Part shown: positions 1 to 64,000 of the stretch, one piece after another
How positions within the stretch are numbered: the first letter of the stretch is position 1
How the letters are laid out: every line of letters starts with the position of its first letter
NCBI GenBank assembly: GCA_000004985.1
Contig: GG738890.1
From: Naegleria gruberi
Lineage: Eukaryota
DNA length: 64,000 nucleotides
Direction: 5' to 3' (one strand)
Notes under the pieces: generated by a model
What the model saw: only the letters and a program-made list of their open reading frames with translations
Database searches by the model: none
Told to the model about the DNA's origin: nothing
Program-made: the position numbers and the translations under genes

Positions 1-660
1 TCCACTCCAATCCACTGGTATAACAAGCTTAGAACCTACAGAGCCTTTGTGTTTTTTGCCTTGGGATTTTTCTTTGCATTTGGCATAGAGACCTCAGTTG
101 GTGGATTGATTTCAACATACTTGGTTAAATATGTTGGTACTACTGACATTTCACAAGCCTCTCTCATGGTCAGTATCTATTACTTGAGCATGACAATTGC
201 CAGAATTATATCTGGTATTTTCTCTTACTTCCTTCAAAAGGTTTTCAGATTTACTCAAGTTGTAATCCTGAGTATCTCATTAATTGGACTTTTTTCAGGT
301 ATAATTGTCATGTTAGCCATCCCTCAAAACAGTATTGTTGGTAGTTGGATTGGTGTAATTTTAATTGGTGCAAGCATAAGTACATTTATTCCAAGTTACA
401 TTTCCTTCCCTGCAGCAACAGAAATGAAAGATGTTCACTTGTCTGGATTTTTGACATCTTTTCTCTTTGTTTTATCCTCAATTGGTGAAATGACAATTCC
501 ACTTTTAATTACAAATTCTTGGATTTGGTTTGGCTACAATTCATTCTTCTGGGTCATTTTGATTGTAGCTCTCTTAATGTGTGTCACTACAATATGCTTA
601 TTCTTCATGTCACTCGAGTTGAGAGCAAGAGTATACTCCCTATTCAATAAGAAGAAATAA
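1..660 (+). CDS. 3' portion of a polytopic membrane transporter (MFS-like). The frame is open from base 1 and the stop is TAA at 658-660, so the gene starts upstream of the window
   Basis: No stop in frame 1 from position 1. The translation has multiple hydrophobic helices (GFFFAFGIETSVGGLISTYL..., ILIGASISTFIPSYISF...) typical of the C-terminal half of an MFS permease. Confidence 0.5.
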   Translation, partial: STPIHWYNKLRTYRAFVFFALGFFFAFGIETSVGGLISTYLVKYVGTTDISQASLMVSIYYLSMTIARIISGIFSYFLQKVFRFTQVVILSISLIGLFSGIIVMLAIPQNSIVGSWIGVILIGASISTFIPSYISFPAATEMKDVHLSGFLTSFLFVLSSIGEMTIPLLITNSWIWFGYNSFFWVILIVALLMCVTTICLFFMSLELRARVYSLFNKKK

Positions 661-1106
661 ATAGTAATGTTATCGTCATAAGGACGAAACCATTCATGAT
701 TTTCCTTACTATCTCACTTGAGAAATTCTCCACTGCTTATTTTATGAATCGGACAAATTTCAAAAATTGCAAGAAAAAACCAATATTATGTTCGATAATA
801 ATTTATTTAACTAGCACGATCAGCAGCAGGAAATATTATGAAAAGAAAGACAACACTTTATCCTCTAGAGTCTCCTTCTTCACAGTACTCATAGAGAACG
901 GAATATCTAGGCCAAGCCTTTTAAACAACTCGAAAACATCTCGAAAATTCCAAGCTTTTGAACCCTCATCAAAAGTATCGCATCGACACCCACACAGTCA
1001 AAGGAATCCTTCCTCAAGAGGACTCTGTGGAAGAATCACCAAAACCTTTTAAAAAAGTTCGAACATCATCTCATCATCAAGGGTGATAAGAGAAAATCAA
1101 AAAAAA

Positions 1107-2207
1107 ATGGAAGAAATATTGAAACAAATTAATGAAGATTGGTCGGAATGTTCAACTGACCAAGAAAAGATTGAAAGTAGTTTTGATAAATTGATAAAGG
1201 AGAAGAGAGCAGATCTTTTCTATTCGGAAAGTGATGTAAAGAAGAAGGCTGAAAAACAAAAAAAAAGACTTCGATCATGTGTAGCCATGATTGAATCTGT
1301 AGAAAAGGCTGGATCATCAAATGAAGAATTAATCAAGGATTTACAAGAAAAGAAACTAAAGATTAAACATTATATCAAGAAACTTGACGTGATCAACAAG
1401 CAAACTTTGAATACAGGAGGTAAATTTGTGGAACTATTTCTTGGTAAAGAGAGTAGTGCAGTTCTTGTCGGAGATGATTCTAAAAAGTTTAATTTCAAGA
1501 AGGAATATGAAAGTTTCAAGTACAAGTGCACTGTTTGGAACATTCCATTCACATTATTGTTATACTTTTTCATTCAATCTCGTGCAATTGATACCCTCTA
1601 TCAATTGTATTTGACCTATTTTTATTTAACACTTGCTCTTAGAGAAAATATTTTGGCAGTGAATGGAAGTAATATCAAGGCCTGGTGGATTAGACATCAC
1701 TACCTCTCTATCTTTTTAGTTATTACAATGTTAACATGGCCAGAAACAGCATTCTATCAAGCATATCGTCCTTACTTTTTACTTTACGCTCTATATGCCT
1801 CAATTGTCCAAGTTCTGCAATACAAATATCAAAAGGAAAGATTGTATGTTAGAACAGCTATTGGAAAGTCCAACATGATGGATGTTGCCAACTCTGATAG
1901 TTCTCAAGTTGTCGTCGAATCATCTCTTGCTCTTGTTTTCCTCTTACCATTCATCTTTATTGGACAAATCTTCCAAGTTTATAATGCTTACAAATTATTT
2001 GATTGGGGATTATTACATCCAGAATCATTTGGTGGTATTACTGTTGAATGGCAAGTTTATGCTAATGGTTTACTTTTCCTTATTTTGGCACTTGGTAATT
2101 TTGTCACCACTACTGAAGTTTTGGTAAAGAAGGTTAAGAGAGTCAAAAAGAGAAAGCAAGAAAAAGCTGCTCTAGCCAAGGCCTCAGAAGAAAAGAAGAT
2201 TGAATAA
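1107..2207 (+). CDS. TMEM120/TMPIT family membrane protein (N-terminal coiled coil plus C-terminal multi-TM domain)
   Basis: The segment ALRENILAVNGSNIKAWWIRHHYLSIFLVITMLTWPE matches the conserved TMEM120 core ([27 protein letters not shown]...TWPDG). The real ATG at 1107 is preceded by an A8 run; the track start at 1083 is a GTG. Confidence 0.8.
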   Translation: MEEILKQINEDWSECSTDQEKIESSFDKLIKEKRADLFYSESDVKKKAEKQKKRLRSCVAMIESVEKAGSSNEELIKDLQEKKLKIKHYIKKLDVINKQTLNTGGKFVELFLGKESSAVLVGDDSKKFNFKKEYESFKYKCTVWNIPFTLLLYFFIQSRAIDTLYQLYLTYFYLTLALRENILAVNGSNIKAWWIRHHYLSIFLVITMLTWPETAFYQAYRPYFLLYALYASIVQVLQYKYQKERLYVRTAIGKSNMMDVANSDSSQVVVESSLALVFLLPFIFIGQIFQVYNAYKLFDWGLLHPESFGGITVEWQVYANGLLFLILALGNFVTTTEVLVKKVKRVKKRKQEKAALAKASEEKKIE

Positions 2208-2287
2208 ATTGTAACTTTTCATGGACTCACAAATTTATTTCTCTAAGCATAACAAAATTGATGCAAAATTATTGGAGAATTGGCAAT

Positions 2288-2689
2288 CTATTTACGCTTA
2301 TAGATGTCAACCTTCTTATTTCTCTTTCCACCTCTTCTTCTAATCTTTCTATTCTTCTTTCTGTAAGTATCAATTCTTCTCTTCTTATTCAATCTTCTCT
2401 TCTTTCCATATACATCAATCTTCTTTCTGATAATTCTCTTCTTACCATATCTCTTCCATCCTCTTCTCTTTCTTCCATAGGTGTCAATGTACTTGTGGAG
2501 CTTTCTATTGTTCTTTCTCTTCTTGAGTCTGAATCTCTTGAGATTTCTCTTCTTGTTATTGCTCTTTCTAATGTACAAGGAGAGAGTTGAAGCTTGTTCT
2601 TCATTGGTAGCACTAACTCCAGTAGTGAACGAAAGAGCAAGAACTGCCAAAGTCAAGGCAATCAATAGAATTGAAACGATTCTTTTCAT
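2288..2689 (-). CDS. Small secreted, extremely basic tandem-repeat protein: a signal peptide followed by four short cores (IDTY / IDVY / IDTY / VDIY), each flanked by K/R-rich spacers
   Basis: ATG at 2689. The N-terminus MKRIVSILLIALTLAVLALSF is hydrophobic and signal-like. Repeated units of the form ...K[YK]IDTYGRKRR..., ...KKIDVYGKKRR..., ...RRIDTYRKKNR..., ...KKVDIYKRK. The opposite-strand and overlapping ORFs are low-complexity shadows. Confidence 0.45.
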   Translation of the reverse strand: MKRIVSILLIALTLAVLALSFTTGVSATNEEQASTLSLYIRKSNNKKRNLKRFRLKKRKNNRKLHKYIDTYGRKRRGWKRYGKKRIIRKKIDVYGKKRRLNKKRRIDTYRKKNRKIRRRGGKRNKKVDIYKRK

Positions 2690-3052
2690 TTTTGTTTGTT
2701 GAATTCAAATCAATGGAATAAATGTTCCTCAATTTAAAGATTTTAGAACCTGGTATATTGATCGATATATTGATCATTTTGGTAAGAAAGTTGATGATTC
2801 CTTTGCCAAAAAAAGAGTTGTTTTGGATTTTAGACATTGTTCATTTGGTCTTTCTTAAAACTCACAATTGTTAAAGAACAGAATCAAAGAACTTCAAGGT
2901 TTGGATTGACCATAAAGAAAAAAGTTTCCAATATCTATTTAACGATGATTGTATTATAATTATCAAGAAACTTACTGTAGTGTTTCCTTGATGGTTGTAA
3001 CTTTTCTTCCAAAACAGTAGCCTTATAATTCACCTTAACCTTAGTATTGTTA

Positions 3053-4686
3053 TTAGTAATCTTTTATAATAATATCTGCCAATGATTTTCTTCCTTCTTC
3101 CACATATTCATATAAATGTTTCCTCAAGTTATTCTGTAAAACAGATTCAGTATGGCAAGACTGAATATAGCACAAAAGAGCTGCACCTTTGACACTAACT
3201 TCTGAACCAACCAATACTACTCTCTCACTTGAATTCAAGAGACTTCCACCATTCTCGATTAGAAGGGATTGTGCTGTTTTGGATTCAGCAACTTCTTCAT
3301 CACTAAAAGCGTAATCGTATTGAGATTCAAATATTTGAATTAATAAATCATTCCCCTGTCCAACACAACATAAGAAGGATGAATTATTTGCTCCAATATT
3401 CAACACCCTACCAAATGTTCGTTCTTGTAAATCAAGAGTGTCTATTTTGAGAGGTCCATTACCAGTTGTGTAAACCTTACCACTCTTTGTAAGTACAATT
3501 ACACCGTAGTAACGACATGAAATATCAATGGCAGGATCTGACACCAAGTACTTGTTAAGCTCTGTAGATGGTTGGAAAGCATCTATAGAATCACAAATCT
3601 TTCCAATAGCCAACTCTCCATAGTAATTATAACCAGTACAATGAATTAGACCACTCCTATCGAGTGCAACAATAGTGTGGTCTCCACAAGCAACCTTACA
3701 AATAAACAAATCAGGATTACTTTCAAAATATGGACATAATGAAATGCTTGAAACATCTTGATATCGTGGAAATCCACATTCACCAAAACCATTCGAACCT
3801 GTGTTATTGTAATATCCATAATTTGAATTTCAGAAATATTCCAATAAAACTATTTCAGAAAATATTTAAACAAACCTAGTACAAATATTCTTCCATAATT
3901 GGTTAGAAAAACAGATGAAGAAGAAGCACATGTCATGTATGTTATAAACTCATTTTCTTTAAATGAACTATTAAATGGCAACAGATACGCATGTAGCACC
4001 TCTTCAGTTTTGTTGATTTTCAATTGAATTGCATCATTTCCCAATAGAACACTACTCCAAAATTCAATCCGAATGCAATAAGTGATGATCGCTTTGGCAC
4101 TTGAATTGTCTGACCATTTGGCAACTTATTAATATACATTTCATTCTATAATTCCAGTAATATTATAATATTAAAACATCATCATTAAATTATCTAAAAA
4201 ACCTACGCATTCCTTGACTTGGTATTTTAATTCCGAAATATCTTGATCATCATCATTACGATCAATAATTTCATCCACCAATATCATACAATGAGTATAC
4301 GACGCAGCCACATAATAAACCCTCTTCACTCCAATACTCTGATCCAATCCAGAACTTGTTAATAAATCAAATCCTTCATTCTGATCACTCGACAACTTGC
4401 TAATATGCAAACGATAATCATTGGTGATGGCAAATATACAATCCCTTCGCAATAGGCACTGTACAAGTGAATTGTACCCTCTTTGATTGCAATATTGTTG
4501 TATGTGAGTGAGAAAATTGTTAATTTTTGATGGTTGTGCACTGCAGGCAATGAACGGAGGTGATTTCAGTGCTTGCATTTTTTTTTGTAATGTTTTAATA
4601 GATTTTTGTAATAGTAATCCAACTTGGAAAGTTTGTAAAGGAGGTTCAGTTAGAATCTCAACATTGAATTGAAATTCCAAAAACAA
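3053..4686 (-). CDS. RCC1-repeat (beta-propeller) protein, multi-exon. The last exon 3798..3053 and the intron 3875..3799 (GTTTGT...CAG) are resolved. Upstream exons lie within about 3876-4044 and 4171-4686, with uncertain junctions
   Basis: RCC1 blade motifs are present: YGRIFVLG|SNGFGECGF spans the 77-nt intron in phase 1, and VACGDHTIVALDRSGLIHCTGYNYYGELAIG follows. The upstream ORF 4171-4686 ends in GTAGGT/GTTTTA donor-like sites, and several AG acceptors precede the 3850-4044 ORF. Confidence 0.5.
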
Positions 4687-4756
4687 ACAACCTTAAGGCT
4701 CACTTTACAAAAAGTCAACTTGAACCTGAAGTAAATTTAAAAAAAAATACGCAAAC

Positions 4757-5962
4757 ATGTCGTCAGCAGCATCATTGGATGAGGAATTTATTTCAATTGT
4801 GAAGGGAACTGTGATATGCTTGAACGTTCCCGAATTATTTGAATTCGGAATTAATAATTATTCATATAAATTAGGAAGGGAATTTAGAGGAATTAATCAA
4901 ATACCACTCCATACACCACACTTTATTTATTACAATAGAATTGATCATGAAAAGTTTGGTAATGGACAAGGTCCGAGAATTAGTTTTTTCCACATCTTTA
5001 CCGAGGAAATTCCCTTGTTGATTTTAGAATTTGATGAAGAGGAAGATGATTTTAAATTTACTTCATTGAATGATGAAAAATTTGCACAGATAGCTTATCA
5101 GTATAGGAATGGTGTGTTTTTGAAACAGATTGCTCCCTATAATGAGGATATGAGTAAGAATTGGAACGAATTGGTTTCATATGTTGATTATTCTTTCTTG
5201 GAGAGGATTGAACCGATTAATAAGAAGATTAATTCAACATTGTTGCAGGAGGAACAAGAAGGTGATGAGAAGAAACCGAATATATTGCACTATACCAATG
5301 TACCACAAAAATTAACATCTAAGGGACTCACTCCTGAACAAATTACGAGATTGAATTTTGACAAGTCACAATTACTGGATAGGATTATCAAATCGAAAAA
5401 GATGAGTGAGGAGAAAGCGTTTAGGGATTTATTTGCAGAGATTCAATTTTCATTTATTTGCCTTTTACATGGACAATGCTTGCACGGATTGAATCAGTGG
5501 AAGAAACTAGTTCACTTATTTTGCAATTGTGAGGATGCTCTGTTGGACTATAATGAGCAATTCATACTTTTTGTACAACTGTTGAGAAACCAATTTGAAA
5601 TGTTACCACGTGATTTCATTCAGGATATGGTAGAGCACGATTTTGATTTGGATGAAGAACAATTGCTCGATGTAACAAAGAATAGAACCAATCTGGGAGA
5701 TGAAAATCCACAAGAAACACAACCAAGAAGAAAACCACAAGCCCCTTCAAAACGGGATCACTTTCTTCAAAAGACCCTTCTTCAACTCTTCCTTACCACT
5801 CAATCTATTGAGGAAGACGGTGATTATTATGAGTGTGCAACTTGGAAGAATTTCAGCAAAACCTTAAAACAATTCAGATTATTTATGGAGAAGGAATTTG
5901 AAGGGTGTAAGGATATGTTTTGTGAAGACGATGAAGATATTCCAACCTACGTTTACAAATAG
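4757..5962 (+). CDS. AAR2: AAR2 splicing factor homolog (U5 snRNP assembly factor)
   Basis: The N-terminal block GTVICLNVPELFEFGINNYSYKLGREFRGINQIPLHTPHFIYY and the C-terminal block AEIQFSFICLLHGQCLHGLNQWKKLVHLFCNCEDAL align with the two conserved AAR2 domains of animal and yeast AAR2. Confidence 0.85.
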   Translation: MSSAASLDEEFISIVKGTVICLNVPELFEFGINNYSYKLGREFRGINQIPLHTPHFIYYNRIDHEKFGNGQGPRISFFHIFTEEIPLLILEFDEEEDDFKFTSLNDEKFAQIAYQYRNGVFLKQIAPYNEDMSKNWNELVSYVDYSFLERIEPINKKINSTLLQEEQEGDEKKPNILHYTNVPQKLTSKGLTPEQITRLNFDKSQLLDRIIKSKKMSEEKAFRDLFAEIQFSFICLLHGQCLHGLNQWKKLVHLFCNCEDALLDYNEQFILFVQLLRNQFEMLPRDFIQDMVEHDFDLDEEQLLDVTKNRTNLGDENPQETQPRRKPQAPSKRDHFLQKTLLQLFLTTQSIEEDGDYYECATWKNFSKTLKQFRLFMEKEFEGCKDMFCEDDEDIPTYVYK

Positions 5963-6031
5963 AAGAAATGAACATTGGTTTACATTAAAATATGTTAACT
6001 TTTACAAGAAATATTTACAAAAAGCATCCAC

Positions 6032-9000
6032 TTATTCAAACAATAGAGCAAGGTGAGAGTATTGACATGGGTGAATTTGGTGTGGATGTTGATGCTTGGT
6101 CAATTCTAGAATAAATTTAGCTTCAATGTCATTTGGTAGAGCTTTGCTTAGTTCTTCAATCAGCTCTGTCTTGGCTTTCTTAAGAGACTCTTCTTTATAC
6201 TTTGGTTCTGAAATATGAAGAGCATCTTTCAACTTGGAAAGTTGTTTGATCATCATCTTTACAAGACTATAACCCTTGATGAATGGATTGTGGTCACGAT
6301 CTTGTTGTGCAGCATCTGAACTGCCCATTTGAGGATCATCCATAAAGTATGATTCTTCGTTCAATGATTCACATCTTTCATTACCAACTTCATTGAACAA
6401 CATGGACAATAAATTGCCATTGTTTGGATTGAAAGGATCCATGAGTGGAGAGAATGAAATTGAATCATCAAATTGTTGCATTGCATCGTGTTCATGATCA
6501 TTAACCATAACTTGTTGTTGTGGTGGCTGTGGCTGGGTTGGCATTTGTTGTTGTACATTTTGGAAAGCATCTGGTAAATTGGCACCAAATAATCTTGATG
6601 AATTTGTTTCGTTCATACTTTGCAAAAGTGTTGCATTCTCAATTTGATTTATCAAATCTCCATAAAGCTTTTGAACAACACCATAACGTGTTGACAAAAC
6701 TTTAAGAGCTCTCAAGTCATCCTTAAAGTCCACAGATGTGTCACCTGTTTGTCTCCAATATTCTAAACGAACAGCAACGGCTTTGGCAATACCATTTGCA
6801 ATGACAAATGGAGCAAAAATGTACTTTTCTGTTTTGGTATATGAAATTATTTCATTTGCATAAGAAACCAAAACTGCTGCAGGAATATTCTCCACCTTAC
6901 TGTATAAATCTAAATAAAATTCTCTAATAAAAACATTTGAGAATAAACAGAACAAATCACCTTGTGCTTGATACATGGTTTCGAATAATAAACTATAATA
7001 TGTGTGTGCAATTCTAACCACATTTTCAATAAGAGGCAAATATTGACTACTGATTTGACCCTTTTCAGCCTTATCAAAGAAACTGGTATCGAGCTTGATT
7101 CTGGAGGCAAAAATACCGAATAATTTAGTAGCACTACTTGGTTTACCAGTAACTTTTGACATGTAATCAGATAAAAATGTTTCCTTATACCTAACTAAAA
7201 TACGTAACAAAAATTTAGGAAGTGAAGGACTGTCTTGTGCTGAATAGCTTGCTTGAGTTGCTCCAACTTGTTGATCTGTTGGTCCTCCATAGCCATGAAG
7301 TCCAATCATTTGTTTAACCATGGCCAAGTAGAGAGAAGTCTTTCTCATGTCTCCTTCACCACAAACATAGTCAGTCAAATAGTGCAAAGCTACAGCAATA
7401 TAAATATTATCCATATTATCAAAATATTTAGAAATCTTTTCCTTAGCAAGATTGTGCATGTACTCCATAAGTTTTTGTCTATAGTCACCCTTAAGAACAT
7501 AGTCACCACTTTGTTGAAGTGCTAATGCTTGAATCGAATATAAAATTGAAATCAAACCATCTTGTGTTGTTGAATCCAATTGCATATGGTTAAGTATCAT
7601 TGATGCATTAGAATTACCATCATTTCCCATTAATTGTTCTATTAATCCTTCCATCAAGCTCTTGTCAACCAAGGCGAAACCTGCGCACAATTCTTTATAA
7701 TACAAATCTAGGAGTTTGTGCGCAGTATATCTGAAATTGATTGAGTGTACAAAAGATGACAACATAACTGAAATTGAGTTTGGATCTTTAAAATCTCTTT
7801 CAGAATATGCCATTGGATTAAATTGATGTGTTAAAAGTGGGGAAGAGCCATGAAGGGATGATGGCAGAGGTGACATTTCATTGTGATTCGAAGATCCAGA
7901 AGATGAGGATTGTACAACACTATGAGGAGTATGAGTAACTGGATTCGAAAAGTTTGACGACGTGTTCATAGAAATTGAAGGAACTGCTGGAGAAGCTGTT
8001 GGTATTGTAGTTGGAGGAATAGCAACATTTACATTAGTAGTAGAGGGTGGTGGACAAATTGTTTGTGGTACCTCAGTGGTAATTGGATTTGTTGGTGGTA
8101 CACTTTCCTTATCCTTTTTCTTCTTCTTTTTCTTTCTATTTTGTTGGTCTTGTCCTTTTCTACTTTTCAAATAAACACAATCCTTTCCCATCTTTTTACA
8201 ATAATTACAAACTGGTAATTCTCTACTACATTTCTTGTGTCTTGATCTACAATTGGTACAAGCAATTTGAGCAAGTTGGAAATTACCTCCTTGCTCATCA
8301 ATAGCAGTCTCTGTGAAAGTAGTATTCGTTGGTGAATAAGGAGCAGTAGTTGAAGCAGCATCATATGATTCAGCTATCTTTTTCTTGGACTTTTGCTTCT
8401 TCTTGCTTGGAGGTGGTTGAATACTTTCATCACTTGAGGATTCACTAGATGTTGAGGAACCACTCGATTTGTTTCCATTACCTCCATCAGTATTACTAAC
8501 ATCTTGTTGTTGTTGAGTTGCTGCTAACATTGCCTGAGTAGCATCGGTAGAATGTTGTGGTTGATAGGAATGACTCATATATTGATGAGAAAGATCTGCC
8601 CGAGGAGGTGGAGGTTGAAAGTATCCTTGATGATGAGGAGGTTGATAAAAACCTCCATTTGTAGTCTGGTTTGGATGATGATAATAGAGAGGATAGTGAG
8701 GTGGCAAAACTGGTTGTTGTTGTTGTTGTGGATGCATCATTGAATGTTGTTGCTGATGATGCTGGTGATTTGGAGGTGGTGGATAGGAATGAGCAGTTTG
8801 TTGAGTGTACATGGATGGTGGCAATGTAGATTTACTTCCATCATGAAGTTTAGCCCAGTCTGCCATGCTATGTAATCCTCCTGCTCCTCCCAGTGTTGTA
8901 CTATTATTGGTAGGAATGTTTGGAAAATGATGTTGTGGATAATGATTATTACTTGTTGGGGGTAGTGAATGAGAAGTTTCATTCATTTTCGGATCTAAAT

Positions 9001-9358
9001 TACTACTACTAGTATTGCTATTATTTGAAAAAAGGTGATTGGAAGGGGAGGTAAAGGATGAAATACTATTACAATCCAATAAATTTAGGGAGGATGTTGT
9101 GGACAAGGGAGATTGAACAATAGATGACGACAAGGGTGTGGTTGTAGACGGAAGTAATGTACAAGAACTCTCACAATCTAACTGTGTTGGAGTTAGCACT
9201 GTTGGTTGCTGTTGATAATATTGTTGTACATGTTGATGATGATGCGGAGAAGTTATTGTTGTTGGAAAATTATCATGATAATTGTTAGTGGTCAACATTG
9301 TGAATTCAATTTCGCTACCAACCTTTGAATCAACTACAGAGGAGGAGTTTTTGCTCAT
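6032..9358 (-). CDS. Zn(II)2Cys6 binuclear-cluster transcription factor with long poly-Q/N/S/T low-complexity regions
   Basis: CTNCRSRHKKCSRELPVCNYCKKMGKDCVY is a canonical Cys6 motif and is followed by a basic/coiled linker. ATG at 9358. The small ORFs inside it on both strands are low-complexity shadows. Confidence 0.8.
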   Translation of the reverse strand: MSKNSSSVVDSKVGSEIEFTMLTTNNYHDNFPTTITSPHHHQHVQQYYQQQPTVLTPTQLDCESSCTLLPSTTTPLSSSIVQSPLSTTSSLNLLDCNSISSFTSPSNHLFSNNSNTSSSNLDPKMNETSHSLPPTSNNHYPQHHFPNIPTNNSTTLGGAGGLHSMADWAKLHDGSKSTLPPSMYTQQTAHSYPPPPNHQHHQQQHSMMHPQQQQQPVLPPHYPLYYHHPNQTTNGGFYQPPHHQGYFQPPPPRADLSHQYMSHSYQPQHSTDATQAMLAATQQQQDVSNTDGGNGNKSSGSSTSSESSSDESIQPPPSKKKQKSKKKIAESYDAASTTAPYSPTNTTFTETAIDEQGGNFQLAQIACTNCRSRHKKCSRELPVCNYCKKMGKDCVYLKSRKGQDQQNRKKKKKKKDKESVPPTNPITTEVPQTICPPPSTTNVNVAIPPTTIPTASPAVPSISMNTSSNFSNPVTHTPHSVVQSSSSGSSNHNEMSPLPSSLHGSSPLLTHQFNPMAYSERDFKDPNSISVMLSSFVHSINFRYTAHKLLDLYYKELCAGFALVDKSLMEGLIEQLMGNDGNSNASMILNHMQLDSTTQDGLISILYSIQALALQQSGDYVLKGDYRQKLMEYMHNLAKEKISKYFDNMDNIYIAVALHYLTDYVCGEGDMRKTSLYLAMVKQMIGLHGYGGPTDQQVGATQASYSAQDSPSLPKFLLRILVRYKETFLSDYMSKVTGKPSSATKLFGIFASRIKLDTSFFDKAEKGQISSQYLPLIENVVRIAHTYYSLLFETMYQAQGDLFCLFSNVFIREFYLDLYSKVENIPAAVLVSYANEIISYTKTEKYIFAPFVIANGIAKAVAVRLEYWRQTGDTSVDFKDDLRALKVLSTRYGVVQKLYGDLINQIENATLLQSMNETNSSRLFGANLPDAFQNVQQQMPTQPQPPQQQVMVNDHEHDAMQQFDDSISFSPLMDPFNPNNGNLLSMLFNEVGNERCESLNEESYFMDDPQMGSSDAAQQDRDHNPFIKGYSLVKMMIKQLSKLKDALHISEPKYKEESLKKAKTELIEELSKALPNDIEAKFILELTKHQHPHQIHPCQYSHLALLFE

Positions 9359-10241
9359 TTTTAAAAAGGTAGTTAAATATGAAGAAAGGGCAGCAAACGT
9401 TATTTGGGCAAGTGACGGCTTGTGAACAGTTAAATGTTAATAAACTGTAGGATTTTGTCGTTGTTGTTGATGACAATCTAGCACTACCAACATGCAAGGT
9501 GCTGTAGGGTTTATCGTAGTATGAATATTCTGTTGGACAATAACTTCAAGCTTGAAGAGGATTGGCACTAGTTACTGTATTGATGAGGGACTTTCCAAAC
9601 GGAAGTTTTAAATATTATAAAGACCTTCTTGATGTTCAAAAAAGGAATTAAATCTTGGCTGTAGTGGTTGTAAGAATAATTGACTAGAACAATGAATGTG
9701 TATCAAGTATTGCATGCAAAATCAAATGATGATAATTCTTTTGACAACTGTCCTTAAAATGGGAATATTCTGTTTTGTAAAACGCGAATCTTTCTTAGGT
9801 GTCCAATATTGATTTTATGTGCGAGATTTTAATAGTGAAGATTGTCAAAGGTTCTTTGATATCTTGACAATTAAACAACACAATGATACAACAACAAAAC
9901 AATCAAACGAATAGCAGGGGTGATAGGGTTTCCTCCTTTTTTTCTTGCTGAATAAATTGTTCGTCCTTGATGATTCTTCGGAGACCGATCCTAAACGCAA
10001 TTCTCATCACTTTGGTGGACTTTAGCACTTTGATTCATGCTCCACAGGCTGTGTTGATTGTTTGTGAATTGTAATTGCATATTAAATAGAAGATGTTTGG
10101 AAATGAAAAGTCCTTTGATGATTTCCTCAAATCACCTTAAAGGTTTTAAATCAATTGATTTTCTCTGAATTCTTATTGAAACCATTTTTGAAAGAGCTTG
10201 AGTTGGTTTCTAAAATTGGAAAACCAAGTCAGCCTTTTAAT

Positions 10242-11504
10242 TTATTGTAACCTATTTTTCAAATCAGAAATGACAATGGATAAAAGTTCAGTTCTCAATG
10301 AAGTAATTCTTTCTGTTGGAATCAATTTGAATCGATTGGAAATAAAAATTTTACAATAACTAAATAAACTTTCAATATTTGCAGTTTCTGCCAAATCGAA
10401 TAGTTCACAAACATTATCAGTTGTAATGTTTGGAATAATAAAACGAGTGGCAAGATCTTCCATTTCTGTGAGCATTAATTGATTTCCCACTTGAGTTAAT
10501 TTCAATAGAGTTTCCATTGGAATACATTCACCATCCTTAGTCTTGATTGTTCCAGTATAGATATATTCGAGAATGTACTTCATAATTAGATATTCAAACT
10601 CAACTTTCATAACAAATGGATTTTGTGAAGTGTATTCCTTTGAATTATTCCATTGAGTTGACAATAAAGTCTTGAAATATAGAGATCTAGCAACTAGTAT
10701 TGCATGATTAGCATACAGAATTTGATCACTATCTGAGCAAGCAATATGTACATTGGCAAATTCTTTCATTTCTAATAATTGTACCAAATCTCTTCTCAGA
10801 AAACTATCTGATTTTGATTCTAATGCTTTTTCAAGTCTTGTGCTCATTGAGATTGGAAAATCACTCTTCATATCTTCCAAAATATCAACATCACACAGAG
10901 CCATATTATACATTCTGAAATTTTTGATCTGTGCATTGGCTCTATCATAACCATAACCACTTTCGAATAGATGAAAATTTTGATTATCATTTCTCTTCAA
11001 ATATTGCCCAAACTTTTCATATTTATCCAACTTTCCATCGATAAACAAGAATTGATAAGGTCCATAATACACTAAACCAACATGAGTCCACCTATTCAAA
11101 TCAATCTCTTGCCTACTATCAAATCCTGCATTATCTGCAACAGACGAATCACATCTACAATGCAACAAATTACTTCCCGGACACAACCAACAAGCAGGTT
11201 GTCTAACAGTGTTGGCATTTCCATGATGAAATAAAACTCTCCATTGTCCATGTCCATTTCCTAGTAAATTAATTTGAAAAGTAATGGAATATTCACGTAG
11301 GAGGCTCTGTTCAGAATGAATATCCTCACCTGTGATGGTTGTATTCTCAGGTGTGGTGAGAAATTGTGAAATGATTGGATTTTCATGTTTGATGGATGGA
11401 ATAAATGATGGTTTTACATTGAGCTGCTTTGGGGAAATAACTTGGGAGTGAGTTTGTGTGTTGATCGGAGTGGTGTCTACGAATTCTTGGCTATGAATTT
11501 GCAT
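10242..11504 (-). CDS. BTB/POZ-domain protein with an N-terminal ConA/LamG-like beta-sandwich region
   Basis: The BTB core VHIACSDSDQILYANHAILVARSLYFKTLL is followed by a BACK-like helical region. The N-terminal region (GQWRVLFHHGNANT...WTHVGLVYYGPYQFLFIDGKL) is jelly-roll-like. Confidence 0.6.
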   Translation of the reverse strand: MQIHSQEFVDTTPINTQTHSQVISPKQLNVKPSFIPSIKHENPIISQFLTTPENTTITGEDIHSEQSLLREYSITFQINLLGNGHGQWRVLFHHGNANTVRQPACWLCPGSNLLHCRCDSSVADNAGFDSRQEIDLNRWTHVGLVYYGPYQFLFIDGKLDKYEKFGQYLKRNDNQNFHLFESGYGYDRANAQIKNFRMYNMALCDVDILEDMKSDFPISMSTRLEKALESKSDSFLRRDLVQLLEMKEFANVHIACSDSDQILYANHAILVARSLYFKTLLSTQWNNSKEYTSQNPFVMKVEFEYLIMKYILEYIYTGTIKTKDGECIPMETLLKLTQVGNQLMLTEMEDLATRFIIPNITTDNVCELFDLAETANIESLFSYCKIFISNRFKLIPTERITSLRTELLSIVISDLKNRLQ

Positions 11505-11662
11505 TTTTTTTGACTAGTTTATTTATAAATTTGTGAACTTGATATTTTGTAATGGATGAACTAGTTCATACTGGTTTTCATAGTTCATTATTGAAAATTT
11601 GTTTGGGTCATATCATGTAATGAGTTAATTATTGAATTATTGCTTGAAAACAACTGAGCAAT

Positions 11663-13219
11663 TTATTTGTGTATTCTTGTTTGAATCATTTCACTGAAAA
11701 GATCACTCACACTGAATCTTATGAACATGTCTTGAAGTACGGAAGCAGTCATTTCATTCAGTACTTCATCAAATAGTAATGGTGCTTGTGAAAGGAAGAA
11801 ATCTTCCTCAACTTTATCAGAGAATATTTCAGATATTTTGAATTTCACATCTTGCCTTAATTTGTCTCTTGTGTTTACGTACATTATCGAAGATTCATCA
11901 AAAAGGAAGTACTTTCCAATTGACTCTGCAACAATTTTTGCCTTACTGAAATTATTAAACTTGGAAGTAAGGGGTTTGTACTTTAAATTAATATCCTCCC
12001 AAAATATGATATTTTCAGAGTTATATTCCTTTGAGCTCATTATCTTAAAGTATTTTCTAAAGTGATCTGTTTGGAGAATCATATTTACATCAATAGTTTT
12101 TGGATCAATATTTTGATAGAATTCAATATCTGCTGCAAAACATGATCTAGATTTGGGTATATTTCTTTCTTTTGATTTACAAATATTGAGTGAATCTTGT
12201 TCCAAAGATTGTTTCATTTCTGTGCTTAGTGATTGTAAATCTGATGTTCCTGGAATCATCTTATATCTTGGTACAGTTGAGAAGAATGATTCAATGCTCT
12301 TCATTATTCCTCCCATATTTGCAAAAGTCGTATTAACCGTAGTGACCTGATCAGTGGTAATTGGCTGTGCTGACTGCTGACTGGCCCCTTCAATTTCAAT
12401 CATTACTTCTCTTTCTGAACTTGAATGGTTATTTGAATGACTATTTTCCTTATCAGTTGCATTTGCAAGAAGACTATCAATGATCAAATCTGAAATTGGG
12501 GATGCAATTGTTTTATCCATGTGAAGAACCAAATCTTTGATTATATTTGGACATGCATCTGCATAGTTGTGTCTCCATGACTTGGCAACCTTTCCATTTC
12601 TAATGAGAAACATACATGGTTTGATTCTAAATGAATTGTTAAAATACTTGCTGTCCATTCTTACACTTTGTTCGAACCCCTCCATATGAACCTTAGCCAG
12701 TTGAGGCATCAGATGGGATATATATGTACTAATAGGTGGTAAATTATAGAAAATATTGAATTTTGATGCAAATTGCTGTTCTGGATCATTTATCCTCACC
12801 AAGTTTTGAATTTCTGGTACTTTCCACTAATTTAGTTTTGATTCGCCACAATTTTTTGAATAAACTATTCATGTGATTCAGTAATTGCTTACCTTTGCAA
12901 AGAAACTCTCTCCCTCCTCAACATCTTCAGGATAAACAACAACAGGAATAATATTGTATTGCTTGAGAGTTCTATAAAATTCCATCAATTGATTCATTCT
13001 TCTATTGCAGAATCCACATCCTTGAAATTTAACATATCTTCTGAAAATTAACAAGATATTCGATCTACAAGACATGTCATGAATATTCTCACCATAATTT
13101 GTTATCATTTGTTGTGTTACTTGTGCAATGTCGAGTGAAAGATCTTCTGCTTCCATCTCTTTACATCGTTTTGCGTTAGGGAAGGGCGTTTTGTTCGGCA
13201 CTGGATTGTAACTCTTCAT
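11663..13219 (-). CDS. Two-exon gene (13219..12893 and 12826..11663; intron 12892..12827, GTAAGC...TTAG, phase 0). It encodes an N-terminal PRXL2/AhpC-TSA_2-type thioredoxin-fold domain (CxxC) fused to a C-terminal RGS domain
   Basis: Both track ORFs start at TTG. Joining them at the 66-nt intron keeps the frame (…FFAK|WKVPEI…). The Trx-fold block NILLIFRRYVKFQGCGFCNRR…IIPVVVYPE resembles PRXL2A (RRPGCFLCREEA…VPLYAVVKE). The RGS motif is SKEYNSENIIFWEDINLKYKPL. Confidence 0.65.
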
Positions 13220-13530
13220 GATGGTGATGCAATTACTTTGATATGTGGAATAGTATTTTTTTTTGATGCAACAAATTGAAACTGTTGGCCAACACTTGTC
13301 ATGTTGGGAAAATAGTTCATTGTTGTATGATGTTTGAAAGCATGAACTGCATGTTGGTTCATCAGCATGTTGTTGGGATAACAATTTAAAGCATTCACAC
13401 AGATGACTTTTGTAAATAAATTGAAAAATGGGAACTGTCTTTGTAAAAACAGTCTCAGTATACTCTTTATCTGTTTAAAATTCGAAAATCAAATGAAATT
13501 CTTTCAAATAATTCCAAATTTCAGTAAAAT

Positions 13531-13962
13531 CTATTTAAAAAGTTTAAATTTCTTTACAAATTTAGCCACCAGAGAACGAGGATAAGGTTTCAAAGCAATT
13601 GAAGTTGGAATATTTTCTGGTTGTTCCACCCACAATTTATATTTCATTTGATTCTTATCCAAATCATCACGAAGGGAAAGTAATTGTTTCTCCGAAGGAC
13701 ATTCCAAAACAATTGTATGCATTTGATGGATAGCATTAGCATCTACATAATTCAAAGTAATTGGATCCTTGTCAATAAGTAAACTTTCGGAAATGATGGA
13801 AACACTGGCATGACTTCCCTGAGAGACAATTGAACCAATAGCATAGGAATAAGGTGGTTGCATTAAATCTCTTCTAATGACAATGTATTGAACAATGGTA
13901 TCGATGGTGGCATTGGCTTGTGGTGGAAGTTGAGGTTCCGATGTTGATTGATTTTCGCTCAT
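13531..13962 (-). CDS. PTRHD1: PTRHD1-type peptidyl-tRNA hydrolase domain protein
   Basis: IVQYIVIRRDLMQPPYSYAIGSIVSQGSHASV and KLWVEQPENIPTSIALKPYPRSLVAKFVKKFKLFK closely parallel human PTRHD1 (LVQYLVLRKDL…AQACHAA; LWLEQPENIATCIALRPYP…YLKKFRLFK). Confidence 0.85.
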   Translation of the reverse strand: MSENQSTSEPQLPPQANATIDTIVQYIVIRRDLMQPPYSYAIGSIVSQGSHASVSIISESLLIDKDPITLNYVDANAIHQMHTIVLECPSEKQLLSLRDDLDKNQMKYKLWVEQPENIPTSIALKPYPRSLVAKFVKKFKLFK

Positions 13963-14055
13963 TTTTTTATTATTAATTTTAATATTTAATATTCTATATT
14001 ATTAAATAATATTTAAATATTTAATGTTCTTTAAAAAATTTGAAATTATTAAAAA

Positions 14056-15876
14056 ATGAAAAGAAGTAGAGAGGGAGGAAATTCATCATCCTCTGCTAAA
14101 AAAACAAATGATTTTTCATCTCCGAAGTCACTTGTTGATGTTTCAGCCTCATCCTCATCAACAAACACAAATTCATCAAATAGAGAAAAATTCTCTCAAC
14201 AATTAACTCAAGGAAAGGACCAAAAACGAAGAGGAACATCATCAAGTTACAGTTCTAAACAAACAAGTGGAAATTCATATGGTGATTCTAAATCTATGGT
14301 TGATAAAAAGAAGAGAAGTGAATTAATTAAACATTTCCAAGCAAATTATAATAAGAGATATGCACTTATTCAATATAGACATATTGATATTAAAGTGGAT
14401 AAGAGTTTGACTAAGAAATCAAAGGATGAATCTGAAAAGGAGTCTGCTGATGAAAGAAAAGCTACTTGTGATAATTTATATTCCCTTTGGAAGAGGAATT
14501 CTTTTATTTGGGAAATGATTGAGGATTTTACAAAGTATTCAAAATCTGGAGGAGGTGGTTTTGATTTGTTTAATTTCCCTAATTTATCTATTGAATTGAC
14601 CCATTATTTGCTTTGTTTAATTGACAGCAAAAAGAAGCCACAAGATTTGAAATCTTTGGATTATAAGGACGTTGTTACAAACAATGTTCAATTACCATCA
14701 ATTTATCACAGAGGTGCTGAAGATCAAGCAACTCATAGATTCCAATTGAGTTTTGTCAATTCGATGAGATCTGGTAAAGAGATGGTTCTCTTGAGAATGA
14801 GAGCTTACAATAGTACAGATGAGGAAATTAGTGAAGATTTGAGAAAGTTGGCAACTCATTCATCATTTGCCATTGCTAGAGCAGTATCTGTTTATCAGCT
14901 CTTTAATGATGCCAAAGTTTTACCTCACTCCTTTGAAGAGTATGGTAATTATACATGTCTATTCTCCTCTCCTTCCTTTAAAAAGACCAGTCCAGCAACT
15001 TCCTATGTTAAACATAAGGCAGAAGCTTTCAGCTTACTGAACTCTATTGCTCAATCTAACAAGGTCATTTCAAAGAATGAAGATTCCAACAAGAAGAAGA
15101 ATAAGAAACCATCCACAATCTCCAAGGATTCATCCACTACTGCTACTGACCCACAAGAAAACTCCCAACAACGTCCACTGCTCAAAATCAAAGAACGACT
15201 TCGAAGAAAGAATGCAAACCATTTCTCTCACCAACATTCAAACAAAAATAACAAGAAGAATACTTCTTCAACAATTGCAACTCCAACCAAAAAGAAGAGA
15301 AAGATGGATACCAGTGATGATACAACGATAGTAGTAGAAGCAACAGCAACAACAAGTGATGTAAATAATACAGCAACAACAACAACAATAGAAAATCAAC
15401 AATCATCATCATCGGAAGAAAAGAAGAAACAAGAAAAGACCAAACGAAAATATGAAGAATATTTACCACTGAATGAAATGTGGAAGGAATATATGAAAAC
15501 AACACTGGGACCTTCCTCTCTAGTGAATAATGAAACTTTACTCAAAGTTGATTATCATGGCTGTATATTTAAAGTTGTAAAGAGTAAATGTGGTTCCTAT
15601 GTTGGAAAGGAAGGAATCATGATTAAAGAAAGCGAGAATACATTCCAAATATTATCTAGAGAGAATAAGACTTTTACCATCCCTAAGAATGGATCAATCT
15701 TTCAATTTACATTTGAGAAGGAAGTCATTAACAAATCACCCAAAGTGAAAGACACTCCAAAACAACAACCACAATACAAGCACTTCCAAGTAGAAATAAT
15801 CGGAACACAATTTTGCTTTAGAACCTATGATAGAGCTTCAAAGAGATTCAAACGAAGAGACATTATTGATTTATAA
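14056..15876 (+). CDS. POP4: RNase P/MRP protein subunit POP4/Rpp29, with a long low-complexity N-terminal extension
   Basis: The C-terminal approx. 110 aa (GCIFKVVKSKCGSYVGKEGIMIKESENTFQILSRENKTFTIPKNGSIFQFTF…) fit the Rpp29 Sm-like fold consensus. ATG at 14056 follows an A-run. Confidence 0.65.
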   Translation: MKRSREGGNSSSSAKKTNDFSSPKSLVDVSASSSSTNTNSSNREKFSQQLTQGKDQKRRGTSSSYSSKQTSGNSYGDSKSMVDKKKRSELIKHFQANYNKRYALIQYRHIDIKVDKSLTKKSKDESEKESADERKATCDNLYSLWKRNSFIWEMIEDFTKYSKSGGGGFDLFNFPNLSIELTHYLLCLIDSKKKPQDLKSLDYKDVVTNNVQLPSIYHRGAEDQATHRFQLSFVNSMRSGKEMVLLRMRAYNSTDEEISEDLRKLATHSSFAIARAVSVYQLFNDAKVLPHSFEEYGNYTCLFSSPSFKKTSPATSYVKHKAEAFSLLNSIAQSNKVISKNEDSNKKKNKKPSTISKDSSTTATDPQENSQQRPLLKIKERLRRKNANHFSHQHSNKNNKKNTSSTIATPTKKKRKMDTSDDTTIVVEATATTSDVNNTATTTTIENQQSSSSEEKKKQEKTKRKYEEYLPLNEMWKEYMKTTLGPSSLVNNETLLKVDYHGCIFKVVKSKCGSYVGKEGIMIKESENTFQILSRENKTFTIPKNGSIFQFTFEKEVINKSPKVKDTPKQQPQYKHFQVEIIGTQFCFRTYDRASKRFKRRDIIDL

Positions 15877-16013
15877 ATTTATTCAAGTCATTTAATTTAT
15901 ATAATCTCTCCTTCATCATTTCATTCACATATATTAATAGAGTCAACAATTTGGATCATTATTATGAAATTCATCATTAATATTCACATATTATTATCAA
16001 ATTAATTAATTTA

Positions 16014-19000
16014 ATGAAAATTCGTCGTTCAAAAAAAATGATGCAACAACAAGGTTTGCCAACTCTTGAACAAATCAAGACGGTGCTTTTGAATACCTTT
16101 AGTAACAATCGGGCTCAACAATTAGAAGCTGAAAATTTTCTTTCTCAATTGAGACATGTTAATGGGTTCTGTAGTTCAATTTTACAATTAGTTTTGCAAT
16201 CACAACAAGAAAATAGTCAACAAGCACTTTATATTCAACAGGCAGGTGTAATTTTCTTGAAGAATTTTATTACTAAAAACTATGACGAAAGAGGAAATTT
16301 CTTTGGAGAGGAAGATAGCGAACCAACTGAAAAGTTAATTCCTATCAGTGCTGAAGATAGACAATTTTTGAGAGAAAATATCTTGAAGGCTTTGGTAATG
16401 TCCTCAACTGTTATTCAAAGTCAATTGTGTGTTGTTTTACACACAATGATTTGTACTGATTATCCAGTTAATTGGGTTAATTTGGTTGATGAAATTGTTA
16501 ATTTGTTAAAATCTAATGATGTTAGATGTGTTTATGCTGCATTGTTGGCTTTGGATTCTTTGTTAAAGAGATACAAGACTGCCCTTGAAGATCATTATAG
16601 AATTGTTGTCAATGATATTGTTTCTAGAACCTTTGATATTGTCACTGGTTTGTTCCAATACTTGTTGAGTCAAAATACTGATGAATTTGCTGTTATGAGA
16701 AAGTTGATCGTTAAGGTTATTTGGTCTGCTTTCCAAAATGGTGTTCCTCAATATTATACTTTGGAAGTTAAAGAAGGAAAATTAGATAGATTTACCAAAC
16801 TTATGGAAATGTTATTGGAATCATACAAGATTCAAGTTCCACCTCTTAATATTGATAGTGTTGAAAATCCACATTGGAAAGTTAAAAAGTGGATTGGTCA
16901 CTTTGGTTATAGATTACTTTTAACATTCTCTGCTTTGGAAGTTAGACCAAATACTTCTGCTGAAGAAGCTAAAATTGCTGAATATTTCATTTCACAACAT
17001 GCTCAAAAATTCTTACAAATCTTCCTTCAATTAGTTCAATATAATATTAAGGGATCATATGTACCATATCGTATCATTACACTCGTATTTAGATACTTGG
17101 ATGGTTGTATCTCAAATCCTGATTTATACAAGTCAACTATTATTTCTAATTTGAAGGCTCTCATTGTAGAAACAATTTTCCCATATCTCTATTTCTCATC
17201 TGGTGATAAGGAACTCTGGGAATTTGATCCTCAAGAATGGATTAGAATTGGTTATGATCTTTCTGAAGATTTGTGGAACACTAGAATTAATGCCATGGGT
17301 ACCCTCACTACTCTCTTGACAACCAGAAGAAAGGATTCATTCGGTATCTATCTTCAATATATTACTGAAGTTTTGACCAATTATGCAAATGGTACTCACG
17401 TTAATCCATCTCTCAAGGACGCTGTTCTCTATACTATTGGTAACATGTCAAAACTCTTCTCAAAGAGTGCTATGACTAAGGATAAGATTGAAGATTTATT
17501 GTTAATGTTTGTTTTCCCAGAATTCACAAACACTCAACAACCATACCTTAGAGCTAGAGCTTGTTGGGCTCTTGGTAGATTTTCCGAAATTTCATACAAG
17601 AATCCATCTACTATGAATGACGGTATGAAGCACGTCTTGAACTGTCTCCAAGATAAGCAAATTCCAGTTAGAATTCAAGCTGGTTTGACTTTGAGTTGTT
17701 TGTTGAATTTAGAGAATTCTATCCAACAAATTAGACCAATTCTTCCACAACTTTTGGATGTCTACATGAGCATTATGAACGAAATGGAACATTCAACAGT
17801 CGTTAGAAGTATTGAACTTTTGGTTGGAGCATTTGCTGAAGAAATGGAACCATTCGCTGTTTCTATCTGTTCTAGAATGAGTGCTACCTACATTAGACTT
17901 TTGGATGAAGATGATAACGATTTGGACAATGCTGAATCTGATATTCTTATGGAAAACTGTATCCAAACTATTCTCACACTCATGCAATCCTTCACCTCCA
18001 AGCCAGGTGTTTATAGACAATTGGAACCTGTCATTTTACCACTCATTTTGAAGATTTTGGAAAATCAAGAATATGGTTACGATTTTGTTGAAAATGCCAT
18101 GGATATGCTCACATATTTGACTTATTATTGTGAAAATGGAATGGTTTCTGAAAATTGTTGGTCAATCTTACCTGCTATTTATGAAGCATTCAATGGATGG
18201 GCTTATGATTTTATTGGATATTTGGTTGCTTCATTAGATAACTTTATTTCCAAGAATCCTCAAAGATTCTTACAAAACCCAGATCATGTCACTATGGTTT
18301 ATCACTTGTGTGCTAAACACTTGGGTAAGGATGCTGAAACTGTTGAAAAGGAAGCTCAAGGCGCTTGTAAGATTTTGTCGAGCATGATGCAAAATTGTAA
18401 AGGTGCTATTGATAGTGAAATTCCAAAGTATCTTGAAATGGTTATGTGTCAAATTGATTTGGCTGAATCACCTGCTTTCACTGTTTTACTTTTGGAAGTT
18501 GTTGCTGATGCCATCATTTACAATATGGAGCTTGCTCTCAGTTTTATCGAATCCAAACAATTCACTGTTAAATTATTCTCCAAATGGTTCCAAACTTTAC
18601 CTAAATTCATGAGAGTTTATGATAAGAAGATTGCAGTTATTGCATTCTCTAACATTATTGGATATCCAAACTTTTCATCTCTTCCACAAGCTCTTCAAGC
18701 TAATGTTGAATATTTGGTTAATGCCTCTATTAGACTTTTGAAAGAAATTTCTGAACTCAAGAAGAAGCTTGCCGAAGAAAAGGATAAGGAAGAAGACGAT
18801 GGCGATTTTGAGGATGATTATGATAGTGAAGAAGAAGAATATAACAATGGTGGATCAACAACTGATAAGCAAATGACATTGACTGTTGACTCTTTGAAGC
18901 ATAATCCTCATCTTCAAAAGCTTGTTGAAACTCTTACCAGCTCATCATATGATGTTCAAGCTGATGAAGAAATTGATGAAATGGAAATCTTTGATTCCTT

Positions 19001-19148
19001 ACTCGACAAGTTTGACGAAAATGTTTACTTTGGTAAAGCAATGGTTTCCTTCTCCTCCTCTCCTTCATTCCAAGCTATTGTTGCTAAATTGAGCAATGAA
19101 GATAGCAACTCATTACAACAACTCATGCAAGCTTCGATGCAACAATAA
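16014..19148 (+). CDS. Importin-beta family karyopherin of importin-7/8 (RanBP7/Nmd5/Sxm1) type
   Basis: The 1044-aa HEAT/ARM-rich protein has an importin N-terminal domain pattern (…AQQLEAENFLSQL…FCSSILQLVL…) and an acidic C-terminal stretch, as in IPO7/8. The start may be the ATG at 16014 or at 16038. Confidence 0.75.
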   Translation: MKIRRSKKMMQQQGLPTLEQIKTVLLNTFSNNRAQQLEAENFLSQLRHVNGFCSSILQLVLQSQQENSQQALYIQQAGVIFLKNFITKNYDERGNFFGEEDSEPTEKLIPISAEDRQFLRENILKALVMSSTVIQSQLCVVLHTMICTDYPVNWVNLVDEIVNLLKSNDVRCVYAALLALDSLLKRYKTALEDHYRIVVNDIVSRTFDIVTGLFQYLLSQNTDEFAVMRKLIVKVIWSAFQNGVPQYYTLEVKEGKLDRFTKLMEMLLESYKIQVPPLNIDSVENPHWKVKKWIGHFGYRLLLTFSALEVRPNTSAEEAKIAEYFISQHAQKFLQIFLQLVQYNIKGSYVPYRIITLVFRYLDGCISNPDLYKSTIISNLKALIVETIFPYLYFSSGDKELWEFDPQEWIRIGYDLSEDLWNTRINAMGTLTTLLTTRRKDSFGIYLQYITEVLTNYANGTHVNPSLKDAVLYTIGNMSKLFSKSAMTKDKIEDLLLMFVFPEFTNTQQPYLRARACWALGRFSEISYKNPSTMNDGMKHVLNCLQDKQIPVRIQAGLTLSCLLNLENSIQQIRPILPQLLDVYMSIMNEMEHSTVVRSIELLVGAFAEEMEPFAVSICSRMSATYIRLLDEDDNDLDNAESDILMENCIQTILTLMQSFTSKPGVYRQLEPVILPLILKILENQEYGYDFVENAMDMLTYLTYYCENGMVSENCWSILPAIYEAFNGWAYDFIGYLVASLDNFISKNPQRFLQNPDHVTMVYHLCAKHLGKDAETVEKEAQGACKILSSMMQNCKGAIDSEIPKYLEMVMCQIDLAESPAFTVLLLEVVADAIIYNMELALSFIESKQFTVKLFSKWFQTLPKFMRVYDKKIAVIAFSNIIGYPNFSSLPQALQANVEYLVNASIRLLKEISELKKKLAEEKDKEEDDGDFEDDYDSEEEEYNNGGSTTDKQMTLTVDSLKHNPHLQKLVETLTSSSYDVQADEEIDEMEIFDSLLDKFDENVYFGKAMVSFSSSPSFQAIVAKLSNEDSNSLQQLMQASMQQ

Positions 19149-19259
19149 ATGTAAATATTAATTTATGTAACACAAATTGTGAATTTTCTAAAAATTTAAT
19201 TCCCTAGTTCAATTAAAAAATGATTTTTTGTTAAATAAATTGTTTAGATTGAATTTTAT

Positions 19260-20216
19260 TTAGGCCATGTTGACAGTGACACCGAATTTGAATTCAGATT
19301 TAGCTGGATTAGCTTCAATTGTAGTGTTAATATTTGTTGCCATGGATGGAGCAACATCGAAACTGGCAGCAATGACGAATTGTTGATTGGCAGTAACACG
19401 GAGCTTAGCAGTTTGGAAATTTTGTTGGAAACCATAAACAAAGTTAAGAGCACGTTCGGAAATATCATAAGTAGCTTCTGTGCACAAGTAAGTATCAATA
19501 GCAACTTGTTGGAAGTAAGAAGCCTTCAAGTTATAGGTGTTAATTTGAGAGAGAGCACCAGTCACCTTAGCTTCACCAGTAATAACAGTTTGCTTTGAAG
19601 GTTGATAACGACAACAATAACCCAATCCACTAACTCTATCAGTGGTTCTAAAGAAACCAGAACAACCAAGTTGAAGGAATGGTAAAACACTTTGCATGTA
19701 GGAAACTTGTATTTTACCCTTTTCAAGATCATATTGAGCATCAATAATATAATCCTTGTCGGTAAAATCACCCTTGATGTAGAGAGCATTATTAGCACTC
19801 ACATAAGTAATTTCACTGTAAAGCATTTCCTTGAAGAATTTATGTCTCAACGACACATAGTGAAGAAAGTGTGGGAAACCAATTTGGGAGAAAAATTGTG
19901 TCTTCTTATTGGAAAATGAAAGTGTTGTGTTATAATCAGGAGCTCTCATTCCGTTACCTCCAACGAAAATACTGTGTCCCATGGAAAACTCATGTTGAGC
20001 TGAATGATTAATATTCTTGTTTAATTGAACAGTGAATCCTTCTCCAACATCCGATACAAATAATTCTTTGGCTTCCTTGTTATAATCTTCATATTTACGA
20101 GGTTCCTTCAAACCCTTTGCTTTACGAACATTCTTGAGGTAATTATTTAAATTATCGACCAAGCTTGATGATGTATTGGATGATGTTGTTGATGCTGCTT
20201 GCTGTCTATTGTTCAT
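19260..20216 (-). CDS. TOM40: Mitochondrial outer-membrane beta-barrel porin, most consistent with Tom40
   Basis: The N-terminal motif PRKYEDYNKEAKELF resembles the conserved Tom40 N-segment (NPGT.E…KELFP). The alternating beta-strand pattern runs through to the C-terminus (…FKFGVTVNM). Confidence 0.55.
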   Translation of the reverse strand: MNNRQQAASTTSSNTSSSLVDNLNNYLKNVRKAKGLKEPRKYEDYNKEAKELFVSDVGEGFTVQLNKNINHSAQHEFSMGHSIFVGGNGMRAPDYNTTLSFSNKKTQFFSQIGFPHFLHYVSLRHKFFKEMLYSEITYVSANNALYIKGDFTDKDYIIDAQYDLEKGKIQVSYMQSVLPFLQLGCSGFFRTTDRVSGLGYCCRYQPSKQTVITGEAKVTGALSQINTYNLKASYFQQVAIDTYLCTEATYDISERALNFVYGFQQNFQTAKLRVTANQQFVIAASFDVAPSMATNINTTIEANPAKSEFKFGVTVNMA

Positions 20217-20632
20217 TCTCTTTTTAATATGATGATGAAAAGGTTAAAAGGCAACAAATACGACGACGATGAAAAATTCTTGTTGTGTATTTGCAATATT
20301 TTTTTGTCGGCACTTGTTTTGAGTCAAAGCAAGAATTAACGCTGAACCCAATCAACTTTTTCAAATATTACAAACCAAAAGCACAGTAAAAAGCTTGCCA
20401 AGAAAATTCTAAAGAAAAACAATCAATAATAATTTAAATTGAGACAAAATGATCATGAAGCACCCCAAAGTGAAGAGATGGTAAAAATCGATTGATTACA
20501 TTTTGATAGAATTAAAAAACAATGAATTCCGAACATGATGAATTTGATTGATAAGTGGTGTGGAAAATTCTCATGTATTTATTTGAATACGAATCAAAAG
20601 TTTACAGTAATAGTACAGGCAAAATTGTTAAC

Positions 20633-22848
20633 TTAATAACCTTGTTGCTGTTCAAAAGATGAGTTTTCTCCATCTTGGCGTTCTTCAGAGGATTGAGACA
20701 GTGAAAGGGCATTAGCTGTTTGTTTCATTAATTGAGTTACGGTAGCAACTTGTTTCTTAACTTGCTTGGCTTGCTCTTCCATATCTTGTGTTTCAAACAC
20801 TCCAAGACTCTTATAGATCGAATTCATGTAAGGAATCATTTTAACTTCAATAATCTTACGAAGGGCTTGTTTTTCCTTCTCCTTAGTTCCTAGCCCCGCA
20901 TCAGAAACTCTTTGTAAATGAATGAGAGCAGCTGTCTTTCTGTCAAGAGCATCTTCCAACATTTTTTGATGGTGATCATAGGCATCCAATTCCTCTTGAA
21001 GGGAAAGGATTGTTTCATCTCTTTCGTTTAATCTAGCTGTTAATGCAATCATGATATCTCGTTGTTTTAACAATAGTTGCTTATATCTGTCAACTTGTGC
21101 CTTATCTTCCTCTATGGATTGCCTTTCTCTCTCCAATTCTTGTAATTTTTTCTCATATTGTTTGTGAACTCGTTCATATTCTTGTTTAATCAACTTTCTA
21201 AAAGCTGGGGTTTCTTCAATTTTCTCACCACCAACTAGTAATTGGGATTGTAAGTGAGCAATCTTTTCTTCCAATTTTCTCTTCAAAGTCTTTTCGTGAA
21301 GGAACTCTCTTGATCTGGATTCCAATGCTTCAATGGCTGCCAATTTATCTTCTTCTGCTCTTCTTCTTTGTTCTTCTAATTCTAAAATTCTTTGTTTTCC
21401 AACAACAGTTTTACTCTTCTTTGAGAGCTCTATTCTGAGCTTCTTCAATTCTTTTTCGTATTTTCTAAGCAAAGCCCTTTGATCTAAATCCTCATTGACA
21501 GTTACAATATTCTTGATACATTTAGCTCTCTTGGCAAAGTGGAGAGTGGAGAGAGATTCACCGTGGAATTCCATAGCCGGAGAAACCATGGCCAACATGG
21601 TAGTCCTGCAATTACCTCCCAAACTGTCAGCCAATAAACTTGTAAGCTTTGAGTTTCTGTATGGAACATAGTTGTCTTTCTTTGTGAGAGCGGAAATAAC
21701 CATACCCAAACAAGTCAGAGACAAGTTGATCTTTTTAGTTTCTTCTAAAAGTTCTCCAGAGGCACCACTTACTGACACTCTTTCACTTCCAGCCAAGTCA
21801 ACAAGATTAAGCTTACCAATACGATAAGATTCTTTAACTTCCTGCACAACCTCTTTTCCAGTGATGGCGTCTGCATTGGCACAATCGATATCTTCCTCAT
21901 TTGAAATTGTTCTTTCCAAATGTTCTGCAACAATGATAAACACTGCGTGAGATCTACTACTTCCTTCGTTGAGTTTTGTAGGGGCTTTAGCTCTTCCCTT
22001 TCTTCCTTTGTCAATCAATTGATAAATTTCTTTAGGTGTTCTTACAACTTCTTCAGTCAACCCTTCAACGCAGGTTCCTTTCTTTTTATATTCTCTTATT
22101 GTTAAATTTGTTTTTGTTGGATCCAACAGATCATAAATTACTTCCTTATAAATTTGTAAGTAAGATGCTCTGATTAAAAAATTAACATTTGAAGATCCTT
22201 TTGTTTCAATATCTGATTCTATTTAAGAATATCGGAATCAATAAAACTTACATTCAAAAATGTCCTCTGTTGCTCTTGGAATAACACCTCTTAATTCCCT
22301 CTTATTTTCGAACCCTTCCATAGTATAGGTCTTGCCTGTACCAGTTTGACCGTATGCAAATAAGGTTGCCTGATTGAAAGTAAGATAAAATCAATCCCTT
22401 AACAACTTACATTGTATCCTTTAAGTACTGATAATACAGCTCCTCTGGCATGATTTTCATAAATTTCGTCTTGTCTACTATCCTCGCCATAGATATGATC
22501 AAATGTAAATGAATGTCCTACAGAGTAGTTTGCATCAGGTGAATCCGAAATCACCATGCTCTTCCTTGAATCACTAATCCTAATTGTACTGATAAGAGGT
22601 TCACCTCTATCTTGACATCCCTTTAATTCTCTTGGAAGGAATGGTCTAACACGAATAACAACGGTAATGTTTTCCTTTGGTGAATCATCATATTCAGCCT
22701 CGGCAACTGTGAGTTCTTCATGGTATTCTTCGTTTTCATCCTGAGCCAGATTATTTGTACTTTGACTTCTGTTGCCACTTGGCACAGCTCCTGAAGGCAA
22801 AGCAGTAATACTTCTTCTCAAACTTCCACTCGACTGACTTCTATTCAT
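20633..22848 (-). CDS. Kinesin motor protein with three exons: 22848..22411, 22369..22252 and 22212..20633. Introns are 22410..22370 (GTAAGT…CAG) and 22251..22213 (GTAAGT…CAG)
   Basis: Motor motifs: IRVRPF, GYN|[19 protein letters not shown] (P-loop, spanning intron 1), [16 protein letters not shown], and [18 protein letters not shown]. The neck sequence [16 protein letters not shown] is kinesin-2/OSM-3-like. A long coiled-coil tail follows. Exon phases check: 438 nt, 118 nt, then 1580 nt gives an in-frame total. Confidence 0.8.
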
Positions 22849-23047
22849 ATTTTTTTTTAAAAAATGTTTTTTGTTTGAGATTGGCGGGAAAGTTTTTACA
22901 GTTGGTGTATGATTCATTATTGGATCTAGATTTTGGCGGCCTATTTTTAAAATGGCATAATTGTTGTTGAATTATTCCTTTGATTTTACATAATTTTTTT
23001 TGGTTTTTTATTTTAAAATACATACAGAAATAATTGTCGATTATAAA

Positions 23048-23923
23048 TTATTTGGTCTTGATCTTCTTGGCACCAACCTTTGGGAAACTGGATTCATCAG
23101 CTGACTTTCCTTCTTCCTTTTGATTCCAAGTTGCAGAACTGCTTGAAGATGTTGTTGTACTAACGAAAACCTTGGCAGTTGAGGCTGACTTTTCAGTACC
23201 CTTCTTTGGTTTAGTTTCAACAACTTCAACAGGTACTTCCTTAGTGTTTGAATTCCAGAAATCATCTTCATTAGCATATGGATCTCTGACAACAGTACGT
23301 CTCTTTTCCTTATTAACTGTTGGTTGAGCAGTTGCTACTTCTTGTTCGGAATCAGATCCTTCACTGTTACTGTCGGCTTGTTTAGCTTCAACCTTCTTCT
23401 TGGTTTCTTGTTCTTCATCGGATTCATCCTTCTTGGTATCAACAAACTTTTTAAAGATGGACTTGTTTTCATCCTTCTTTTGTTTCTTTTGTTCAACCTT
23501 TGGTTCAGCCTTCTTTTCATCCTTCTTACGACCAGTTGATTCAGGTCTCTTGACAACTTGGAAGGTTGGATCTTCTTCCTTTTGCTTCTTGGATGACTTT
23601 TGTTCAGTAGTGGCCTTCTTGGAAGTAGTAGCCTTCTTCTTTGATTCAGTTTGTTCAACAACAACTTCCTTCTTCTTGTTCAATCCATAGAGTTCAGCAA
23701 CATCAATGGAATCAAGTTCAGAAGCATCTTCATTTTCTGAGGCAGAGGAAGCAGCAGTAACAGTAGCCTTCTTTTCTGACTTATTCTTCTTCTTCTTACC
23801 AGCAGTGGTTGGCTTCAACAATTCACTCTTGTTGACACTAGCAGTTCCGGAACCACTTTTAGTATTAAAGAAGAGGAAAGCAGCAGCAACCAAAACCAAA
23901 GGAATGATCAAATAGAGCAGCAT
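23048..23923 (-). CDS. Type-II/signal-anchor membrane protein with a long K/E/S/T-rich charged low-complexity region
   Basis: ATG at 23923. The translation begins MLLYLIIPLVLVAAAFLFF, which is a transmembrane segment, and continues with a lysine/glutamate-rich sequence. The overlapping ORFs 23335-23690 are shadows of the repetitive codons. Confidence 0.4.
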   Translation of the reverse strand: MLLYLIIPLVLVAAAFLFFNTKSGSGTASVNKSELLKPTTAGKKKKNKSEKKATVTAASSASENEDASELDSIDVAELYGLNKKKEVVVEQTESKKKATTSKKATTEQKSSKKQKEEDPTFQVVKRPESTGRKKDEKKAEPKVEQKKQKKDENKSIFKKFVDTKKDESDEEQETKKKVEAKQADSNSEGSDSEQEVATAQPTVNKEKRRTVVRDPYANEDDFWNSNTKEVPVEVVETKPKKGTEKSASTAKVFVSTTTSSSSSATWNQKEEGKSADESSFPKVGAKKIKTK

Positions 23924-24560
23924 TTTCAATAAATTAAGAATATTACTATAGAGTATAATGATGTGAGGGAGAACAAATTAATCCACAATATATTATTGTT
24001 AATATCTTGTTGATGATGCTGTTAATGGTAATCAAAAAAATCCAAAAGAAGCTTGCTCCACGTGAGGTTTTCTCTCTTTTTTTTATTCTCTGCTGGCTTG
24101 AAAAGATTTTGTTTTCCTTGTGCTGAATAAATGTTAGCTGGCATTTTTGCGATTACGTGGGCAGAGTTTGTTGCTGGCAAGAACAATTTCAAGATTATTG
24201 TAATCCATCATTGTTACCCTATGATGATGAAGAAGAGGAGAATTTGGTGTTAGGGATGATGAGAAGGTTTTTAAAAGAGTCTTCCGATGATGAAAAAAGA
24301 AAGAAAGGCTATTGTTGGATGATGATCTACAAGTACAATTAGGGAAATGTAGTTGATGAGTAGACTTGGAATAGATTGAACAATATTCAATTAATTATTA
24401 TTTATCTAAATAATATTTCCTTCAAATTAATATTAAATTTATCAAGTGATTAATATATTATTTACCCTATGTAACACACATTAGAAATGTATATTCATTA
24501 AGGTTGATTTCTTCCTTGAGTTTTATCAAACAACAAACGAAAAAAAAATACAGCAAACGA

Positions 24561-25736
24561 ATGTCTCTGCAACCATTCCACAATTTCACAACTGTAGCCA
24601 ACACGCTCACACAAGATTCATCATTCGCATTCAATTTGAATGTAACCATCGTGAGACATGTTAAATGGATTTCAGATTCATTGTTGACTTTCTTTGTAGA
24701 GAATACCTATGCTTCGGATTGTGTTAAAATCTATAGAACTTGTCCATTGCAATCTGGTGGTATGAAAAATTGTGAATTGATCGAGAGTGTGAAATTGGTA
24801 ACTGATGAAGATTGTGCTGCAAATGTCAAGACATCAATTGGCTGGTTGGAAGTTGCATCATTTCCAACAACTGGATCAATTTATTTGATGACAGTCATTA
24901 AGAAAGTTAACGGAGAGGAAGTGAAATATGTGGAAAGAATATTTAAATTGCAAAATATTGGCAGTGGCAGCTCGTTGGAACAATTATGTCATTCTAATGA
25001 GTTGACTGTGAGAATGGCCTGTTCAATAATTGCAGATGAGGAAAGAGAATGTGTCTATATGATTGGAGGACTGAATATTAGAAAAGATGCAGAATTATAT
25101 AGAGATGACATTTCACAATTCAATGTGAAAACAATTGAATGGTCACTTTTAACAAATGTTGAAACAGTAGCTCTCTATTCTCATTCATCTCTAATGTGGA
25201 AAAACAAGTTCATTGTAATATTTGGAGGTTATATCTCATCATGTTCAGTATCTAGTAATATCACTCTTTACAATCTTGAAACAAAACAATGGCTCACTGC
25301 TTTCCATCTTTTGGAAGATAGTCCATCAAAATCTAAAGCAAATGGTAGAACCAATTCAGGAATTGCACTACTTCCCAATGAATGGGCGTGTAAATTCAAT
25401 CGCTCCATTCCGAATAATTCAGAATGTGATACTTTAATTATTTATGGAGGCAGAATTTCAAAACTGGTTTCAAAGAGACTTGTGTATGTAGAATCGAGTG
25501 ATATATTGCTCTTCCATTTGAACGAATCAGAATTGAAAGTGAGACAGAGAAGAGAGGAATATAGTGTGGAGTTTCCATTCGAGTTGAAACATTTCATTTT
25601 GGCAATGCCAAAGAATGAATTTAGTTCATTGTTTGTTTTTGGAGAGGAAACCAGCAAAATGTCATTGATTTTTTGTGGTTGTAATAATATTAGCAAGGCT
25701 GACTTGTTTTCTTCTCCAAATGTTAAGAAGAATTAA
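24561..25736 (+). CDS. Kelch-repeat (beta-propeller) protein
   Basis: Kelch-like repeats are present, for example ECVYMIGGLNIRKDAELYRDDISQFNVKTIEWSLL, KFIVIFGGYISS…ITLYNLETKQWL and TLIIYGGRIS. The first ATG is at 24561. Confidence 0.5.
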   Translation: MSLQPFHNFTTVANTLTQDSSFAFNLNVTIVRHVKWISDSLLTFFVENTYASDCVKIYRTCPLQSGGMKNCELIESVKLVTDEDCAANVKTSIGWLEVASFPTTGSIYLMTVIKKVNGEEVKYVERIFKLQNIGSGSSLEQLCHSNELTVRMACSIIADEERECVYMIGGLNIRKDAELYRDDISQFNVKTIEWSLLTNVETVALYSHSSLMWKNKFIVIFGGYISSCSVSSNITLYNLETKQWLTAFHLLEDSPSKSKANGRTNSGIALLPNEWACKFNRSIPNNSECDTLIIYGGRISKLVSKRLVYVESSDILLFHLNESELKVRQRREEYSVEFPFELKHFILAMPKNEFSSLFVFGEETSKMSLIFCGCNNISKADLFSSPNVKKN

Positions 25737-25796
25737 GATTGTAAATTAGTTTACAATACTATTATTGGAATATTTTAGAAAAAAACTTTAAAAAAA

Positions 25797-26866
25797 ATGA
25801 AAGAACATTCTCTGTTAAATTTACCCACGGAAATCCTACAATTAATTATTTCCTTCCTAATCTATGAATCTACATCAGAAAATTGGAAAGAATTACTTTC
25901 GAATGATTCGTGTTTCTATCGGCCAATTTCTATTCCACTTGAGAGAATGAAACAAATTGTCTTGAGTTTGCAATCTGTTTGTTCATATTTTCTAAAAGAT
26001 TATTTACCTATTGGAAAGAAATTAAACGAATTTTGGTTGCTTGTGATGCAAAGAGAATTTTACTATACGAAACAAGTGATCGAAAGTGAAAGGGAAAAGA
26101 TGAGATGGAAATCTAAACGATGTTATGGATTATTGAAAAGAATGGTGGAAATTAAATTTAATGATGCTTGTTATCCTATTGGAAACATTCAAAAGAATAA
26201 TCAAGATTCGTATAGATTCAAAGCATGTGTTATTGGAGAAAATGCTGGAGAAGAAAAGTTAACTAAAAGATACACGAACGATGACAATAATCAAAATTTT
26301 GACATTGAATTTATGTATCTCAATGATCGTGGTAAGTTTATTTGAGAATTATTGAGATTAATTTAAAGTTAGATAAAATAATTCGAAACTGTGAAGTTTC
26401 CATAATTGTCTTCCCATCGATTCATGAGTCGGATGATGCACTTGAGGATAGTTTAGCTCATTTAAGTTCTATAATACGTCAAGTGTTGAGAATTAGAGAT
26501 TTTGATGATGCTCCATGTGTGATTGCATTCTCAAAAAGTGATTCATTAGACGAATCTTCTTATTCTCAATTCGAAACAAGAACGAAAGAACAGTTTATTA
26601 GGAGAATAATGGCACAACAAGACATGCTTAATTGTGGAATTGTTCATAGGAGTGCTGAAAATGGAGATGGAATTGATGAGATTGTTAAAGAAGTTATCAA
26701 TAGATATTTAACTTTGGTTTCGTCCAAAAGTAGAACAACTACTAACAAAATTTACCAAAATTGGCATACAGGAACAATTTTGCAAAAAATTATTTCTTCA
26801 GAAAAAGAAATTTACTCAATTGTATCCAACGAAACAGGTGGAAGTTCAAGATGTGAATTGATGTAA
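25797..26866 (+). CDS. Two-exon gene (25797..26331 and 26373..26866; 41-nt intron GTAAGT…TTAG, phase 1) encoding an N-terminal F-box followed by a degenerate Ras-like small-GTPase domain
   Basis: F-box: LLNLPTEILQLIISFL. The GTPase-like fold has a degraded P-loop (KACVIGENAGEEKL) and a G4-like motif APCVIAFSKSD with a Ras-like C-terminal region. The splice restores one frame: …LNDR|DKIIRNCEVSIIVF…. Confidence 0.5.
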
Positions 26867-27199
26867 TATTTGGTCAACCAAAATACTTCTTAATTTAAAT
26901 ATTTATTTGGAAAGTTTCAAATCTGCAAAGTAAGGATCATTGAGGAGATCGATTGTTTGTGGTCTAACATCTGGATCCTTTTCTATCATTCTAATAACTA
27001 ATTGAAAAACCAAAACCAGCCAAAACAGTTGAAATATTCTCTTCACCTAAATCTCTAATAAAGATATTCGAAGGTTTAACATATTGGGAAAATAAACGAA
27101 TGTTGTTGAACATGATAAAAAAGACTTTACAATTAGTTAATACTGAAGAGAATTATAGACAACCGATTCAATATTGAATAATTAAACTTTACAAAAAAA

Positions 27200-28162
27200 A
27201 TGCATCAAGATTGTTGGGCTGAAATTATTCCATTTTTGCAACCGATTGATGTTTTAGCTTCCCTCCTCACAATCAATCATAGCCTTCACAATTTAATTAA
27301 AAAATTGTGTATTGTTACTTTTGATAGAATTTCCCAATTTACAGCTGGTTGTTGTTCTGAGTTGAAAATTTCATTTAATTGTCATGATGATTTTGAAAAT
27401 ATTGAAAAGATTAATCATGATGTTCCAATATATGGGAATGTAAAATATTTCATCCGATTATACTTGTTAAAATTATCCTTAAAATTAGGAAATCAGGATC
27501 CTGAGAACGGAGATCTCAATGTAATTTCAGACATTTTGAATAGTTCAGAATTGAAATTGTTGAATTTCTATCGATCTGTCTTTACTGAATTTAAATTTCC
27601 ACAACAGAAAAATCCATCAACAATTGCTTATTGTGTGGTGGGAGAGGCTGGAGTTGGAACGTGCTACTTTTGTGAATTTGTTCGGTTTGGAAAAAAGTCA
27701 TATAGTTTGCGATATGGATTTGAATCCTTTTACAAAAAATTTACAATTCCAAACGAGATAGAATGGCAACAGCAAATTTGGATACCAGATGGATCTGAAA
27801 GGTTCTATTCGAAACAAGATGTTATCCAAAGATACAAAAAATATGATAAGAGCATGTATATTCTTCCATGTTTTTCAATGAATTATGAAACGTCATTTCA
27901 AACAGTAGGAGATTGGGTTTCAATTATTAGAGATACTCTTGGAATAATTGTTGGACTCAGTACTACAGATTTCTCACTAGATCCTCTTGAAGAAAAGAAA
28001 GTTAGTTTGAACGATGCTGTGAGGAAGGCATTCGAACTTGGATTTTCAGTATTTGTGGAATCTGATGACAATCACATATTTACTCCATTTTGGTTCATTC
28101 AATTGCAATCCACCTATTTCACTTTTAATAAGAATGATAATTGGGATTGTTCTCTAATGTAA
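27200..28162 (+). CDS. Hypothetical protein with an N-terminal F-box-like motif
   Basis: CWAEIIPFLQPIDVLASLLTINHSLHNLIKKL lies at the N-terminus. The ATG follows an A-run. Confidence 0.45.
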   Translation: MHQDCWAEIIPFLQPIDVLASLLTINHSLHNLIKKLCIVTFDRISQFTAGCCSELKISFNCHDDFENIEKINHDVPIYGNVKYFIRLYLLKLSLKLGNQDPENGDLNVISDILNSSELKLLNFYRSVFTEFKFPQQKNPSTIAYCVVGEAGVGTCYFCEFVRFGKKSYSLRYGFESFYKKFTIPNEIEWQQQIWIPDGSERFYSKQDVIQRYKKYDKSMYILPCFSMNYETSFQTVGDWVSIIRDTLGIIVGLSTTDFSLDPLEEKKVSLNDAVRKAFELGFSVFVESDDNHIFTPFWFIQLQSTYFTFNKNDNWDCSLM

Positions 28163-29031
28163 AAGTAATAAATAGTAGATTAAATACGCAGTTTAGGAAC
28201 TTGTTTGATATTCCAAACCTAATTAGAGCAAAAGACTACAGCACCACAGGTTCCCAAGTTGTCTCCAACCTCAGTACTGATGTGGCTCGACGATGCTTAA
28301 CTTCTCAAATCGGACGGGATGAGGTGCATTCATCGTGATATGGCCGTAGCCATTCAATTCATTATCGCTATGAATATAAAGAATATGGAACTTCTTTTGC
28401 ATAACTTAATGCAACTTAGTAATACTTAAGGTGGTTAACCTATTAAGCTCTGTAAAAAGTTATCCTTGATCAATCGATTCTCACGACCAACTCAATACAA
28501 ACTTTTAGTAATTAAGTTATAACAATTTAGTAACATTATTTTTGGATATTCTTTTTAGTTTCATTGGACGGGAAGCCTGCCAGGAATATGACTGTGCATA
28601 CAGTTGTATGAACAGTGAAGGCAACGAAGACAGAATCTTGTTGGTTCAGGTTTTGTTTGAAGAAATTGATTAGGTTGATCACCCTTCTATAAATTGAATA
28701 TTTGACTGGTAAATTGATGGATGCAAGTTTTGGTTTCTCATTTTCTGATCAAATCGAAATTGAAACTTCAAACAGTAGCTGCCTTAATTTAACCATTCTT
28801 AGCTTAAAATAAAATTTACAAACCAAGAAAGATGAAATTCTAAATTGATATGCTCGATTTTTAAAAAAACAACCACTAGTTTTTTTAAAAATCGCATGTA
28901 CTAAATAATTGTTCTGTACCATTACATTTTGTAGTTGAACATTTGCATTAATCACTTGATTATCATGGTTTTTGTTGTCTATTAAATTATGATATTTAAA
29001 AAATTCATAAACATAAATATTTTCAATATTA

Positions 29032-29166
29032 ATGGCTAGTTGCGAGGAACGATGCAACGTTAGTATTTCGACAAATTGTAAACAATAAAATTGAGTTGAT
29101 AAATAATTTTTATGCTCAAAAAAATTAAGAAACATGGTAAACACACCAAGCAAAATCATTGCTGAC
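29032..29166 (+). repeat. Split direct repeat A1 (5' terminal) of the YR retroelement
   Basis: It is identical to 33010-33144. Confidence 0.8.
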
Positions 29167-29278
29167 ACCCCTGGCAAAACAGTGACTGCTATCAGAAAAA
29201 TTATTTCTGCTAGTAAGTCAGCTGACAGCGTTTCAACTTACAAGTCTGGATATCCCAGCAATTGATGAAGGTAGTTCA

Positions 29279-30202
29279 GTGTCATCACAGACTAAACCTT
29301 TAGATAATAATCAAAGTGGTTCTGGAAATAACCCAGTTTCATCGCAAACTAAACCCTTGGATAACAACCAAGGTGGTTCTGAAAAGAACCTAGATGCTAT
29401 TCTTCACGCCATCACTTTATTGGGTGAGAGAATTAAACATCTTGAAGCAGTTCCACCCATCCTTCAAGAAGCTGATCAACTTGATGACAACTCTGATGAG
29501 GATTCTGCTGAAGATTCCACTGGTAAACATTGGGGTATGTCAACAATCAAGGAGATTAGAAGACACTACGAAGTTGGCGACAGATTAGCCGATGGAGATG
29601 TCTTAAGTTTTGTTTCAGCCAAAACTCTTCGTCGTTATCAAACCAATGATGCTCTTTTGAATAGAGTTCAATCATTAATGGCTAGATTTGAATCCGTTAT
29701 TCATAATCATCGTACTTATCCCCGTTTGCAAGAAATCCAATCAAAGGGCTTGCAAAAGATGATGGAAATGTTGCATTTGAAATCTAGACTACTCCATTTC
29801 GCTTTAAGTCACCCAATGAACGTTGCTAACATCATTGAAATCACAGAATTAGTTTATCTTCTCTGTGAGGTCGAGAAAATTTTCTTGGAAGAAGGTTTGT
29901 TTGATAGTAATTTTGAGGTTGCCACCAATTTCATTCAACCATTCGTACAGAGCAATACGTTCGCTGACATAACCGAAAAAGCACGTAGTAAGAAGAGAGA
30001 GAAAGCTGTTATCAAGACTGCTTTTGTTGGAAAGATTCAAAAACCCAACAAAATGAAAGAGAAGTTGAACAAACCCTACACTTCTCAACACAACAGCTAC
30101 TCTAAGTCTTACAAGAGTAACTCCAATTTTCAAAAATCAGGAGACTCAAAACCAAAGTACAACAACAACAACAGTGGAGGATCCTTCAGCAAGGACCTCT
30201 GA
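29279..30202 (+). CDS. Retroelement ORF1, gag-like, with no obvious 5' ATG. It may be translated from an upstream or non-AUG start
   Basis: It is the first long ORF after the 5' repeat. It is helical and Q/N-rich with a basic C-terminus and overlaps the start of the RT ORF by about 30 nt. Confidence 0.5.
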   Translation: MSSQTKPLDNNQSGSGNNPVSSQTKPLDNNQGGSEKNLDAILHAITLLGERIKHLEAVPPILQEADQLDDNSDEDSAEDSTGKHWGMSTIKEIRRHYEVGDRLADGDVLSFVSAKTLRRYQTNDALLNRVQSLMARFESVIHNHRTYPRLQEIQSKGLQKMMEMLHLKSRLLHFALSHPMNVANIIEITELVYLLCEVEKIFLEEGLFDSNFEVATNFIQPFVQSNTFADITEKARSKKREKAVIKTAFVGKIQKPNKMKEKLNKPYTSQHNSYSKSYKSNSNFQKSGDSKPKYNNNNSGGSFSKDL

Positions 30203-32057
30203 CTTGGTGGGTTGTCGTCTTGGCAAGTTTGTAACTCAGTGGGAGAGTTACAACTTCAACCCATTCATAGTGGATTGGATTCGGAATGGAGTTCCAATCT
30301 ACTCAAATCCCACCCTTTGGAAAGAATTCAAGCAAAGGAAGAATTTCTCTCCAAAGGAGACCTCTTGGATGGATCAAGAAATCCAAGAGATGTTGAGTTC
30401 CAATGTCATCGAACTTGGAAACAAATCTACGGTACTCAATCCAATAAACATTGTCCCCAAGAAGGGCTCAGATCAGTTTCGTTTTATTCTGGATCTCAGG
30501 AAAGTAAACTTGGGGATCAAGGATACTTCGTTCAAGATGGACAACATTCAAAAATGTTTGAAGTTTGTTCAGAAAGGAATGTGGGCAACAAAGATAGACC
30601 TGAAGAAAGGCTATTTTCATGTTCCCATCAGAGAGAGTCATCGACACCTTCTGGGATTCAAGTACAAGAGCCTTGTATACCAATTCAAATGCCTTCCATT
30701 TGGTCTAAGTCAAGCTCCCAGAAACTTCACCAAGATAATGAAGGAACTAATGACCAAGTGGAGAAAGCAGGGCATCTTGGTATTCATTTACATCGACGAT
30801 ATATTGATTCTAAGCAACCACAAGGAAACTACCCAACAACACACAGACATAATCTTGAAAGACCTAGAAACATTAGGATGGATTATACAGAAGGAGAAAA
30901 GTGTGTTGACACCTTGTCAATGCATAGAATTTCTGGGTCTGGAATTGGATTTAATATCAGGTTTGGTAAAAATTCCACTCAACAAACAAGCCACTGCGAT
31001 AAAACTGATCCAAGACTTCTTGTCAGCGAACCAACTGAACAGATATGTAGCTTGCAAGAAAGTGGCTCAGTTTCTTGGGAAGATGGAATTTCTAACCCTA
31101 TCAAACCATTATTTTGCACCATTTCTGGCTCGTCTTCGAAAGGATATGGTGAAAGTAGTAAACGACAAATCCTGGCACGCATCGATGAGAATATTCAGAG
31201 GTGCAACCAAAGACCTCAAGATATTGAAAACTCTGATTCAGGAAAACAGTGGAGTTCCATTCGAACTGAACTCAATGAACCCGATTCGAGTGAATTCAGA
31301 TGCTTGCCCAACAGGTTATGGAATTCACGCAGAATCAACCATTACAATTGGAAGATTCAATTCCTCAGAGCACATCAATGTCAAAGAGTTAAAAACACTC
31401 CTCATTTTCTTCACACAAGCAGATCAATTAAACCTTTATGGTCCTGGTCAGGCATTCGAGATAAGAGGCGACAATGTAACAGCAATATCTTATATAAGGA
31501 GAGGTTACGGAGTCATCGAAGAACTCTCACAAATAGCCAGAGATCTCTACAAAATTCTAATGAGAAGAAAATGGTGGATTTCCAAAGTGATTTATATTCC
31601 CTCAAAGGAAAACATTTTGGCGGACAGACTGAGTCGTCTAACAGAATGGAAATCCTCTCAAGAACTATTGAATCTAGTTCAGACAGAATTTGGAGAACAC
31701 CACGTGGACAGATTCGCAACATTGGAATCAACCACAACAATTCAATTCAATTCATGGATAGAGAACGACACATTTCTGAACCCATGGGAACAAAATCTGA
31801 TGAGCTATTGTGCTCCTCCTCTGGGTCTGATATCTCAAGCTCTAGTTCACTGCATCAAGTCAGGAGCCAAAGCGACATTTGTGGTTCCAGATTGGCCCTC
31901 TTCGATATGGTTTCCAGTCTTGCTAAAGATATCAGAAAGAATGATAACTGTTTCGAGAAAGATGCTTATAATAACGCCCTTATCAGAGTTGCAAGACAAG
32001 TTCGAGAATTCGAATTTCCTGGTTGTTCAAGTGCATGGCAAGTTATTCAAACAATGA
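30174..32057 (+). CDS. Retroelement ORF2: reverse transcriptase plus RNase H
   Basis: RT motifs FKCLPFGLSQAPRNFTK and LVFIYIDDILILS. RNase H motifs IRGDNVTAISYIRRG and NILADRLSR, as in DIRS/Ngaro pol. Confidence 0.8.
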   Translation: MEDPSARTSDLVGCRLGKFVTQWESYNFNPFIVDWIRNGVPIYSNPTLWKEFKQRKNFSPKETSWMDQEIQEMLSSNVIELGNKSTVLNPINIVPKKGSDQFRFILDLRKVNLGIKDTSFKMDNIQKCLKFVQKGMWATKIDLKKGYFHVPIRESHRHLLGFKYKSLVYQFKCLPFGLSQAPRNFTKIMKELMTKWRKQGILVFIYIDDILILSNHKETTQQHTDIILKDLETLGWIIQKEKSVLTPCQCIEFLGLELDLISGLVKIPLNKQATAIKLIQDFLSANQLNRYVACKKVAQFLGKMEFLTLSNHYFAPFLARLRKDMVKVVNDKSWHASMRIFRGATKDLKILKTLIQENSGVPFELNSMNPIRVNSDACPTGYGIHAESTITIGRFNSSEHINVKELKTLLIFFTQADQLNLYGPGQAFEIRGDNVTAISYIRRGYGVIEELSQIARDLYKILMRRKWWISKVIYIPSKENILADRLSRLTEWKSSQELLNLVQTEFGEHHVDRFATLESTTTIQFNSWIENDTFLNPWEQNLMSYCAPPLGLISQALVHCIKSGAKATFVVPDWPSSIWFPVLLKISERMITVSRKMLIITPLSELQDKFENSNFLVVQVHGKLFKQ

Positions 32058-32962
32058 GAGAAATCAGTATTCTCTCTTCAATAGGTGAAAAAACCTTCAG
32101 AACCTACAACAGGATTTATGGTGGTTTTCTTTGGTTTATCAATGTGTTCGATCTTACCATTGATAATCCTTTAGCTATTGAATATTACATCTCTTACCTT
32201 CTGGTTAATGTTCAAGGTTACAAAGCAAATACTGTGCAAGCAGCTATTCAATTCTTTGCTAACCTTGATGGCAGAACAATTAATATTTCTGTCTCTTACC
32301 CTAAAGTTAAAAAAGGTGTCCTTAAGCTTTATTCACTTTCGGATAAAGTTTCTCTTCAAAGAGATCCGATAACAATCAAACATTTGACTGATTATTTGAA
32401 GTGCAAAGACAAAGTGGATAATTTCACTTTCCGTCTTACTTCTGCTATTCTAGTAATTGGTTTTAGGCTATTTGCAAGACCTGGTGAGGTTGCGCGACTA
32501 AAATGGTCATATATCAAGATGCTTAAAAAAGGAAGAATCAAGATTGATCTCAGTGGTCATAAAACTGACTTCTTCCTTATTGAAAAACCAATTACTATCG
32601 AAAGGAATACTAAAGATCCTAATCTTTGCCCAATTTCAATACTAAAATCATACATGGATTTGGTTAGGAATTTCAAAGATGCTGAGTCCCCATTATTTTC
32701 CTTCGAAAACGACAAATTCTTTGATTCAGATGGTATTTCAAAGATACTAAAGAATGCAGTGGGTATAGTAGATCAAGGCGTAACAGTCTCAGGTCACAGC
32801 CTTAGAATAGGTGCTATCACAGAAGGACTCAGAAAGGGTATGTCTACAACTGATCTAATGGTCGGTGCAAGACATAAAAAGGAAAAAAGTTTATTTCCTT
32901 ACCTTAGATCTGAAGGCCTAGCTGGCAAGAATTTCACTAACACTCTATTTTCTCTGGACTAA
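31907..32962 (+). CDS. Retroelement ORF3: tyrosine recombinase (YR) in the +2 frame relative to RT. Only the part from ATG 31907 is likely to be translated
   Basis: Catalytic-box residues are present: ARPGEVARLKW (Arg), GHSLRIGAIT (His-x-x-Arg) and LFPYLRSE (Tyr). The track ORF 30212-32962 extends this frame 5' through the RT region. Confidence 0.7.
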   Translation: MVSSLAKDIRKNDNCFEKDAYNNALIRVARQVREFEFPGCSSAWQVIQTMREISILSSIGEKTFRTYNRIYGGFLWFINVFDLTIDNPLAIEYYISYLLVNVQGYKANTVQAAIQFFANLDGRTINISVSYPKVKKGVLKLYSLSDKVSLQRDPITIKHLTDYLKCKDKVDNFTFRLTSAILVIGFRLFARPGEVARLKWSYIKMLKKGRIKIDLSGHKTDFFLIEKPITIERNTKDPNLCPISILKSYMDLVRNFKDAESPLFSFENDKFFDSDGISKILKNAVGIVDQGVTVSGHSLRIGAITEGLRKGMSTTDLMVGARHKKEKSLFPYLRSEGLAGKNFTNTLFSLD

Positions 32963-33011
32963 CCCATTGGTTTATCAACGAAATTCTTTATTGTTTTATT
33001 TGGAGAAATAT
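32963..33011 (+). repeat. Split direct repeat B1 (internal), immediately 5' of A2
   Basis: It shares a 49-bp identity with 33637-33685. Confidence 0.75.
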
Positions 33012-33144
33012 GGCTAGTTGCGAGGAACGATGCAACGTTAGTATTTCGACAAATTGTAAACAATAAAATTGAGTTGATAAATAATTTTTATGCTCAAAAA
33101 AATTAAGAAACATGGTAAACACACCAAGCAAAATCATTGCTGAC
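33010..33144 (+). repeat. Split direct repeat A2 (internal)
   Basis: It is identical to 29032-29166. Confidence 0.8.
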
Positions 33145-33636
33145 CCACCCACCCATTCCCTTAATTTCATCAAGAATTCCTTGAATTCTTTCAAATAGTC
33201 CTTCACTCCTTGAGTGTTTTTTCCTATTTGTCTTTTAGTTTGATCTTGGTAAGTGATCCTTCTAAGGATGCAGGATTAGTATTACCTTGTGATACAATAA
33301 TTTTTATTTCTAACTAACATCATTTGAATAATTCGAAATATGCTCGTAAAGTAAGCCAGATTTATTTTTTCAAAAAATATTTCTGATAGAAATTACCAGG
33401 CATTTTTTTTCAAGCAATTCACTAGTTAAAATAGAGAACTTTAATGGATTGGAGTTTTTACCGATTTTTCCTGCAATGCAGGTTTTTTATAGGGGAGTTG
33501 TTCTACTTCAATCTCGATTTTGTAAACAACTTTATTAACTCGGGACAATGCTGAATAAAGTCAATGACCTAAAAGGCAGCATTTCCGAGCAACATACCTC
33601 ATCCTTTGGATGAAGAATATGTTGAGTGAGCTTCTA

Positions 33637-33685
33637 CCCATTGGTTTATCAACGAAATTCTTTATTGTTTTATTTGGAGAAATAT
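33637..33685 (+). repeat. Split direct repeat B2 (3' terminal)
   Basis: It shares a 49-bp identity with 32963-33011. Confidence 0.7.
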
Positions 33686-33699
33686 ATTAATAATATTAC

Positions 33700-34560
33700 T
33701 TTCCCTTGTACTTTTTAATAATGATATAATGATCTTATTATTATTCACATCAAAATTTTTAATTAGGTGTTTAGTATGATTATTATTAATTACATTTTTA
33801 ATATTAATTAATAAATTATCATGATTAACTTGTTGAATAATTAATTCTTGAATTATTTTATCTATTTTATCTAGTACTATGTTATTATTTGGAGTAATTG
33901 ATGAAGTAATAATAGTATTTCCAGATTGTTGAATATTGTTGGAAGATTCAATTGTAGAATTATTAATAGTACTGATTGGTATCGTTAAATTAATTGCAGA
34001 TTCTATTGTTGTTGTAGTAGTGTTTGTAGGTTCTATTGTTGTTGTTATTAAATTATTTGATGTTGTATTTGTAGGTTCTATTGTTGTAATTGATGTAATT
34101 ATTGAATCTGTTGTTGTACTTGTTAAATTATTAATATTTATAGTGTTTGTAGGTTCTATTATTGTATTTGTAGATTTAGTAGTTGTTGTTAAATTATTTG
34201 ATGTAGTGTTTGTTATTGGAGTACTTATTAAATTATTTGTAGGTTCTATTGTTGTTGAATTATTTATAGTATTTGTAGATTGTATTGTTGTACTTTTTGT
34301 AGGTTCTATTGGTTTTGAATGTCTTATTATTCTCTAAATTATGTTAATGAAATATAATTAATAAAACAAACCCGTTTTTTTGTTGTTGTTAAATTAGTAT
34401 GTTCTATTGTTGGTGTGGTTGTTATTAAATTATTTGATGTAGTGTTTGTTGGGTCTATTGTTGTTGTTAATTTAATTGTTGAATCTGTTGTTGTTGTTGT
34501 TAAAGTATTTGATGTAGCATTATTCGTAGGTTCTGTTGTTTTTAGTTTTTTGTGTCGCTT
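33700..34560. repeat. Degenerate tandem/low-complexity repeat tract. On the minus strand it is Thr/Asn-rich (TTIEPTNTTSNNL-type units). On the plus strand it is GTT/ATT-rich
   Basis: The units GTAGGTTCTATTGTTGTTGTT and AAATTATTTGATGTAGTGTTTGT recur irregularly. The plus-strand poly-Val ORF 33936-34337 is a repeat artefact. Confidence 0.5.
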
Positions 34561-34568
34561 TGATGTTG

Positions 34569-34901
34569 TTAAATTATATTATATTTAAAATTAAAACAAA
34601 CCCGTTTCTTATTATCACTATTATCATCACCATTATTCTTATCATCATCATCATTATTATCATCATCATCTTGTTCAACCTTTCTTTTACCAAACATCTT
34701 CTCCTCTATCGTAGTAGGAGGAAACAAAAAATGTTCACCATAAATAAAATTATCATTTGTTAAATCAATACATTCCATATTAACAAACTCTTTTATATTA
34801 TATGAATGTATAATGTGATCAACATGGATTCTAATAAATTTTGCTCCTTCGTGGATTTTTAGGTTTATGGATTTTGTTATTGGTGGACCTTGTATTCTCA
34901 T
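34569..34901 (-). CDS. Hypothetical small acidic protein ending …DNSDNKKRVCFNFKYNII. It is possibly the terminal exon of a larger gene
   Basis: The ORF has a D/N-rich tail. The motif AAACGGGTTTGTTTTA (KKRVCF plus a nearby stop) is duplicated about 230 bp downstream, at 34369-34386. Confidence 0.25.
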   Translation of the reverse strand: MRIQGPPITKSINLKIHEGAKFIRIHVDHIIHSYNIKEFVNMECIDLTNDNFIYGEHFLFPPTTIEEKMFGKRKVEQDDDDNNDDDDKNNGDDNSDNKKRVCFNFKYNII

Positions 34902-34977
34902 TTTTTTTTAAAACATTTAAATCTATTAATAAAACATGCCGGTAGGTTTTATTTTTAGATCATCATATAAAAGTTGA

Positions 34978-35661
34978 TCATAAACGTTCTTTCCAAACTT
35001 TCTTTCCTTTAGCTAACTGTTCATTAACTAATTGCAATTCAAACACAATATAATCAAACTCTATTCTGATCTTGTGAGTTTCTTGCAAATAAACCAATTT
35101 TAAATTCACTACCATTGACCTCCACTTCTTCTTTTTATGTTCCCATTTATACAACCACCAATATCTATTATCCTCAAGAATAGGAAGAAAGGAATTTGGA
35201 GCATCATTAATCCATTCTAAAGTAGTTCTATCAGCTTTTCTGCTACTTCCAGCCTCAAGTCCTCTATCAAAAATCCGATAATTGTCTTTGCTTTTACTTC
35301 CGTGAAATGATAAATCCATTTTCATACATAAAGCTTTCCATTCTATTTCATCACAACTAATTGTATTGTAGGTGTTAACAAATCTAGATATAGAACGTTT
35401 AGCATCTGGCACCATTCTTCTTCTGATAATATCCACAATCTCAGCCTCCATTACCATCACACGCTTCAAATAATAATCAGCATCAAAAATAAAAAAACTT
35501 TTTCGTTTTCCAATTAAATTATCGTCCAATCCTTCATTAAAATCACCAAAGAGATCCAAATAATCATCTAAACTCCCATCATCTGCTTTTTCGACAGTAG
35601 CAGCAAGCTTTTGTTCAACTTCTTCCAACACAGCCCTCTTCGAGACTTTTTTTTTGATCAT
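34978..35661 (-). CDS. Hypothetical protein of 227 aa with no recognisable domain
   Basis: It is a clean ORF with an ATG at 35661 and a charged N-terminus. Confidence 0.4.
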   Translation of the reverse strand: MIKKKVSKRAVLEEVEQKLAATVEKADDGSLDDYLDLFGDFNEGLDDNLIGKRKSFFIFDADYYLKRVMVMEAEIVDIIRRRMVPDAKRSISRFVNTYNTISCDEIEWKALCMKMDLSFHGSKSKDNYRIFDRGLEAGSSRKADRTTLEWINDAPNSFLPILEDNRYWWLYKWEHKKKKWRSMVVNLKLVYLQETHKIRIEFDYIVFELQLVNEQLAKGKKVWKERL

Positions 35662-35759
35662 TCCAAAATTTTAATCTCACGCATTGTTGTTGGCATGGTG
35701 TTTTATTTGCTGGTAACTTGCGGCAAAAATAGTAAGCTAGTGATTAAAACAAATAAAAA

Positions 35760-35960
35760 ATGGCTAATGATTTACATCCTTACACCACAAAAGAGGTTGA
35801 CGATAGAAACATAACCAACCAACCAACAACGGATGCAGATGATGAATTAAGTATTTTTGAAAAATTAACAGATGCAGAAATTGCAGCTTTGAAACAATTT
35901 TCTGAACGCACAGGGTGTACAATGGAAACAAGAACACTGGAGGAAATACTCGAGTTATAA
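35760..35960 (+). CDS. Small acidic protein with a C-terminal UBA/EF-Ts-N-like helical motif
   Basis: TDAEIAALKQFSERTGCTMETRTLEEIL resembles the UBA-like N-domain of EF-Ts and NAC/HYPK-type UBA helices. The ATG follows an A-run. Only 66 aa. Confidence 0.25.
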   Translation: MANDLHPYTTKEVDDRNITNQPTTDADDELSIFEKLTDAEIAALKQFSERTGCTMETRTLEEILEL

Positions 35961-36991
35961 TATATTAAGCAGGTATAGGATTCAAACAATTAGAGAAAAA
36001 CAAAAACAATACATATTTTTCTGATATGATTTTTAGTATAATAATAAATTTTGTAATAAAATTGTTGGATATGTTGGAATAAACATATCATTAAAGGGAT
36101 CTATATCATTGGGAAGAATGAAACTTATCGTGGTTCATGGGAAATTACTAACACAACCCTAAAAGAAAAATATTCAAAACAATTAGAGGATAAATTGTTG
36201 GTAAACTATCTAATAAAAAAGTGAGGTCATTAGGTTGAACTTTTACTGGAATTGGAATATATTTAGGTGTGTACTTCCAATTAAATTATTTTCAATTACA
36301 ATATGATAAGTACCTGCTAATAATGGACATAGTTTCTGCTTATTTTTCATACAATTACCAATCATAGATAATAAATTAAACAATTTACAATGTTCAATTA
36401 TTTAATCATTCTAAAAATGTATCAGTTTCATATGTAAGAGATAGTTGGTATAAATATTTAAATGGAACATGATTTCCTTACTCGAAAGTGGTTCTTTTTT
36501 GAGTATAATTTCGCTTAGAATTTTTAGGACATCGTCGTGAGTTAATAGAGGTAAGTTTTCTTCAACTATTATAAAATTAGGCTTAATTTTCTTTAATGAA
36601 GGATCTTCATCAACAGAGAGGACTCTATCTTTCCTTTTGTTGGCATGTATTTCATCGTTGGTAGAATAACCAGTATCAGCTACACAATCGTTGGTAAGCT
36701 GAAATATGTGAGAGAGATTCTCAATTTTGCAAATTACTCCTAAAAGAAAATTCTCAAAAATAGTTTAGATCGAAAATCAACTATAAAAAAATAACAAGAA
36801 TTAAATTTCCCTTCTTGTGCCGTTTATTATTGTTGTGGCTTTGAATAATACATTCATTATTCTACTATTTTTATAAATTAATAATAGTAATAATAATAAT
36901 TTTGTATTCGATCTTATTTTACAATCAATAGCAAAAATTGCTTCCGATCAAGGGCAATAACAAATTATAATTATTTTGATTTTATCGGAAA

Positions 36992-38131
36992 ATGTCGAAA
37001 GAACTTGTGGAAATGATAGATGAGTTGAATTCGTCCCTCAAGTCTATGGATGAGGATTTTAGTGATGATTTTAATAAGAATAATAATAATAACAATAATA
37101 TGGAAATATATGATGATAGTACAACGTCGATACCAATTCATCACAATTCGAGTTTTTATTATGGAGAGGATGAAAAACACCCGAATACACTGTCTTATGA
37201 TTCTCATAAATTTAACAAGATTATATTCGAAGATTCGGAATATTTGTATAGAACAATTACAAGAGATGATTTACCAGCTCTTAAAAAGTTACAACAAGAA
37301 TTATTTCCAGTTCAATATAACAAACCTTTTTATTTGAAATTATTGGATAAAAGCAAGACGTATACATTGCTTTCATTTAGCAAGGAAAATAATGAATTGA
37401 TTGGAGTTTGTTCGACATCAATAACATTGGAGGAAAATACTGATGGTGGATTTTGGCAATTTCTATTTGGATATCCAGACAAGTACAATGTTTGTTATAT
37501 AATGACCTTGGGTGTAAAAAAGAAACACAGAAGAAAAGGTTTAGCCTCAAGAATGTTACAAATTCTGGAAGAAGTTGTGTCGGTTGATCCTTATTATTGT
37601 ACCAAATTAACTCTGCATTGTAAAGTCGATAATCAACATGCTTTATCATTTTACAATCAGAATTCCTTTACAGTAAAGGAAAGGATAGAGGGATATTACG
37701 ACTTTGGATCTCATTTCGAAGCTGCTTTCAAGTTGGATAAGGTTTTGTCAGCAAAGAGAAATGAAAGCTTTTCAGATTCAATCTCCTTCTCTGGATTACT
37801 AACATCTGAGAGTCATACATCACTAGGATCTCAACCAACATCAAACAGACAATCCACTAATGAATCACCCATTCGAAATAACTATAACACCAGTTCACTT
37901 GGCTGCTTGGCAGTGACATTTCAAATTTGTAAATTTTTTATTGAAACCTTTAAAGTGGTAGCAATAGAGTCTTATAATACCATGAATAATATTCTCTCCC
38001 CTTCACCTCCTTTAAATCCAAATTCATCATCTCCACAACTTTCCAATTCCACCTCAACCAATGCTCTTTCACCCATTGCAATTCCAAGACCTAGAATTGT
38101 TTTACAAATTCAAGAGAAGGATTGTGAATAA
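36992..38131 (+). CDS. GNAT-family N-terminal acetyltransferase (NAA50/NAA60-like), with an N/S-rich N-terminal extension and a Ser/Pro-rich tail
   Basis: Acetyl-CoA motif A: CYIMTLGVKKKHRRKGLASRMLQILEEVV. The upstream block LYRTITRDDLPALKKLQQELFPVQYNKPFY and the downstream block LTLHCKVDNQHALSFYNQNSFT match NAA50/60. Confidence 0.7.
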   Translation: MSKELVEMIDELNSSLKSMDEDFSDDFNKNNNNNNNMEIYDDSTTSIPIHHNSSFYYGEDEKHPNTLSYDSHKFNKIIFEDSEYLYRTITRDDLPALKKLQQELFPVQYNKPFYLKLLDKSKTYTLLSFSKENNELIGVCSTSITLEENTDGGFWQFLFGYPDKYNVCYIMTLGVKKKHRRKGLASRMLQILEEVVSVDPYYCTKLTLHCKVDNQHALSFYNQNSFTVKERIEGYYDFGSHFEAAFKLDKVLSAKRNESFSDSISFSGLLTSESHTSLGSQPTSNRQSTNESPIRNNYNTSSLGCLAVTFQICKFFIETFKVVAIESYNTMNNILSPSPPLNPNSSSPQLSNSTSTNALSPIAIPRPRIVLQIQEKDCE

Positions 38132-38146
38132 AAGATATTCTCTCGC

Positions 38147-39010
38147 TTACATGACAAGGCAACCTCCATGTGCTTTGAAATTTTCACTTCTTGGACATGG
38201 AACACTTTTCAAATGTGAAACACTATCAATAGATGGCTCTGTTAATTTAACTCTAATTTCCAATAAGCTATATTGTAAGGCCCCTGTGGTATCTATAAAA
38301 CCAGCAGCCAATTGATTGTAATGTAAAATCCAAAATCTAGCCACAATATTGCCATCCTCATCAAATTTGAAAGTTGGTTCCTCATATTCACTTTTTGATC
38401 CTCTAAAGAAGGTATCCCAAGATCCTGGAATCATACTCTTGGGTTCGTACACAACCAATCCAGCAACTGTGTTTGGATAACTTGGAAATAGAACTCTATA
38501 TGTATAATATTTGAAAAGGATCAAGTTAAATTGGGGAGAAAACATATTCCATCCCATCAATTCCAAACAAGTTTTCATTTGTGAAATTCTGTCTTGACAA
38601 TTACACGTAAATATATTTCCCAAACTAACTCTTGTCAGTATTTTGAAATTATTTGCTGCTTTTCGAACATGAACATTGATGTATTGTTTATCGTTATTGT
38701 CATGATACCCTGGAGGGTATTCACTGCTAATTTCCATCTTTAGTGAGTTGACCAACTGTTTGAGATAATTCAGTAACTGTTCTTTGTATGAATATTCTAA
38801 ATCAACCACATGATGAGTAGCACCTTCATCGGAATCGTGATGATCATCAGAAAGTTTATATTTCAACAGTAAATTCCATAAATTTCCAAACAATACTGTG
38901 TCATATTGTTTAAAAACAATCTGTATTGCCTTTCCACAACTTTCCATCATTAAAATATCATCCAAACACAGAAATGAGAGAATGTTAAACCAACAATCTG
39001 ATGAAATCAT
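38147..39010 (-). CDS. Hypothetical protein with an N-terminal F-box-like motif
   Basis: From ATG 39010 the translation reads MISSDCWFNILSFLCLDDILMMESCGKAIQIV. The track start at 39040 is a TTG. Confidence 0.45.
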   Translation of the reverse strand: MISSDCWFNILSFLCLDDILMMESCGKAIQIVFKQYDTVLFGNLWNLLLKYKLSDDHHDSDEGATHHVVDLEYSYKEQLLNYLKQLVNSLKMEISSEYPPGYHDNNDKQYINVHVRKAANNFKILTRVSLGNIFTCNCQDRISQMKTCLELMGWNMFSPQFNLILFKYYTYRVLFPSYPNTVAGLVVYEPKSMIPGSWDTFFRGSKSEYEEPTFKFDEDGNIVARFWILHYNQLAAGFIDTTGALQYSLLEIRVKLTEPSIDSVSHLKSVPCPRSENFKAHGGCLVM

Positions 39011-39178
39011 TTTTTTTGTCGTTTCCACAAACCATTTCAATTTATCCGAACTTTAAAGAACAGATTTCAAAGTGCACCATTACAAAAATATTATTGTAAA
39101 GTTTATTAATTACAACGTGATTGTATTGAAACGTGATGTATGATTACAGTGCATTCCTGATTTTGCAATTAAAAAAAA

Positions 39179-39697
39179 ATGTCATTACACAAAGAGAACA
39201 TTTTCTTAAATTTGAACCAATGTGCCATCAAATATTACAAACTCAAGAAATCAAATGATGAATTGAGAGGTGCCAATGTTGAATTTCCTACCATTGTCAT
39301 GACAACAATTTTCGTAAAGGGCATACAAGAGGAATTAACCATTGATGATTTAAAGAAAATACTATTGGCCGATATGGAATGTAAATGGAGACAAGTACAC
39401 GAAGGAGACTATTGTAAATTATTTATTTGTATTAAAAGTATGGATAATTCACAAATGAAGGATAGTTTTAGAACCGTGACCTGTCAGACATTGGAAAGAA
39501 TTGGAATTAATATTCATGATGATAATATTTATTTTATTGATGATAGAAATAGTTTATATTTGGAGTCGTTGGCTAATTATACATTTAAACGAATGATATC
39601 GAATCATCTTATACAGAATATTCCAACATTTGATATCAAAGTTGGTCAATTTGTAAAGAAGGAATTCCTAATTAAATTGACACTATACAAAGATTAA
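39179..39697 (+). CDS. Hypothetical protein of 172 aa
   Basis: ORF with an ATG after an A-run. No recognisable domain. It could be the 5' exon of the next ORF, but I found no convincing intron. Confidence 0.35.
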   Translation: MSLHKENIFLNLNQCAIKYYKLKKSNDELRGANVEFPTIVMTTIFVKGIQEELTIDDLKKILLADMECKWRQVHEGDYCKLFICIKSMDNSQMKDSFRTVTCQTLERIGINIHDDNIYFIDDRNSLYLESLANYTFKRMISNHLIQNIPTFDIKVGQFVKKEFLIKLTLYKD

Positions 39698-39732
39698 AGA
39701 AATATGATAATGATAGTAAATGTATATATATT

Positions 39733-41595
39733 GTGGCTAAAATTGGAGATTTTTATAAGGAATCAATATTTTCATGTAAATATGTTAGTATTAATGATGG
39801 TAATTATGGAATTTATGAAACGAATGAGGATGCTGAGTTGATTATTTGTGGTACAGACATGATACAAAATTTATCTTATCAAAATAGGACAAAAACAAGA
39901 GGTGAATTTACTTGTCTTGAGCAATTCAATAGTTCTGAATTGAAAGAAGCTAAAATTTCATGTTCAATTATACCTAATGAATTGACAATTAAGGGTGCCA
40001 ATATTTATAATACTATTCCTGTTTGTTTACCAGAAGACTATGAGTTCTATGTATATGACAAGAATAGTGAAAAGCCCTCAATTGATTCCTATTATTCATA
40101 TATTAACAGTGAATTAATTGATTCTGACTTTGAAAATAATCTTTTTCGTAATGATAACAGTCAATCCAATGTGACTATCCAGTTAGACGAAAGTATTAAT
40201 TGTAAATTATTGAAAACTAAGCTTTCAGAAAGAAGATTAGACTGTTACAATATTTCTGATAAGATTGCTTCCTTATTCACCAAGAGAGGCCTCGGATTTT
40301 ACTATGCATACGATGATTCAAACAAAATAGCTTTAGAAAATAGATGGTGTCTCGTTACTAACAAGCGATGGATAAAACAAATCAGTGAGAGAATGAAAAA
40401 CCAAACCATTATTGATTTGATCAACTCAGATTTAAGAGATATTATTCTTTCTCGTTCACAAGAATTTAACCCAGACGAATATGCCAAAAATTATATAATA
40501 TCCAGTACTTTTTTACTGTGTTTGCAATTCTTTAATGAGAGGGATATTGAAATTGATGAATTGACTGAGAAAGTTTGGGATTATATTTTGCAAAATAATA
40601 TTCACAATTGTGAATCGTCAATAAGTAGTAGATTCGAAGCTCTTCGCCTCAGAATCCAAACTCAAAAGAGTGTCATTTCAGTGGTGAGTCCTCCTGTAAT
40701 TGGGGCTAGATCAGTTTTCTTCTCCTCCTTCTTGAAAAAGATACCTGAATTTATAATTCACGATAGATTTTATGAATTCGACCTTGATTTCAAATTACGG
40801 CGTTTTCCTAACTATAATAACCTATTTTACCTCACTCAACATTTCCCAATTTTAGAGGAAACAATTTCTGATGGTATTGTTATGGCCATTAATTCTTCAT
40901 CAGTTAGTAATATATCTACAAGATACAAAATATACGAGTCAAATCTGATTTCGTTTTTCAAACAATCACATAATCTCAATAGAGAATCGCAAAGGGATTT
41001 ACCAATCAGAGAGTGTATTCTTGATGAATATCTAATTAGTCAAGCCATCAAAACCCTCCACACTTGCAAAAAACATAACCAATCTGAAAAAGCCGAATAC
41101 ATTACCAAAGCATTGCCTTTTATTCAAGGAGTATCAACTCAAATTGAAAAATTGAAAAAGACTTTACAACATGATTTTTCAAATAGTTGGAAAAAGTTTA
41201 TTGAAATAATGGTCATATCATTGTTCCCAGTAGCCCCAAAACTTTCCATCTATTTGTGGACTGAAGTGTTACAGAAACAAGATGAAATACGAATCAATCC
41301 TAATATGATTCTATATGACGATCTAGAATGTGAAGTTATTTCTACAAAATTTTCATTCCTATCAAGAATATTTAGAGATATTGAAAAAGTACTCAAGACT
41401 AATCGATTACCAAGTGAGGATAAGAGAATTTTAAAAATAATCATAAGCGGAAAATCTAATGATTTCAATGAGGAATTGTTCCTAAATGAACATTTAGATG
41501 TTATTCTACAAAAGTATAGAGAAAAGATAGCAAATGTTGTTGTGGAAATTTCAGAGGAATTATTTGCTAAAACAGCTCGCATAGTTTTGAAATAA
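39733..41595 (+). CDS. Hypothetical protein of about 580-620 aa. The start is uncertain; the first in-frame ATG is near 39859
   Basis: Long ORF. The track start is a GTG. No recognisable domain. Confidence 0.4.
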   Translation: MAKIGDFYKESIFSCKYVSINDGNYGIYETNEDAELIICGTDMIQNLSYQNRTKTRGEFTCLEQFNSSELKEAKISCSIIPNELTIKGANIYNTIPVCLPEDYEFYVYDKNSEKPSIDSYYSYINSELIDSDFENNLFRNDNSQSNVTIQLDESINCKLLKTKLSERRLDCYNISDKIASLFTKRGLGFYYAYDDSNKIALENRWCLVTNKRWIKQISERMKNQTIIDLINSDLRDIILSRSQEFNPDEYAKNYIISSTFLLCLQFFNERDIEIDELTEKVWDYILQNNIHNCESSISSRFEALRLRIQTQKSVISVVSPPVIGARSVFFSSFLKKIPEFIIHDRFYEFDLDFKLRRFPNYNNLFYLTQHFPILEETISDGIVMAINSSSVSNISTRYKIYESNLISFFKQSHNLNRESQRDLPIRECILDEYLISQAIKTLHTCKKHNQSEKAEYITKALPFIQGVSTQIEKLKKTLQHDFSNSWKKFIEIMVISLFPVAPKLSIYLWTEVLQKQDEIRINPNMILYDDLECEVISTKFSFLSRIFRDIEKVLKTNRLPSEDKRILKIIISGKSNDFNEELFLNEHLDVILQKYREKIANVVVEISEELFAKTARIVLK

Positions 41596-41665
41596 TATTT
41601 ACTAAAATCTTGTATTTTATGTTTATATATTTCTGATAAAGTGGATATTAAGGAAGAGGATGTAA

Positions 41666-41738
41666 GGGGACTTGGCGCAGTCGGTAGCGCGTAGGTCTCA
41701 TAATCCTAAGGTCGTGAGTTCGATCCTCACAGTCCCCA
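41666..41738 (+). tRNA. tRNA-Met (anticodon CAU), elongator type
   Basis: GGGGACUUGGCGCAGUCGGUAGCGCGUAGGUCUCAUAAUCCUAAGGUCGUGAGUUCGAUCCUCACAGUCCCCA. The 7-bp acceptor stem is GGGGACU/AGUCCCC. The anticodon loop is CUCAUAA. The T-loop is GUUCGAUCC. A T4 run follows 3 nt downstream. Confidence 0.9.
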
Positions 41739-41740
41739 TC

Positions 41741-41746
41741 TTTTGC
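41741..41746 (+). terminator. Pol III terminator T-run after tRNA-Met
   Basis: TCTTTTG sits immediately 3' of the discriminator base. Confidence 0.5.
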
Positions 41747-42267
41747 CTTATTCAAGATTGGACATTTAAATCTCCACATATCTGTTGGGAGTGGAAATGT
41801 AATTTCTTGTTTTAGGTCTATATTTTAAACATGATGCATCTGGTACTTCTTCCAACTCCTCTCCTCTGTGTTCCATCATGTAGATGTCAAATGTTTGAGT
41901 CATTGATTGAATAATGGATTCACTCTCTTTTCTTAATCATCTATCTCTCTTTTCGAAAATTGAAATTGTTTTTACCGTACCATCAATTGCATCAAATAAC
42001 AAATAATAAGCATATTTATTTTGATCATTGCAATTTTTTTGTCTGTGGTCTTTAGATTAAGGGTGCATGTTGTACTGTTAATTATTATTTGGCGCAATTT
42101 GATATGATCGAATGCCAATTGCATCTGTTTGTGGCCACTCCTTAATTCTTGAGTACGGTTGGAGCATTACTCAAGGGCTGTTACTCCGCGAATGTTATAT
42201 GAATCAAATCGTTCAAGGTTATTAGAACCATTCAATATCTCCTTTTGTTTCTAGTTTCTGGTATAGA

Positions 42268-44142
42268 CTATCTTTCACAATAATCGGGGTCTATCACTTC
42301 CTCCAGGAGTTGTTGATTTGAATATTTGATATGGTAGAGTCTGCATTGATTATATTCTCGTTGTTGTAGAGCTTTCTTTGAAATGACATAGTTTAGCATG
42401 CTTTTACCATCAAGATGAACCAAGAGTAGAATGTCATTCTCTTTTGAACATCCTTTTTCTAATAGGGGTTTTGTAATTGGGCACCCAATGAAAGCATTAT
42501 CACTACTTATATTGTCAGAAAGAATGGTAAATAGATTTTTCTCATCAGGTAAATATTCAACAATATGGTTGATTCTATTTGGGAAATCAAAAGAAAAACA
42601 ACAAGTTTCAATCATCTTTGGAGTTATTTCAAATTTCGACGTCGGCATTTCTTCATAGTACTCAACCAAACATTCAGTGTAATCATAATTTGAGTAAAAA
42701 GCAATTCCACCTGTTGATGGGAACAAATAGGAGGTCAATAACCCTGAAAGTGTTCTACAGTCAATGAAACATGATAGTGTATAGCCCTCCTTTTCGTCTA
42801 ATTTGAAAATTCTGTGAAAAATTCGGTAGGAAAATGTTGAAAAGGTGTTGTAAATCAAGCAGAAGTGAAAAGTCTCTTTCATGATAGGTTTGGCAAGATC
42901 TGCAACTTCTTTAAACTCAAGCGAGTACGGCTTATTTAGAATAAAATTAGCTATTTTCAAATAGTGATAGAATCTAATCTTGAAAATATCAAACCAATTA
43001 GTTTCCTTTCGAACTATCTTGTGTCCGTATGCAGAGAAGAAATATGAATCGTTAGCTAGAATTTCATTAGCTATCATCGAATATTGATGAAACAGTGGGT
43101 TATTTTTGAGTGTGTAATAAGTCAGATATTTCCAAATTGAAGGATTTTTGACTATCAAGTAGTTCCAATATTTACAAACGAGCCTCATTCTTAGAATTGT
43201 CTCTAAAGTGTCAAAATGCTTCACCAACTCTTCATGAAGTTCAAAAGGAATGCTTCTCATTAAAAACCATTCGGGATCCAATTTTCTTTTCTTTGTACTT
43301 GACTCCAATTGCTCTTCTTCCTGTTGGGATGGTTCATTACTTTCCACAGATTGCAAATTAATTGATGGCATTAAGCCATCAATAGAAAATTCAGACAAAT
43401 CAGATAAATCCAAGCAAAGTGGAGAAAAATAGCCAATGCAGCGAAAGTGAAACGTTCCCACAAGTTCAGGATCGGTATGAATCGCAGCCGTCATACATTC
43501 CAACGTACATATACTATTGTTAACTGCATTCAATGTAAGTTCTATAATTTCAGCATTTAAATATTCAAAAATTCGATAAATATGTCTTGATAAAGTAAGC
43601 ATGTTCATTGAATTGTCGGTAATTTGAAAAAACGTTTCCAAGTAATCATGTAATTTGCCAATTTTCTCACTTAGATATATCCTTTCTCTCAATACTGCAT
43701 TCTTGGCATAAACTGACAACTCTCCTAATAAAAACCTGTCAACAGTCTCAAATAATGCATCCATCAAATTAGAATTCTTAGTTTTCAAATCTCTAGCCAA
43801 TAGTGATTCATTCTCCTTAGCACCTTCCACCATTCTCACATATCTATTCTCCATTTCCATCATTCTCTTTACTCCATAATCATACATTATTTCACCATAT
43901 TTTTCTTCATCCTTCAATACTAGGAATGGTTTTAAATTTAACAAGACAAGTATCATAGCCTGATGAGTATACAATGAAAGACGATCCATTATGATCGGAT
44001 CAAAATACAAAACACCACCACGATTGGACGATACTTGTTCAATGATGGTTTCAATACTTATGAAGGATCGGGTGAGATCGACAGATAGAAATTCACTAGG
44101 GAATGAACTAGTGGGAAGGAGTGATCTTTCTCGTTCTTTCAT
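42268..44142 (-). CDS. Hypothetical protein with an F-box-like motif
   Basis: LMRSIPFELHEELVKHFDTLETILRMRLVCKYWNYLIV is F-box-like. First ATG at 44142; the track start is a TTG. Confidence 0.45.
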   Translation of the reverse strand: MKERERSLLPTSSFPSEFLSVDLTRSFISIETIIEQVSSNRGGVLYFDPIIMDRLSLYTHQAMILVLLNLKPFLVLKDEEKYGEIMYDYGVKRMMEMENRYVRMVEGAKENESLLARDLKTKNSNLMDALFETVDRFLLGELSVYAKNAVLRERIYLSEKIGKLHDYLETFFQITDNSMNMLTLSRHIYRIFEYLNAEIIELTLNAVNNSICTLECMTAAIHTDPELVGTFHFRCIGYFSPLCLDLSDLSEFSIDGLMPSINLQSVESNEPSQQEEEQLESSTKKRKLDPEWFLMRSIPFELHEELVKHFDTLETILRMRLVCKYWNYLIVKNPSIWKYLTYYTLKNNPLFHQYSMIANEILANDSYFFSAYGHKIVRKETNWFDIFKIRFYHYLKIANFILNKPYSLEFKEVADLAKPIMKETFHFCLIYNTFSTFSYRIFHRIFKLDEKEGYTLSCFIDCRTLSGLLTSYLFPSTGGIAFYSNYDYTECLVEYYEEMPTSKFEITPKMIETCCFSFDFPNRINHIVEYLPDEKNLFTILSDNISSDNAFIGCPITKPLLEKGCSKENDILLLVHLDGKSMLNYVISKKALQQREYNQCRLYHIKYSNQQLLEEVIDPDYCER

Positions 44143-44241
44143 TTTTTTCCTATTTATTGTGTAAATCAATTCCGAAATTATTTAAATATATTAATATTCT
44201 AATATTTATTATTTACAATAAAACAAATTATTCAAAACAAA

Positions 44242-44937
44242 TTATTGTCTGAATATCACAGATTCTTCGGTGAATCTATCAATGACAGCCAAACTTTCCA
44301 ATTTCACACCTTGTTCTCTCAATTTCTTTCCTCCCTCTTGGAAACCCTTCTCAATTGAAATACCAACACCAACAATGGAAGCTCCTGCCTGATGAATGAT
44401 ATCAATTAGTCCTTGTGTGGCCTGTCCACAAGCAAGGAAATCATCAATAATCAAAACCTTATCATTTGATTGTAAATATTTGGCAGAGACACAAACATCG
44501 TATTCAACATTCTTTGTAAAGGAATGCACTTTGGTGGCATAGATTTGTTCTGTGAGGGTTGATGGTTTGACTTTTCTTGCATAAACGAGAGGAACGTTGA
44601 GGTAGAGAGCTGCCATTAATGCAATTGGAATTCCAGAAGTTTCCAATGTCAAAACTTTAGTGACACCATCAAGAATGAAACGAGAGGCAATGTCCATTCC
44701 CATTAATCTTGACAATTCTGGATCAATTTGATGATTGAGGAATGAATCGACCTTCAAAATATTTGTTCCTTTAATTACACGACCATGTTGAAGAATCATT
44801 TGTTTGAGAGTTGATTCACCACATCCTTTTGACTTGATGAGTGAGTCTACTAAATTCATTGAATTATCAGTAGTAGTAGTTGATGCAGTATGGAAGTGAT
44901 TAGCACAATGATTAGTATTAGAGAAGGAGAGCATCAT
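44242..44937 (-). CDS. xpt: Xanthine phosphoribosyltransferase of the bacterial Xpt type
   Basis: [28 protein letters not shown] and [43 protein letters not shown] are near-colinear with Bacillus Xpt ([28 protein letters not shown]…[42 protein letters not shown]). Single exon. The ATG follows a T/A-rich leader. Confidence 0.85.
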   Translation of the reverse strand: [231 protein letters not shown]

Positions 44938-45296
44938 TTTGTCAGTTTGTCAAAGCGTAGTTAAGAGAGGAAATTAATAAGTGTGTGTGGTTTTGGTGGG
45001 GAGTTCGTAGTTGGGCTATTTTTTAATGAGCCCCTTTGAAATCATTCTACAACCATGCCTCTATTTATCTTGTTTTCGTTCCTTCAATTTATTGGTGCAC
45101 AACTTCAGGCCAAGTCAAATGATTGGTTGGTACCTCATATTGGTCGCTCGCGTATTTTTGTAAACTTCACAAGAGAGTACCCACCAAGGACCAAGGGATA
45201 ATATCTCTCCTGTCAGATTGGGATTTTTCCATAACAATAAACCAAAGTGAGTAAGCTTCTGTATACAACAAGAATTACAATTTAGTAAAATTACTT

Positions 45297-47998
45297 TTAT
45301 TGCTCTGAAACTGTGGTATTTCTTCGAGATCTTCTTTTCATTTGAATGTATTTCTCAATTTTCATTTGTTTTTGGAAAGCTAATGTTTTCTTGAATCTTC
45401 TGTGTGTATCAACGAGTAGCTCTGCAATTTCTCTTTCAAGTGTATCAAACAAAGTATCTGGTAAAAAGTCAACCTCACCAGTTAAAAATCCATCAACCAT
45501 TTCCTTAATTTCCTGAACATTGGCCTTGTTAGTATTAATAGTATGGTAACCATGCATATCTAAAAATTTTTTGTAAATTTCAAAGGCCTTTTCATATTTT
45601 TTCTGCTCCACAGTGTCAATATCCTTATCACTCAACCATCCAAATTTTTTGAGTACCTTAGCTCCTTGTAAAAATGTACCAGCCTTTTCTGTCACTTGTT
45701 TGAATTGCTTTTGTTTCTTGGATTTTGTAATAGAACTTGTTGTTGTGGAGGCAATACTACTAGAGGCTGATCCTATTTCTAAATCAGCTCCATACATTGC
45801 ATCTTGAGCTTCAATAGCTTTAATACATAAATCCTTATATATGGAAACTTCTTGTAAGAATAAGAAATTTTCCAAAGCCATTTCCTTTTCACAGTGAGCT
45901 CTGAATAAATCTCTCAATCGATCATCTGCCATAGTATCCAATAATACGATAGCATTTGCCTTCTTCCACCTTTTTCTATGGAGAGCATCCTTGTTAAGAG
46001 ACAATGTAAATGAAAGTATTAGGGCTGGAATTACAATTATCAAAGAGAGCACTCCTAATATTAGGTTCATACTCGTTGACACATAACTAATTTTATCATG
46101 TGTTGAAAACAAAGATAGAGAATATTCTCTAAGAATGCTGATAGAATCTGATACGTTTCTACTTCCTCCACAGTCCTCAAAGTCTTGTATTTGGTCAATC
46201 TTTTTAAAATTATTAAATAGTGTTGAGGGAAATAAAAACTTACAGCCGAGTCTGTTTGGTCATAATACATTTTGTTAACAATTTCTGTAAACGTCCACAA
46301 AATCTGTTTTGTAGGTGTTTCTATCAAGGATTTATAATCAGCTAAAGAGTACTGAGTAAACAAGTATGGTTTGTTTTCGTACTCATACTGCAAAGAATCA
46401 GATAAATTCCATAGAAAATTCCACGCCTGAGTCCTTAATGACATGTATGACTGATACCTTTTTGTTGAAAATCCTAAATATACTATTTGATGAGTTAAAA
46501 TATGCATATCACTAAGAACTGCTTTCAAGTCTGATGCTTGAGCATTAAGTCTTGCTTCTGTTTCCGATGTCCTATATATAAAGCTTAAAGTAACACAAAT
46601 TAATAATGAAACGAGAAGAATGATAGTTGCACTCAATCCAATTATGGAAAATAATTTCCAACAAGAGAGCTCAATCGTACCCCAAGGTGTATGTAGCTGT
46701 TTGGGTTTTTTGATATTGGTATCGTTTTCTTTTTCCATATCAAAGAGAATAGACCTGCTCACTGCCTTCAATTTTGATGTGTATTGTGGATTTTGTAGTG
46801 GTTGATTTGGAAAAGGATTTACAGTAAGATAATTGTTTGGTTTCAAGGTTGGAATAGGTTGAGGATTTGTTAAAGAGGAATGATTTGCAATGGTATCCCT
46901 CTCTGCCCTATTCATTTCAACAAAAGTTTCATCAAGATTATTCAGTATTGTTGGAGTAGAGTCGTGTGTCTCTAGTTTGGGTATTTCTCTTGGTGAGCTT
47001 TTAGGTGACTGATTGAGTCTTGAGGGATTAAGATTTGGAAGAGATTTCATCTTTTCAACTCTAGGAGACTCCTTAGGTTTTTTAGAAAGGCTTTGTGTTG
47101 TTACATCAGGTTGTTGTATTGGAATGGCAATGTCTACCGATTGCACAGTATTAGTTACTTGATTGATATTTGATTGGTTATTGTCATTAGAAAGTGAAGA
47201 GAGAGGTAATTGTGGAATTGCAGCATGATTGTTTACAATGGTTGAAGTTTGTTGTTTTGGAGGAATTACAAGTGTTGGCAAATTAATTGACAATTTGAAA
47301 GATGGAATATTACTTGGGGTGTGTTTTTGATGTTGTTGAGAAATTTCCTTAGACCGTTCTGATGTCTCCATTCCTGTTTGTATCAATGTTGTGGATGCTG
47401 ATGGTATTTCAAGTTGTAAATCCTTATTTGTTACAATCTCATTAGTTTCAATTACTTTAACTCTTCCCACATTATTACTTGGAGTTGGATCGAGTTGAAT
47501 GATAATTGGAGTGGCTGGCATCTTTCTTGATGAAAGAGAAGCAATTAAAGACCTAGTTGAAGTAGCAGCTGCCATTACCAATGACCCAATAATTGATGGT
47601 CTTCTGTTCGATGTTTCTGGTTTAATAGTATCTGTTTGATTCGAAGCTGTTGTATCGGTATCAATATTAATTTGAATAAGACTAACATTATCACTTTCTT
47701 TTGGTGCTTCAATGACAATTTCTGGTATTTCAAATTCAATGTTTGTTTTCTTAGTCTTGGCTTTAGGTCCTTCCTTCTTTTTAATAGGAGAAGCAACTCC
47801 CAACAGTAAAGAATTATTAGTAGTAGAAGATATTGCCGAGGGTGATAGTGGTTTTTTGAAACCACTTGTTCTGCTTGTATTCGATGAAGATGAATTCCTT
47901 GGAGAGGAAAATAAGTTACCACTGGGCGAAGCAGGAGGACTTCCCATTGTAGAGGGTTTCCTTTTGCTAGAAGTGTTGATGTTGTTTGGTTCCGGCAT
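45297..47998 (-). CDS. Two-exon gene (47998..46244 and 46199..45297; 44-nt intron 46243..46200, GTAAGT…AAAAAG, switching between the two overlapping track ORFs). It encodes a membrane-anchored RGS protein with a long S/T/P-rich N-terminal region, TM1, a 150-aa loop, TM2 and an RGS domain
   Basis: Splicing joins …YYDQTDSA|IDQIQDFEDCGG… in frame. TM1 is LFSIIGLSATIILLVSLLICVTLSFIY and TM2 is LILGVLSLIIVIPALILSFTLSL. The RGS motif is MADDRLRDLFRAHCEKEMALENFLFLQEVSIYKD. Confidence 0.65.
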
Positions 47999-48673
47999 TG
48001 GAATAATAATATATTCAAGAATAAGAATTAATAAGAATTATTTTCTTGTTATTATTATTATAATTAATAGTATAATTGGTTGATGATGGATGGAAAAAGA
48101 GTCAATAAGAACAATAGACGTTTTTGTTTCTAATATTCATCAAACCGTTATCCTTAAAACCTTCAGTACATTATGACTTCATAGAACATCATTGCTTGTC
48201 AGAGATAAATGGCTTCGGCCTTCAATCATTATGTTTTAGACGGAACCCACTAGAAAAAGTTAATTGATTAGGATGGCATGGTGTAATTAAATTTTTTAAT
48301 ATTAAAAATAAAAATATTATTTTATTTTTGATTTGTTGTGTAACCGTTACATTATTTGGATCAGCCAACAAATTATCTTTAAATTAAGGATGTTAAAATT
48401 CTTGAGATAACCAATAACTTCCCAAAATCAAAAAATAAGTCCTCAACAAAATTTGATTTACCTCAATAACCTTAAAAAATGGCTCGAAAACACAAGAAGA
48501 AACAACAATCCAATAAGAGAAAAAACAACGTAAGCCTCCAAATGAAACTGTTCTGAAAGTAGCACCAAGACCCTATCGACACTTTCAACCAAGTAATATT
48601 TCCAATAATTAAAAACAAACCAATTTCATTATTTTCAGATTACTTAGCAGAGAGAAAGGCATCCGAATCCAAA

Positions 48674-49234
48674 GTGATTGTCATACTGGATCAAACAAAA
48701 TCCGATGTAAGAATACAGAAAATCTTTACACATCTTTCAAGAGAGAAGGTAGCCAATACAAATTACAAACACTTTCTTTTGAATTTACTAATGCAGGATT
48801 CTTATGGTTGGAATATCGAATGGGAACTAGTTCCAAGAGAGTATCTAGCAGACAAATACTTTATCAAAAAGGTTGTTTCGTTTGGTGCATCGAGTATTAA
48901 ACAAATATTCTGCAAAATACTTAACCATATTCCAAGTAAATTTTGGGAAGATCAGAAATTCATCATTCAATTGTTGACAATTAGTGAAGGACATTGCTTT
49001 TGTTACTTTCCAAAACATGTGCAGAATACTCATAAATTTGCTGAAATGGCAATTCGTTTTCGAACAGCAAATATGGAAGAAACACCTTGTAAAAATAATG
49101 AAGAATTTGTTAGAGAGATGGTAAAACAAAATATCAAAACACTCCCTTACATTGGTAAGAAGTTATTGTTTGATCAGCAGTTTATGGTTTCTCTCATGTT
49201 GGAATTGAATATTAAGAATCCAGATTTTTTTTAA
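48674..49234 (+). CDS. Hypothetical protein. The start is not resolved: the track start is a GTG and the first internal ATG is 40 codons in
   Basis: ORF only. The upstream mini-ORF ATG 48480 … GTAAGC could be a 5' exon, but the phases do not match. Confidence 0.3.
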   Translation: MIVILDQTKSDVRIQKIFTHLSREKVANTNYKHFLLNLLMQDSYGWNIEWELVPREYLADKYFIKKVVSFGASSIKQIFCKILNHIPSKFWEDQKFIIQLLTISEGHCFCYFPKHVQNTHKFAEMAIRFRTANMEETPCKNNEEFVREMVKQNIKTLPYIGKKLLFDQQFMVSLMLELNIKNPDFF

Positions 49235-49569
49235 TAGGAATTCGTAATGTTCTGAGCTATTAAGTGCACAATCTTAATAAACACTGTGCTTCCACTATGT
49301 GAAACTGTCGTTTGGGTGAAACACTTGACAAGCACAAGTTCACTGACGGCGATTTTTTTGTACCAAATTGTTCTTCTATCATACTTCTATCCAATCTTTA
49401 AATTTTTCTTTATTATAAACTATACGAAACTTTACAACATGAAAAACCACCAACACCAATATTGCAATTAAATTCATGAACCTCACCTATTGTCTCTCTT
49501 CAGCTCAGTTTTTTTCAACACCCATTTTTGTCTCTTCAGCCGTCACTGAATTTTCTCTATCATCAAAAA

Positions 49570-52500
49570 ATGTCAACAATCAAACTAAAGGCCAGAAGCT
49601 CTGTCATTAGAGGTGGAGGACGGAAAGCCTCTGTGATTAGTAAGAATGATGATCTCGATCCATCAGAAATTAAATCTACAGCCCTCTCCAAAGCCAATGA
49701 CGATGATGGTTATGATGATGATGGATATGAAGACCAAGCTTCTTCCAATACAACAACGACAACTACAACATCAGCAGCAGTAGTAGAACAGCCTTCATCT
49801 TCTTCATCTACAACAACAACAACAACAGCTGAAGAGTATGGTGATGATGATGGTTATGAAGACCAAGAATCAAAACCAACTTTATCTGAATCAACAACAA
49901 CAACAACAACAAGCTCATCATCATCTATTGGTGCTGCTACTTCTACAACTGAAGAAGGTGGTGCTGAAAAGGAAGGGAAAAAGAAAAAGAAAGACAAAGG
50001 AGAGAAGGAGGAAAGTGGTGTTTCTGGTGGTGACTCTGAAGAGGAAATCAACAAATTGAAGAGACACTACAAAAAGAAGAGGAAAGAATGTGAGGAATTA
50101 AAAGCCAGAGTTGATGAATTAGAAAAGACTATTGAACAATTGAATAGTACACCTTCTTCTTCTGTTGTTGTTGCACAAGAACCAAGTGTTGTGGAGAAGA
50201 TTGTCGAGAAGGAGGTTGAAAAGATTGTTGAGAGGATTGTGGAGGTTGAGAAGATTGTCGAGAAGGAGGTAATTGTTGAAAAGATGGTAGAGAATACTGA
50301 AAAGGTTGATGCATTGACAAAACAAGTTGAAGAGATCAAACAGGCAGAAGAGAAGGAAAAGTTACTGAGAGAGGAAAAGGAACGTTTGTTGAGCGATTTG
50401 AATCAACAACTCGAAACTGCAAAATCAAGTTTATCACAATTAGAAGAACAGATCAAGAGTGTTCAATCTGAAAAATCACAAATCGAACAAGTGAAAGCAG
50501 AAATTGAGAAGAATCTCACTGAGGAGAAGAATAGATTGAGTGAGGAAAAGGACTCACAAGTGAAATCTCTGAACGAGAAATTAGATTCTGCAAAACAAGC
50601 TCTCGAGGAAAAGAATGCAGAATTACAAAAGGAAAAAGAGTCTCAATCACTTCAGGCAGGTGCTTTAGAACAAGGTTTGAGAAGTGAAATTGAAAAACTC
50701 AAATCAGATATCGAAAATTCTAACAAGACTGCTCAAGAAACTGAAACTAAATTGAAAAGTGAGATTGATCAACTCAAGAATCAAGTCGAGACAGAGAGGA
50801 AAAATACATCAGACGTCACTTCAAATAAGGAACAAGCTGAAAGGGATCTGAGTGAAAAGATTAGCCACCTCGAAAAACAATTGAGTAACACAAATGAAAC
50901 TCTTGAAACATCCCTCAAAAAAGAGAGAGAATTCCTGCAAGAAGTTTCAGCAAACTTGGAGAAGGAGAAAGCATCGTCACAATCCAAGATTAAAGAATTG
51001 GAAGAATCTGTCTCCAAGTTGCAATCAACACTCGATGAATCTAACAATACTGTTGTACAAAAGAAATCAGAAATTTTAACACTCGAAAGTGAGAAACAAT
51101 TGGCTGTGCAACAAAACGAAAATCTCAAGAAGCAAATTGAAGAAAAGGAAAGAGAAATTTCCGAAATTATCAATAACAAAACTGGTGAATCTAATGATGA
51201 GCTGAAGAAACAATACGAAAAAATCAATGAACTTCAAAGGAAGGTTCATGATTTGGAAGAGTCATTGATGAAGGTACAAAAGGAAAGAGATCTAGTGAAT
51301 CAACAGAAGAATTCAGTAGAAGAACAATTAACCTCATCCAAGGATGAATTGCAAACTTTGAAGAAACAAATTGCTGAAGAGGGTAAAAATCTAGAACAAG
51401 CAAAATCGCAATCATCTCAACAAGAGGGTAAACTCAAGGAATTAACCAAAAATTTGGAAGAATCTCAATCCGAAATTAAAAAACTCAAGGAAGAAATCAA
51501 AAAACTCGAAGAAAACTCAAAATCTTCCTCACAACAAGGTGAAGGTAAACTCAAAGACCTTTCAAAGAACTTGGATGATGCACAAAAGGAAATTAAGAAA
51601 TTGAAGGACGAACTTACCAAATCCGAAGAAACATCTAAATCCCAACTTCAAAAGGAAGAAACCAAATCCAAAGAACTCAATTCTAACCTTCAAACTGCTC
51701 AAAAGGAAATTGAAACTTTGAAGCAAAATATCAAAAAACTCGAAGAGCAATCTAAATCATCGGGCTCCCAACAAGAATCTAAACTAAAGGATGTTACAAA
51801 ACAACTCGAAGAATCACAAACAGCCATTGAAAAGTTGAAGCAAGACATCAAGAAACTTGAAGAAAATAACAAGTCTGTCAACACATCATCCAGTCAAAAG
51901 GTTACAGATCTCGAAAAGGAAGTATCATCACTGAAGGATGAACGTGACAATCTGAAGAAGAAGGTTTCTGAACTTGAACAAAAGGACAAGGAAATCGCCT
52001 CTTTGAATGAAAAAGTTAAGAGCGTCGAGAAGAAATACAACAATGAAGTTGAACAAAAGAGAAATCTCAATAATCAAATCAAAACTCTCAAGACTGAGAA
52101 TGAAACATCATCTGAGCAAGTTTCCAAACTCAACAGAGAACTCATGGACAAGGATCAAACCATTTCACAACTCCAACAACAAGTTGCCTCTGCAAATTCT
52201 CTCCAAAATGAAATCAAACAACTCAGAGATGAAAAGAAGCAACTCAGATCCGAACTCAAGACCAAAACTGAGGAAGCCAAGAGTTTATCAAAGAGATTAC
52301 ACCAAACAATCACCAATATGCAAAATGGTGGTACTGTTGTTGATATACCAAAGGAACCAAAAGCCAAGACATCTGTCCTGTTAAATTCCAACCTTAACGA
52401 TAAGCAAAGAATGTTCCTCGATCCAATTGGAAGTGTGAAGAGATCAGTATTGGCAATTATTGAATATTTTGATGAAAATGTTGAATCAGTTCAAGGAGAT

Positions 52501-53163
52501 TTGGAGAAGATTGGAGATTCTTCCAATTCAAAGGATCTTAGAAGAATCTTGAATGAAAGATTGTGTGAATCTATCGTTCTAGTCTTCTCACACTCCTTCT
52601 CCCCACCATTTTGGTTCTTCTCTACCCCTACTGTGTGGCATTTTGTTGAGGAAATTAATGAACAACTCTCCAAAACACCTGGACTCTCCACTTCAATCAT
52701 CATGGCTACAAAGCAACTTTCCACCATTGTTGTCAGAGTAAATTCAACAGTGAAAAATCTAATTGATAATGAAGTTAAGGAAAAGGGAGCTCCTCCAAAG
52801 GGCAAACACCATTTTGATCTTCCTTTTGATGAATTTGAATTTAGATTCCGTGCCTTGATTTTAGAATGCCTCAATTCAAAATGTTTAGATGTAATAATAA
52901 GTCTCCTCTTCACTCAGCCAAAGATTCTCGAAAGATACTACAAAGAAGAGGCCTTTATAAGAAAAGCAGATTGTCAACAAAAAATTGTAACATGTATCAA
53001 ATGGCTCAGCAAACTTCCATTCACAATTCCTCTCAACACACCAGCAATTACTGACATTGAGGATGAAGATGATGACGACTTGGATATGCCACTCACTAAT
53101 GGAAATTCTGACCACACCAATTCTGACGAACCAGCAACTGTTTCAAATGTTGAAGAATATTAA
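49570..53163 (+). CDS. Large coiled-coil protein (about 1200 aa) with an acidic/T-rich N-terminus, about 800 aa of heptad-repeat coiled coil and a C-terminal globular domain
   Basis: The ATG at 49570 follows an A-run. Continuous E/K/Q/L heptads run from about 50100 to 52350. The C-terminal 250 aa are non-repetitive (…RILNERLCESIVLVFSHSF…WHFVEEINEQL…). Confidence 0.6.
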   Translation: MSTIKLKARSSVIRGGGRKASVISKNDDLDPSEIKSTALSKANDDDGYDDDGYEDQASSNTTTTTTTSAAVVEQPSSSSSTTTTTTAEEYGDDDGYEDQESKPTLSESTTTTTTSSSSSIGAATSTTEEGGAEKEGKKKKKDKGEKEESGVSGGDSEEEINKLKRHYKKKRKECEELKARVDELEKTIEQLNSTPSSSVVVAQEPSVVEKIVEKEVEKIVERIVEVEKIVEKEVIVEKMVENTEKVDALTKQVEEIKQAEEKEKLLREEKERLLSDLNQQLETAKSSLSQLEEQIKSVQSEKSQIEQVKAEIEKNLTEEKNRLSEEKDSQVKSLNEKLDSAKQALEEKNAELQKEKESQSLQAGALEQGLRSEIEKLKSDIENSNKTAQETETKLKSEIDQLKNQVETERKNTSDVTSNKEQAERDLSEKISHLEKQLSNTNETLETSLKKEREFLQEVSANLEKEKASSQSKIKELEESVSKLQSTLDESNNTVVQKKSEILTLESEKQLAVQQNENLKKQIEEKEREISEIINNKTGESNDELKKQYEKINELQRKVHDLEESLMKVQKERDLVNQQKNSVEEQLTSSKDELQTLKKQIAEEGKNLEQAKSQSSQQEGKLKELTKNLEESQSEIKKLKEEIKKLEENSKSSSQQGEGKLKDLSKNLDDAQKEIKKLKDELTKSEETSKSQLQKEETKSKELNSNLQTAQKEIETLKQNIKKLEEQSKSSGSQQESKLKDVTKQLEESQTAIEKLKQDIKKLEENNKSVNTSSSQKVTDLEKEVSSLKDERDNLKKKVSELEQKDKEIASLNEKVKSVEKKYNNEVEQKRNLNNQIKTLKTENETSSEQVSKLNRELMDKDQTISQLQQQVASANSLQNEIKQLRDEKKQLRSELKTKTEEAKSLSKRLHQTITNMQNGGTVVDIPKEPKAKTSVLLNSNLNDKQRMFLDPIGSVKRSVLAIIEYFDENVESVQGDLEKIGDSSNSKDLRRILNERLCESIVLVFSHSFSPPFWFFSTPTVWHFVEEINEQLSKTPGLSTSIIMATKQLSTIVVRVNSTVKNLIDNEVKEKGAPPKGKHHFDLPFDEFEFRFRALILECLNSKCLDVIISLLFTQPKILERYYKEEAFIRKADCQQKIVTCIKWLSKLPFTIPLNTPAITDIEDEDDDDLDMPLTNGNSDHTNSDEPATVSNVEEY

Positions 53164-53268
53164 ATAATAACAACTAATACAAACTGAAAATAAAATTCGT
53201 ATCTCACTAATTTATTTGTGTACAGGCAATTTGTTAATTGGGCAAAATTGTTGTTCTCTTAAAATCGA

Positions 53269-55095
53269 TTAGAGAACAAAGTTCAAAATTGTAAAGAAAA
53301 CAAAGGCAACCATAGCATAATTGACGGTAGCAATTGAGCCATTATTTGTCTTCTTGGTTGTGGAGGCGACATAGTCGAAAACACGGTAAGTAAGGGATTG
53401 AATACTGTCTTTGACAGCCAAAGCACTTCTGATATTATTTCTACTTGAGTAGGAACTTTCAATAGTGAGGAAACATCTTCTGTCAGTATCATCTCTGATA
53501 GCCAATGGGAATCCAAAGTCGAATCCATAAGTGGTGTTAGCAGAGAAAAGCAAATCAGCATCGACACCTCCAGCTCTAACAGCTTGTCCAGAAACGAAAA
53601 TATTATCAGAGGTAGCATCTGTTCTGGAAGCATTTCTACAATCAGGATTTGATGGAATGGTTGCAAAGTTGGAGTAACAACACAAAATAACATTGTAAGG
53701 AATAATGCTTTGAGTAGCAAGTGAAGGAGCCAATGGAGATTCAACACGAATGTAAATGGTATCAGTTGGACCGAATTGAGTACGAACTTGAGTAAAGGCA
53801 CTATTTGCATAAGATAAGGCACTCGTACTAAATACCAATTCTTCCTCAATTGCAGGATATGGCACCAAATATTGGAGAGTGTAGGCAATACTGTATGTAT
53901 TTCCACCATTTGTTCTAAATGATAGAGAATAGTCGCCACCAAAGTTAGTTTCTGCAGTAATAACATTAGATTGCATGACAATTTGGTAGTACATGAAACC
54001 ACCAGAGAGACCAGTGAAAACAGCATCAGTAACAGTGAAAGCATAAGGTCCAGTAACAAACCAAGAGGTTGCATTTTGAGTGATGGTTGTCCATACTTCC
54101 AATCTAATTTCCAAACGATTCAAATCGTTAACAAAGATTCTCTTTGGTTTGAGGAAGGTATTTGGAGAGGATTGATCAAAGTTAATACGAGTAACTGCAA
54201 GAGTAATAGTCAAAATATAACGTTGTGTGAAAATTGTTTCGTAACAATTCTTTTGACTAGAACCTCCAGAAACAATATTGGTTTGAATCATGTAATCAGC
54301 AAACATAACAGCAACCAAGTCAACCACACCACCATTTGAAACCCATTGTACGTTTGGATTAGAAGTAAATTGATTCAAAGTCAAAACTTGTTGATAGACA
54401 TTGTACCAAGCAGTTGATGTAACGAGTACAAATCCATCTCTAATTAAATCATTGGACAAACAAGTATATTGCTTTGACAAACCAATATTGAAGAATACAC
54501 CTGTGGTTGAGTTATCACTGAATACACCTCCTGTCTTGAACATGGTAATTCTCAAAGTAACATTCAAAGTAGAAGGATTGACAGATGCTTCAAAAACTGG
54601 ACGAGGAGCACCAATGACATTTCTACTAAATGCAGTAAAGGTAATAGTTGCAGTTGATGCAGCACTAGTTACACCAAGAACAGGATCAAAAGCATTGAGA
54701 GTATAAGATGGAACAGCTAAATTACCAGGATGGATAAATCTCACATTACCCAAATTAATTTGATCTTGAGAAAATTGAGTTACTGGAGTGTATTGGTTTG
54801 TTCCAACTCTAACTTGAAATTGGCCGTTAGTAATAGAAAGCACATTGTAAACAATTCTGGCTGGTGAAGGTGATCCATTGAGTGTTGATGCTAATTCATT
54901 GCTTGTAATGGTAACATTATCACCATTGAACAAAGTTAGTCTATTGACAGTGATCACTAAACTTTGAGAGTATGCAAAGGAATGCAAAAGGAGAACTGAT
55001 AGCAATAAAGTCACAAGTGTTATTACTCTTGTTTTCATTCTTGATTTTTTTGATGATTTCGGTTGACTGTTGGTGAAGCAAAGCTTAAATACCAT
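53269..55095 (-). CDS. Secreted or GPI-anchored cell-surface protein of about 590 aa, family unknown
   Basis: An N-terminal signal peptide (MKTRVITLVTLLLSVLLLHSFAYSQS) follows a possible upstream ATG. The protein is Thr/Ser/Asn-rich with many N-glycosylation sequons. The hydrophobic C-terminus VNYAMVAFVFFTILNFVL is GPI-signal-like. Confidence 0.5.
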   Translation of the reverse strand: MVFKLCFTNSQPKSSKKSRMKTRVITLVTLLLSVLLLHSFAYSQSLVITVNRLTLFNGDNVTITSNELASTLNGSPSPARIVYNVLSITNGQFQVRVGTNQYTPVTQFSQDQINLGNVRFIHPGNLAVPSYTLNAFDPVLGVTSAASTATITFTAFSRNVIGAPRPVFEASVNPSTLNVTLRITMFKTGGVFSDNSTTGVFFNIGLSKQYTCLSNDLIRDGFVLVTSTAWYNVYQQVLTLNQFTSNPNVQWVSNGGVVDLVAVMFADYMIQTNIVSGGSSQKNCYETIFTQRYILTITLAVTRINFDQSSPNTFLKPKRIFVNDLNRLEIRLEVWTTITQNATSWFVTGPYAFTVTDAVFTGLSGGFMYYQIVMQSNVITAETNFGGDYSLSFRTNGGNTYSIAYTLQYLVPYPAIEEELVFSTSALSYANSAFTQVRTQFGPTDTIYIRVESPLAPSLATQSIIPYNVILCCYSNFATIPSNPDCRNASRTDATSDNIFVSGQAVRAGGVDADLLFSANTTYGFDFGFPLAIRDDTDRRCFLTIESSYSSRNNIRSALAVKDSIQSLTYRVFDYVASTTKKTNNGSIATVNYAMVAFVFFTILNFVL

Positions 55096-56162
55096 TTTGC
55101 CTGGAGCATATTACTATTTTCATCAAGGTCAGGTTTGGGAGATCTATATTATGGTGAATTGACCTTGAGAACGATTCTTTCCATTATTGTAAAATGTTAA
55201 TTTTTTGGTAATTTCCAAAAATGTATAAAATAGATATTTAGTTCAACTCTATTGTAATGAGGTAATAATATTCGTTCTAATTTCAATCTGATTGAATTAA
55301 ATGTTTTTGTAATCGATCCGTATGGTTTTCTCCAATACGTCTTAATAGGATTCATAAATTTCACGTATTATTAAATAATAAATAACTTCCTACAACCATC
55401 AATACATACAATCATCTATCGACTTGGATATGAACAATAAATAGCTGGTATCTTCAAAGTATTGTTTTAGGTGAGCGATTATTATTCTATATGTCCAGCT
55501 ATCAAGTACTTGGAAATGGTGATGATATAATTAATTAGTAACTAATAATCATCATCCGAAATACACCATCTCTAATACGGAGAGATTTCAATTCATTTTT
55601 TTTATTTTTTTTAGTTAATGAAAATTATTAATCTTTTTATTGAAGCTCTTTAAACTGGATAAAAAAGGCGGGAAAGTCATATCTTCTCTCCCTTAAAGTA
55701 AATTGACCAAAATAAGAAATATCAAAAGGAGAGAATTAATTTACCATCACTCTAATCCAATAATTTTCCAAAGAAAATGAATCTATCACATTACTTTACC
55801 AACTCAACCAAGGATCGACAAATTCCTTCAGTCAACCCCAAACAAACAAAGAAGAAATCAAAGAAAGCTAAGAAATCTAATGCTGTCCCTGTGAAAGTTG
55901 AACATCAACAAGCACCAGTATTAATTCCACAACCCCATCATATAACTGAGTCAGTGATGATTTCTTCCACTCATCCAATTAATATGACTGGTGGTTATGG
56001 AATTCAAGATGTTATGATTCACAAACATATGAATAATTTGTATACTTATAATAATAATTCTGAGTTTTAAATTATTTTGTATATTTCAAAATAAAGTATA
56101 AAATTATTTCAGAAGTGTGTAAAGTGCAAAGTTGTAGAGAAAAAAAGTTGTAAAGGTGATGA

Positions 56163-57557
56163 TTATATACTTGTCTGGTTTTGAATATGAACATCTTCCA
56201 GGTCGATCATCTTGCCATTTCCTCTGGATTCTAAATAGTGGATGTGAGTTTCTGCTAATGTTTCGGTTAAATCATTTGCTAATTGTTGGAAAAGAGTTGG
56301 AGGGAGAAGATCAATTTCTTCAAATACATCTTCTCTATTATTGTAATTATCAATGATTCCTGAATCCACACTTGAAATTTCATAAGTATCCATTATTTCA
56401 ATTACAGTTTCGTATTTCAATCTTTCTAAATAACTAATTGCTTTTTCAATTTCATTATATGCTTTGGTAATTGATGTTTCATTTGGTCCAACCTCTTGCT
56501 TATCAAACAATTGATGTGCTATTTCGAATAGTTTCATCTGCATGTTCAAAGATTCATTGGAATAATCCTTGTAAAACTGAATTTTTTCCAAAAGTAGGAA
56601 TTCATTCAATAAATTACTATTTTGACATGAAAATTTGAATTTCATTCTAGAAAAATCATCACTCATAGTGTCCTTCATCAGAGAATTATTGGCATTGTGA
56701 AAATGAATCTTATTTCGTTTCTCATTTCGAATAGCAAAAACAAAGAGCAGAATTATTGTTGGAATTAACACGACAACACTCAAACAAATCAATGAAATGG
56801 ATACAATCAACGAATCCTTTCTCAAATAATCTGCTCTAGTTGAGATTAAACTTGCCGAATCCAAAAAATCAAACAACAACGCTTGAAATTCATTGAAATC
56901 TGTTGCATATCCAGGAGAATACAATTCATCTCTTGCTTCCTGTTGGAGAGTTTCGTTAAGATAAACATAAAGTGTTCCATTCACCGTAATAAATGAACAG
57001 GTTTTTTCAATCATGTGATCCCAATGTTTTTCAAATATTGGAAAGGTTTCTAATTTCCTTTCCAAAAATGGATGAGTGTATCCAACAGGAAACAGTTTGG
57101 CCATTTCAGCTATTGAACTATTCAAATAATTTCTATAGGGCAGATAATAGTAATAACCAGTTTGAATCGAATAGCCACCTCGATTTTCAATAGCCAACCG
57201 AATTAAATCTCTCAACACAACATAAACAGCATACAAATCAGTTCTCTTCCCCATCAAGTCAACCGAAGGAATTTCCTGAGCAAACTGATTAGGAATTGTA
57301 ATTAAACATATAATTGCAATTAAGATTGCAAAACTGAACAAAATAACCAAAATATTGCAAAAAGTAATAAAATTTTGACCTTTCTGTTCTCTGATTCGTT
57401 TCTTCTTCTTGTCGTCGTGAGAATTTGGTGCAGTTTCAATGTGTTTGATTGTGATGGATGGTTTGAAATCATTGTCATCATCATCTGCCTGCGCACTCAA
57501 GATATCATCGAGACCGAAAGTATCAGTGTTGTTGGGAGAGGTCAAGTCACTTTCCAT
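56163..57557 (-). CDS. Membrane-anchored RGS protein: short N-terminus, TM1, about 165-aa loop, TM2, RGS domain
   Basis: TM1 is FITFCNILVILFSFAILIAIICLITI and TM2 is LIVSISLICLSVVVLIPTIILLFVFAI. The RGS motif is MSDDFSRMKFKFSCQNSNLLNEFLLLEKIQFYKDY. Confidence 0.6.
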   Translation of the reverse strand: MESDLTSPNNTDTFGLDDILSAQADDDDNDFKPSITIKHIETAPNSHDDKKKKRIREQKGQNFITFCNILVILFSFAILIAIICLITIPNQFAQEIPSVDLMGKRTDLYAVYVVLRDLIRLAIENRGGYSIQTGYYYYLPYRNYLNSSIAEMAKLFPVGYTHPFLERKLETFPIFEKHWDHMIEKTCSFITVNGTLYVYLNETLQQEARDELYSPGYATDFNEFQALLFDFLDSASLISTRADYLRKDSLIVSISLICLSVVVLIPTIILLFVFAIRNEKRNKIHFHNANNSLMKDTMSDDFSRMKFKFSCQNSNLLNEFLLLEKIQFYKDYSNESLNMQMKLFEIAHQLFDKQEVGPNETSITKAYNEIEKAISYLERLKYETVIEIMDTYEISSVDSGIIDNYNNREDVFEEIDLLPPTLFQQLANDLTETLAETHIHYLESRGNGKMIDLEDVHIQNQTSI

Positions 57558-57894
57558 TTTTTTTCAAAGATTGCGCAGGTCAGAGAGACCGAAACTTGGC
57601 GATTCTCATATCTGTTCAGATTCCAACAATGGAAGGCAATAAATTGAAGAAATTTACAATAGGTTTGTTGACAAGTTTCTGCATCATTGTATCCAGCTAT
57701 TGGAAACCAATTGCCTAAATTCAATAAATCTTCTGTACTAAAGGATCCATCAAATTGTCAATTGACTACAAATTTGGGAGATATCTAAACGAAAGGTATT
57801 TCATAATGCCGAATAAAAAGGGCACAAGATAACAATAACACCTACAAAAAAAATCAAACAAGTTCCTGGTTGACCACTCACTCAAAATCACATC

Positions 57895-59274
57895 ATGGAC
57901 ATTGTCTCGCAATACAAGCAGAAAACTACTGCTTCCATCAAATCGAAAAAGACACAAACATTATCTCAATATTCGAAACGTTCATTTATGCATGTCGAAT
58001 GTTGTGGAAAGATGGTCTTTAATTGTACAAGAATAATGTCTGTTCTTGCACTGATACTATTAATTATTGCATTTATTGTTGTAATTATTTACTCAATTAT
58101 GACGTATGCAGTTGTCAAGTGGCCTTTATCGACGGCTCTTATTGAAATTGGAAATTGTTATCATTATTACAATGAAATGATAATGACAGAGTATATTACA
58201 GTGTTTTCAATGAATGGAACTTATGCGAAAGAATACGAAACTGCAAAGAACTCACTCATTACTTCTCTCAATGTTGTCTTCTCTATTATTTCAAGTGCCA
58301 AGTTGACCAATTTGACCAATGCCAACGATATTCCAATATTCAAATTACAACAAGGTGTAGTCGATGCAATAGTTGCGAAAGATTATACCACTGCCAATGA
58401 ACTATTCAATCAACCAGAACATTTAGAAGGGATGGACACATTCCTGAGCTCATATGTTAATTTTTTGCAAGATATTAAGAATATTAGTGCAAATCAGGAT
58501 CAGACGATTCAAAGTTCAACCTCCACACAGATTATTGTGATTGCTGTTTGTCTTGCATTGACCTTACCGATTGTGTTATTCATTATTATCACATCAATCA
58601 GATCTCAACAGCTGTCCGCAAGAAAACTCAAAAATACTAGATCAATAATGGTGCTCAAAACCATGACAGATCCAGTTTTGAGATCTCTTTTCAATGAATT
58701 CTGCGTTGGTGAGACTGAACATCATTGTTTTGAATTTTTGGAAAGTGTTCAACTATTTAAGGAAAAGAAGGGAACCTATCAATCGACCATTCGTCAAATC
58801 ATGAAACAAGTTAAGGAGGGAAATTTCATAGATGATGATACCAGCTCTTCAGATACCAATACAGCAGTCACCACACGAACAGATTCCACAGAATTTGGTT
58901 CTATAGTTTCACTCAATGATCAGGAGCAAGCACTTCAAATCTATGAGCGATTCTTAGCTCCAAACAGTTCCAAACGAATCCATTTCAAAGGTTATTCGGG
59001 AATTCTATCTGTAATTCAATCAAAAGAATTAGCTGCTGATTTACAACATGTATTTGTGGATGCTCAGAAATTTGCAAGTGAACATCTCATTCCAGCTCAC
59101 AATTCCTTCTTGGGGAGTTTCACCAACATTACCTCTCATAAAATTGAAATGATGAATGAATTTAGAAAGAAATGGTTACATTTCAAATCCACTGAAACTT
59201 CCAAAAAGAGAAAAGATCCAACCAAATTCCAGCAACAATCTTCTGGTCAAACTGATTCAAAATTGATTCAATAA
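57895..59274 (+). CDS. Membrane-anchored RGS protein, a paralog of 56163-57557 and divergently transcribed from a shared 337-bp intergenic region
   Basis: TM1 is IMSVLALILLIIAFIVVIIYSIM and TM2 is IIVIAVCLALTLPIVLFIIITSI. The RGS motif is MTDPVLRSLFNEFCVGETEHHCFEFLESVQLFKEKKG. The loop motif ITVFSMNGTYAKEYE parallels ITVNGTLYVYLNE in the neighbour. Confidence 0.6.
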   Translation: MDIVSQYKQKTTASIKSKKTQTLSQYSKRSFMHVECCGKMVFNCTRIMSVLALILLIIAFIVVIIYSIMTYAVVKWPLSTALIEIGNCYHYYNEMIMTEYITVFSMNGTYAKEYETAKNSLITSLNVVFSIISSAKLTNLTNANDIPIFKLQQGVVDAIVAKDYTTANELFNQPEHLEGMDTFLSSYVNFLQDIKNISANQDQTIQSSTSTQIIVIAVCLALTLPIVLFIIITSIRSQQLSARKLKNTRSIMVLKTMTDPVLRSLFNEFCVGETEHHCFEFLESVQLFKEKKGTYQSTIRQIMKQVKEGNFIDDDTSSSDTNTAVTTRTDSTEFGSIVSLNDQEQALQIYERFLAPNSSKRIHFKGYSGILSVIQSKELAADLQHVFVDAQKFASEHLIPAHNSFLGSFTNITSHKIEMMNEFRKKWLHFKSTETSKKRKDPTKFQQQSSGQTDSKLIQ

Positions 59275-59405
59275 ATATAAACAGTTTCACCAATAGCATA
59301 GAATTTATCCTCAATAATAAAGTAGATTGAATAAAATTAAATATCACACATTGGAAAGATGAGGGATTAAGGGACCACATTAAGTTAAAGATAAAACACA
59401 AAAAA

Positions 59406-59945
59406 ATGGCTTCAAAGGATATAGTGGTAAATACACCAAACACCTCTCCTTCGAATATGCTATCCTATGCCCGAGACAATATTACTAGCACTAATACAGT
59501 CATAGTTAAGAATCACTTCCAAATGGCAGATGAAAAACAAGAATTTGATACGCTTAGTGAGAATAACATCTTTGCACCACATTCAACTGATGAAAAAACA
59601 CTTTCTGAGCAAAATCCCAAACTTTTTGCCGAGTTTTGCATTGCTGTTCAAAACAAGTCCTATTCGTGTGAACTGAGGTCACTTGCTGTAAAAATATTGC
59701 TAAGGGTAAAGGCCTTTGAATATTTGGTTTCAGTGTACTGTTGGGAGGGAGAGAATCTTTTGGAAATTAGATATTTGAGCCAAGGATCAGATAGTCGAAG
59801 TGGTATTTATGTCCAATTTGAAGCTGATAAATCTAGTAACTCATTCACAGTGTTAGTAAATTTGGCTCATAAATTCCAACAATACAGTTTTAGAGAGGAA
59901 AATCAAGAAGAAATATTTGAATTCTTACAACATGCCCTCATTTAG
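59406..59945 (+). CDS. Hypothetical protein of 179 aa
   Basis: ORF with an A-rich start context. No recognisable domain. Confidence 0.35.
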   Translation: MASKDIVVNTPNTSPSNMLSYARDNITSTNTVIVKNHFQMADEKQEFDTLSENNIFAPHSTDEKTLSEQNPKLFAEFCIAVQNKSYSCELRSLAVKILLRVKAFEYLVSVYCWEGENLLEIRYLSQGSDSRSGIYVQFEADKSSNSFTVLVNLAHKFQQYSFREENQEEIFEFLQHALI

Positions 59946-59960
59946 AATACTCTTTTCAGA

Positions 59961-60384
59961 TCATATATCAAAATTGAATAAATAATGAAATTGGCGGGAA
60001 TGATGAACTTTAAAAAACAAAAAAAAAATAAAGGTATTATCTATTGTTTGGAGTGACCAATTAAGGGAGGATACGGTTTCTTTTACAGTATTCCAGAAAG
60101 GATCGTTAAGTTGGTGATTCCATGCTGCTAACGCAATATTGCTTGTGATGGTGGATGTAGAGTTGAACATTCTTAAAGCGGTGCACACTGGTTCAATCGT
60201 GTAGAGATAAGAGGGCATGGTGAGTCCTAATCCACCTTCAGCTTTGGAGCCGTAAATGACTGTTTTAGAGGTCATGTTGTCTAAGCCAACTGAGGTTCTA
60301 AGGTGTGTTCTGCGACTAGGACGTCCAGGTGTTGAAGGTCTTTCAGGTTGGCACCACCAAACAAGAATATTTTGGAAGTGACAC
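59961..60384 (-). pseudogene. 5'-truncated fragment of a non-LTR (LINE-type) retrotransposon ORF2, covering the C-terminal/thumb region of RT
   Basis: An open frame of 141 codons with a stop immediately upstream. It contains …VIYGSKAEGGLGL…LYTIEPVCTALRMFNSTSTITSNIALAAWNHQL…, which resembles the YGS..W / L..IQNKALRIITGA…TP…L motifs conserved 3' of the RT core in Jockey/CR1/L1-type elements. Confidence 0.4.
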
Positions 60385-60513
60385 TATTTTGGACATTGTG
60401 GTTGTGATAATGGTGTTCAGTTTGAGGTTTTTAGATTTCTTATTCGCCAAGCGTTCTTCAGCTTTAGGAGTTCATCTGATGTCCAGGCCCTTTACGATAA
60501 AAAACAAAAAAAA

Positions 60514-60726
60514 ATGGCAACAAAGGAACAAGTTCATGGGTGCATTATAAAGGGAGATGTTGAAGGTTTACGTAATTTGGGTGATTTATCAGCTGTGATT
60601 AACGAGACCATTCCGACAACATGTCCCGAAGGTGCTTATTCCTTGTTGTTTTCTGCTGCTGGATTTGATAATTTGGAAATTGTCAAAATATTGTTGGATA
60701 CACAAGGTATTGTTGTTGATCAAGGA
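60514..60726 (+). CDS. First exon of an ankyrin-repeat gene (the track ORF is 60514-60783). The probable donor is GTAGGT at 60727 or GTAAGT at 60780
   Basis: The ATG follows an A9 run. The ankyrin-like sequence is …CPEGAYSLLFSAAGFDNLEIVKILLDTQGIVVDQG. Confidence 0.45.
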
Positions 60727-60779
60727 GTAGGTTTGATTGTTTTTTGTAATTTTTGTGGATTTGAATTTGTTTTTAGCAA

Positions 60780-61236
60780 GTAAGTTTGATGGAAAATTGA
60801 AATTATTAAAGATCTATTGTAAAGTGGGTATGTTGAGTTGGATTGAAATATTAATGATTTGTGTTATAGTTTGTAAGTTGTTGTTGATTTCTTTGAATTT
60901 TGATTGGAACGTTTCAAGTCTGTAAGTTTTTGGGTTGAAGATTTGTTTCTAATGATTTTAGTTTGTAAGTTTCAGAAATTATGAGATGGTTTATTAATTT
61001 TAATAGGGAAATGTAAGTACTGCTCAATTATTTCATAATTTTAACTAATTTAATTTAGGAAGTAAGTTTAATTTGAAAATAATCGTGAAATAGTTACTTT
61101 GTTTAGGATGTAAGTTGACAAGCTCACTAAATTCTCATTCAGATTTGTTACAAGTTTGTAAGTAATCGCAATGCAATTACCTTCTTAAACTCAAATCAAA
61201 CAGTATGAGGTGAGTATTTATTGAGCATAAATATAG
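60780..61236 (+). other. Array of nine consecutive mini-intron-like units of 43-52 bp (one is 93 bp). Each starts with GTAAGT or GTGAGT and ends with a T-rich tract plus AG. The units are separated by 3-6 nt spacers (TTT, TCT, TTT, GGAAAT, GAA, GAT, TTT, TATGAG)
   Basis: Donor-like hexamers sit at 60780, 60873, 60922, 60965, 61013, 61062, 61110, 61158 and 61210. The internal sequences are not conserved between units. The array lies between ankyrin exon 1 and an ankyrin-coding exon starting at 61237. Confidence 0.4.
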
Positions 61237-61397
61237 AACATGATAAGTCTCCTCTCTATAATTCATTGAGAAGAAAAAACTTTGCACTTGCTAAACTTTT
61301 ACTTCGTGCTGGAGCTACAATTGATTCCAGTGTCAGATCCTTTATAGATATTGATATTGATAAATTGAATGAGGAAGCTTTGGCAGAATCTAACTAG
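61237..61397 (+). CDS. Terminal ankyrin-repeat exon (…HDKSPLYNSLRRKNFALAKLLLRAGATIDSS…), probably belonging to the gene that starts at 60514
   Basis: An open frame from the acceptor AG at 61235-36 to the TAG at 61395-97. The ankyrin consensus is SPLY..…A..LL.AGA..D. Confidence 0.35.
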
Positions 61398-61451
61398 TTG
61401 TCATTCATTACCTAGTTTGTCTAGATTTGAATAATGCTCAATAAAGTTTAT

Positions 61452-63134
61452 TTAGTTTCTCTTTTCATAATCAAATATGTATGGTTCAAGAACGGTTCTT
61501 GTAACAATGTATGTTTCCTTGATCTTAGCTTGTTGTTCCTTTAAATGTTCTGGAACCTTAATTCTATATTGTTTCAACAAATAGACAAGGATTAATTTGA
61601 TTTCCAATAAAGCCATTCTACGTCCCAAACAATCTCTTGGTCCAATCGAGAATGTGATCAACTCGTCTTTTTGGAAATCCATCGATAAATTACCCATAGT
61701 TCCCTTATCCATCTTATCTTCCTCTGTTTCAATCTTTTCTGGATTGAAGAAACGATCGAATTTGAAATCATCCATAGCATTATTATGAGAAAGCTTATGT
61801 TGTGCATATAATCCCACATTAACAACAGTTCCTTCCTCAAAGAATTGTCCACCAACTGTTTCACCTCCCTTCTTGGTAATGACTCTTGTGGCACCACCAA
61901 CTGGAATCTTGACACGGAATGCTTCCTTCATGAATGAGGTCAAGTATGGAAGCTTTTCAGTGATATCTTCAAATTTAATAGAGTCAAGTGATGGAATATC
62001 TCTATCAATTTCCTCAATTAACTTTTCTTGAATTTCTGGATTTGTGGCCAACAATCTCAACATGAAATTCAAGGATGTTGAACTAGTTTCAAATCCAGCA
62101 AAGAAGATAATGAAAATGGCACTGACTAATTCATCATTGGACAAACGTTCCTCCTCTGACAATTTCAAAGTATTGGCACTCTTCAATAATAAACTCAATA
62201 AATCTTCATCATCTTTAACTTGATGATCGAGTTCAGCTTCCTTAGTCTTTTTGAGAACCATTGTCATGGCAGTATCTCTGAATCTATTTTTGGCATCTTT
62301 AAATCTTTTGAAAATACCAAATGGAACAATTTCGAATAGATATTCAGGGAAGACGAATTTGTACATTAATCCAGTTAGTAAATCAGAAATCCAACCATGG
62401 ACTTCATCTCTGTGTTCTGGAGTCTTGTCAAAAATTTCAATATCATAATCAAAAGCAACTCTGTTAATGACAGTTAAAGTGACTGATTTCAATTCTTGAG
62501 TTGTGTTAACATTTCTAATATTTCCATTCTTGTCTGCATCATAATATTTAGTCCAAAATTGAATCATTTTTGGCAATTCTTCCATTGTAACTCTGAAAAC
62601 ATTTCTCAAATGTGAAACATTACTAAAGATTGGATTAGACAATGTTCTATGCTTTTTCCAAAGTGGATTATTCGAATCTGCAGAGAATACATTAGGTCCA
62701 AACAATCCAACAGGTGCCAAGAATTCACCCTTTCCAACAGTTCTATACTTTCTAATAAGAACTTCCTTGATCATTTCCTTATCCTTTGCAATGGTGAAAT
62801 AAACATCTGGTCCTTGTTGAATTTTAATCATTGCCTCATTTGGATATTTCTGAAATGCCTTCATTCCACACAAATAACCATGAAAGACGAACATTTCTCC
62901 ATCAATGAGTGAATCAATAAACGAAGGAAAGAATGAAACATATCCAGGAATGTGTCGATACTTGAAATAAGTTCTCAAGAATCGGAGAATATAGGTAATC
63001 AAATAAATAATCAATAAACATGACGAGATGGAAATCAATTGCAAAAATCCAAACCCATTTTCATCACCAAACAATGCACGAATTAGAAATGATCCTCCAC
63101 CATCATCAGATGCAACAATATTTGAAGTAGTCAT
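61452..63134 (-). CDS. Cytochrome P450 monooxygenase with an N-terminal membrane anchor
   Basis: Heme-binding loop: FSIGPRDCLGRRMALLEIKLILVYLL. I-helix: FFAGFETSSTSL. K-helix ExxR: KEAFRV. ATG at 63134. Confidence 0.85.
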   Translation of the reverse strand: MTTSNIVASDDGGGSFLIRALFGDENGFGFLQLISISSCLLIIYLITYILRFLRTYFKYRHIPGYVSFFPSFIDSLIDGEMFVFHGYLCGMKAFQKYPNEAMIKIQQGPDVYFTIAKDKEMIKEVLIRKYRTVGKGEFLAPVGLFGPNVFSADSNNPLWKKHRTLSNPIFSNVSHLRNVFRVTMEELPKMIQFWTKYYDADKNGNIRNVNTTQELKSVTLTVINRVAFDYDIEIFDKTPEHRDEVHGWISDLLTGLMYKFVFPEYLFEIVPFGIFKRFKDAKNRFRDTAMTMVLKKTKEAELDHQVKDDEDLLSLLLKSANTLKLSEEERLSNDELVSAIFIIFFAGFETSSTSLNFMLRLLATNPEIQEKLIEEIDRDIPSLDSIKFEDITEKLPYLTSFMKEAFRVKIPVGGATRVITKKGGETVGGQFFEEGTVVNVGLYAQHKLSHNNAMDDFKFDRFFNPEKIETEEDKMDKGTMGNLSMDFQKDELITFSIGPRDCLGRRMALLEIKLILVYLLKQYRIKVPEHLKEQQAKIKETYIVTRTVLEPYIFDYEKRN

Positions 63135-63301
63135 TTATATATTGGATGGTAAAATTGTTGTCCAATAGTAACGAACGGGATTTTTTTTTCAAATTGGTTT
63201 TGCCACTTGAAGTGGATGGGATTTGTCCAAGTTGAAGAATTGAGTGGCGTAGGACTACTGATGGATTAAGCGCGATAGGATCTCCTCTAAAGAAAAAGCA
63301 A

Positions 63302-63308
63302 AGAAAAA
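63302..63308 (-). terminator. Pol III terminator T-run after tRNA-Leu
   Basis: The minus strand reads ATTTTTTCTTTGCTTTTT directly 3' of the tRNA. Confidence 0.5.
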
Positions 63309-63310
63309 AT

Positions 63311-63401
63311 TGATGAGTGTGGGATTTGAACCCACGCCCTTGCGGAACACGGTATTAATCATACCTTAACGTGTCGTCTTAGACCACTCGACCAACTCAC
63401 C
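63311..63401 (-). tRNA. tRNA-Leu (anticodon AAG), class II with a long variable arm and an 11-12 nt intron 3' of the anticodon
   Basis: GGUGAGUUGGUCGAGUGGUCUAAGACGACACGUUAAGG[uaugauuaaua]CCGUGUUCCGCAAGGGCGUGGGUUCAAAUCCCACACUCAUCA. The acceptor stem is GGUGAGU/ACUCAUC with a G2-U71 pair. The anticodon stem ACACG/CGUGU flanks the intron. The T-arm is GUGGG-UUCAAAU-CCCAC. Confidence 0.85.
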
Positions 63402-63653
63402 GTTACAAATTATAAAAACATACTTTATTATGAGTGAAACGAAAGCAACTGCCCCAACGTGGTTAGAGAAAACTATCGTACATGATATAATTCATCTAAC
63501 ATAACTAGCCATTCATTCTTGATCCTCCATTTCCACATATCAAAATGCTTAGTATTTATTGATTGAAAATTAAAAAAGTTGTATGGATTCTGAAATTCTT
63601 AAAGTCACCTAATATCAAAATAGGTTTATTTCCAAAAGATTACTTAAAAAAAA

Positions 63654-64000
63654 ATGTACCTTTCCGATAATGAATTGTTTCGAATAATACAATATTTCGA
63701 CTTTGATAGGGACATTATCAATATAATGTGCTGCAGCAAGAAATTAAAAACCATGGCGATGGAACATTTATTAAATGGTTATCACAACTCGGAGCAATTT
63801 GTCAAATATTTCATTTCATACAAAACTTTTAATTGCAAAATGACTTGCGAATTATTAAATTTCATCGTGGAAACATTAAAGAATGAAAATGAATTATTGA
63901 ATTTGAATAGAATTAATTTGACAAACTTTGGAGGAAGATTGACCTATGCAATGATTGATAAAATTTGTGGATTAATTGCGAAATTTAATATTAGAGAGGT
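63654..64000 (+). CDS. 5' part of a hypothetical gene (possibly F-box-like) that runs off the window end
   Basis: From an ATG after an A-run the translation reads MYLSDNELFRIIQYFDFDRDIINIMCCSKKLKTMAMEHLLNGYHN… and stays open to position 64000. Confidence 0.3.
   Translation, partial: MYLSDNELFRIIQYFDFDRDIINIMCCSKKLKTMAMEHLLNGYHNSEQFVKYFISYKTFNCKMTCELLNFIVETLKNENELLNLNRINLTNFGGRLTYAMIDKICGLIAKFNIRE

What the first reader, a model, noticed from the sequence alone, without database searches (positions are those of the whole stretch)
11663..13219. Thioredoxin-fold (PRXL2/AhpC-TSA_2-like, CxxC) domain fused to an RGS domain
Two track ORFs on the minus strand are joined by a canonical 66-nt phase-0 intron (GTAAGC…TTAG) into one 496-aa protein. 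Its N-terminal 230 aa look like a PRXL2A-type redox domain with a GCGFC active-site motif, and the intron sits inside this domain. Its C-terminal half is a canonical RGS domain (SKEYNSENIIFWEDI…). I do not know of a described redox-fold::RGS fusion. It suggests redox- or lipid-peroxide-sensitive control of G-alpha GTPase activity.
Basis: partly seen in the sequence, partly recalled or inferred. Interest (0 to 1): 0.6.

Follow-up and report, generated by a model that had tools for sequence, protein, structure and literature searches.

The report
Redox (CxxC) domain fused to RGS
This Naegleria gruberi gene really does encode one protein that joins a peroxiredoxin-like CxxC redox domain to a G-protein "off-switch" (RGS) domain, and it belongs to a conserved, apparently undescribed family in heterolobosean amoebae that could link oxidative state to G-protein signalling.

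Summary
The window is Naegleria gruberi. Exon 1 (13219..12893, minus strand), a 66-nt GT..AG phase-0 intron with three in-frame stops, and exon 2 (12826..11663) give a 496-aa protein. N. fowleri and N. lovaniensis orthologues have an intron at exactly the same codon boundary, and a metagenomic relative encodes both domains in one intronless ORF. The public N. gruberi model is truncated: 348 aa, starting at Met149, without the CxxC.

Residues ~353-492 are an RGS domain that keeps the G-alpha contact residues (RGS4 E87, N88, N128, D163, R167).

At least 39 protein clusters carry the same architecture. All named ones are Naegleria or Acrasis. In an alignment of 34 of these fused proteins, the first Cys and the RGS Glu are invariant.

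I found no paper describing the fusion. Redox gating of GAP activity is inferred, not shown. I rate it a new variant of a known kind, of moderate interest.

The parts
11663..13219 (-). Whole gene: two exons, 496-aa Prx-like2(CxxC)::RGS protein of Naegleria gruberi
   Evidence: sequence and translation; 100% match of the C-terminal 348 aa to the N. gruberi 'predicted protein' P0001; collinear with 549-, 550-, 626- and 435-aa relatives.
12893..13219 (-). Exon 1, codons 1-109 (Met1..Lys109). It carries beta1, the CxxC and the first helices of the redox domain.
   Evidence: The read-through ORF of this exon (113 aa...FFAKVSNY*) exists in databases as the separate fragment P0008.
12827..12892 (-). 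66-nt phase-0 intron, GTAAGC...ACTAAATTAG, with three in-frame stops
   Evidence: Introns sit at the homologous codon boundary in N. fowleri (85 nt) and N. lovaniensis (53 nt).
11663..12826 (-). Exon 2, codons 110-496 plus the TAA stop (11663-11665)
12488..13087 (-). Peroxiredoxin-like thioredoxin-fold domain (Prx-like2 / SelL-related), residues ~45-222, interrupted by the intron
13007..13018 (-). CxxC motif, Cys68-Gly-Phe-Cys71, sitting at the N-terminus of helix alpha1
   Evidence: Sequence. C68 is kept in 34/34 and C71 in 32/34 fused family members. In the model the helix starts at residue 40, which is residue 69 of the full protein.
12098..12487 (-). Poorly conserved Ser/Thr/Asn-rich linker, residues ~223-352. 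It contains one conserved helix (~306-329) and Cys338 (window 12140-12142).
   Evidence: Identity to orthologues is 24-26% here versus 46-59% in the domains. pLDDT is below 50 over 213-313. The pre-RGS window is enriched in Cys.
11678..12097 (-). RGS domain, residues ~353-492
   Evidence: PF00615 hits 5/5 relatives, best E 4.4e-12; the query alone scores 19.2 bits against a cutoff of 23.9. The family profile hits RGS12, RGS14, RGS9 and RGS10 structures, best E 1.1e-6. hhalign to RGS4 gives E 1.1e-5.
12707..12709 (-). Internal ATG (Met149) used as the start of the truncated public gene model. That model lacks the CxxC half of the redox domain.
   Evidence: P0001 starts MPQLAKV....

Best explanation
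**What is shown (about 0.95 confidence).** One cytosolic protein has three parts:
- An N-terminal peroxiredoxin-like thioredoxin-fold domain of the Prx-like2/SelL-related/PRXL2 kind. Its Cys68-x-x-Cys71 dithiol sits at a helix N-cap.
- A ~130-residue flexible linker.
- A C-terminal RGS domain that keeps the residues RGS4 uses to stabilise the G-alpha transition state.

**What is inferred (about 0.45).** The redox domain is the input and the RGS domain is the output.
- Oxidants (H2O2 or lipid peroxides) or the cellular thiol-disulfide pool would oxidise or reduce the CxxC.
- That change would alter an intramolecular contact, the oligomeric state, or a disulfide exchange with the conserved linker Cys.
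- The result would raise or lower GTPase-accelerating activity toward Naegleria G-alpha subunits.
- At least some Naegleria G-alpha subunits exchange nucleotide faster than they hydrolyse GTP. The GAP step is therefore the natural control point, as with the 7TM-RGS proteins, so a sensor::RGS fusion is a logical way to feed redox state into G-protein signalling.
For: **Architecture.**
- Conserved intron position and collinear orthologues.
- An intronless relative encodes both domains.
- Exon 2 alone spans half of the redox domain plus the RGS domain.

**Redox domain.**
- Confident model, pLDDT 90.6, with peroxiredoxin and PGFS fold hits.
- The query hits NF040769 at E 3e-9.
- 60 of 74 relatives hit AhpC-TSA and 45 of 74 hit AhpC-TSA_2.
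- The CxxC overlays the S/TxxCp motif of Bcp and the C44xxC47 of PGFS. The preceding Arg (R61, kept in 24/34) corresponds to PGFS R41. PGFS chemistry is taken from PMC12938796.

**RGS domain.** The equivalents of E87, N88, N128, D163 and R167 are E380, N381, N427, D475 and R479.

**Co-conservation across 34 fused proteins.**
- C68 34/34 and C71 32/34.
- E380 34/34, N427 32/34 and R479 30/34.
- Both modules therefore appear to be under selection together.

**Family size.** 39 clusters at 50% identity have both domains. There are several paralogues per species in Naegleria and Acrasis.

**Logic of GAP-side control.** N. fowleri G-alpha5 and G-alpha7 are self-activating and are regulated by 7TM-RGS proteins. 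The genome also encodes 79 further RGS proteins (PMC9283941).
Against: - No biochemical, transcript or localisation data exist for any member.
- The direction of information flow is not addressed by any result here.
- The long, poorly conserved linker gives no evidence of a fixed interdomain interface. The full-length model was poor, pLDDT 50.
- The query alone is below the curated thresholds of PF00615, PF00578 and NF040769.
- A few family members lack one Cys of the motif, so a strict dithiol mechanism is not universal.
- Domain shuffling is pervasive among RGS proteins (PMC3971589), so a fusion does not by itself prove cross-talk.
Confidence: 0.45

Rival explanations
1. The information flows the other way. 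The RGS domain is a G-alpha-GTP binding and targeting module, as in RGS-RhoGEF effectors. It would bring a catalytically active Prx-like2 reductase (peroxide, endoperoxide or disulfide reduction, as in PRXL2B/PGFS) to sites of activated G protein at the membrane. The redox enzyme is then the output.
For: - The top Foldseek hit and the only full-length PDB sequence match is PGFS, a true enzyme that uses the same CxxC and a preceding Arg.
- Naegleria RGS-RhoGEF uses a canonical RGS/G-alpha interface as an effector input (PMC9283941).
- The first Cys, which is the nucleophile in CxxC enzymes, is invariant.
Against: - The Asn128-equivalent and the other GAP residues are strongly conserved. That fits a GAP rather than a pure binding module, although GAP and effector roles can coexist.
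- No substrate-binding features could be assessed.
Confidence: 0.25
2. The two domains act independently, giving a bifunctional protein without cross-talk. Alternatively the N-domain is a redox-inactive scaffold or dimerisation module that only localises or oligomerises an ordinary RGS GAP.
For: - The linker is long, variable and predicted to be disordered.
- RGS proteins acquire many unrelated domains by shuffling (PMC3971589).
- PGFS dimerises through the helix that carries the CxxC (PMC12938796).
- A few members have lost one Cys.
Against: - C68 is kept in 34/34 and C71 in 32/34 across proteins that are only ~20-25% identical overall. This argues for retained thiol chemistry.
- The architecture has been maintained through many duplications in at least two genera.
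Confidence: 0.2
3. This is an annotation artefact. Exon 1 and exon 2 would be separate transcription units, or the locus would be a pseudogene, so no fusion protein exists in N. gruberi.
For: - Public data hold only the pieces: a 348-aa model from Met149 (P0001) and a 113-aa exon-1 read-through ORF (P0008).
- No transcript data were available here.
Against: - Exon 2 alone already fuses half of the redox domain to the RGS domain.
- An exon-1-only product would be a broken thioredoxin fold.
- The intron position is conserved in two other species, and an intronless relative has both domains.
- All invariant family residues are intact in the N. gruberi copy.
Confidence: 0.03

Closest known systems
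PRXL2B / prostamide-prostaglandin F synthase (FAM213B; PDB 9US9/9USA) and the wider Prx-like2 / AhpC-TSA_2 (PF13911) group
   Same: - Both have a peroxiredoxin-like thioredoxin fold.
- The CxxC sits at the N-cap of helix 1, preceded by Arg.
- A helical insertion precedes the cis-Pro loop.
- It is the top Foldseek hit (E 2.7e-7, TM 0.74) and the only full-length PDB profile match.
   Different: - The animal proteins are standalone enzymes with no RGS domain.
- The Naegleria domain gets no direct PF13911 hit.
- It has a 4-5-residue insert between the RR and the GC.
SelL-related redox protein (NCBIfam NF040769), bacterial-type Prx-like2 proteins related to selenoprotein L
   Same: - It is the best curated sequence match: query E 3e-9, Acrasis members down to 1.7e-18 over the full profile.
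- Both share the FLRHxGCxFC(R/K)E-type motif.
   Different: - All fused proteins score far below the curated cutoff (29-67 bits against 120).
- True members are ~175-195-aa standalone proteins.
Seven-transmembrane RGS proteins (Arabidopsis AtRGS1; Naegleria fowleri 7TM-RGS)
   Same: - Both follow a sensor-domain::RGS design in organisms whose G-alpha subunits self-activate, so the GAP step is the regulated one (PMC9283941).
   Different: - In those proteins the input module is a 7TM receptor-like domain in the membrane.
- Here it is a soluble CxxC redox domain.
Canonical R4/R12-type RGS domains (RGS4, RGS12, RGS14)
   Same: - The RGS profile matches.
- The RGS4 E87, N88, N128, D163 and R167 equivalents are conserved.
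   Different: - The sequence is very divergent; the query alone is below the Pfam gathering score.
- There is an extra insert between the helices in the Naegleria clade.
- The partner domain is different.
Oxygen/NO control of mammalian RGS4/5/16 through N-terminal Cys2 oxidation and the Arg/N-degron pathway (own knowledge, not checked here)
   Same: - It is a precedent for thiol oxidation regulating RGS protein function.
   Different: - The mechanism there is oxidation-dependent degradation of the RGS protein.
- It is not a fused redox domain.

Membership tests
RGS domain (Pfam PF00615) | Significant match to the RGS profile | tested here: met
   The query alone scores 19.2 bits (E 0.0016), below the gathering score of 23.9. 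However, 5/5 family members match, best E 4.4e-12. The family profile hits RGS12 at 1.1e-6 and many other RGS structures. hhalign to RGS4 gives E 1.1e-5.
RGS domain (Pfam PF00615) | G-alpha switch-region contact residues (RGS4 E87, N88, N128, D163, R167) | tested here: met
   The equivalents E380, N381, N427, D475 and R479 are all present. Across 34 fused relatives they are kept in 34, 29, 32, 23 and 30 sequences respectively. The RGS4 sequence was recalled from memory; its residue numbering was checked.
RGS domain (Pfam PF00615) | All-helical nine-helix bundle fold | tested here: inconclusive
   The full-length AF2 model built from 5 sequences is all-helical over 356-494, but pLDDT is only 45-64.
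RGS domain (Pfam PF00615) | GTPase-accelerating activity on a G-alpha subunit | not testable with these tools
   This needs a biochemical assay.
Prx-like2 / PRXL2 / SelL-related redox proteins (PF13911 AhpC-TSA_2; NF040769) | Peroxiredoxin-like thioredoxin fold | tested here: met
Prx-like2 / PRXL2 / SelL-related redox proteins (PF13911 AhpC-TSA_2; NF040769) | CxxC motif whose second Cys occupies the peroxidatic-Cys position, at the start of helix 1 | tested here: met
   C68-G-F-C71 is present. The profile alignments place the CxxC on PGFS C44VVC47 and on Bcp S-P-V-Cp. The helix starts right after C68 in the model.
Prx-like2 / PRXL2 / SelL-related redox proteins (PF13911 AhpC-TSA_2; NF040769) | Score above the curated family cutoff | tested here: not met
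   NF040769 scores 36.8 bits against a cutoff of 120. There is no PF13911 hit for the query. Membership is only transitive, through standalone relatives that do pass. The domain should therefore be called a divergent relative, not a member of the curated subfamily.
Prx-like2 / PRXL2 / SelL-related redox proteins (PF13911 AhpC-TSA_2; NF040769) | Thiol-disulfide or peroxide reductase activity | not testable with these tools
   This needs a biochemical assay.
Classical peroxiredoxins (PF00578 AhpC/TSA) | PxxxT/SxxC peroxidatic active-site motif | tested here: not met
   The sequence is Y62-V-K-F-Q-G-C68-G-F-C71. The T/S position is Cys and there is no Pro at -7. The PF00578 score is 14.2 bits against a cutoff of 26.

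The most novel reading that the evidence does not exclude
The family would be a one-polypeptide redox relay onto heterotrimeric G proteins.
- The Prx-like2 CxxC would be oxidised by H2O2 or lipid hydroperoxides.
- It would pass the disulfide to the conserved pre-RGS linker Cys, or directly to G-alpha, switching GAP activity.
- Oxidants would then act as a receptor-independent input to G-protein signalling in heteroloboseans, including the pathogen N. fowleri.
- A further possibility is that the redox module was acquired from bacterial SelL-related proteins.
Probability: 0.2. Interest if true: 0.75.

Novelty: new variant of a known kind. Interest (0 to 1): 0.52.

Why it matters
- RGS proteins are the main brakes on heterotrimeric G-protein signalling.
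- In organisms with self-activating G-alpha subunits (plants, and Naegleria per PMC9283941) the RGS proteins are where signals enter the pathway.
- A conserved, multi-paralogue family that welds a CxxC redox module to a GAP-competent RGS domain offers a concrete, testable route by which oxidative state could set G-protein activity.
- Members occur in N. fowleri, the brain-eating amoeba, which faces an oxidative burst from host neutrophils.
- There is also a practical result: the public N. gruberi gene model is truncated and hides the redox domain. The orthologues are labelled only "RGS domain-containing protein", so the architecture is invisible in current annotation.

Tried and rejected
- **PDB search with the 5-sequence N-domain profile (A2):** no hits even at E 10. 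It only worked after the alignment was enlarged to 74 sequences.
- **Full-length AF2 with 5 sequences:** pLDDT 50, unusable for interdomain contacts or the RGS fold.
- **The search for homologous proteins with the 34-sequence family alignment:** returned only 6 proteins and not even its own members, so it could not serve as a census or count N. gruberi paralogues.
- **The same tool with P0050:** gave relatives with no organism names, only unlabelled EukProt, ENA and JGI entries.
- **AFDB50 fold search:** the library was unavailable.
- **Literature:** searches for Acrasis+RGS, 'RGS domain'+'peroxiredoxin-like' and RGS+thioredoxin+fusion found nothing relevant.
  - The Bosch 2022 text and supplements do not mention the architecture.
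  - De Mendoza 2014 does not mention thioredoxin or AhpC, and its supplements are not held.
  - The survey by Anantharaman et al. 2011 (Gene 475:63) is not held. A prior mention there cannot be excluded.
- **Rejected, classical peroxiredoxin:** there is no PxxxT/SxxC motif.
- **Rejected, second copy or partner gene nearby:** tblastn of family members against the window finds only this locus.
- **Rejected, conserved synteny:** the N. fowleri and N. lovaniensis orthologues lie between NADAR and MCM genes. The N. gruberi gene lies between BTB/LamG and PTH2 genes.

Full report
**Source and gene structure**

The window is Naegleria gruberi. The C-terminal 348 residues of the predicted product are 100% identical to an N. 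gruberi 'predicted protein' (P0001), and window GC is 33%.

On the minus strand the structure is as follows:
- The ATG at 13219 opens a 327-nt exon.
- A 66-nt GTAAGC...TTAG intron follows (12892..12827). It is phase 0 and has three in-frame stops.
- A 1164-nt exon ends at TAA, 11663-11665.
- No in-frame ATG lies upstream in that ORF.

**Is the splice real?**

Four independent lines of evidence say yes.
1. The junction FFAK|WKV aligns without a gap to FFNS|FDI in the 549-aa N. lovaniensis and 550-aa N. fowleri orthologues.
2. Fitting those proteins back onto their genomic loci shows one GT..AG phase-0 intron (53 and 85 nt) at precisely the homologous codon boundary.
3. A metagenomic relative (P0005, 435 aa) encodes both domains in one uninterrupted ORF.
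4. Exon 2 by itself already contains residues 110-222 of the redox domain plus the RGS domain in one ORF. The fusion therefore does not depend on the splice. Only the CxxC-bearing half of the redox domain does.

Public data hold this gene only in pieces. One is a 348-aa model starting at the internal Met149. The other is a 113-aa read-through ORF of exon 1 (P0008...FFAKVSNY). No transcript data could be consulted.

**The N-terminal domain**

Taken alone, the query gives only weak hits: AhpC-TSA at E 0.042 and Bcp1 3drn at E 0.65.

A profile of the five close relatives was searched against 1.84 billion cluster representatives. It found 159 proteins at E<=1e-3. These divide into fused proteins and standalone ~170-195-aa proteins.
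- The standalone proteins are 'SelL-related redox proteins' (NF040769, E ~1e-43).
- They match AhpC-TSA, AhpC-TSA_2 and Redoxin. Of the 74 aligned domains, 60, 45 and 32 respectively match these families.
- The query domain itself hits NF040769 at E 3e-9, although it scores 36.8 bits against a curated cutoff of 120.

Structure prediction and fold searches agree.
- With the 74-sequence alignment, AlphaFold2 gives a confident model: pLDDT 90.6, pTM 0.86.
- Foldseek against the PDB puts human prostamide/PGF synthase (PRXL2B, 9usa) first, at E 2.7e-7 and TM 0.74. Bcp/PrxQ, Prx6 and AhpC follow.
- The enlarged profile aligns over its full length only to PGFS (9us9, E 5.9e-6). It places the family CxxC on PGFS C44-V-V-C47 and the preceding Arg on R40/R41. 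PMC12938796 implicates those residues in catalysis.
- Cys68 lies just before helix 1 and Cys71 in its first turn, which is the classical CxxC geometry.
- The classical peroxiredoxin PxxxT/SxxC motif is absent.

My conclusion is that this is a divergent Prx-like2/SelL-related/PRXL2-type CxxC domain. 'PRXL2A-type' is more specific than the evidence allows.

**The C-terminal domain**

- PF00615 matches all five relatives, best E 4.4e-12. The query alone is sub-threshold at 19.2 bits against 23.9.
- The family profile finds RGS12, RGS14, RGS9, RGS10 and EhRGS-RhoGEF structures.
- hhalign against RGS4 gives E 1.1e-5. It aligns the G-alpha contact residues E87, N88, N128, D163 and R167 with E380, N381, N427, D475 and R479.

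**The fusion is a family, not a one-off**

- Local HMM searches of the representative hits show 39 clusters (at 50% identity) with a full redox domain followed by an RGS domain.
- All named members are heteroloboseans: at least three N. fowleri loci, at least four N. lovaniensis loci, and at least eight Acrasis kona loci. All are annotated only as RGS proteins.
- The remaining members come from metagenomes, Logan assemblies or unlabelled EukProt sets. One EukProt organism has four consecutively numbered paralogues.
- One variant adds a CAP-Gly domain (P0045). Others are ~1000 aa long (P0007, P0011).

Conservation across 34 fused proteins that are only ~20-25% identical overall:

| Residue | Role | Conserved in |
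|---|---|---|
| C68 | first Cys of the CxxC | 34/34 |
| C71 | second Cys of the CxxC | 32/34 |
| E380 | RGS4 E87 equivalent | 34/34 |
| N427 | RGS4 N128 equivalent | 32/34 |
| R479 | RGS4 R167 equivalent | 30/34 |

The linker is poorly conserved: 24-26% identity among Naegleria orthologues, against 46-59% in the two domains. Both modules thus look functional and are maintained together.

**Mechanism (inference)**

Bosch et al. (PMC9283941) showed that some N. fowleri G-alpha subunits are self-activating and are controlled by 7TM-RGS GAPs. They also counted 79 further RGS proteins in the genome. In such a system a sensor fused to an RGS domain is a natural signal input.

I therefore favour the reading that the redox state of the CxxC gates GAP activity (~0.45). 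The alternatives are:
- The reverse reading, in which RGS recruits a PGFS-like reductase to activated G-alpha (~0.25).
- Independent or merely structural roles for the N-domain (~0.2).
- An annotation artefact (~0.03).

A Cys about 20-25 residues before the RGS box (C338 here) recurs in 23 of 34 members. It is enriched about 2.2-fold relative to the rest of the linker (not corrected for relatedness). It could be a disulfide-exchange partner or a palmitoylation site.

**Novelty**

Full-text searches found no description of a peroxiredoxin-like or thioredoxin-fold::RGS architecture. It appears neither in the N. fowleri G-protein paper and its supplements nor in the main text of de Mendoza 2014. 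The Anantharaman et al. 2011 survey of RGS architectures could not be read, so a prior mention cannot be excluded.

Both domains are well-known kinds, and domain shuffling in RGS proteins is common. I therefore rate this as a new variant of a known kind and of moderate interest. It offers a clear, cheap experimental test and relevance to N. fowleri.

Noticed in passing
window 11663-13219 (-); Met149 ATG at 12707-12709: The public N. gruberi gene model (P0001, 348 aa) starts at the internal Met149 and omits exon 1 and the CxxC. Exon 1 exists separately in databases as a 113-aa read-through ORF (P0008). The gene model needs correcting.
   Followed up: yes
window 12140-12142 (-), Cys338: A Cys about 22 residues upstream of the RGS box recurs across the family. 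It occurs in 23/34 members within the -36..-12 window, where Cys density is 3.7% against 1.65% in the rest of the linker. It may be a palmitoylation site or a disulfide partner of the CxxC. The RGS domain itself has no Cys.
   Followed up: partly
P0045 (JGI metagenome protein, 667 aa): This variant architecture has CAP-Gly (76-140), a Prx-like2 domain (~386-494) and RGS (596-662). It suggests a microtubule-associated member of the same family.
   Followed up: no
EukProt proteins gene2736-4145_t to gene2739-4148_t (P0170, P0169, P0168, P0050): Four consecutively numbered paralogues (47-56% identical) occur in one unidentified EukProt organism. This implies a tandem array of Prx-like2::RGS genes. 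The organism could not be identified.
   Followed up: partly
L002 (N. fowleri) and L003 (N. lovaniensis) versus window 10242-15876: Synteny is not conserved. The orthologues lie between a NADAR gene and an MCM gene. The N. gruberi gene lies between a BTB+Laminin_G_3 gene (10242-11504, -) and a PTH2 peptidyl-tRNA hydrolase gene (13531-13962, -).
   Followed up: partly
window 14056-15876 (+): This 606-aa ORF has an RNase P/MRP p29 (Pop4) domain only at residues 494-596. It is preceded by ~490 residues of Ser/Lys/Asn-rich low-complexity sequence, an unusually long extension for p29.
   Followed up: no
Family members P0039, P0068, P0109, P0127: A few fused members have lost one Cys of the motif (GCVFQ, GCIFG, GCLFV, GSIYC). 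These may be one-Cys or redox-dead variants.
   Followed up: no
P0012, P0014 (148 and 117 aa): Further exon-1 read-through ORFs, evidently from related paralogues or species, stop being homologous right after ...EKFF(N/S)x. This suggests the same intron position is shared more widely in the family.
   Followed up: partly

What the first reader, a model, noticed from the sequence alone, without database searches (positions are those of the whole stretch)
29032..33685. Apparently intact tyrosine-recombinase retrotransposon with split direct repeats (Ngaro/PAT/DIRS group)
The structure is A1-ORFs-B1-A2-(about 490 bp)-B2, with perfect 135-bp A repeats and 49-bp B repeats. Three ORFs encode gag-like, RT (YIDD)/RNase H and tyrosine-recombinase proteins, with the YR in an overlapping +2 frame. 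The A1/A2 identity and the intact catalytic motifs (RT FIYIDD; YR R…HxxR…Y) suggest a recent and possibly active copy. The roughly 490-bp segment between A2 and B2 is not typical of described Ngaro elements, which have B1A2B2 contiguous, and may be an element-specific 3' module.
Basis: partly seen in the sequence, partly recalled or inferred. Interest (0 to 1): 0.55.

Follow-up and report, generated by a model that had tools for sequence, protein, structure and literature searches.

The report
Near-intact DIRS/PAT-type retrotransposon in Naegleria
This is a real 4.65-kb jumping gene in the amoeba Naegleria gruberi that copies itself through RNA and inserts with a tyrosine recombinase; it belongs to the known DIRS/PAT kind rather than Ngaro, and one small deletion has broken its first gene.

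Summary
A1 (29032-29166) equals A2 (33010-33144), 135 bp at 100%. B1 (32962-33011) equals B2 (33636-33685), 50 bp at 100%. B1 and A2 share 2 bp (AT). A 491-bp non-coding spacer separates A2 from B2. The window is Naegleria gruberi.

The element belongs to the DIRS order but is not Ngaro. Its pol is RT-RNase H plus a degenerate Dam/PCIF1-like methyltransferase domain. The recombinase frame stays open across the whole pol ORF: 1 stop against about 39 expected, and the same holds in six relatives. These are DIRS1/PAT features. The termini are direct repeats, so structurally it is PAT-like, with the internal repeats downstream of the recombinase.

A relative at 83.5% identity (L086) confirms the left boundary. 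It also shows that this copy has a 2-bp frameshift deletion in gag, so the copy is not fully intact.

Family-wide extras:
- gag and recombinase share one frame, separated by a single TGA-C stop.
- The B|A junction folds as a conserved hairpin of about 110 nt.

Whether the spacer belongs to the family, and whether the flanking ATTAAT is a target duplication, could not be tested. DIRS-like sequences in N. gruberi were already reported in 2011. Moderate interest.

The parts
29028..29033 (+). Left flank hexamer ATTAAT. It is identical to 33686-33691. Its last two bases (AT) are also the first two bases of A1.
   Evidence: It is either a 6-bp target-site duplication (element = 29034-33685) or chance in AT-rich DNA, with crossover in the shared AT. 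Unresolved.
29032..29166 (+). A1, the 5' terminal repeat (135 bp). It contains the right arm of the junction hairpin (29064-29103), the conserved motif ATGCTCAAAAAAATT (29112-29126), and the gag start codon (29134) with its first 11 codons.
   Evidence: 100% identical to A2. In the related element L086, homology to this element begins at the same ATG while the upstream flank is unrelated. The motif occurs only in A1 and A2 in the window, 0.12 expected, and is also present in L002, with a truncated copy at the contig end of L001.
29134..29249 (+). N-terminal 39 codons of gag, in frame 1. They are cut off from the gag body by a 2-bp deletion at 29249/29250.
   Evidence: In the MAFFT alignment with L086 this is the only indel not a multiple of 3 (GG--ATATCCC against GGCTATATCCC). 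N. gruberi paralogues P0129, P0132 and P0136, and P0128, read ...YKSGYIPVTDNGSS... without interruption.
29250..30202 (+). gag-like ORF body (frame 2, open from 29186), ending in TGA followed by C (30200-30203). Includes a 57-bp tandem duplication at 29277-29390.
   Evidence: A conserved core is shared with L001, L002, L004-L006, L086 and the N. gruberi paralogues. No Pfam hit. No CCHC zinc knuckle. The AlphaFold model is all-helical but low confidence, pLDDT 43.5. It is 'gag' by position only.
30069..32057 (+). pol ORF (frame 0; open from 30069, listed from GTG 30174). It holds RT (30453-30947, FIYIDD 30783-30800), RNase H (D 31299, E 31386, D 31470, D 31623) and a degenerate methyltransferase domain (31644-31964; DRFA 31707-31718, APPL 31812-31823 in place of D/NPPY).
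   Evidence: RVT_1 at E 6.7e-26 and Dam at E 1.1e-4, below the cut-off. Dam hit in 19/20 and PCIF1_WW in 5/20 pol homologues. The profile matches Ty3 RT (4ol8, 9.6e-28) and a caulimovirus-type RT/RH over positions 41-494. Conserved columns; coordinates.
30203..32053 (+). Stop-free stretch of the gag/recombinase frame (frame 2), overlapping all of pol. 617 codons, rich in Ser/Arg/Gln, first ATG only at 30554.
   Evidence: 1 stop (the gag stop) against 38.9 expected from synonymous-codon shuffles of pol, minimum 24 in 2000. Same result in L001, L002, L004, L005 and L006: 0-3 against 29-42. L086 has no stop from 1758 to the contig end. Host genes show no depletion. pol third-position divergence from L086 is 0.275 against 0.37-0.42 outside the overlap, Fisher p = 6e-5.
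32054..32962 (+). Tyrosine recombinase (302 aa from the ATG that overlaps the pol stop as ATGA): N-terminal DNA-binding part plus catalytic domain.
   Evidence: Phage_integrase hit in 4 of 5 family members, best E 4.7e-10; window alone 0.012. The profile matches XerA (0.0022) and Cre (0.018). R142, K170, H248-x-x-R251, H274 and Y283 are conserved.
32962..33011 (+). B1, the internal copy of the 3' terminal repeat (50 bp). It starts at the last base of the recombinase stop codon. Its last two bases (AT) are shared with A2.
   Evidence: 100% identical to B2.
32971..33081 (+). Imperfect hairpin of about 110 nt across the B1|A2 junction. B arm 32971-33010, A arm 33042-33081 (40 nt, 70% complementary), with a small apical hairpin at 33017-33036.
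   Evidence: Folding gives -21.4 kcal/mol, z = -4.24, 0 of 200 shuffles as good. Equivalent hairpins lie just 3' of the recombinase stop in L001 (z = -4.20) and L002 (z = -5.02), with different sequences.
33010..33144 (+). A2, the internal copy of the 5' terminal repeat.
   Evidence: 100% identical to A1.
33145..33635 (+). Spacer X, 491 bp, between A2 and B2. Non-coding and unique.
   Evidence: No ORF longer than 36 aa. No significant similarity to the element interior, to relatives or to the rest of the window. No Rfam hit. RNA fold z = -2.89. GC 32.8%.
33636..33685 (+). B2, the 3' terminal repeat.
   Evidence: 100% identical to B1. Identity ends where B1 runs into A2 and B2 runs into the flank.
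33686..33691 (+). Right flank hexamer ATTAAT.

Best explanation
Positions 29032-33685 (4,654 bp) are one copy of a tyrosine-recombinase retrotransposon (DIRS order) in the Naegleria gruberi genome.

Coding layout: it is the DIRS1/PAT type. It has a gag-like ORF and a pol made of RT, RNase H and a catalytically degenerate Dam/PCIF1-like methyltransferase domain. The recombinase catalytic part lies 3' of pol, and its reading frame stays open backwards through all of pol.

Termini: they are split direct repeats (A1-ORFs-B1A2-X-B2), which by structure makes it PAT-like. The internal repeats lie downstream of the recombinase, followed by a 491-bp non-coding spacer.

Inferred mechanism, from published models for DIRS-1 and for Ngaro/PAT:
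- An RNA starts inside A1, probably just after the hairpin arm near ATGCTCAAAAAAATT, and ends in B2.
- Reverse transcription restores the missing ends by annealing to the internal B1A2 copy. That makes A1=A2 and B1=B2 at birth.
- The ends are joined into a B|A junction, and the recombinase inserts the product at a short AT match.

Inferred expression:
- gag and recombinase share one frame, interrupted only by a TGA-C stop. The recombinase is therefore most likely reached by readthrough of that stop, giving a Gag-linker-YR fusion.
- pol sits in the +1 frame, which opens 131 nt before the gag stop in this copy (131-290 nt across the family). It is reached either by frameshifting within that overlap or by its own initiation.

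State of this copy: it is young (repeats identical) but carries a 2-bp frameshift deletion early in gag. It is probably not autonomous unless Gag is supplied in trans or started from a downstream AUG.
For: Shown:
- Exact repeats and their boundaries.
- The host is N. gruberi: the neighbouring importin-7 ORF is 100% identical to the N. gruberi protein.
- RT, RNase H and MT domains.
- Recombinase domain and catalytic residues.
- The left boundary is confirmed by an independent insertion in L086 (83.5% identical) with an unrelated flank.
- The overlapping frame is kept free of stops in seven related elements but not in host genes.
- pol third positions evolve more slowly inside the overlap (p = 6e-5).
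- gag and recombinase are in the same frame, and the gag stop is TGA followed by C, in all seven. Asp GAC usage is 49%, so 6 independent GACs have p of about 0.014.
- The junction hairpin is conserved in three diverged members.
- The gag frameshift is shown by L086 and four homologous proteins.

From the literature:
- Long pol/YR overlap, with the catalytic domain in the non-overlapping 3' end, is a DIRS1-like trait; Ngaro and VIPER lack MT and usually lack overlaps (PMC3266345).
- MT plus split direct repeats defines PAT (PMC4157794).
- DIRS1-type MT domains are considered inactive (PMC4738411).
- The annealing model implies that the repeats are identical at insertion (PMC6681497).
- The DIRS-1 RNA contains little of the left terminal repeat and nearly all of the right one (PMC3950715).
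Against: - Only one copy with a complete 3' end was available, so the spacer X and the right boundary rest on this locus alone.
- No RT/YR phylogeny against DIRS1, PAT, Toc3, kangaroo or Ngaro references could be built.
- Readthrough, frameshifting, the transcription start and end, and circle formation are all inferred, not observed.
- The amino-acid sequence of the overlap frame is only weakly constrained: six-way synonymous codon identity is 0.447 against a null of 0.400, and is not significantly above the recombinase region.
- The ATGA overlap of the pol stop and a recombinase ATG in 5 of 7 elements would also allow termination-reinitiation.
- The flanking ATTAAT hexamers look like a target-site duplication, which DIRS-order elements are reported not to make.
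Confidence: 0.8

Rival explanations
1. The structure is two units from two events. One is a full element A-I-B (29032-33011). The other is a short non-autonomous or remnant unit A-X-B (33010-33685), joined head to tail by recombinase-mediated insertion of one circle at the B|A site of the other. On this reading X is not part of the replicating full-length element.
For: - Both units have the same A...B ends, and the joint is a precise B|A junction.
- X has no similarity to the interior.
- Solo AB units are known for Ngaro in Cafeteria (PMC8547959).
- In L002 the second A copy extends at least 246 nt into gag and differs at 7 positions, including ATG to ATA. That looks more like the start of a second diverged unit than a short repeat.
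Against: - A retrotransposon made from a linear RNA needs an internal copy of its end junction. B1A2 followed by a 3' terminal segment is exactly the layout of DIRS-1 (ICR then right repeat) and of split-repeat elements.
- 100% identity of both A and both B follows automatically from the replication model. Two independent units would both have to be very young.
- No free A-X-B or A-I-B unit was seen, although the rest of the genome could not be searched.
Confidence: 0.12
2. It is an Ngaro-superfamily element with an unusual 3' module.
For: [quoted passage not shown]
Against: - A methyltransferase domain is present in pol.
- There is a long pol/recombinase ORF overlap.
- A2 and B2 are not contiguous.
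- Distant single-ORF (about 1,060 aa) relatives found in metagenomes are only 22-25% identical.
Confidence: 0.03
3. It is a true DIRS1-like element whose inverted terminal repeats and internal complementary region have become hard to recognise.
For: - The coding layout and long ORF overlap are DIRS1-like.
- Piednoel et al. assigned the N. gruberi sequences to DIRS1-like by similarity.
- A contains a 40-nt, 70% inverted copy of B. So the left and right termini are weakly inverted, and each is weakly complementary to the internal junction in the geometry that DIRS-1 uses.
- A several-hundred-bp segment follows the junction copy, as the right repeat does in DIRS-1.
Against: - The perfect matches are direct (135 and 50 bp at 100%), while the complementarity is only 70% over 40 nt and does not reach the element ends.
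- X is not an inverted copy of the 5' region; the best match is 25 nt at 80%.
Confidence: 0.04
4. X is foreign to the element: a later insertion of another short sequence, or captured host DNA, exactly between A2 and B2 of an originally contiguous B1A2B2.
For: - X is unique and non-coding, with a GC content (32.8%) close to the window average (33.3%) and below that of the ORFs (35-40%).
- The first bases of X (ACCCATT at 33151-33157) resemble the start of B. This could be a decayed older B copy (by eye only).
Against: - No terminal repeats or duplication mark the edges of X, and it has no similarity to anything else in the window.
- An insertion landing exactly at the A2|B2 boundary would be a coincidence.
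Confidence: 0.04

Closest known systems
PAT-like elements (Pat1, Toc3, kangaroo) of the DIRS order
   Same: - RT-RNase H-methyltransferase pol plus a tyrosine recombinase.
- Split direct repeats A1...B1A2...B2.
- No zinc knuckle in Gag and a forward-oriented recombinase, as described for Toc3 (PMC4157794).
   Different: - Here the internal repeats lie after the recombinase and are followed by 491 bp of non-coding sequence. In nematode Pat1 and kangaroo they lie between MT and YR, so the A2-B2 interval is coding there.
- Here the recombinase frame overlaps all of pol and shares its frame with gag.
- Phylogenetic relationship not tested.
DIRS-1 of Dictyostelium and DIRS1-like elements
   Same: - Same three-ORF content.
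- Degenerate MT domain.
- Long pol/recombinase ORF overlap, with the catalytic domain in the non-overlapping 3' end.
- An internal copy of the end junction, followed by a terminal segment of a few hundred bp.
- A short shared sequence at the junction (3 bp in DIRS1-like elements, AT here).
   Different: DIRS1-like termini are inverted repeats, and the internal region is complementary to them. Here the internal region is a direct, perfect copy of the termini, with only a weak (70%, 40 nt) inverted component.
Ngaro elements
   Same: [quoted passage not shown]
   Different: Ngaro elements lack the MT domain, usually lack ORF overlaps, and have B1A2B2 contiguous.
DIRS-like sequences of Naegleria gruberi reported by Piednoel et al. 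2011 (PMC3266345)
   Same: Same genome. Seven sequences in six families were reported. The gag search here also finds several paralogous loci on other N. gruberi scaffolds (P0129, P0130, P0131, P0132, P0136).
   Different: Those sequences were described as too damaged for phylogeny or repeat analysis, and were called DIRS1-like by similarity alone. This copy has open pol and recombinase frames and clear termini, and the termini are direct, not inverted.

Membership tests
DIRS order (tyrosine-recombinase retrotransposons) | pol with reverse transcriptase and RNase H related to Ty3/Gypsy | tested here: met
   RVT_1 at E 6.7e-26. The profile matches Ty3 RT at 9.6e-28, and an RT/RH polyprotein over positions 41-494. 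The D-E-D-D columns are conserved.
DIRS order (tyrosine-recombinase retrotransposons) | Tyrosine recombinase in place of a DDE integrase; no protease | tested here: met
   Phage_integrase hit in 4/5 family members, best E 4.7e-10. XerA and Cre matches. R, K, HxxR, H/W and Y are conserved. No integrase or protease family was found in any ORF.
DIRS order (tyrosine-recombinase retrotransposons) | gag-like first ORF | tested here: inconclusive
   The ORF is conserved in the family, but has no Pfam hit, and the structure model is unusable at pLDDT 43.5. It is 'gag' by position only.
DIRS order (tyrosine-recombinase retrotransposons) | Insertion without target-site duplication | tested here: inconclusive
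   ATTAAT is present on both sides if the ends are drawn at 29034/33685. Alternatively a 2-bp AT is shared by both ends and the internal junction. One locus, AT-rich flanks, no empty site available.
Ngaro | No methyltransferase domain in pol | tested here: not met
   Dam (PF05869) hit at window residues 491-597, E 1.1e-4. Hit in 19/20 homologues, with PCIF1_WW in 5/20. The DxFA and xPP columns are conserved.
Ngaro | A1-[ORFs]-B1A2B2 with the three 3' repeats contiguous | tested here: not met
   B1 and A2 abut, but 491 bp separate A2 from B2.
Ngaro | ORFs usually not overlapping | tested here: not met
   The recombinase frame is open across all of pol in seven family members.
DIRS1-like | RT-RH-MT pol, and a long pol/YR overlap with the catalytic domain in the non-overlapping 3' end | tested here: met
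   Definition taken from PMC3266345.
DIRS1-like | Inverted terminal repeats plus an internal region complementary to both termini | tested here: not met
   The terminal-internal matches are direct and perfect. The only inverted relation is 40 nt at 70% between A and B.
PAT-like | MT domain together with split direct repeats | tested here: met
   Definition taken from PMC4157794.
PAT-like | Zinc finger in Gag (Pat1 subgroup only) | tested here: not met
   The window gag body contains a single Cys and no CCHC motif. This matches the Toc3/kangaroo condition rather than Pat1.
PAT-like / DIRS1-like | Placement in an RT/RH (and YR) phylogeny with reference elements | not testable with these tools
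   Reference sequences (DIRS-1, PAT, Toc3, kangaroo, Ngaro1, VIPER) could not be retrieved. Published trees do not recover PAT-like or DIRS-like as clean clades in any case (PMC6681497).

The most novel reading that the evidence does not exclude
This heterolobosean family may be a structural intermediate between split-direct-repeat (PAT) and inverted-repeat/ICR (DIRS1) elements.
- The B|A junction is a conserved palindrome-like hairpin of about 110 nt.
- A carries an inverted copy of B, so the termini are both direct copies of, and partly complementary to, the internal junction.
- A segment of about 0.5 kb sits where DIRS-1 has its right inverted repeat.

Szitenberg et al. (PMC4157794) state that such intermediates 'are not observed'.

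The whole element is also read in one frame from the gag ATG to the recombinase stop, with a single leaky TGA-C. pol is nested in the +1 frame. A Gag-linker-recombinase fusion would then be made by readthrough.
Probability: 0.2. Interest if true: 0.55.

Novelty: new member of a known kind. Interest (0 to 1): 0.35.

Why it matters
DIRS-order elements are rare and poorly understood. Their presence in Excavata was flagged as uncertain because only damaged copies had been seen (PMC3266345). A copy with open pol and recombinase frames and clean termini in N. gruberi, plus seven related elements from metagenomes, gives three things:
- It settles that the order is present in Heterolobosea.
- It shows that the Naegleria elements have direct termini, not inverted ones.
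- It provides a compact family in which three open questions become testable: how the recombinase is translated from a frame that overlaps all of pol, what the internal junction does, and whether a 3' spacer is tolerated or required.

For genome annotation, it explains the N. gruberi 'predicted protein' P0126. This model patches the gag frameshift with an ab initio intron, so it is an artefact.

Tried and rejected
- **Intron in gag.** GTAAGT at 29213 and TTCAG ending at 29279 would restore the frame, and they match the two kinesin introns in this window (GTAAGT...ATCAG, 39-41 nt). Rejected: L086 and four homologous proteins encode that stretch continuously, and the only out-of-phase difference is a 2-bp gap at 29249/29250.
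- **Other N. gruberi copies.** Exact look-ups of the window pol, two neighbouring ORFs (importin-7 and 27200-28162), P0129 and P0132 found no contigs.
- **Metagenome scan with the pol family profile.** It gave only distant relatives (22-39% identity). Those examined have a single ORF of about 1,060 aa and a different architecture, so they say nothing about the spacer.
- **Relationship of X to the interior.** blastn with word size 7 and tblastx gave nothing significant. Rfam gave nothing in X. The bacterial-type promoter and terminator scan is not meaningful for a eukaryote.
- **Gag fold.** The AlphaFold model is too poor (pLDDT 43.5) for a fold search.
- **Amino-acid constraint on the overlap frame across six diverged members.** There is only a small excess of synonymous-codon identity, not significantly above the recombinase region. 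The clearer signals are the absence of stops and the reduced third-position divergence from L086.
- **N. fowleri relative (L003).** It is degenerate, with no terminal repeats.

Full report
**Observation.**
- A1 29032-29166 and A2 33010-33144 are 135 bp and 100% identical.
- B1 32962-33011 and B2 33636-33685 are 50 bp and 100% identical.
- B1 and A2 share the dinucleotide AT.
- 491 bp (33145-33635) lie between A2 and B2.
- The BLAST E-values are 6.6e-66 and 9e-20, and the window holds no other copy.

The element is 4,654 bp. Its ORFs have 35-40% GC, against 23-31% in the flanks. The frames are as described: a gag-like frame to 30202, pol 30174-32057 with FIYIDD at 30783-30800, and a recombinase ending at 32962 in a different frame.

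**Host.**
The neighbouring importin-7 ORF (16014-19148) is 100% identical to the Naegleria gruberi protein. Other neighbours are ordinary eukaryotic genes. The closest named pol homologue is from N. fowleri. That locus (L003) is a degenerate copy without terminal repeats.

**What kind of element.**
- pol matches RVT_1 (6.7e-26). Its C-terminal third matches the Dam methyltransferase family (1.1e-4, below the Pfam cut-off).
- In an alignment with 19 homologues, 19 of the 20 sequences hit Dam and 5 hit PCIF1_WW. The DxFA and xPP columns are conserved.
- The motif reads APPL in place of D/NPPY. This fits the published view that DIRS1-type MT domains are inactive (PMC4738411).
- The pol profile matches Ty3 RT, and a caulimovirus-type RT/RNase H through position 494.
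- The recombinase has R, K, HxxR, H/W and Y. It matches Phage_integrase in 4 of 5 family members, and XerA and Cre among solved structures.
- Ngaro and VIPER lack MT. DIRS1-like and PAT elements have it. PAT is separated from DIRS1-like by split direct repeats in place of inverted repeats plus ICR (PMC4157794, PMC3266345, PMC3783388).

By these published criteria the element is PAT-like in its termini and DIRS1/PAT-like in its coding content. It is not Ngaro.

**Relatives.**
- Five metagenome or Logan contigs (L001, L002, L004-L006) carry pol at 52-57% identity, with the same gag-pol-YR order.
- A gag profile search found this locus's own JGI gene model (P0126). It also found paralogues on three other N. 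gruberi scaffolds (P0129, P0131, P0136; P0132; P0130) and a closer metagenome relative (P0128 on L086).
- L086 is 83.5% identical over 3.5 kb, and its A repeat is 91% identical. Homology begins at the same ATG as 29032, while the upstream flank is an unrelated host-like ORF. That independently confirms the left boundary.
- L086 ends inside the recombinase, and the other contigs end in or before A2. N. gruberi scaffolds could not be retrieved. The right end and the spacer therefore rest on this locus alone.

**Not fully intact.**
- The gag ATG is at 29134, inside A1, in frame 1. The gag body is in frame 2.
- I first considered a 67-nt intron (GTAAGT...TTCAG), which matches the two kinesin introns in this window.
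- The L086 alignment shows a single out-of-phase difference: a 2-nt gap at 29249/29250, with all other indels multiples of 3.
- Four homologous proteins read YKSGYIPVTDNGSS straight through.
- This copy therefore has a frameshift deletion 116 nt into gag.
- The JGI model P0126 hides the deletion with an ab initio intron from the ATG at 29032.

**One frame through the whole element.**
- In the window, frame 2 has a single stop (the gag TGA at 30200) between 29186 and the recombinase stop at 32960.
- Synonymous-codon shuffles of pol expect 38.9 stops in that frame, with a minimum of 24 in 2000 shuffles.
- The same holds in L001, L002, L004, L005 and L006 (0-3 against 29-42). L086 likewise has no stop in that frame from the gag stop to the contig end. 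Three host genes show no depletion.
- Against L086, pol third positions diverge 0.275 inside the overlap, against 0.42 in gag and 0.37 in the recombinase (Fisher p = 6e-5).
- Across the six deep relatives, the amino-acid sequence of the overlap frame is hardly constrained.

Long pol/YR overlaps, with the catalytic domain in the non-overlapping 3' end, are a known DIRS1-like trait. Three details go beyond that here, and I did not find them described in the papers I read:
1. gag and recombinase are always in the same frame.
2. The gag stop is always TGA followed by C (GAC usage 49%, p about 0.014 for six lineages).
3. The first ATG after the stop is not conserved.

My inference is that the frame must stay translatable so that ribosomes reading through the gag stop can reach the recombinase. 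The rivals are termination-reinitiation at the ATGA pol-stop/YR-start overlap (present in 5 of 7 elements, absent in L086 and L002) and independent initiation. pol is in the +1 frame, which opens 131-290 nt before the gag stop. Frameshifting within that overlap or separate initiation both remain possible.

**Junction hairpin.**
- A contains a 40-nt, 70% inverted copy of B, so the B1|A2 junction folds into a hairpin of about 110 nt (z = -4.24).
- L001 and L002 have equivalent hairpins immediately after the recombinase stop (z = -4.20 and -5.02), with different sequences.
- A conserved ATGCTCAAAAAAATT follows the hairpin, 7-20 nt before the gag ATG.
- Its function is unknown. Candidates are a recombinase site in single-stranded cDNA, a promoter or 5' leader, or help in bridging cDNA ends as the DIRS-1 ICR does (PMC3950715, PMC7192593).

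**Spacer X.**
X has no ORF above 36 aa, no similarity to the interior, to relatives or to the window, and no Rfam match. It is only moderately structured, z = -2.89. In layout it occupies the position of the DIRS-1 right terminal repeat, after the internal junction copy. In nematode Pat1 and kangaroo the A2-B2 interval holds the recombinase gene. So a gap between A2 and B2 is not new to the order, but a non-coding one downstream of the recombinase may be. The main rival is that A-X-B is a separate short unit joined in tandem. I cannot exclude this without other copies.

**Ends.**
The junctions share only AT: left ...ATTA|AT|GGCT, internal ...AAAT|AT|GGCT, right ...AAAT|AT|ATTA. This is comparable to the 3-bp junction of DIRS1-like elements. 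Drawn two bases further in, however, the element is flanked by ATTAAT on both sides. With one locus in AT-rich DNA this stays open.

**Verdict.**
This is a real, young, nearly intact DIRS-order retrotransposon of N. gruberi. It is PAT-like in its termini and DIRS1-like in its coding layout, not Ngaro, and it has a broken gag. DIRS-like sequences in this genome were reported in 2011, but only as damaged fragments called DIRS1-like by similarity. I found no later description. It is a new, better-preserved member of a known kind, with a few family features worth a specialist's follow-up.

Noticed in passing
window 29277-29390: A 57-bp tandem duplication (82% identical) in the N-terminal part of gag, encoding SSQTKPLDNNQ(S/G)GS twice. 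The alignment with the close relative L086 shows 39-nt and 9-nt gaps here.
   Followed up: partly
window 29032-30202 (protein P0126): The N. gruberi 'predicted protein' annotated at this locus (344 aa) starts at the ATG that is the first base of A1. It uses an ab initio intron to reach the gag frame. This is a gene-model artefact caused by the 2-bp frameshift.
   Followed up: yes
window 33960-34560: The right flank is a degenerate array of T/G-rich repeats (units of about 30-45 and about 96 nt, 60-90% identical) in DNA of 22.6% GC. It has no long ORF on the minus strand.
   Followed up: no
window 29351-29395 (-): A sub-threshold Rfam match to the histone 3' UTR stem-loop (24.7 bits against a gathering score of 34, E 0.0011) lies inside the gag tandem duplication. 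Probably chance.
   Followed up: no
window 33204-33225 and 33470-33491: Two short GC-rich hairpins in spacer X, each followed by a run of six T. With a third inside A2 (33017-33036) that makes three such sites in 32900-33800, against 0.3 expected from shuffles. The meaning in a eukaryote is unclear.
   Followed up: no
window 22220-22258 and 22370-22410 (- strand): The kinesin gene has two very short introns (39 and 41 nt), both GTAAGT...ATCAG. They are useful as a local splice-site reference for N. gruberi.
   Followed up: partly
L086 218-685: In the related metagenome contig, a 155-aa host-like ORF runs straight into the element's A1. That insertion therefore sits at or in the 3' end of a gene.
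   Followed up: no
L002 61-306 and 4079-4324: The A repeat of this relative is at least 246 nt and covers the gag start and its first 49 codons. The downstream copy differs at 7 positions, including ATG to ATA. So the A2 copy is non-coding, or it is the start of a second diverged unit.
   Followed up: partly
window 30171-30183; L001 1157-1167; L005 1036-1046: A conserved (A/G)TGGA(G/A)(G/A)(A/C)TCC lies in the gag/pol overlap. It reads M/V-E-D/T-P in the pol frame: ATG in L001 and L005, GTG in the window. It is a possible pol start or shift site.
   Followed up: partly
L009, L010, L011, L035, L037, L030 (metagenome contigs): These distant relatives (22-25% identity) have a single ORF of about 1,060-1,100 aa and 120-280-bp direct repeats at the two contig ends. 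They are a different architecture, or circular or tandem assemblies.
   Followed up: no

What the first reader, a model, noticed from the sequence alone, without database searches (positions are those of the whole stretch)
45297..59274. Family of three membrane-anchored RGS proteins with a sensor-like TM-loop-TM topology
Three genes (47998-45297, 57557-56163 and 57895-59274) share one architecture. Each has a cytoplasmic N-terminus, TM1, a 150-165 aa extracytoplasmic loop with conserved patches and N-glycosylation sequons (for example ITVNGTLYVYLNE and ITVFSMNGTYAKEYE), TM2, and a cytoplasmic RGS (GAP) domain. Two of them are head-to-head and share a 337-bp promoter region. Canonical RGS proteins are soluble, and the known membrane-integral ones (plant RGS1) are 7TM. 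A two-TM loop coupled directly to an RGS domain looks like a bacterial-style periplasmic sensor fused to a G-alpha GAP. That would be a receptor-like regulator of heterotrimeric G-protein signalling that does not appear to be a characterised family.
Basis: partly seen in the sequence, partly recalled or inferred. Interest (0 to 1): 0.7.

Follow-up and report, generated by a model that had tools for sequence, protein, structure and literature searches.

The report
Two-pass membrane RGS receptor-like family
Three neighbouring Naegleria gruberi genes belong to an undescribed, amoeba-specific family in which an outward-facing four-helix bundle, shaped like a bacterial chemoreceptor sensor, is joined through the membrane to a G-protein regulator (RGS) domain; only one of the three still looks able to switch G proteins off.

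Summary
The window is Naegleria gruberi. All three genes encode N-terminus – TM1 – 147-168 aa loop – TM2 – RGS-type domain. They are homologous members of a family of 84 sequence clusters. Every named member comes from Naegleria or Willaertia (Heterolobosea). I found no paper that describes the family.

Additions and corrections:
- **Topology.** Loop-out topology is supported by charge bias and by 1.8-fold enrichment of glycosylation sequons in the loops.
- **Connector.** The TM2-to-RGS connector has exactly the same length in 79 of 82 members, which suggests mechanical coupling rather than a passive anchor.
- **RGS quality.** Only gene 1 keeps the Gα-contact residues (E87, N88, N128, D163, R167 in RGS4 numbering). 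Genes 2 and 3 have lost them, and gene 2 fails Pfam RGS.
- **Gene pairing.** Genes 2 and 3 represent two subfamilies that lie next to each other in five loci, head-to-head in four. This suggests co-expression and perhaps a heterodimer.

Verdict: a new variant of receptor-type RGS proteins. The function is inferred, not shown.

The parts
45297..47998 (-). Gene 1 (subfamily A, canonical RGS). It is the annotated N. gruberi protein P0006 (868 aa, start at 47947). The first in-frame ATG at 47998 would give a product of about 881-885 aa, depending on the intron chosen.
   Evidence: ORFs. Intron enumeration. Comparison with the N. fowleri orthologue P0004 (about 43% identity). P0006 sequence. tblastn of P0006 on the window.
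46200..46243 (-). Short intron of gene 1 (GTAAGT...AG, 44 bp, as used by the annotated model). An alternative is 46184-46239 (56 bp).
   Evidence: Which of the two introns is real is not settled without RNA data.
46589..46645 (-). Gene 1 TM1
   Evidence: Hydropathy peak 2.67
46065..46588 (-). Gene 1 extracytoplasmic loop (about 160 aa; the span includes the intron)
46008..46064 (-). Gene 1 TM2, carrying the family-conserved proline
   Evidence: Hydropathy peak 2.88. The proline is conserved in 82 of 84 members.
45369..45938 (-). Gene 1 RGS domain, split by a low-complexity insert. It retains E87, N88, N128, D163 and R167 (RGS4 numbering).
   Evidence: Pfam RGS 34.3 bits. Contact-residue table, anchored on the RGS10 alignment.
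56163..57557 (-). Gene 2 (subfamily B), 464 aa. It is the annotated N. gruberi protein P0005.
   Evidence: Subfamily clustering.
57297..57353 (-). Gene 2 TM1
   Evidence: Hydropathy peak 3.22
56793..57296 (-). Gene 2 loop (168 aa), predicted helical with a beta-hairpin at residues 187-200
   Evidence: AF2 model (loop pLDDT about 58-79)..
56736..56792 (-). Gene 2 TM2
   Evidence: Hydropathy peak 3.09
56220..56672 (-). Gene 2 degenerate RGS-like domain. There is no Pfam hit. The contact positions read N, E, gap, E, H.
57558..57894 (.). 337-bp intergenic region between the head-to-head genes 2 and 3, presumed to be a bidirectional promoter
   Evidence: Coordinates. The equivalent head-to-head B-C arrangement is seen in loci L002, L003 and L004. 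The DNA is not conserved with the paralogous pair.
57895..59274 (+). Gene 3 (subfamily C), 459 aa. It is the annotated N. gruberi protein P0001.
58033..58089 (+). Gene 3 TM1
   Evidence: Hydropathy peak 3.52
58090..58530 (+). Gene 3 loop (147 aa), predicted as a four-helix bundle continuous with TM1 and TM2
58531..58587 (+). Gene 3 TM2
   Evidence: Hydropathy peak 3.23
58657..59124 (+). Gene 3 degenerate RGS-like domain. Pfam score is 24.7 bits against a cut-off of 23.9. The contact positions read H, C, gap, P, S.

Best explanation
The three genes belong to a heterolobosean family of type-II-like, two-pass membrane proteins. The family is found in Naegleria and Willaertia.

**Architecture.** A variable cytoplasmic N-terminus, often ending in a CCG/CxG motif, leads into TM1. 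TM1 continues into an N-glycosylated extracytoplasmic four-helix bundle. The last helix of the bundle runs on through TM2, which carries a conserved proline. A connector of invariant length then leads into a cytoplasmic RGS domain.

**Proposed mechanism (inferred, not shown).** The bundle binds an external cue, probably as a dimer like bacterial four-helix-bundle sensors. Displacement of the TM2 helix changes how the RGS domain is presented to membrane-bound Gα. The protein would then act as a receptor-GAP that sets the off-rate of Naegleria's Gα subunits, some of which are self-activating. This parallels the proposed role of 7TM-RGS proteins.

**Gene 1.** It keeps all canonical Gα-contact residues and is the likely active GAP.

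**Genes 2 and 3.** They belong to two divergent subfamilies (B and C) that have lost those residues, yet they conserve the ectodomain at least as well as the cytoplasmic domain. They are kept as adjacent genes, usually head-to-head. They are probably co-expressed and may form a B-C heterodimer with a non-catalytic, RGS-homology-type output: Gα binding without GAP activity, or some other partner.
For: **Shown by tool results.**
- Homology and family size: 84 representatives, 78 with E <= 1e-10, most covering the TM1-loop-TM2-RGS profile end to end.
- Named members come only from N. gruberi, N. fowleri, N. lovaniensis and Willaertia magna.
- 48 of 84 members pass Pfam RGS at E <= 1e-3, and no other Pfam family is found.
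- A family profile hits RGS10 in the PDB (E 3.8e-4) with the SxEN, VN and DxxxR motifs aligned.
- 67 full-length members have exactly two TM peaks; the median loop is 152 aa.
- K+R counts in 15-aa flanks are 1.69 before TM1 and 3.93 after TM2, against 0.93 and 1.03 at the two loop edges.
- N-X-S/T sequons run at 2.5 per 100 aa in loops (observed/expected 1.8) against 1.2 per 100 aa in cytoplasmic parts (observed/expected 1.0).
- The gene 3 loop is modelled at pLDDT 83-90 over most of residues 81-190 as helices continuous with TM1 and TM2.
- The spacing from the TM2 proline to the Thr of the DTM motif is 31 residues in 79 of 82 members; Thr to Cys is 14 residues in 78 of 82.
- Contact residues are retained in gene 1 and in roughly half of the family (40-43 of 84 per position), and lost in genes 2 and 3.
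- Identity by region: gene 1 against its N. fowleri orthologue is 27% in the loop and 63% in the cytoplasmic part. Gene 3 against P0003 is 52% and 34%. Gene 2 against P0007 is 42% and 37%.
- B and C genes are adjacent in five loci, head-to-head in four.

**From the literature (PMC9283941).**
- N. fowleri has 13 Gα subunits, including self-activating ones.
- Isolated RGS domains of its 7TM-RGS proteins act as GAPs on them.
Against: - No experiment or expression data supports any step of the mechanism.
- Topology rests on hydropathy, charge bias and sequon enrichment. No dedicated topology predictor was available.
- No Foldseek hit reached E <= 1e-3.
- No sequence homology to any sensor family was found.
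- The AF2 alignment held only 6 sequences, and the cytoplasmic domains are modelled at low to moderate confidence.
- The loop of gene 1 evolves fast (27% identity to the orthologue). That fits either a diversifying ligand site or a weakly constrained spacer.
- In N. fowleri the B-C pair is tail-to-tail, so a shared promoter is not universal.
Confidence: 0.55

Rival explanations
1. Passive membrane anchor. The two TM segments and the glycosylated helical loop only tether and orient a constitutively active RGS domain at a particular membrane (plasma membrane, ER or contractile vacuole). No ligand is sensed. This would resemble how the N-terminal TM hairpin anchors the SNX13/14/25 RGS-PX proteins.
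For: - No ligand-binding motif or homology to any sensor family was found.
- The four-helix-bundle similarity is generic.
- The loop of gene 1 is poorly conserved between species, at 27% identity.
- The weak fold matches for gene 2's cytoplasmic domain are to the SNX25 and SNX13 RGS domains.
Against: - A tether does not need an invariant 31-residue connector kept across 79 of 82 paralogues.
- A tether does not need a folded ectodomain of about 150 aa kept in every member.
- In subfamilies B and C the loop is conserved at least as well as the cytoplasmic domain.
- No PXA or PX domains are present.
Confidence: 0.25
2. Genes 2 and 3 are decaying or neofunctionalised paralogues whose RGS-like domain no longer deals with Gα at all. 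It would be a pseudo-RGS scaffold for other partners, or the proteins would work mainly through their ectodomains, for example in adhesion or as a surface coat. Only gene 1 would remain in G-protein signalling.
For: - N88, N128, D163 and R167 are lost in both genes and in their closest relatives.
- Gene 2 fails Pfam RGS and finds no RGS protein in the PDB by sequence.
- The cytoplasmic domains of genes 2 and 3 are 34-37% identical to their nearest homologues, against 42-52% for the loops.
Against: - Both genes have intact ORFs.
- The TM2-RGS spacing and the DTM...F...C...FLE motifs remain conserved in subfamilies B and C.
- The B-C gene pair has been maintained and duplicated as a unit. This argues for selection on a joint signalling function, not decay.
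- From my own knowledge, RGS-homology domains without GAP residues (GRKs, RhoGEFs) can still bind Gα.
Confidence: 0.15
3. Inverted or different topology. The loop is cytoplasmic, or one hydrophobic segment is not membrane-spanning, so the sensor analogy is false.
For: No dedicated topology predictor and no experiment was available. The hydropathy analysis is crude.
Against: - Both peaks are strong, at 2.7-3.5 on a 19-residue Kyte-Doolittle window.
- The positive-inside bias and the loop-specific sequon enrichment both point to a loop outside and the RGS domain inside.
- An RGS domain must be cytoplasmic to meet Gα.
- AF2 models both segments as long helices flanking the bundle.
Confidence: 0.05

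Closest known systems
Seven-transmembrane RGS proteins (Arabidopsis AtRGS1; N. fowleri 7TM RGS1-4; Trichomonas 7TM-RGS)
   Same: An integral membrane, receptor-like N-terminal module is fused to a C-terminal cytoplasmic RGS domain. They occur in the same organisms, which have self-activating Gα subunits. They are proposed to work as receptor-GAPs (PMC9283941).
   Different: The proteins here have two TM helices, not seven. The extracellular module is a four-helix bundle inserted between the two TMs, not a GPCR-like bundle or an N-terminal EGF, lectin or GPS ectodomain. No GAP activity has been measured for any member.
Bacterial four-helix-bundle periplasmic sensors of chemoreceptors and histidine kinases (Tar/Tsr, PcaY, MCP2201, Vc1313, HK9, QseE, NarQ; Pfam 4HB_MCP_1 and TarH)
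   Different: There is no significant sequence match. The best is one Willaertia member at 14.4 bits against a cut-off of 27, and nothing real appears in the PDB by profile search. The output is a eukaryotic RGS domain, with no HAMP, kinase or MCP signalling domain. The loop is N-glycosylation-rich. The similarity may be convergent.
RGS-PX sorting nexins SNX13, SNX14 and SNX25
   Same: They are membrane-anchored RGS-domain proteins, described with two N-terminal TM helices (my own knowledge). Some have non-canonical RGS domains. The SNX25 and SNX13 RGS structures are among the weak fold matches for gene 2.
   Different: They carry PXA, PX and PXC domains, which are absent here. Their TM hairpin is described with only a short loop and no folded ectodomain (my own knowledge). 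They were not retrieved by the family profile.
Canonical soluble R4/RZ-type RGS proteins (RGS4, RGS10)
   Same: The family consensus and gene 1 share the S-x-E-N, V-N and D-x-x-x-R contact motifs.
   Different: The domain here is membrane-integral, is split by low-complexity inserts, and scores weakly against Pfam RGS (24.7-34.3 bits). In genes 2 and 3 the contact residues are replaced.

Membership tests
RGS domain (Pfam PF00615) | HMM score at or above the curated gathering cut-off (23.9 bits) | tested here: inconclusive
   Gene 1 scores 34.3 bits (met). Gene 3 scores 24.7 bits (marginally met). Gene 2 has no hit at E <= 1 (not met). Gene 2 is linked only through the family profile (hhalign probability 95.6%). 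Across the family, 48 of 84 members hit at E <= 1e-3.
RGS domain (Pfam PF00615) | All-helical RGS-box fold | tested here: inconclusive
Catalytically competent (GAP) RGS domains | Gα switch-contact residues equivalent to RGS4 E87, N88, N128, D163 and R167 | tested here: inconclusive
   Met for gene 1 (E, N, N, D, R). Not met for gene 2 (N, E, gap, E, H) or gene 3 (H, C, gap, P, S). The columns are anchored on the RGS10 alignment; the RGS4 numbering is from my own knowledge.
Catalytically competent (GAP) RGS domains | Acceleration of Gα GTP hydrolysis, and binding selective for the GDP-AlF4 state | not testable with these tools
   This needs recombinant protein assays like those in PMC9283941.
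7TM-RGS proteins (AtRGS1 type) | Seven transmembrane helices N-terminal to the RGS domain | tested here: not met
   There are exactly two hydrophobic peaks in all three genes and in 67 full-length relatives.
Bacterial 4HB_MCP_1 / TarH-type sensor domains | Significant match to the family HMM or to solved members by sequence | tested here: not met
   No Pfam hit was found for the loops of genes 1-3. One Willaertia loop scores 14.4 bits against a cut-off of 27. The loop profile searched against PDB sequences gives only a PPR-repeat artefact.
Bacterial 4HB_MCP_1 / TarH-type sensor domains | Antiparallel four-helix bundle between two TM helices, with the first and last helices continuous with TM1 and TM2 | tested here: met
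Bacterial 4HB_MCP_1 / TarH-type sensor domains | Homodimeric ligand binding that displaces TM2 | not testable with these tools
   No multimer prediction or ligand assay was available. The invariant connector length is only indirect support.
RGS-PX sorting nexins (SNX13/14/25) | PXA, PX and PXC domains flanking the RGS domain | tested here: not met
   RGS is the only Pfam family found in any of the 84 members.

The most novel reading that the evidence does not exclude
Heterolobosean amoebae use a chemoreceptor-like, two-pass four-helix-bundle receptor to control heterotrimeric G proteins directly, in parallel with GPCRs and 7TM-RGS proteins. Ligand-driven movement of TM2 is passed through a fixed-length helix to an RGS domain. 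Subfamilies B and C (genes 2 and 3), kept as adjacent and usually divergently transcribed genes, form an obligate heterodimeric receptor. Its degenerate RGS-homology domains would act as ligand-gated Gα-binding or effector modules rather than as GAPs.
Probability: 0.25. Interest if true: 0.8.

Novelty: new variant of a known kind. Interest (0 to 1): 0.6.

Why it matters
**The open question.** How are self-activating Gα subunits regulated in lineages with few GPCRs? The only model so far is the 7TM-RGS receptor-GAP. This family would be a second, structurally unrelated way to put an RGS domain under extracellular control. It uses the TM1–four-helix bundle–TM2 design that bacteria use for chemoreceptors and sensor kinases.

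**Scale.** The family is large, with at least 14 genes in N. gruberi and 84 sequence clusters overall.

**Medical angle.** It is present in the pathogen N. fowleri, where G-protein pathways are being considered as drug targets (PMC9283941).

**Testability.** The invariant TM2-RGS connector and the conserved B-C gene pairs give concrete hypotheses about transmembrane coupling and heterodimerisation.

Tried and rejected
**Gene 1 structure.**
- A frameshift or pseudogene reading was rejected. A short intron restores the frame, an annotated model exists, and the N. fowleri orthologue aligns across the junction.

**Searches for wider homology.**
- The three word-based homologue searches found almost nothing, 1-3 hits each. 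The exhaustive profile search was needed to see the family.
- Single-sequence searches of the gene 1 and gene 2 cytoplasmic domains against the PDB found no RGS proteins. A four-sequence profile gave only sub-threshold RGS hits. The 84-sequence profile reached RGS10 at E 3.8e-4.
- Sequence homology of the loop to known sensors was tested in two ways and not found. Pfam on seven loops gave nothing significant. A 44-loop profile against PDB sequences gave only a PPR/TPR-like artefact from a 'G-x-x-x-x-A' helix-turn-helix motif.

**Jobs that could not run.**
- Four of the nine contig look-ups found no record.

**Other negatives.**
- The promoter DNA of the gene 2/gene 3 pair is not conserved with that of the paralogous P0007-like/P0003 pair.
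- No further family members lie in the window.
- The neighbouring genes are functionally unrelated.

Full report
**Source and gene structures**

- The window is Naegleria gruberi. Gene 3 (57895-59274, +) and gene 2 (56163-57557, -) are 100% identical to annotated 'predicted proteins' of that species.
- Gene 1 (47998-45297, -) appears as two ORFs in different frames. I listed every GT...AG combination that restores one frame and scored the products against the N. fowleri orthologue P0004, which is about 43% identical.
- A short intron starting at 46243 or 46239 is clearly the answer. The annotated N. gruberi model P0006 (868 aa) uses the GTAAGT...AG 44-bp intron 46243-46200 and starts at 47947. 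A 56-bp alternative, 46239-46184, fits the orthologue slightly better (425 against 407-417 bits).
- Gene 1 is therefore intact and not a pseudogene.

**Checking the observation**

- Kyte-Doolittle scans give exactly two strong peaks in each protein, 2.7-3.5 on a 19-residue window. By the peak positions the loops are 160, 168 and 147 aa for genes 1, 2 and 3.
- Genes 2 and 3 are head-to-head, 337 bp apart.
- Pfam RGS passes its cut-off of 23.9 bits for gene 1 (34.3 bits) and only just for gene 3 (24.7 bits). It finds nothing in gene 2, and gene 2's C-terminal domain finds no RGS protein in the PDB.
- A profile of the cytoplasmic domains of gene 1, P0004, gene 3 and P0003 matches gene 2 with hhalign probability 95.6% and E 1.2e-8. 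The alignment shows the shared DTM-x-D...F...C...F-x-x-LE...YK and EIY..FL...LP..LF...H..F motifs.
- Genes 2 and 3 also match directly, BLASTP E 2e-7.
- The architecture is therefore real and the three genes are homologous.
The gene 2 peptide lies in a beta-hairpin that AlphaFold predicts only in that protein.

**The family**

- Word-based searches found only 1-3 relatives per gene.
- An exhaustive HMMER search used a profile running from TM1 to the first part of the RGS domain. It found 84 cluster representatives among 1.84 billion proteins, 78 of them at E <= 1e-10 and most matching end to end.
- I looked up 30 of them. Every named one comes from N. gruberi, N. fowleri, N. lovaniensis or Willaertia magna. 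The rest are unnamed metagenome or read-assembly contigs. At least 14 are N. gruberi genes.
- Databases call them 'predicted protein' or 'RGS domain-containing protein'.
- 48 of 84 hit Pfam RGS at E <= 1e-3, and no other Pfam family occurs.
- Four literature searches found no description of a two-TM RGS family. [quoted passage not shown]

**Topology**

- 67 full-length members have exactly two TM peaks, and the median loop is 152 aa with a range of 133-211.
- K+R counts in 15-residue flanks average 1.69 before TM1 and 3.93 after TM2. At the two loop edges they average 0.93 and 1.03. This is the positive-inside pattern for N-in/C-in.
- N-X-S/T sequons occur at 2.5 per 100 aa in loops, 1.8 times the number expected from composition. 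In the cytoplasmic parts they occur at 1.2 per 100 aa, 1.0 times expectation.
- This selective enrichment is independent support for a lumenal or extracellular loop.
- No dedicated topology predictor was available, so this is good indirect evidence rather than proof.

**The loop fold**

- AlphaFold2 with a six-sequence alignment models gene 3 at an overall pLDDT of only 64.6, but most of loop residues 81-190 reach 83-90 (one 10-residue block falls to 64). TM1 is part of a helix spanning 28-105. Three to four further helices follow. The last helix, 174-258, runs through TM2 into the cytoplasm.
- PcaY, Tsr, McpN, TorS, NarQ and Tar follow lower down.
- Foldseek gave no hit at E <= 1e-3.
- No sequence homology to sensor families was detectable, either with Pfam on seven loops or with a 44-loop profile against PDB sequences.
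- The defensible claim is that the loop has the fold and membrane topology of a bacterial four-helix-bundle sensor. Membership of that family is not shown.
- The gene 2 loop is modelled less confidently, as helices plus a hairpin.

**A fixed connector**

- TM2 contains a proline conserved in 82 of 84 members.
- From that proline to the threonine of the DTM motif at the start of the RGS domain there are exactly 31 residues in 79 of 82 sequences. From that threonine to the conserved cysteine there are 14 residues in 78 of 82.
- By contrast, the N-terminus preceding the matched region runs from essentially none to more than 660 residues, and loops range from 133 to 211.
- AlphaFold models the connector as one continuous helix in both genes.
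- An invariant helical connector is what one expects if TM2 movements must reach the output domain. A passive tether would not need it.

**Quality of the RGS domains**

- The 84-sequence profile hits RGS10 structures (E 3.8e-4). The family motifs s-l-E-N, s-V-N-i and l-D-t-H-x-R-F align to RGS10's S-E-E-N, Q-V-N-V and Y-D-S-Y-S-R-F. These correspond to RGS4 S85, E87, N88, N128, D163 and R167; the numbering is from my own knowledge.
- Reading those columns across the family gives the following.
  - Roughly half of the members keep them (40-43 of 84 per position).
  - Gene 1 and its N. fowleri orthologue have E, N, N, D, R.
  - Gene 2 has N, E, gap, E, H.
  - Gene 3 has H, C, gap, P, S.
  - The nearest relatives of genes 2 and 3 are equally degenerate.
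- Gene 1 therefore looks like a competent GAP. Genes 2 and 3 look like RGS-homology domains that have lost the canonical catalytic interface.
- Regional conservation agrees. Gene 1 against its orthologue is 63% identical in the cytoplasmic part and 27% in the loop. Gene 3 against P0003 is 34% and 52%. Gene 2 against P0007 is 37% and 42%.

**Conserved B-C gene pairs**

All-against-all clustering separates three groups: a large canonical subfamily A (43 representatives, including gene 1), a gene 2-type subfamily B and a gene 3-type subfamily C. B and C genes turn out to be neighbours repeatedly:

| Locus | Source | Pair | Arrangement |
|---|---|---|---|
| Window | N. gruberi | gene 2 / gene 3 | head-to-head, 337 bp apart |
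| L003 | ENA metagenome contig, very close to N. gruberi | P0007-like (97% to P0007) / P0003 | head-to-head, about 340-360 bp apart |
| L002 | ENA contig | P0065 / P0058 | head-to-head |
| L004 | JGI contig | a C-type gene / P0063 | head-to-head, 250 bp apart |
| L001 | N. fowleri | P0030 / P0033 | adjacent but tail-to-tail, 296 bp apart |

- P0007 and P0003 are the closest homologues of genes 2 and 3, at about 39-40% identity. The pair therefore seems to have been duplicated as a unit.
- The intergenic DNA of the two pairs is not conserved.
- This linkage suggests co-regulation. Since bacterial four-helix-bundle sensors are dimers, it may also mean a B-C heterodimer. That last step is inference.

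**Mechanism and rivals**

- The best-supported reading is a receptor-type RGS. An extracytoplasmic four-helix bundle is coupled through TM2 and a fixed helix to an RGS domain acting on membrane-bound Gα.
- Naegleria has many Gα subunits, including self-activating ones, and their GTPase is accelerated by the RGS domains of 7TM-RGS proteins (PMC9283941). A lineage-specific Gα expansion in N. gruberi is also reported.
- What is shown: architecture, family membership, fold prediction, residue conservation and gene linkage.
- What is inferred: ligand sensing, dimerisation, conformational coupling and GAP activity.
- The main rival is a passive anchor (confidence 0.25). The invariant connector and the conserved folded ectodomain weaken it.
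- A second rival is that genes 2 and 3 have left G-protein signalling altogether (0.15). The evidence does not exclude this.
- An inverted topology is unlikely (0.05).

**Novelty and score**

- Receptor-RGS fusions are known as 7TM-RGS proteins, and membrane-anchored RGS proteins exist (SNX13/14/25).
- A TM1–four-helix bundle–TM2–RGS design, a fixed connector, and paired degenerate subfamilies are not described in the literature I could search.
- I rate it a new variant of a known kind, with interest 0.6.
- The family members are already visible in databases as uncharacterised RGS-domain proteins, and every functional step remains untested.

Noticed in passing
P0019 (Willaertia magna KAL9656166.1, 1302 aa), not in the window: One family member continues after its RGS domain into a second two-TM module with a loop of about 320 aa. 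It ends in a C-terminal region that looks to my eye like a degenerate nucleotide-cyclase domain, but Pfam finds no cyclase. It is either a real RGS-cyclase fusion or a merged gene model.
   Followed up: partly
Just upstream of TM1 in all three genes, e.g. window about 58006-58014 (gene 3 'CCG') and about 46676-46681 (gene 1 'WG'); family-wide: A conserved T-C-C-G-x-x-E-L motif (CCG or CxG in many members; the glycine is invariant in the five-sequence alignment) sits on the cytoplasmic side just before TM1. Juxtamembrane cysteines are candidate palmitoylation sites. This was not tested.
   Followed up: partly
window 47947-46646 (gene 1, N-terminal region of about 434 aa): A long, low-complexity, S/T/N/P-rich cytoplasmic N-terminus precedes TM1 of gene 1. 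It is only about 34% identical to the N. fowleri orthologue. In other family members the region before the profile match ranges from almost nothing to more than 660 aa.
   Followed up: no
window 53269-55095 (-): A 608-aa ORF has an N-terminal hydrophobic stretch, a C-terminal hydrophobic tail and a Cadherin-like (PF16184) match, E 1.1e-8. It is likely a surface protein, lying between gene 1 and the gene 2/gene 3 pair.
   Followed up: partly
window 49528-53163 (+): A 1211-aa ORF has a very long coiled-coil region and a C-terminal RUN domain, E 3.6e-12.
   Followed up: partly
window 42268-44169 (-), 44242-44937 (-), 48674-49234 (+), 61452-63134 (-): The neighbouring ORFs match F-box, phosphoribosyltransferase, DUF4116 and cytochrome P450 families. 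None has an obvious link to G-protein signalling.
   Followed up: partly
window 46067-46259 (-): Both reading frames stay open for about 190 bp around the gene 1 intron. This is why the junction first looked like a frameshift. The exact acceptor (46200, 46184 or 46176) cannot be fixed without transcript data.
   Followed up: partly

Follow-up and report, generated by a model that had tools for sequence, protein, structure and literature searches.

Gene model and organization of the array

The analysed window is a gene-dense stretch of nuclear DNA, 64,000 nucleotides long, from Naegleria gruberi NEG-M, with a GC content of 33%. At 60514-61397 on the plus strand it carries what is, judging from the sequence, probably a real but unannotated gene. 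Its predicted product is an ankyrin protein of ~132 residues and three repeats. The sequence for the loop joining repeats 2 and 3 would be split by eleven canonical U2-type mini-introns into ten micro-exons, and this array would have been made by local intron propagation. Exon 1 (60514-60726, 71 codons) starts with an ATG behind an A-run, encodes the N-terminal capping repeat and ankyrin repeat 2, and ends with ...GIVVDQG, the last codon being GGA. Exon 12 (61248-61397, 49 codons plus the stop TAG) begins with the codon TCT and encodes ankyrin repeat 3 (SPLYNSLRRKNFALAKLLLRAGATID...) and a C-terminal tail.

Between these two exons, eleven units resembling introns follow one another in the region 60727-61247 of the plus strand; they measure 38-50 nt and recur every 43-53 nt. 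Intron 1 (60727-60776, 50 nt, GTAGGT...TTTTTAG) is followed by CAA (Q, 60777-60779), intron 2 (60780-60824, 45 nt, GTAAGT...GTAAAG) by TGG (W, 60825-60827), intron 3 (60828-60869, 42 nt, GTATGT...TTATAG) by TTT (F, 60870-60872), and intron 4 (60873-60918, 46 nt, GTAAGT...TTCAAG) by TCT (S, 60919-60921). Intron 5 (60922-60961, 40 nt, GTAAGT...TTTTAG) leads to TTT (F, 60962-60964), intron 6 (60965-61006, 42 nt, GTAAGT...TAATAG) to GGAAAT (GN, 61007-61012), intron 7 (61013-61058, 46 nt, GTAAGT...ATTTAG) to GAA (E, 61059-61061), and intron 8 (61062-61106, 45 nt, GTAAGT...GTTTAG) to GAT (D, 61107-61109). The series is completed by intron 9 (61110-61154, 45 nt, GTAAGT...TACAAG) with TTT (F, 61155-61157), intron 10 (61158-61203, 46 nt, GTAAGT...AAACAG) with TATGAG (YE, 61204-61209), and intron 11 (61210-61247, 38 nt, GTGAGT...GATAAG). 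All 11 introns are in phase 0. The predicted spliced string reads ...GATCAAGGA-CAA-TGG-TTT-TCT-TTT-GGAAAT-GAA-GAT-TTT-TATGAG-TCTCCTCTC..., and the ten micro-exons, which account for 36 of the 399 coding nucleotides, together supply the residues QWFSFGNEDFYE of the loop between repeats 2 and 3.

The units have the features of U2-type GT-AG introns, namely a donor consensus extending to position +6 and a 3' AG. Their donors comprise eight GTAAGT and one each of GTGAGT, GTATGT and GTAGGT; their acceptors are TAG (six), AAG (four) and CAG (one). A previous reading made from the sequence alone (hereafter, the sequence-only reading) had counted nine donor hexamers. The eight GTAAGT (60780, 60873, 60922, 60965, 61013, 61062, 61110 and 61158) and the GTGAGT at 61210 are all found in place, but the GTAGGT at 60727 and the GTATGT at 60828 had been missed, and the array counts eleven units. 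That reading also let an ankyrin exon end near 60726 or 60779. The former position is the end of exon 1 and is followed by a further unit (from GTAGGT at 60727 to TTTTTAG at 60776), then by CAA. The spacers of 3-6 nt that it reported between the units were confirmed, since each unit closes with AG and the distance from there to the next donor is always 3 nt (eight cases) or 6 nt (two cases).

The reason why no open frame had been obtained lies at the last acceptor. The sequence-only reading started the downstream ankyrin exon at 61237, after the ATATAG ending at 61236; use of this nearer AG would give an intron 11 of 27 nt and break the frame. With the GATAAG ending at 61247, all spacers and junctions are in frame and the predicted 132-codon coding sequence stays open. 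The four AAG acceptors of the array speak against the model; an AAG acceptor has a precedent in the window, in a 44-nt intron that restores the frame at 46243 on the minus strand.

This intron (46243-46200) and one of 41 nt at 26332-26372 on the plus strand are the two introns of the window that can be demonstrated, as they restore the frame between adjacent ORFs. Both start with GTAAGTTT and end with TAG or AAG. The array units agree with them in their GTAAGTT...(T/A/C)AG style and in length (38-50 nt versus 41 and 44 nt), as had been proposed before. Motifs resembling yTnAy are located 9-25 nt upstream of the 3' splice site in eight of the 11 units; with so much A and T in the sequence, such motifs are too common to be discriminating, and of four control introns one (the candidate at 21772 on the minus strand) also has none. 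The minus strand across the array contains no ORF or gene.

Coding potential of the exons and the micro-exons

Codon-usage log-likelihood is positive for exon 1 in the model frame (+0.53 bits per codon) and negative in the two other frames. Similarly, exon 12 scores +0.50 bits per codon in the model frame only, and the array itself is negative in all three frames. The twelve micro-exon codons include no stop, while 75% of random sets of intron triplets contain one. The ATG lies in an A-rich context, as in the annotated neighbouring genes. At the protein level, Pfam Ank_3 recognizes exon 1 with 26 bits (cut-off 22.3), and an Ank_2 alignment bridges exons 1 and 12 with 21.5-24.5 bits, under its cut-off of 27.3. 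Retention of any single intron introduces a premature stop before repeat 3. Since one unremoved intron is enough to truncate the protein, the splice signals would be kept by selection.

The same frame properties also allow exon 1 to be joined directly to exon 12. In this case, 60727-61247 would be one long intron of 521 nt, the protein would count 120 residues, and the internal sites would serve as decoys or as stepping stones lost along with the micro-exons, or would be left over from a collapsed array. This join is indeed in frame, all junctions being in phase 0, and the 120-residue product scores slightly better with Ank_2 (24.5 bits with all micro-exons skipped versus 21.5 with all included). 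Long introns are also accepted in N. gruberi, whose annotated introns have a mean length of 203 bp, with 1.7 exons per gene (PMC8296547). However, the outer GTAGGT is a weaker donor than the eight internal GTAAGT, each of which is paired with an acceptor at a distance typical for the species and, under intron definition, would be used first. A long intron also leaves unexplained why ten donors and as many acceptors have been preserved, with their 3n spacing, while the interiors are randomised. As for the loop, inclusion of all micro-exons makes it exceed the canonical ankyrin spacing by ~7 residues, a point against the micro-exon model, and skipping of all of them leaves it ~5 residues too short, a point against the single intron. 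Finally, AG does not abut GT at any junction of the array, at variance with internal sites of the recursive kind. We regard removal of the whole region as a single intron as unlikely.

Chance controls and repeat structure

In the 64-kb window, GTAAGT occurs 19 times on the plus strand and 7 times on the minus strand, and the presence of eight within 457 nt has a Poisson probability of ~7e-15. The longest chain of donor, AG, short spacer and next donor comprises 11 units in the array, compared with two elsewhere in the window on both strands and a maximum of three in 100 Markov-2 simulated windows. Likewise, a pattern of three such units was observed three times versus none in 100 dinucleotide shuffles. 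A search of bacterial and archaeal genomes (596 Gb) for the three-unit pattern in its TAG form gave 37 loci, of which all but one are simple or tandem repeats. The scan of viral contigs and of prokaryotic genomes for the three-unit pattern gave only repeats, plus one chance match each.

The sequence-only reading had described the unit interiors as dissimilar and not a minisatellite, which holds with one exception. TRF found no tandem repeat at a score of at least 30, no consistent alignment of the units was obtained with MAFFT, and the mean pairwise similarity score of the interiors equals that of composition-preserving shuffles. The exception is provided by introns 2 and 3, which lie next to each other and agree in 17 of 18 positions (P ~0.025 for any adjacent pair) over the common sequence ATTGAAA(T)TATTAA(A/T)GAT. 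Together with the junction AG-TTT-GTAAGT, which occurs three times in the array, this match could be a faint trace of common descent. At the level of the sequence, the conserved positions of the array are only those that form the 5' and 3' splice consensus. The array was also compared with its surroundings: a blastn-short search against the 64-kb window returned only chance matches of 12-15 nt, and no introner-type copies are located elsewhere in it. The dispersed satellite that had been named as a contrary outcome is, within the window, represented by no further copy of the unit.

We also considered that the array has nothing to do with splicing and represents a diverged minisatellite or a DNA- or RNA-binding motif (AG-NNN-GTAAGT, or ACTTAC on the minus strand) with a period of ~48 nt. 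The regular spacing of 43-53 nt would suit such an element, and other database matches to the three-unit pattern, among those listed, are simple or tandem repeats. Nevertheless, the units share no similarity, their conserved positions are the exact splice consensus on the coding strand, the flanking exons are in frame only with the units removed, and there is no minus-strand ORF or gene. Moreover, the same architecture occurs with a clear coding read-out in the metagenomic locus L009 described below. A non-splicing array is thus highly improbable.

A second array in a metagenomic ankyrin gene

JGI metagenomes were scanned with the pattern GTAAGT-N28-44-AG-NNN-GTAAGT-N28-44-AG-NNN-GTAAGT, which gave at least 120 loci. 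Among the matches listed, nearly all are microsatellites of the (GTAA)n type or tandem repeats with near-identical units. One locus stands apart as an independent analogue, L009 (Ga0207864_1037532), a contig of 1425 nt with 17% GC and an array at 943-1425. Its ankyrin gene contains five mini-introns (40, 35, 38, 44 and 36 nt) and four one-codon exons, AAA, TGG, AAT and AGT (K, W, N and S), at the same inter-repeat loop as the Naegleria array, and GTAAGT appears again at the 3' side of the repeat exon that follows the array. Upstream of this gene, in an AT-rich region, a direct repeat of ~44 nt (TGATTCCATAAGAGTCAATGAAATCTAAATTTACTAATAATTT) is present at 1-45 and 139-183 of the contig.

The spliced product of L009 aligns without gaps to eight intronless homologues through NAKN-K-W-N-S-TPLH, with 42-56% identity, and it is precisely the residues of the four one-codon exons that complete the 33-residue repeat register. 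Given this gap-free alignment and register, the predicted one-codon exons of L009 are clearly coding and the mini-introns would be removed. The contigs of the intronless homologues look bacterial. The intron interiors of L009 are significantly alike (1 of 1000 shuffles), indicating that they are copies of one another and supporting local copying. The first intron of L009 (82 nt) holds a decayed TTTAG-TTT-GTAAAC junction, showing that arrays can collapse or fuse into longer introns.

These data bear on both sides of a single 521-nt intron in Naegleria: the decayed junction gives a precedent for fusion, but the micro-exons of L009 are required for the canonical repeat length. In a BLASTP alignment, the Naegleria residues Q-W-F-S are placed against K-W-N-S of L009, and the remaining eight (F, GN, E, D, F and YE) appear as an insertion. 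The second micro-exon is TGG (W) in both arrays (60825-60827 of the window and 1190-1192 of L009), and the fourth encodes S in both. This agreement could reflect a shared ancestry of intron positions or be a coincidence.

Annotation, homologues and strain comparison

A collection of 5.8 billion proteins contains neither exon 1 nor exon 12, save for one unspliced metagenomic ORF of 89 residues. Seven intronless ORFs of the window are identical to N. gruberi NEG-M proteins (EFC407xx / XP_0026734xx) of this collection; since it includes the N. gruberi proteome, the ankyrin gene is unannotated. Searched against 1.84 billion representative proteins, exon 1 found no orthologue and no close homologue. 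Besides the self-match, only multi-repeat proteins were recovered, with 31-50% identity. All 81 matches among the representatives are multi-repeat proteins, and the two inspected (P0009 and P0010) are ankyrin-repeat proteins.

The 89-residue ORF originates from the metagenome run ERR1078381, whose contigs are nearly identical to the window and stop at 60826, and which consequently have no comparative power over the array. Over exon 1 and introns 1-2, this second strain differs from the window by one synonymous change in 313 nt. Exact look-ups of the genes nearby, and of ORFs lying in exon 12 or inside the array, gave no further contigs. The run, labelled a metagenome, includes DNA of an N. gruberi strain ~98-100% identical to NEG-M, and the first 22 nt of its Logan contig L001 are Illumina adapter sequence (CTACACGACGCTCTTCCGATCT).

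Absence from the annotation raises the question of whether the gene is dead or dying, the array having once been spliced at a locus that is now unexpressed or nonfunctional, with signals that have not yet decayed. The lack of annotation and of a detected orthologue would fit such a state, as would the squeezed position against a convergent P450 gene, the two stop codons being 54 nt apart, and the 470 nt upstream, which are indel-rich between strains. On the other hand, no damage is seen in any of the 22 splice sites, in the two larger exons, in the start context or in the frame, and the second strain differs only by the single synonymous change mentioned above. In addition, exons of 3 nt are outside the models of gene predictors, and this alone can account for the lack of annotation. 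That the gene is dead or dying seems to us quite unlikely, even a little more so than a single long intron.

Proposed splicing and origin of the array

In the preferred reading, a functional gene with eleven spliced mini-introns, each of them would be recognised by intron definition. Their removal would have to be sequential, and probably proceeds 5' to 3' while the RNA is being made. Each 3-nt exon is shared by two successive introns, as the 3' exon of the first and the 5' exon of the second, and cannot serve two assembled spliceosomes at once. Since the micro-exons are multiples of 3 and the introns are in phase 0, pairing of any donor with any downstream acceptor stays in frame. All 14 spacers of the two arrays are multiples of 3 (1/3^14 if unconstrained). 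Should the Naegleria array have been built by duplication of a 3n unit, its spacer lengths would not count as separate evidence of translation. Splice-site pairing in such a crowded region is probably sloppy, and the 3n spacing fits selection for frame safety.

As for its origin, a mini-intron may have been copied again and again onto adjacent codon boundaries, or a codon and its intron may have been duplicated as a unit, and the two arrays provide partial evidence for such copying. The interiors would then have diverged while selection retained the splice signals. The unchanged protein length of L009 argues for insertion and against duplication of a codon plus intron, while the eight extra residues and the three TTT exons of Naegleria suggest that duplication of codon and intron could also have occurred. 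The randomised interiors of the Naegleria array imply that it would be old and held by selection against intron retention.

A broader possibility, which we put forward tentatively and hold to be doubtful, is that mini-intron arrays stepping codon by codon through ankyrin hairpin loops are a recurrent and so far unrecognised gene architecture in protists with tiny introns. They would be made by local copy-and-paste onto adjacent codon boundaries and exploited as a frame-safe ladder of splice sites, with up to 2^10 loop variants per gene at the ankyrin binding surface. Genes with many introns are described in the Acrasis kona genome paper and may hold further arrays like that of Naegleria (PMC11589745).

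The three readings first offered for this region can be assessed on these grounds. A run of tandem mini-introns with micro-exons of 3-6 nt gives the best fit, in view of the canonical sites, the intron lengths, phase 0, the open ankyrin-like frame and the L009 analogue. Amplification of an intron with only its ends under selection is plausible as the origin of such a run, but does not stand as an alternative to it. Regarding one long intron with recursive or decoy sites, the recursive part fails, AG never abutting GT, and the long intron itself is left as the improbable alternative weighed above.

Comparison with known systems

The segments removed in recursive (ratchet-point) splicing of Drosophila and vertebrates are taken out stepwise, 5' to 3', via internal sites with strong GTAAGT donors. 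At these sites AG and GTAAGT are juxtaposed (AG|GTAAGT, a zero-length exon) and nothing is left in the mRNA, whereas no such juxtaposition exists in the Naegleria array, where the intervening 3 or 6 nt would be retained and translated. The scale differs too, recursive segments measuring kilobases and the Naegleria units ~45 nt.

Runs of very short symmetrical exons are known from the micro-exon genes (MEGs) of Schistosoma, in which symmetrical exons of 3-81 bp make up most of the coding sequence (PMC10526429). The Naegleria array resembles them in its ten consecutive symmetrical exons of 3 or 6 nt (phase 0-0), the skipping of which keeps the frame and can vary the protein. However, MEG introns reach 5 kb, compared with 38-50 nt here, and MEGs encode secreted proteins that are mostly micro-exon, whereas in Naegleria, a heterolobosean amoeba unrelated to Schistosoma, the 36 nt serve one loop of an ankyrin protein. 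Hence neither a coding sequence built in bulk from micro-exons nor long flanking introns are seen in the Naegleria gene.

Single ultra-short exons have been described, of 1 nt in Arabidopsis and of 3 bp in Drosophila hth and human MAP4K5 (PMC4674806, PMC7392893, PMC8632122). They show that the spliceosome can include exons of 1-3 nt, but they are isolated between ordinary introns, unlike the predicted Naegleria series of ten with minimal introns. In the literature on Naegleria intron arrays, tandem introns and one-codon exons, we came across no account of one-codon exons in series with minimal introns between them. If true, the Naegleria array would be an extreme test of the spliceosome, with ten consecutive exons of 3-6 nt, near-minimal introns and an ordered, sequential splicing that is forced.

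The origin of new spliceosomal introns is a long-standing question, and clear recent cases are scarce. To our knowledge, no published model predicts copies at consecutive codon boundaries with an unchanged protein length, as in L009. Mechanisms of intron gain, such as tandem genomic duplication and intron transposition, have been reviewed (PMC3443670), as have introners (PMC9860276). These models predict related introns within one gene, which is what we see in L009 and, weakly, in introns 2 and 3 of Naegleria. In the classical duplication model the intron derives from duplicated exon sequence around AGGT, and introners form dispersed multi-copy families; in contrast, the copies of Naegleria and L009 sit at consecutive codon boundaries. 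If the preferred reading is true, the two loci would be a natural record of local intron multiplication at single-codon spacing, L009 being the young version (introns alike, protein length unchanged) and Naegleria the old one (interiors randomised), and the mechanism of local intron gain would become directly testable. The array is thus relevant to the multiplication of introns and to how small an exon can be. As the locus is unannotated, standard gene finders would miss genes of this kind, and the phenomenon could be commoner than it appears.

Other features of the window

Upstream of the ankyrin gene, the region 60030-60510 contains no intact ORF and shows at least seven indels of 2-35 nt relative to the near-identical strain (L001). 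On its minus strand, a stop-interrupted open stretch of ~130 codons is present, without Pfam match, and the region may be a decayed gene. The ankyrin locus is situated between an RGS-domain gene and a P450 gene. The latter, downstream, is an intronless ORF of 560 residues at 61452-63134 on the minus strand that encodes a cytochrome P450 (Pfam E 3e-60) and is convergent with the ankyrin gene. Its exact sequence is absent from the protein collection, unlike most of its neighbours, and the public model probably differs in its start codon or by a predicted intron.

Several RNA genes are scattered in the window. A solitary 5S rRNA gene (28233-28351, minus strand, 105 bits) lies among protein-coding genes and is the only rRNA gene detected in the window. 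A tRNA gene of 91 nt at 63311-63401 on the minus strand was called by both Rfam and ARAGORN, with its anticodon not resolved; it probably contains an intron. A normal tRNA-Met is located at 41666-41738. Finally, two long ORFs of 627 and 916 residues overlap in different frames at 30174-32962 on the plus strand, where the GC content of the window is highest (40%), and could represent a frameshift, an intron or low-complexity coding sequence.
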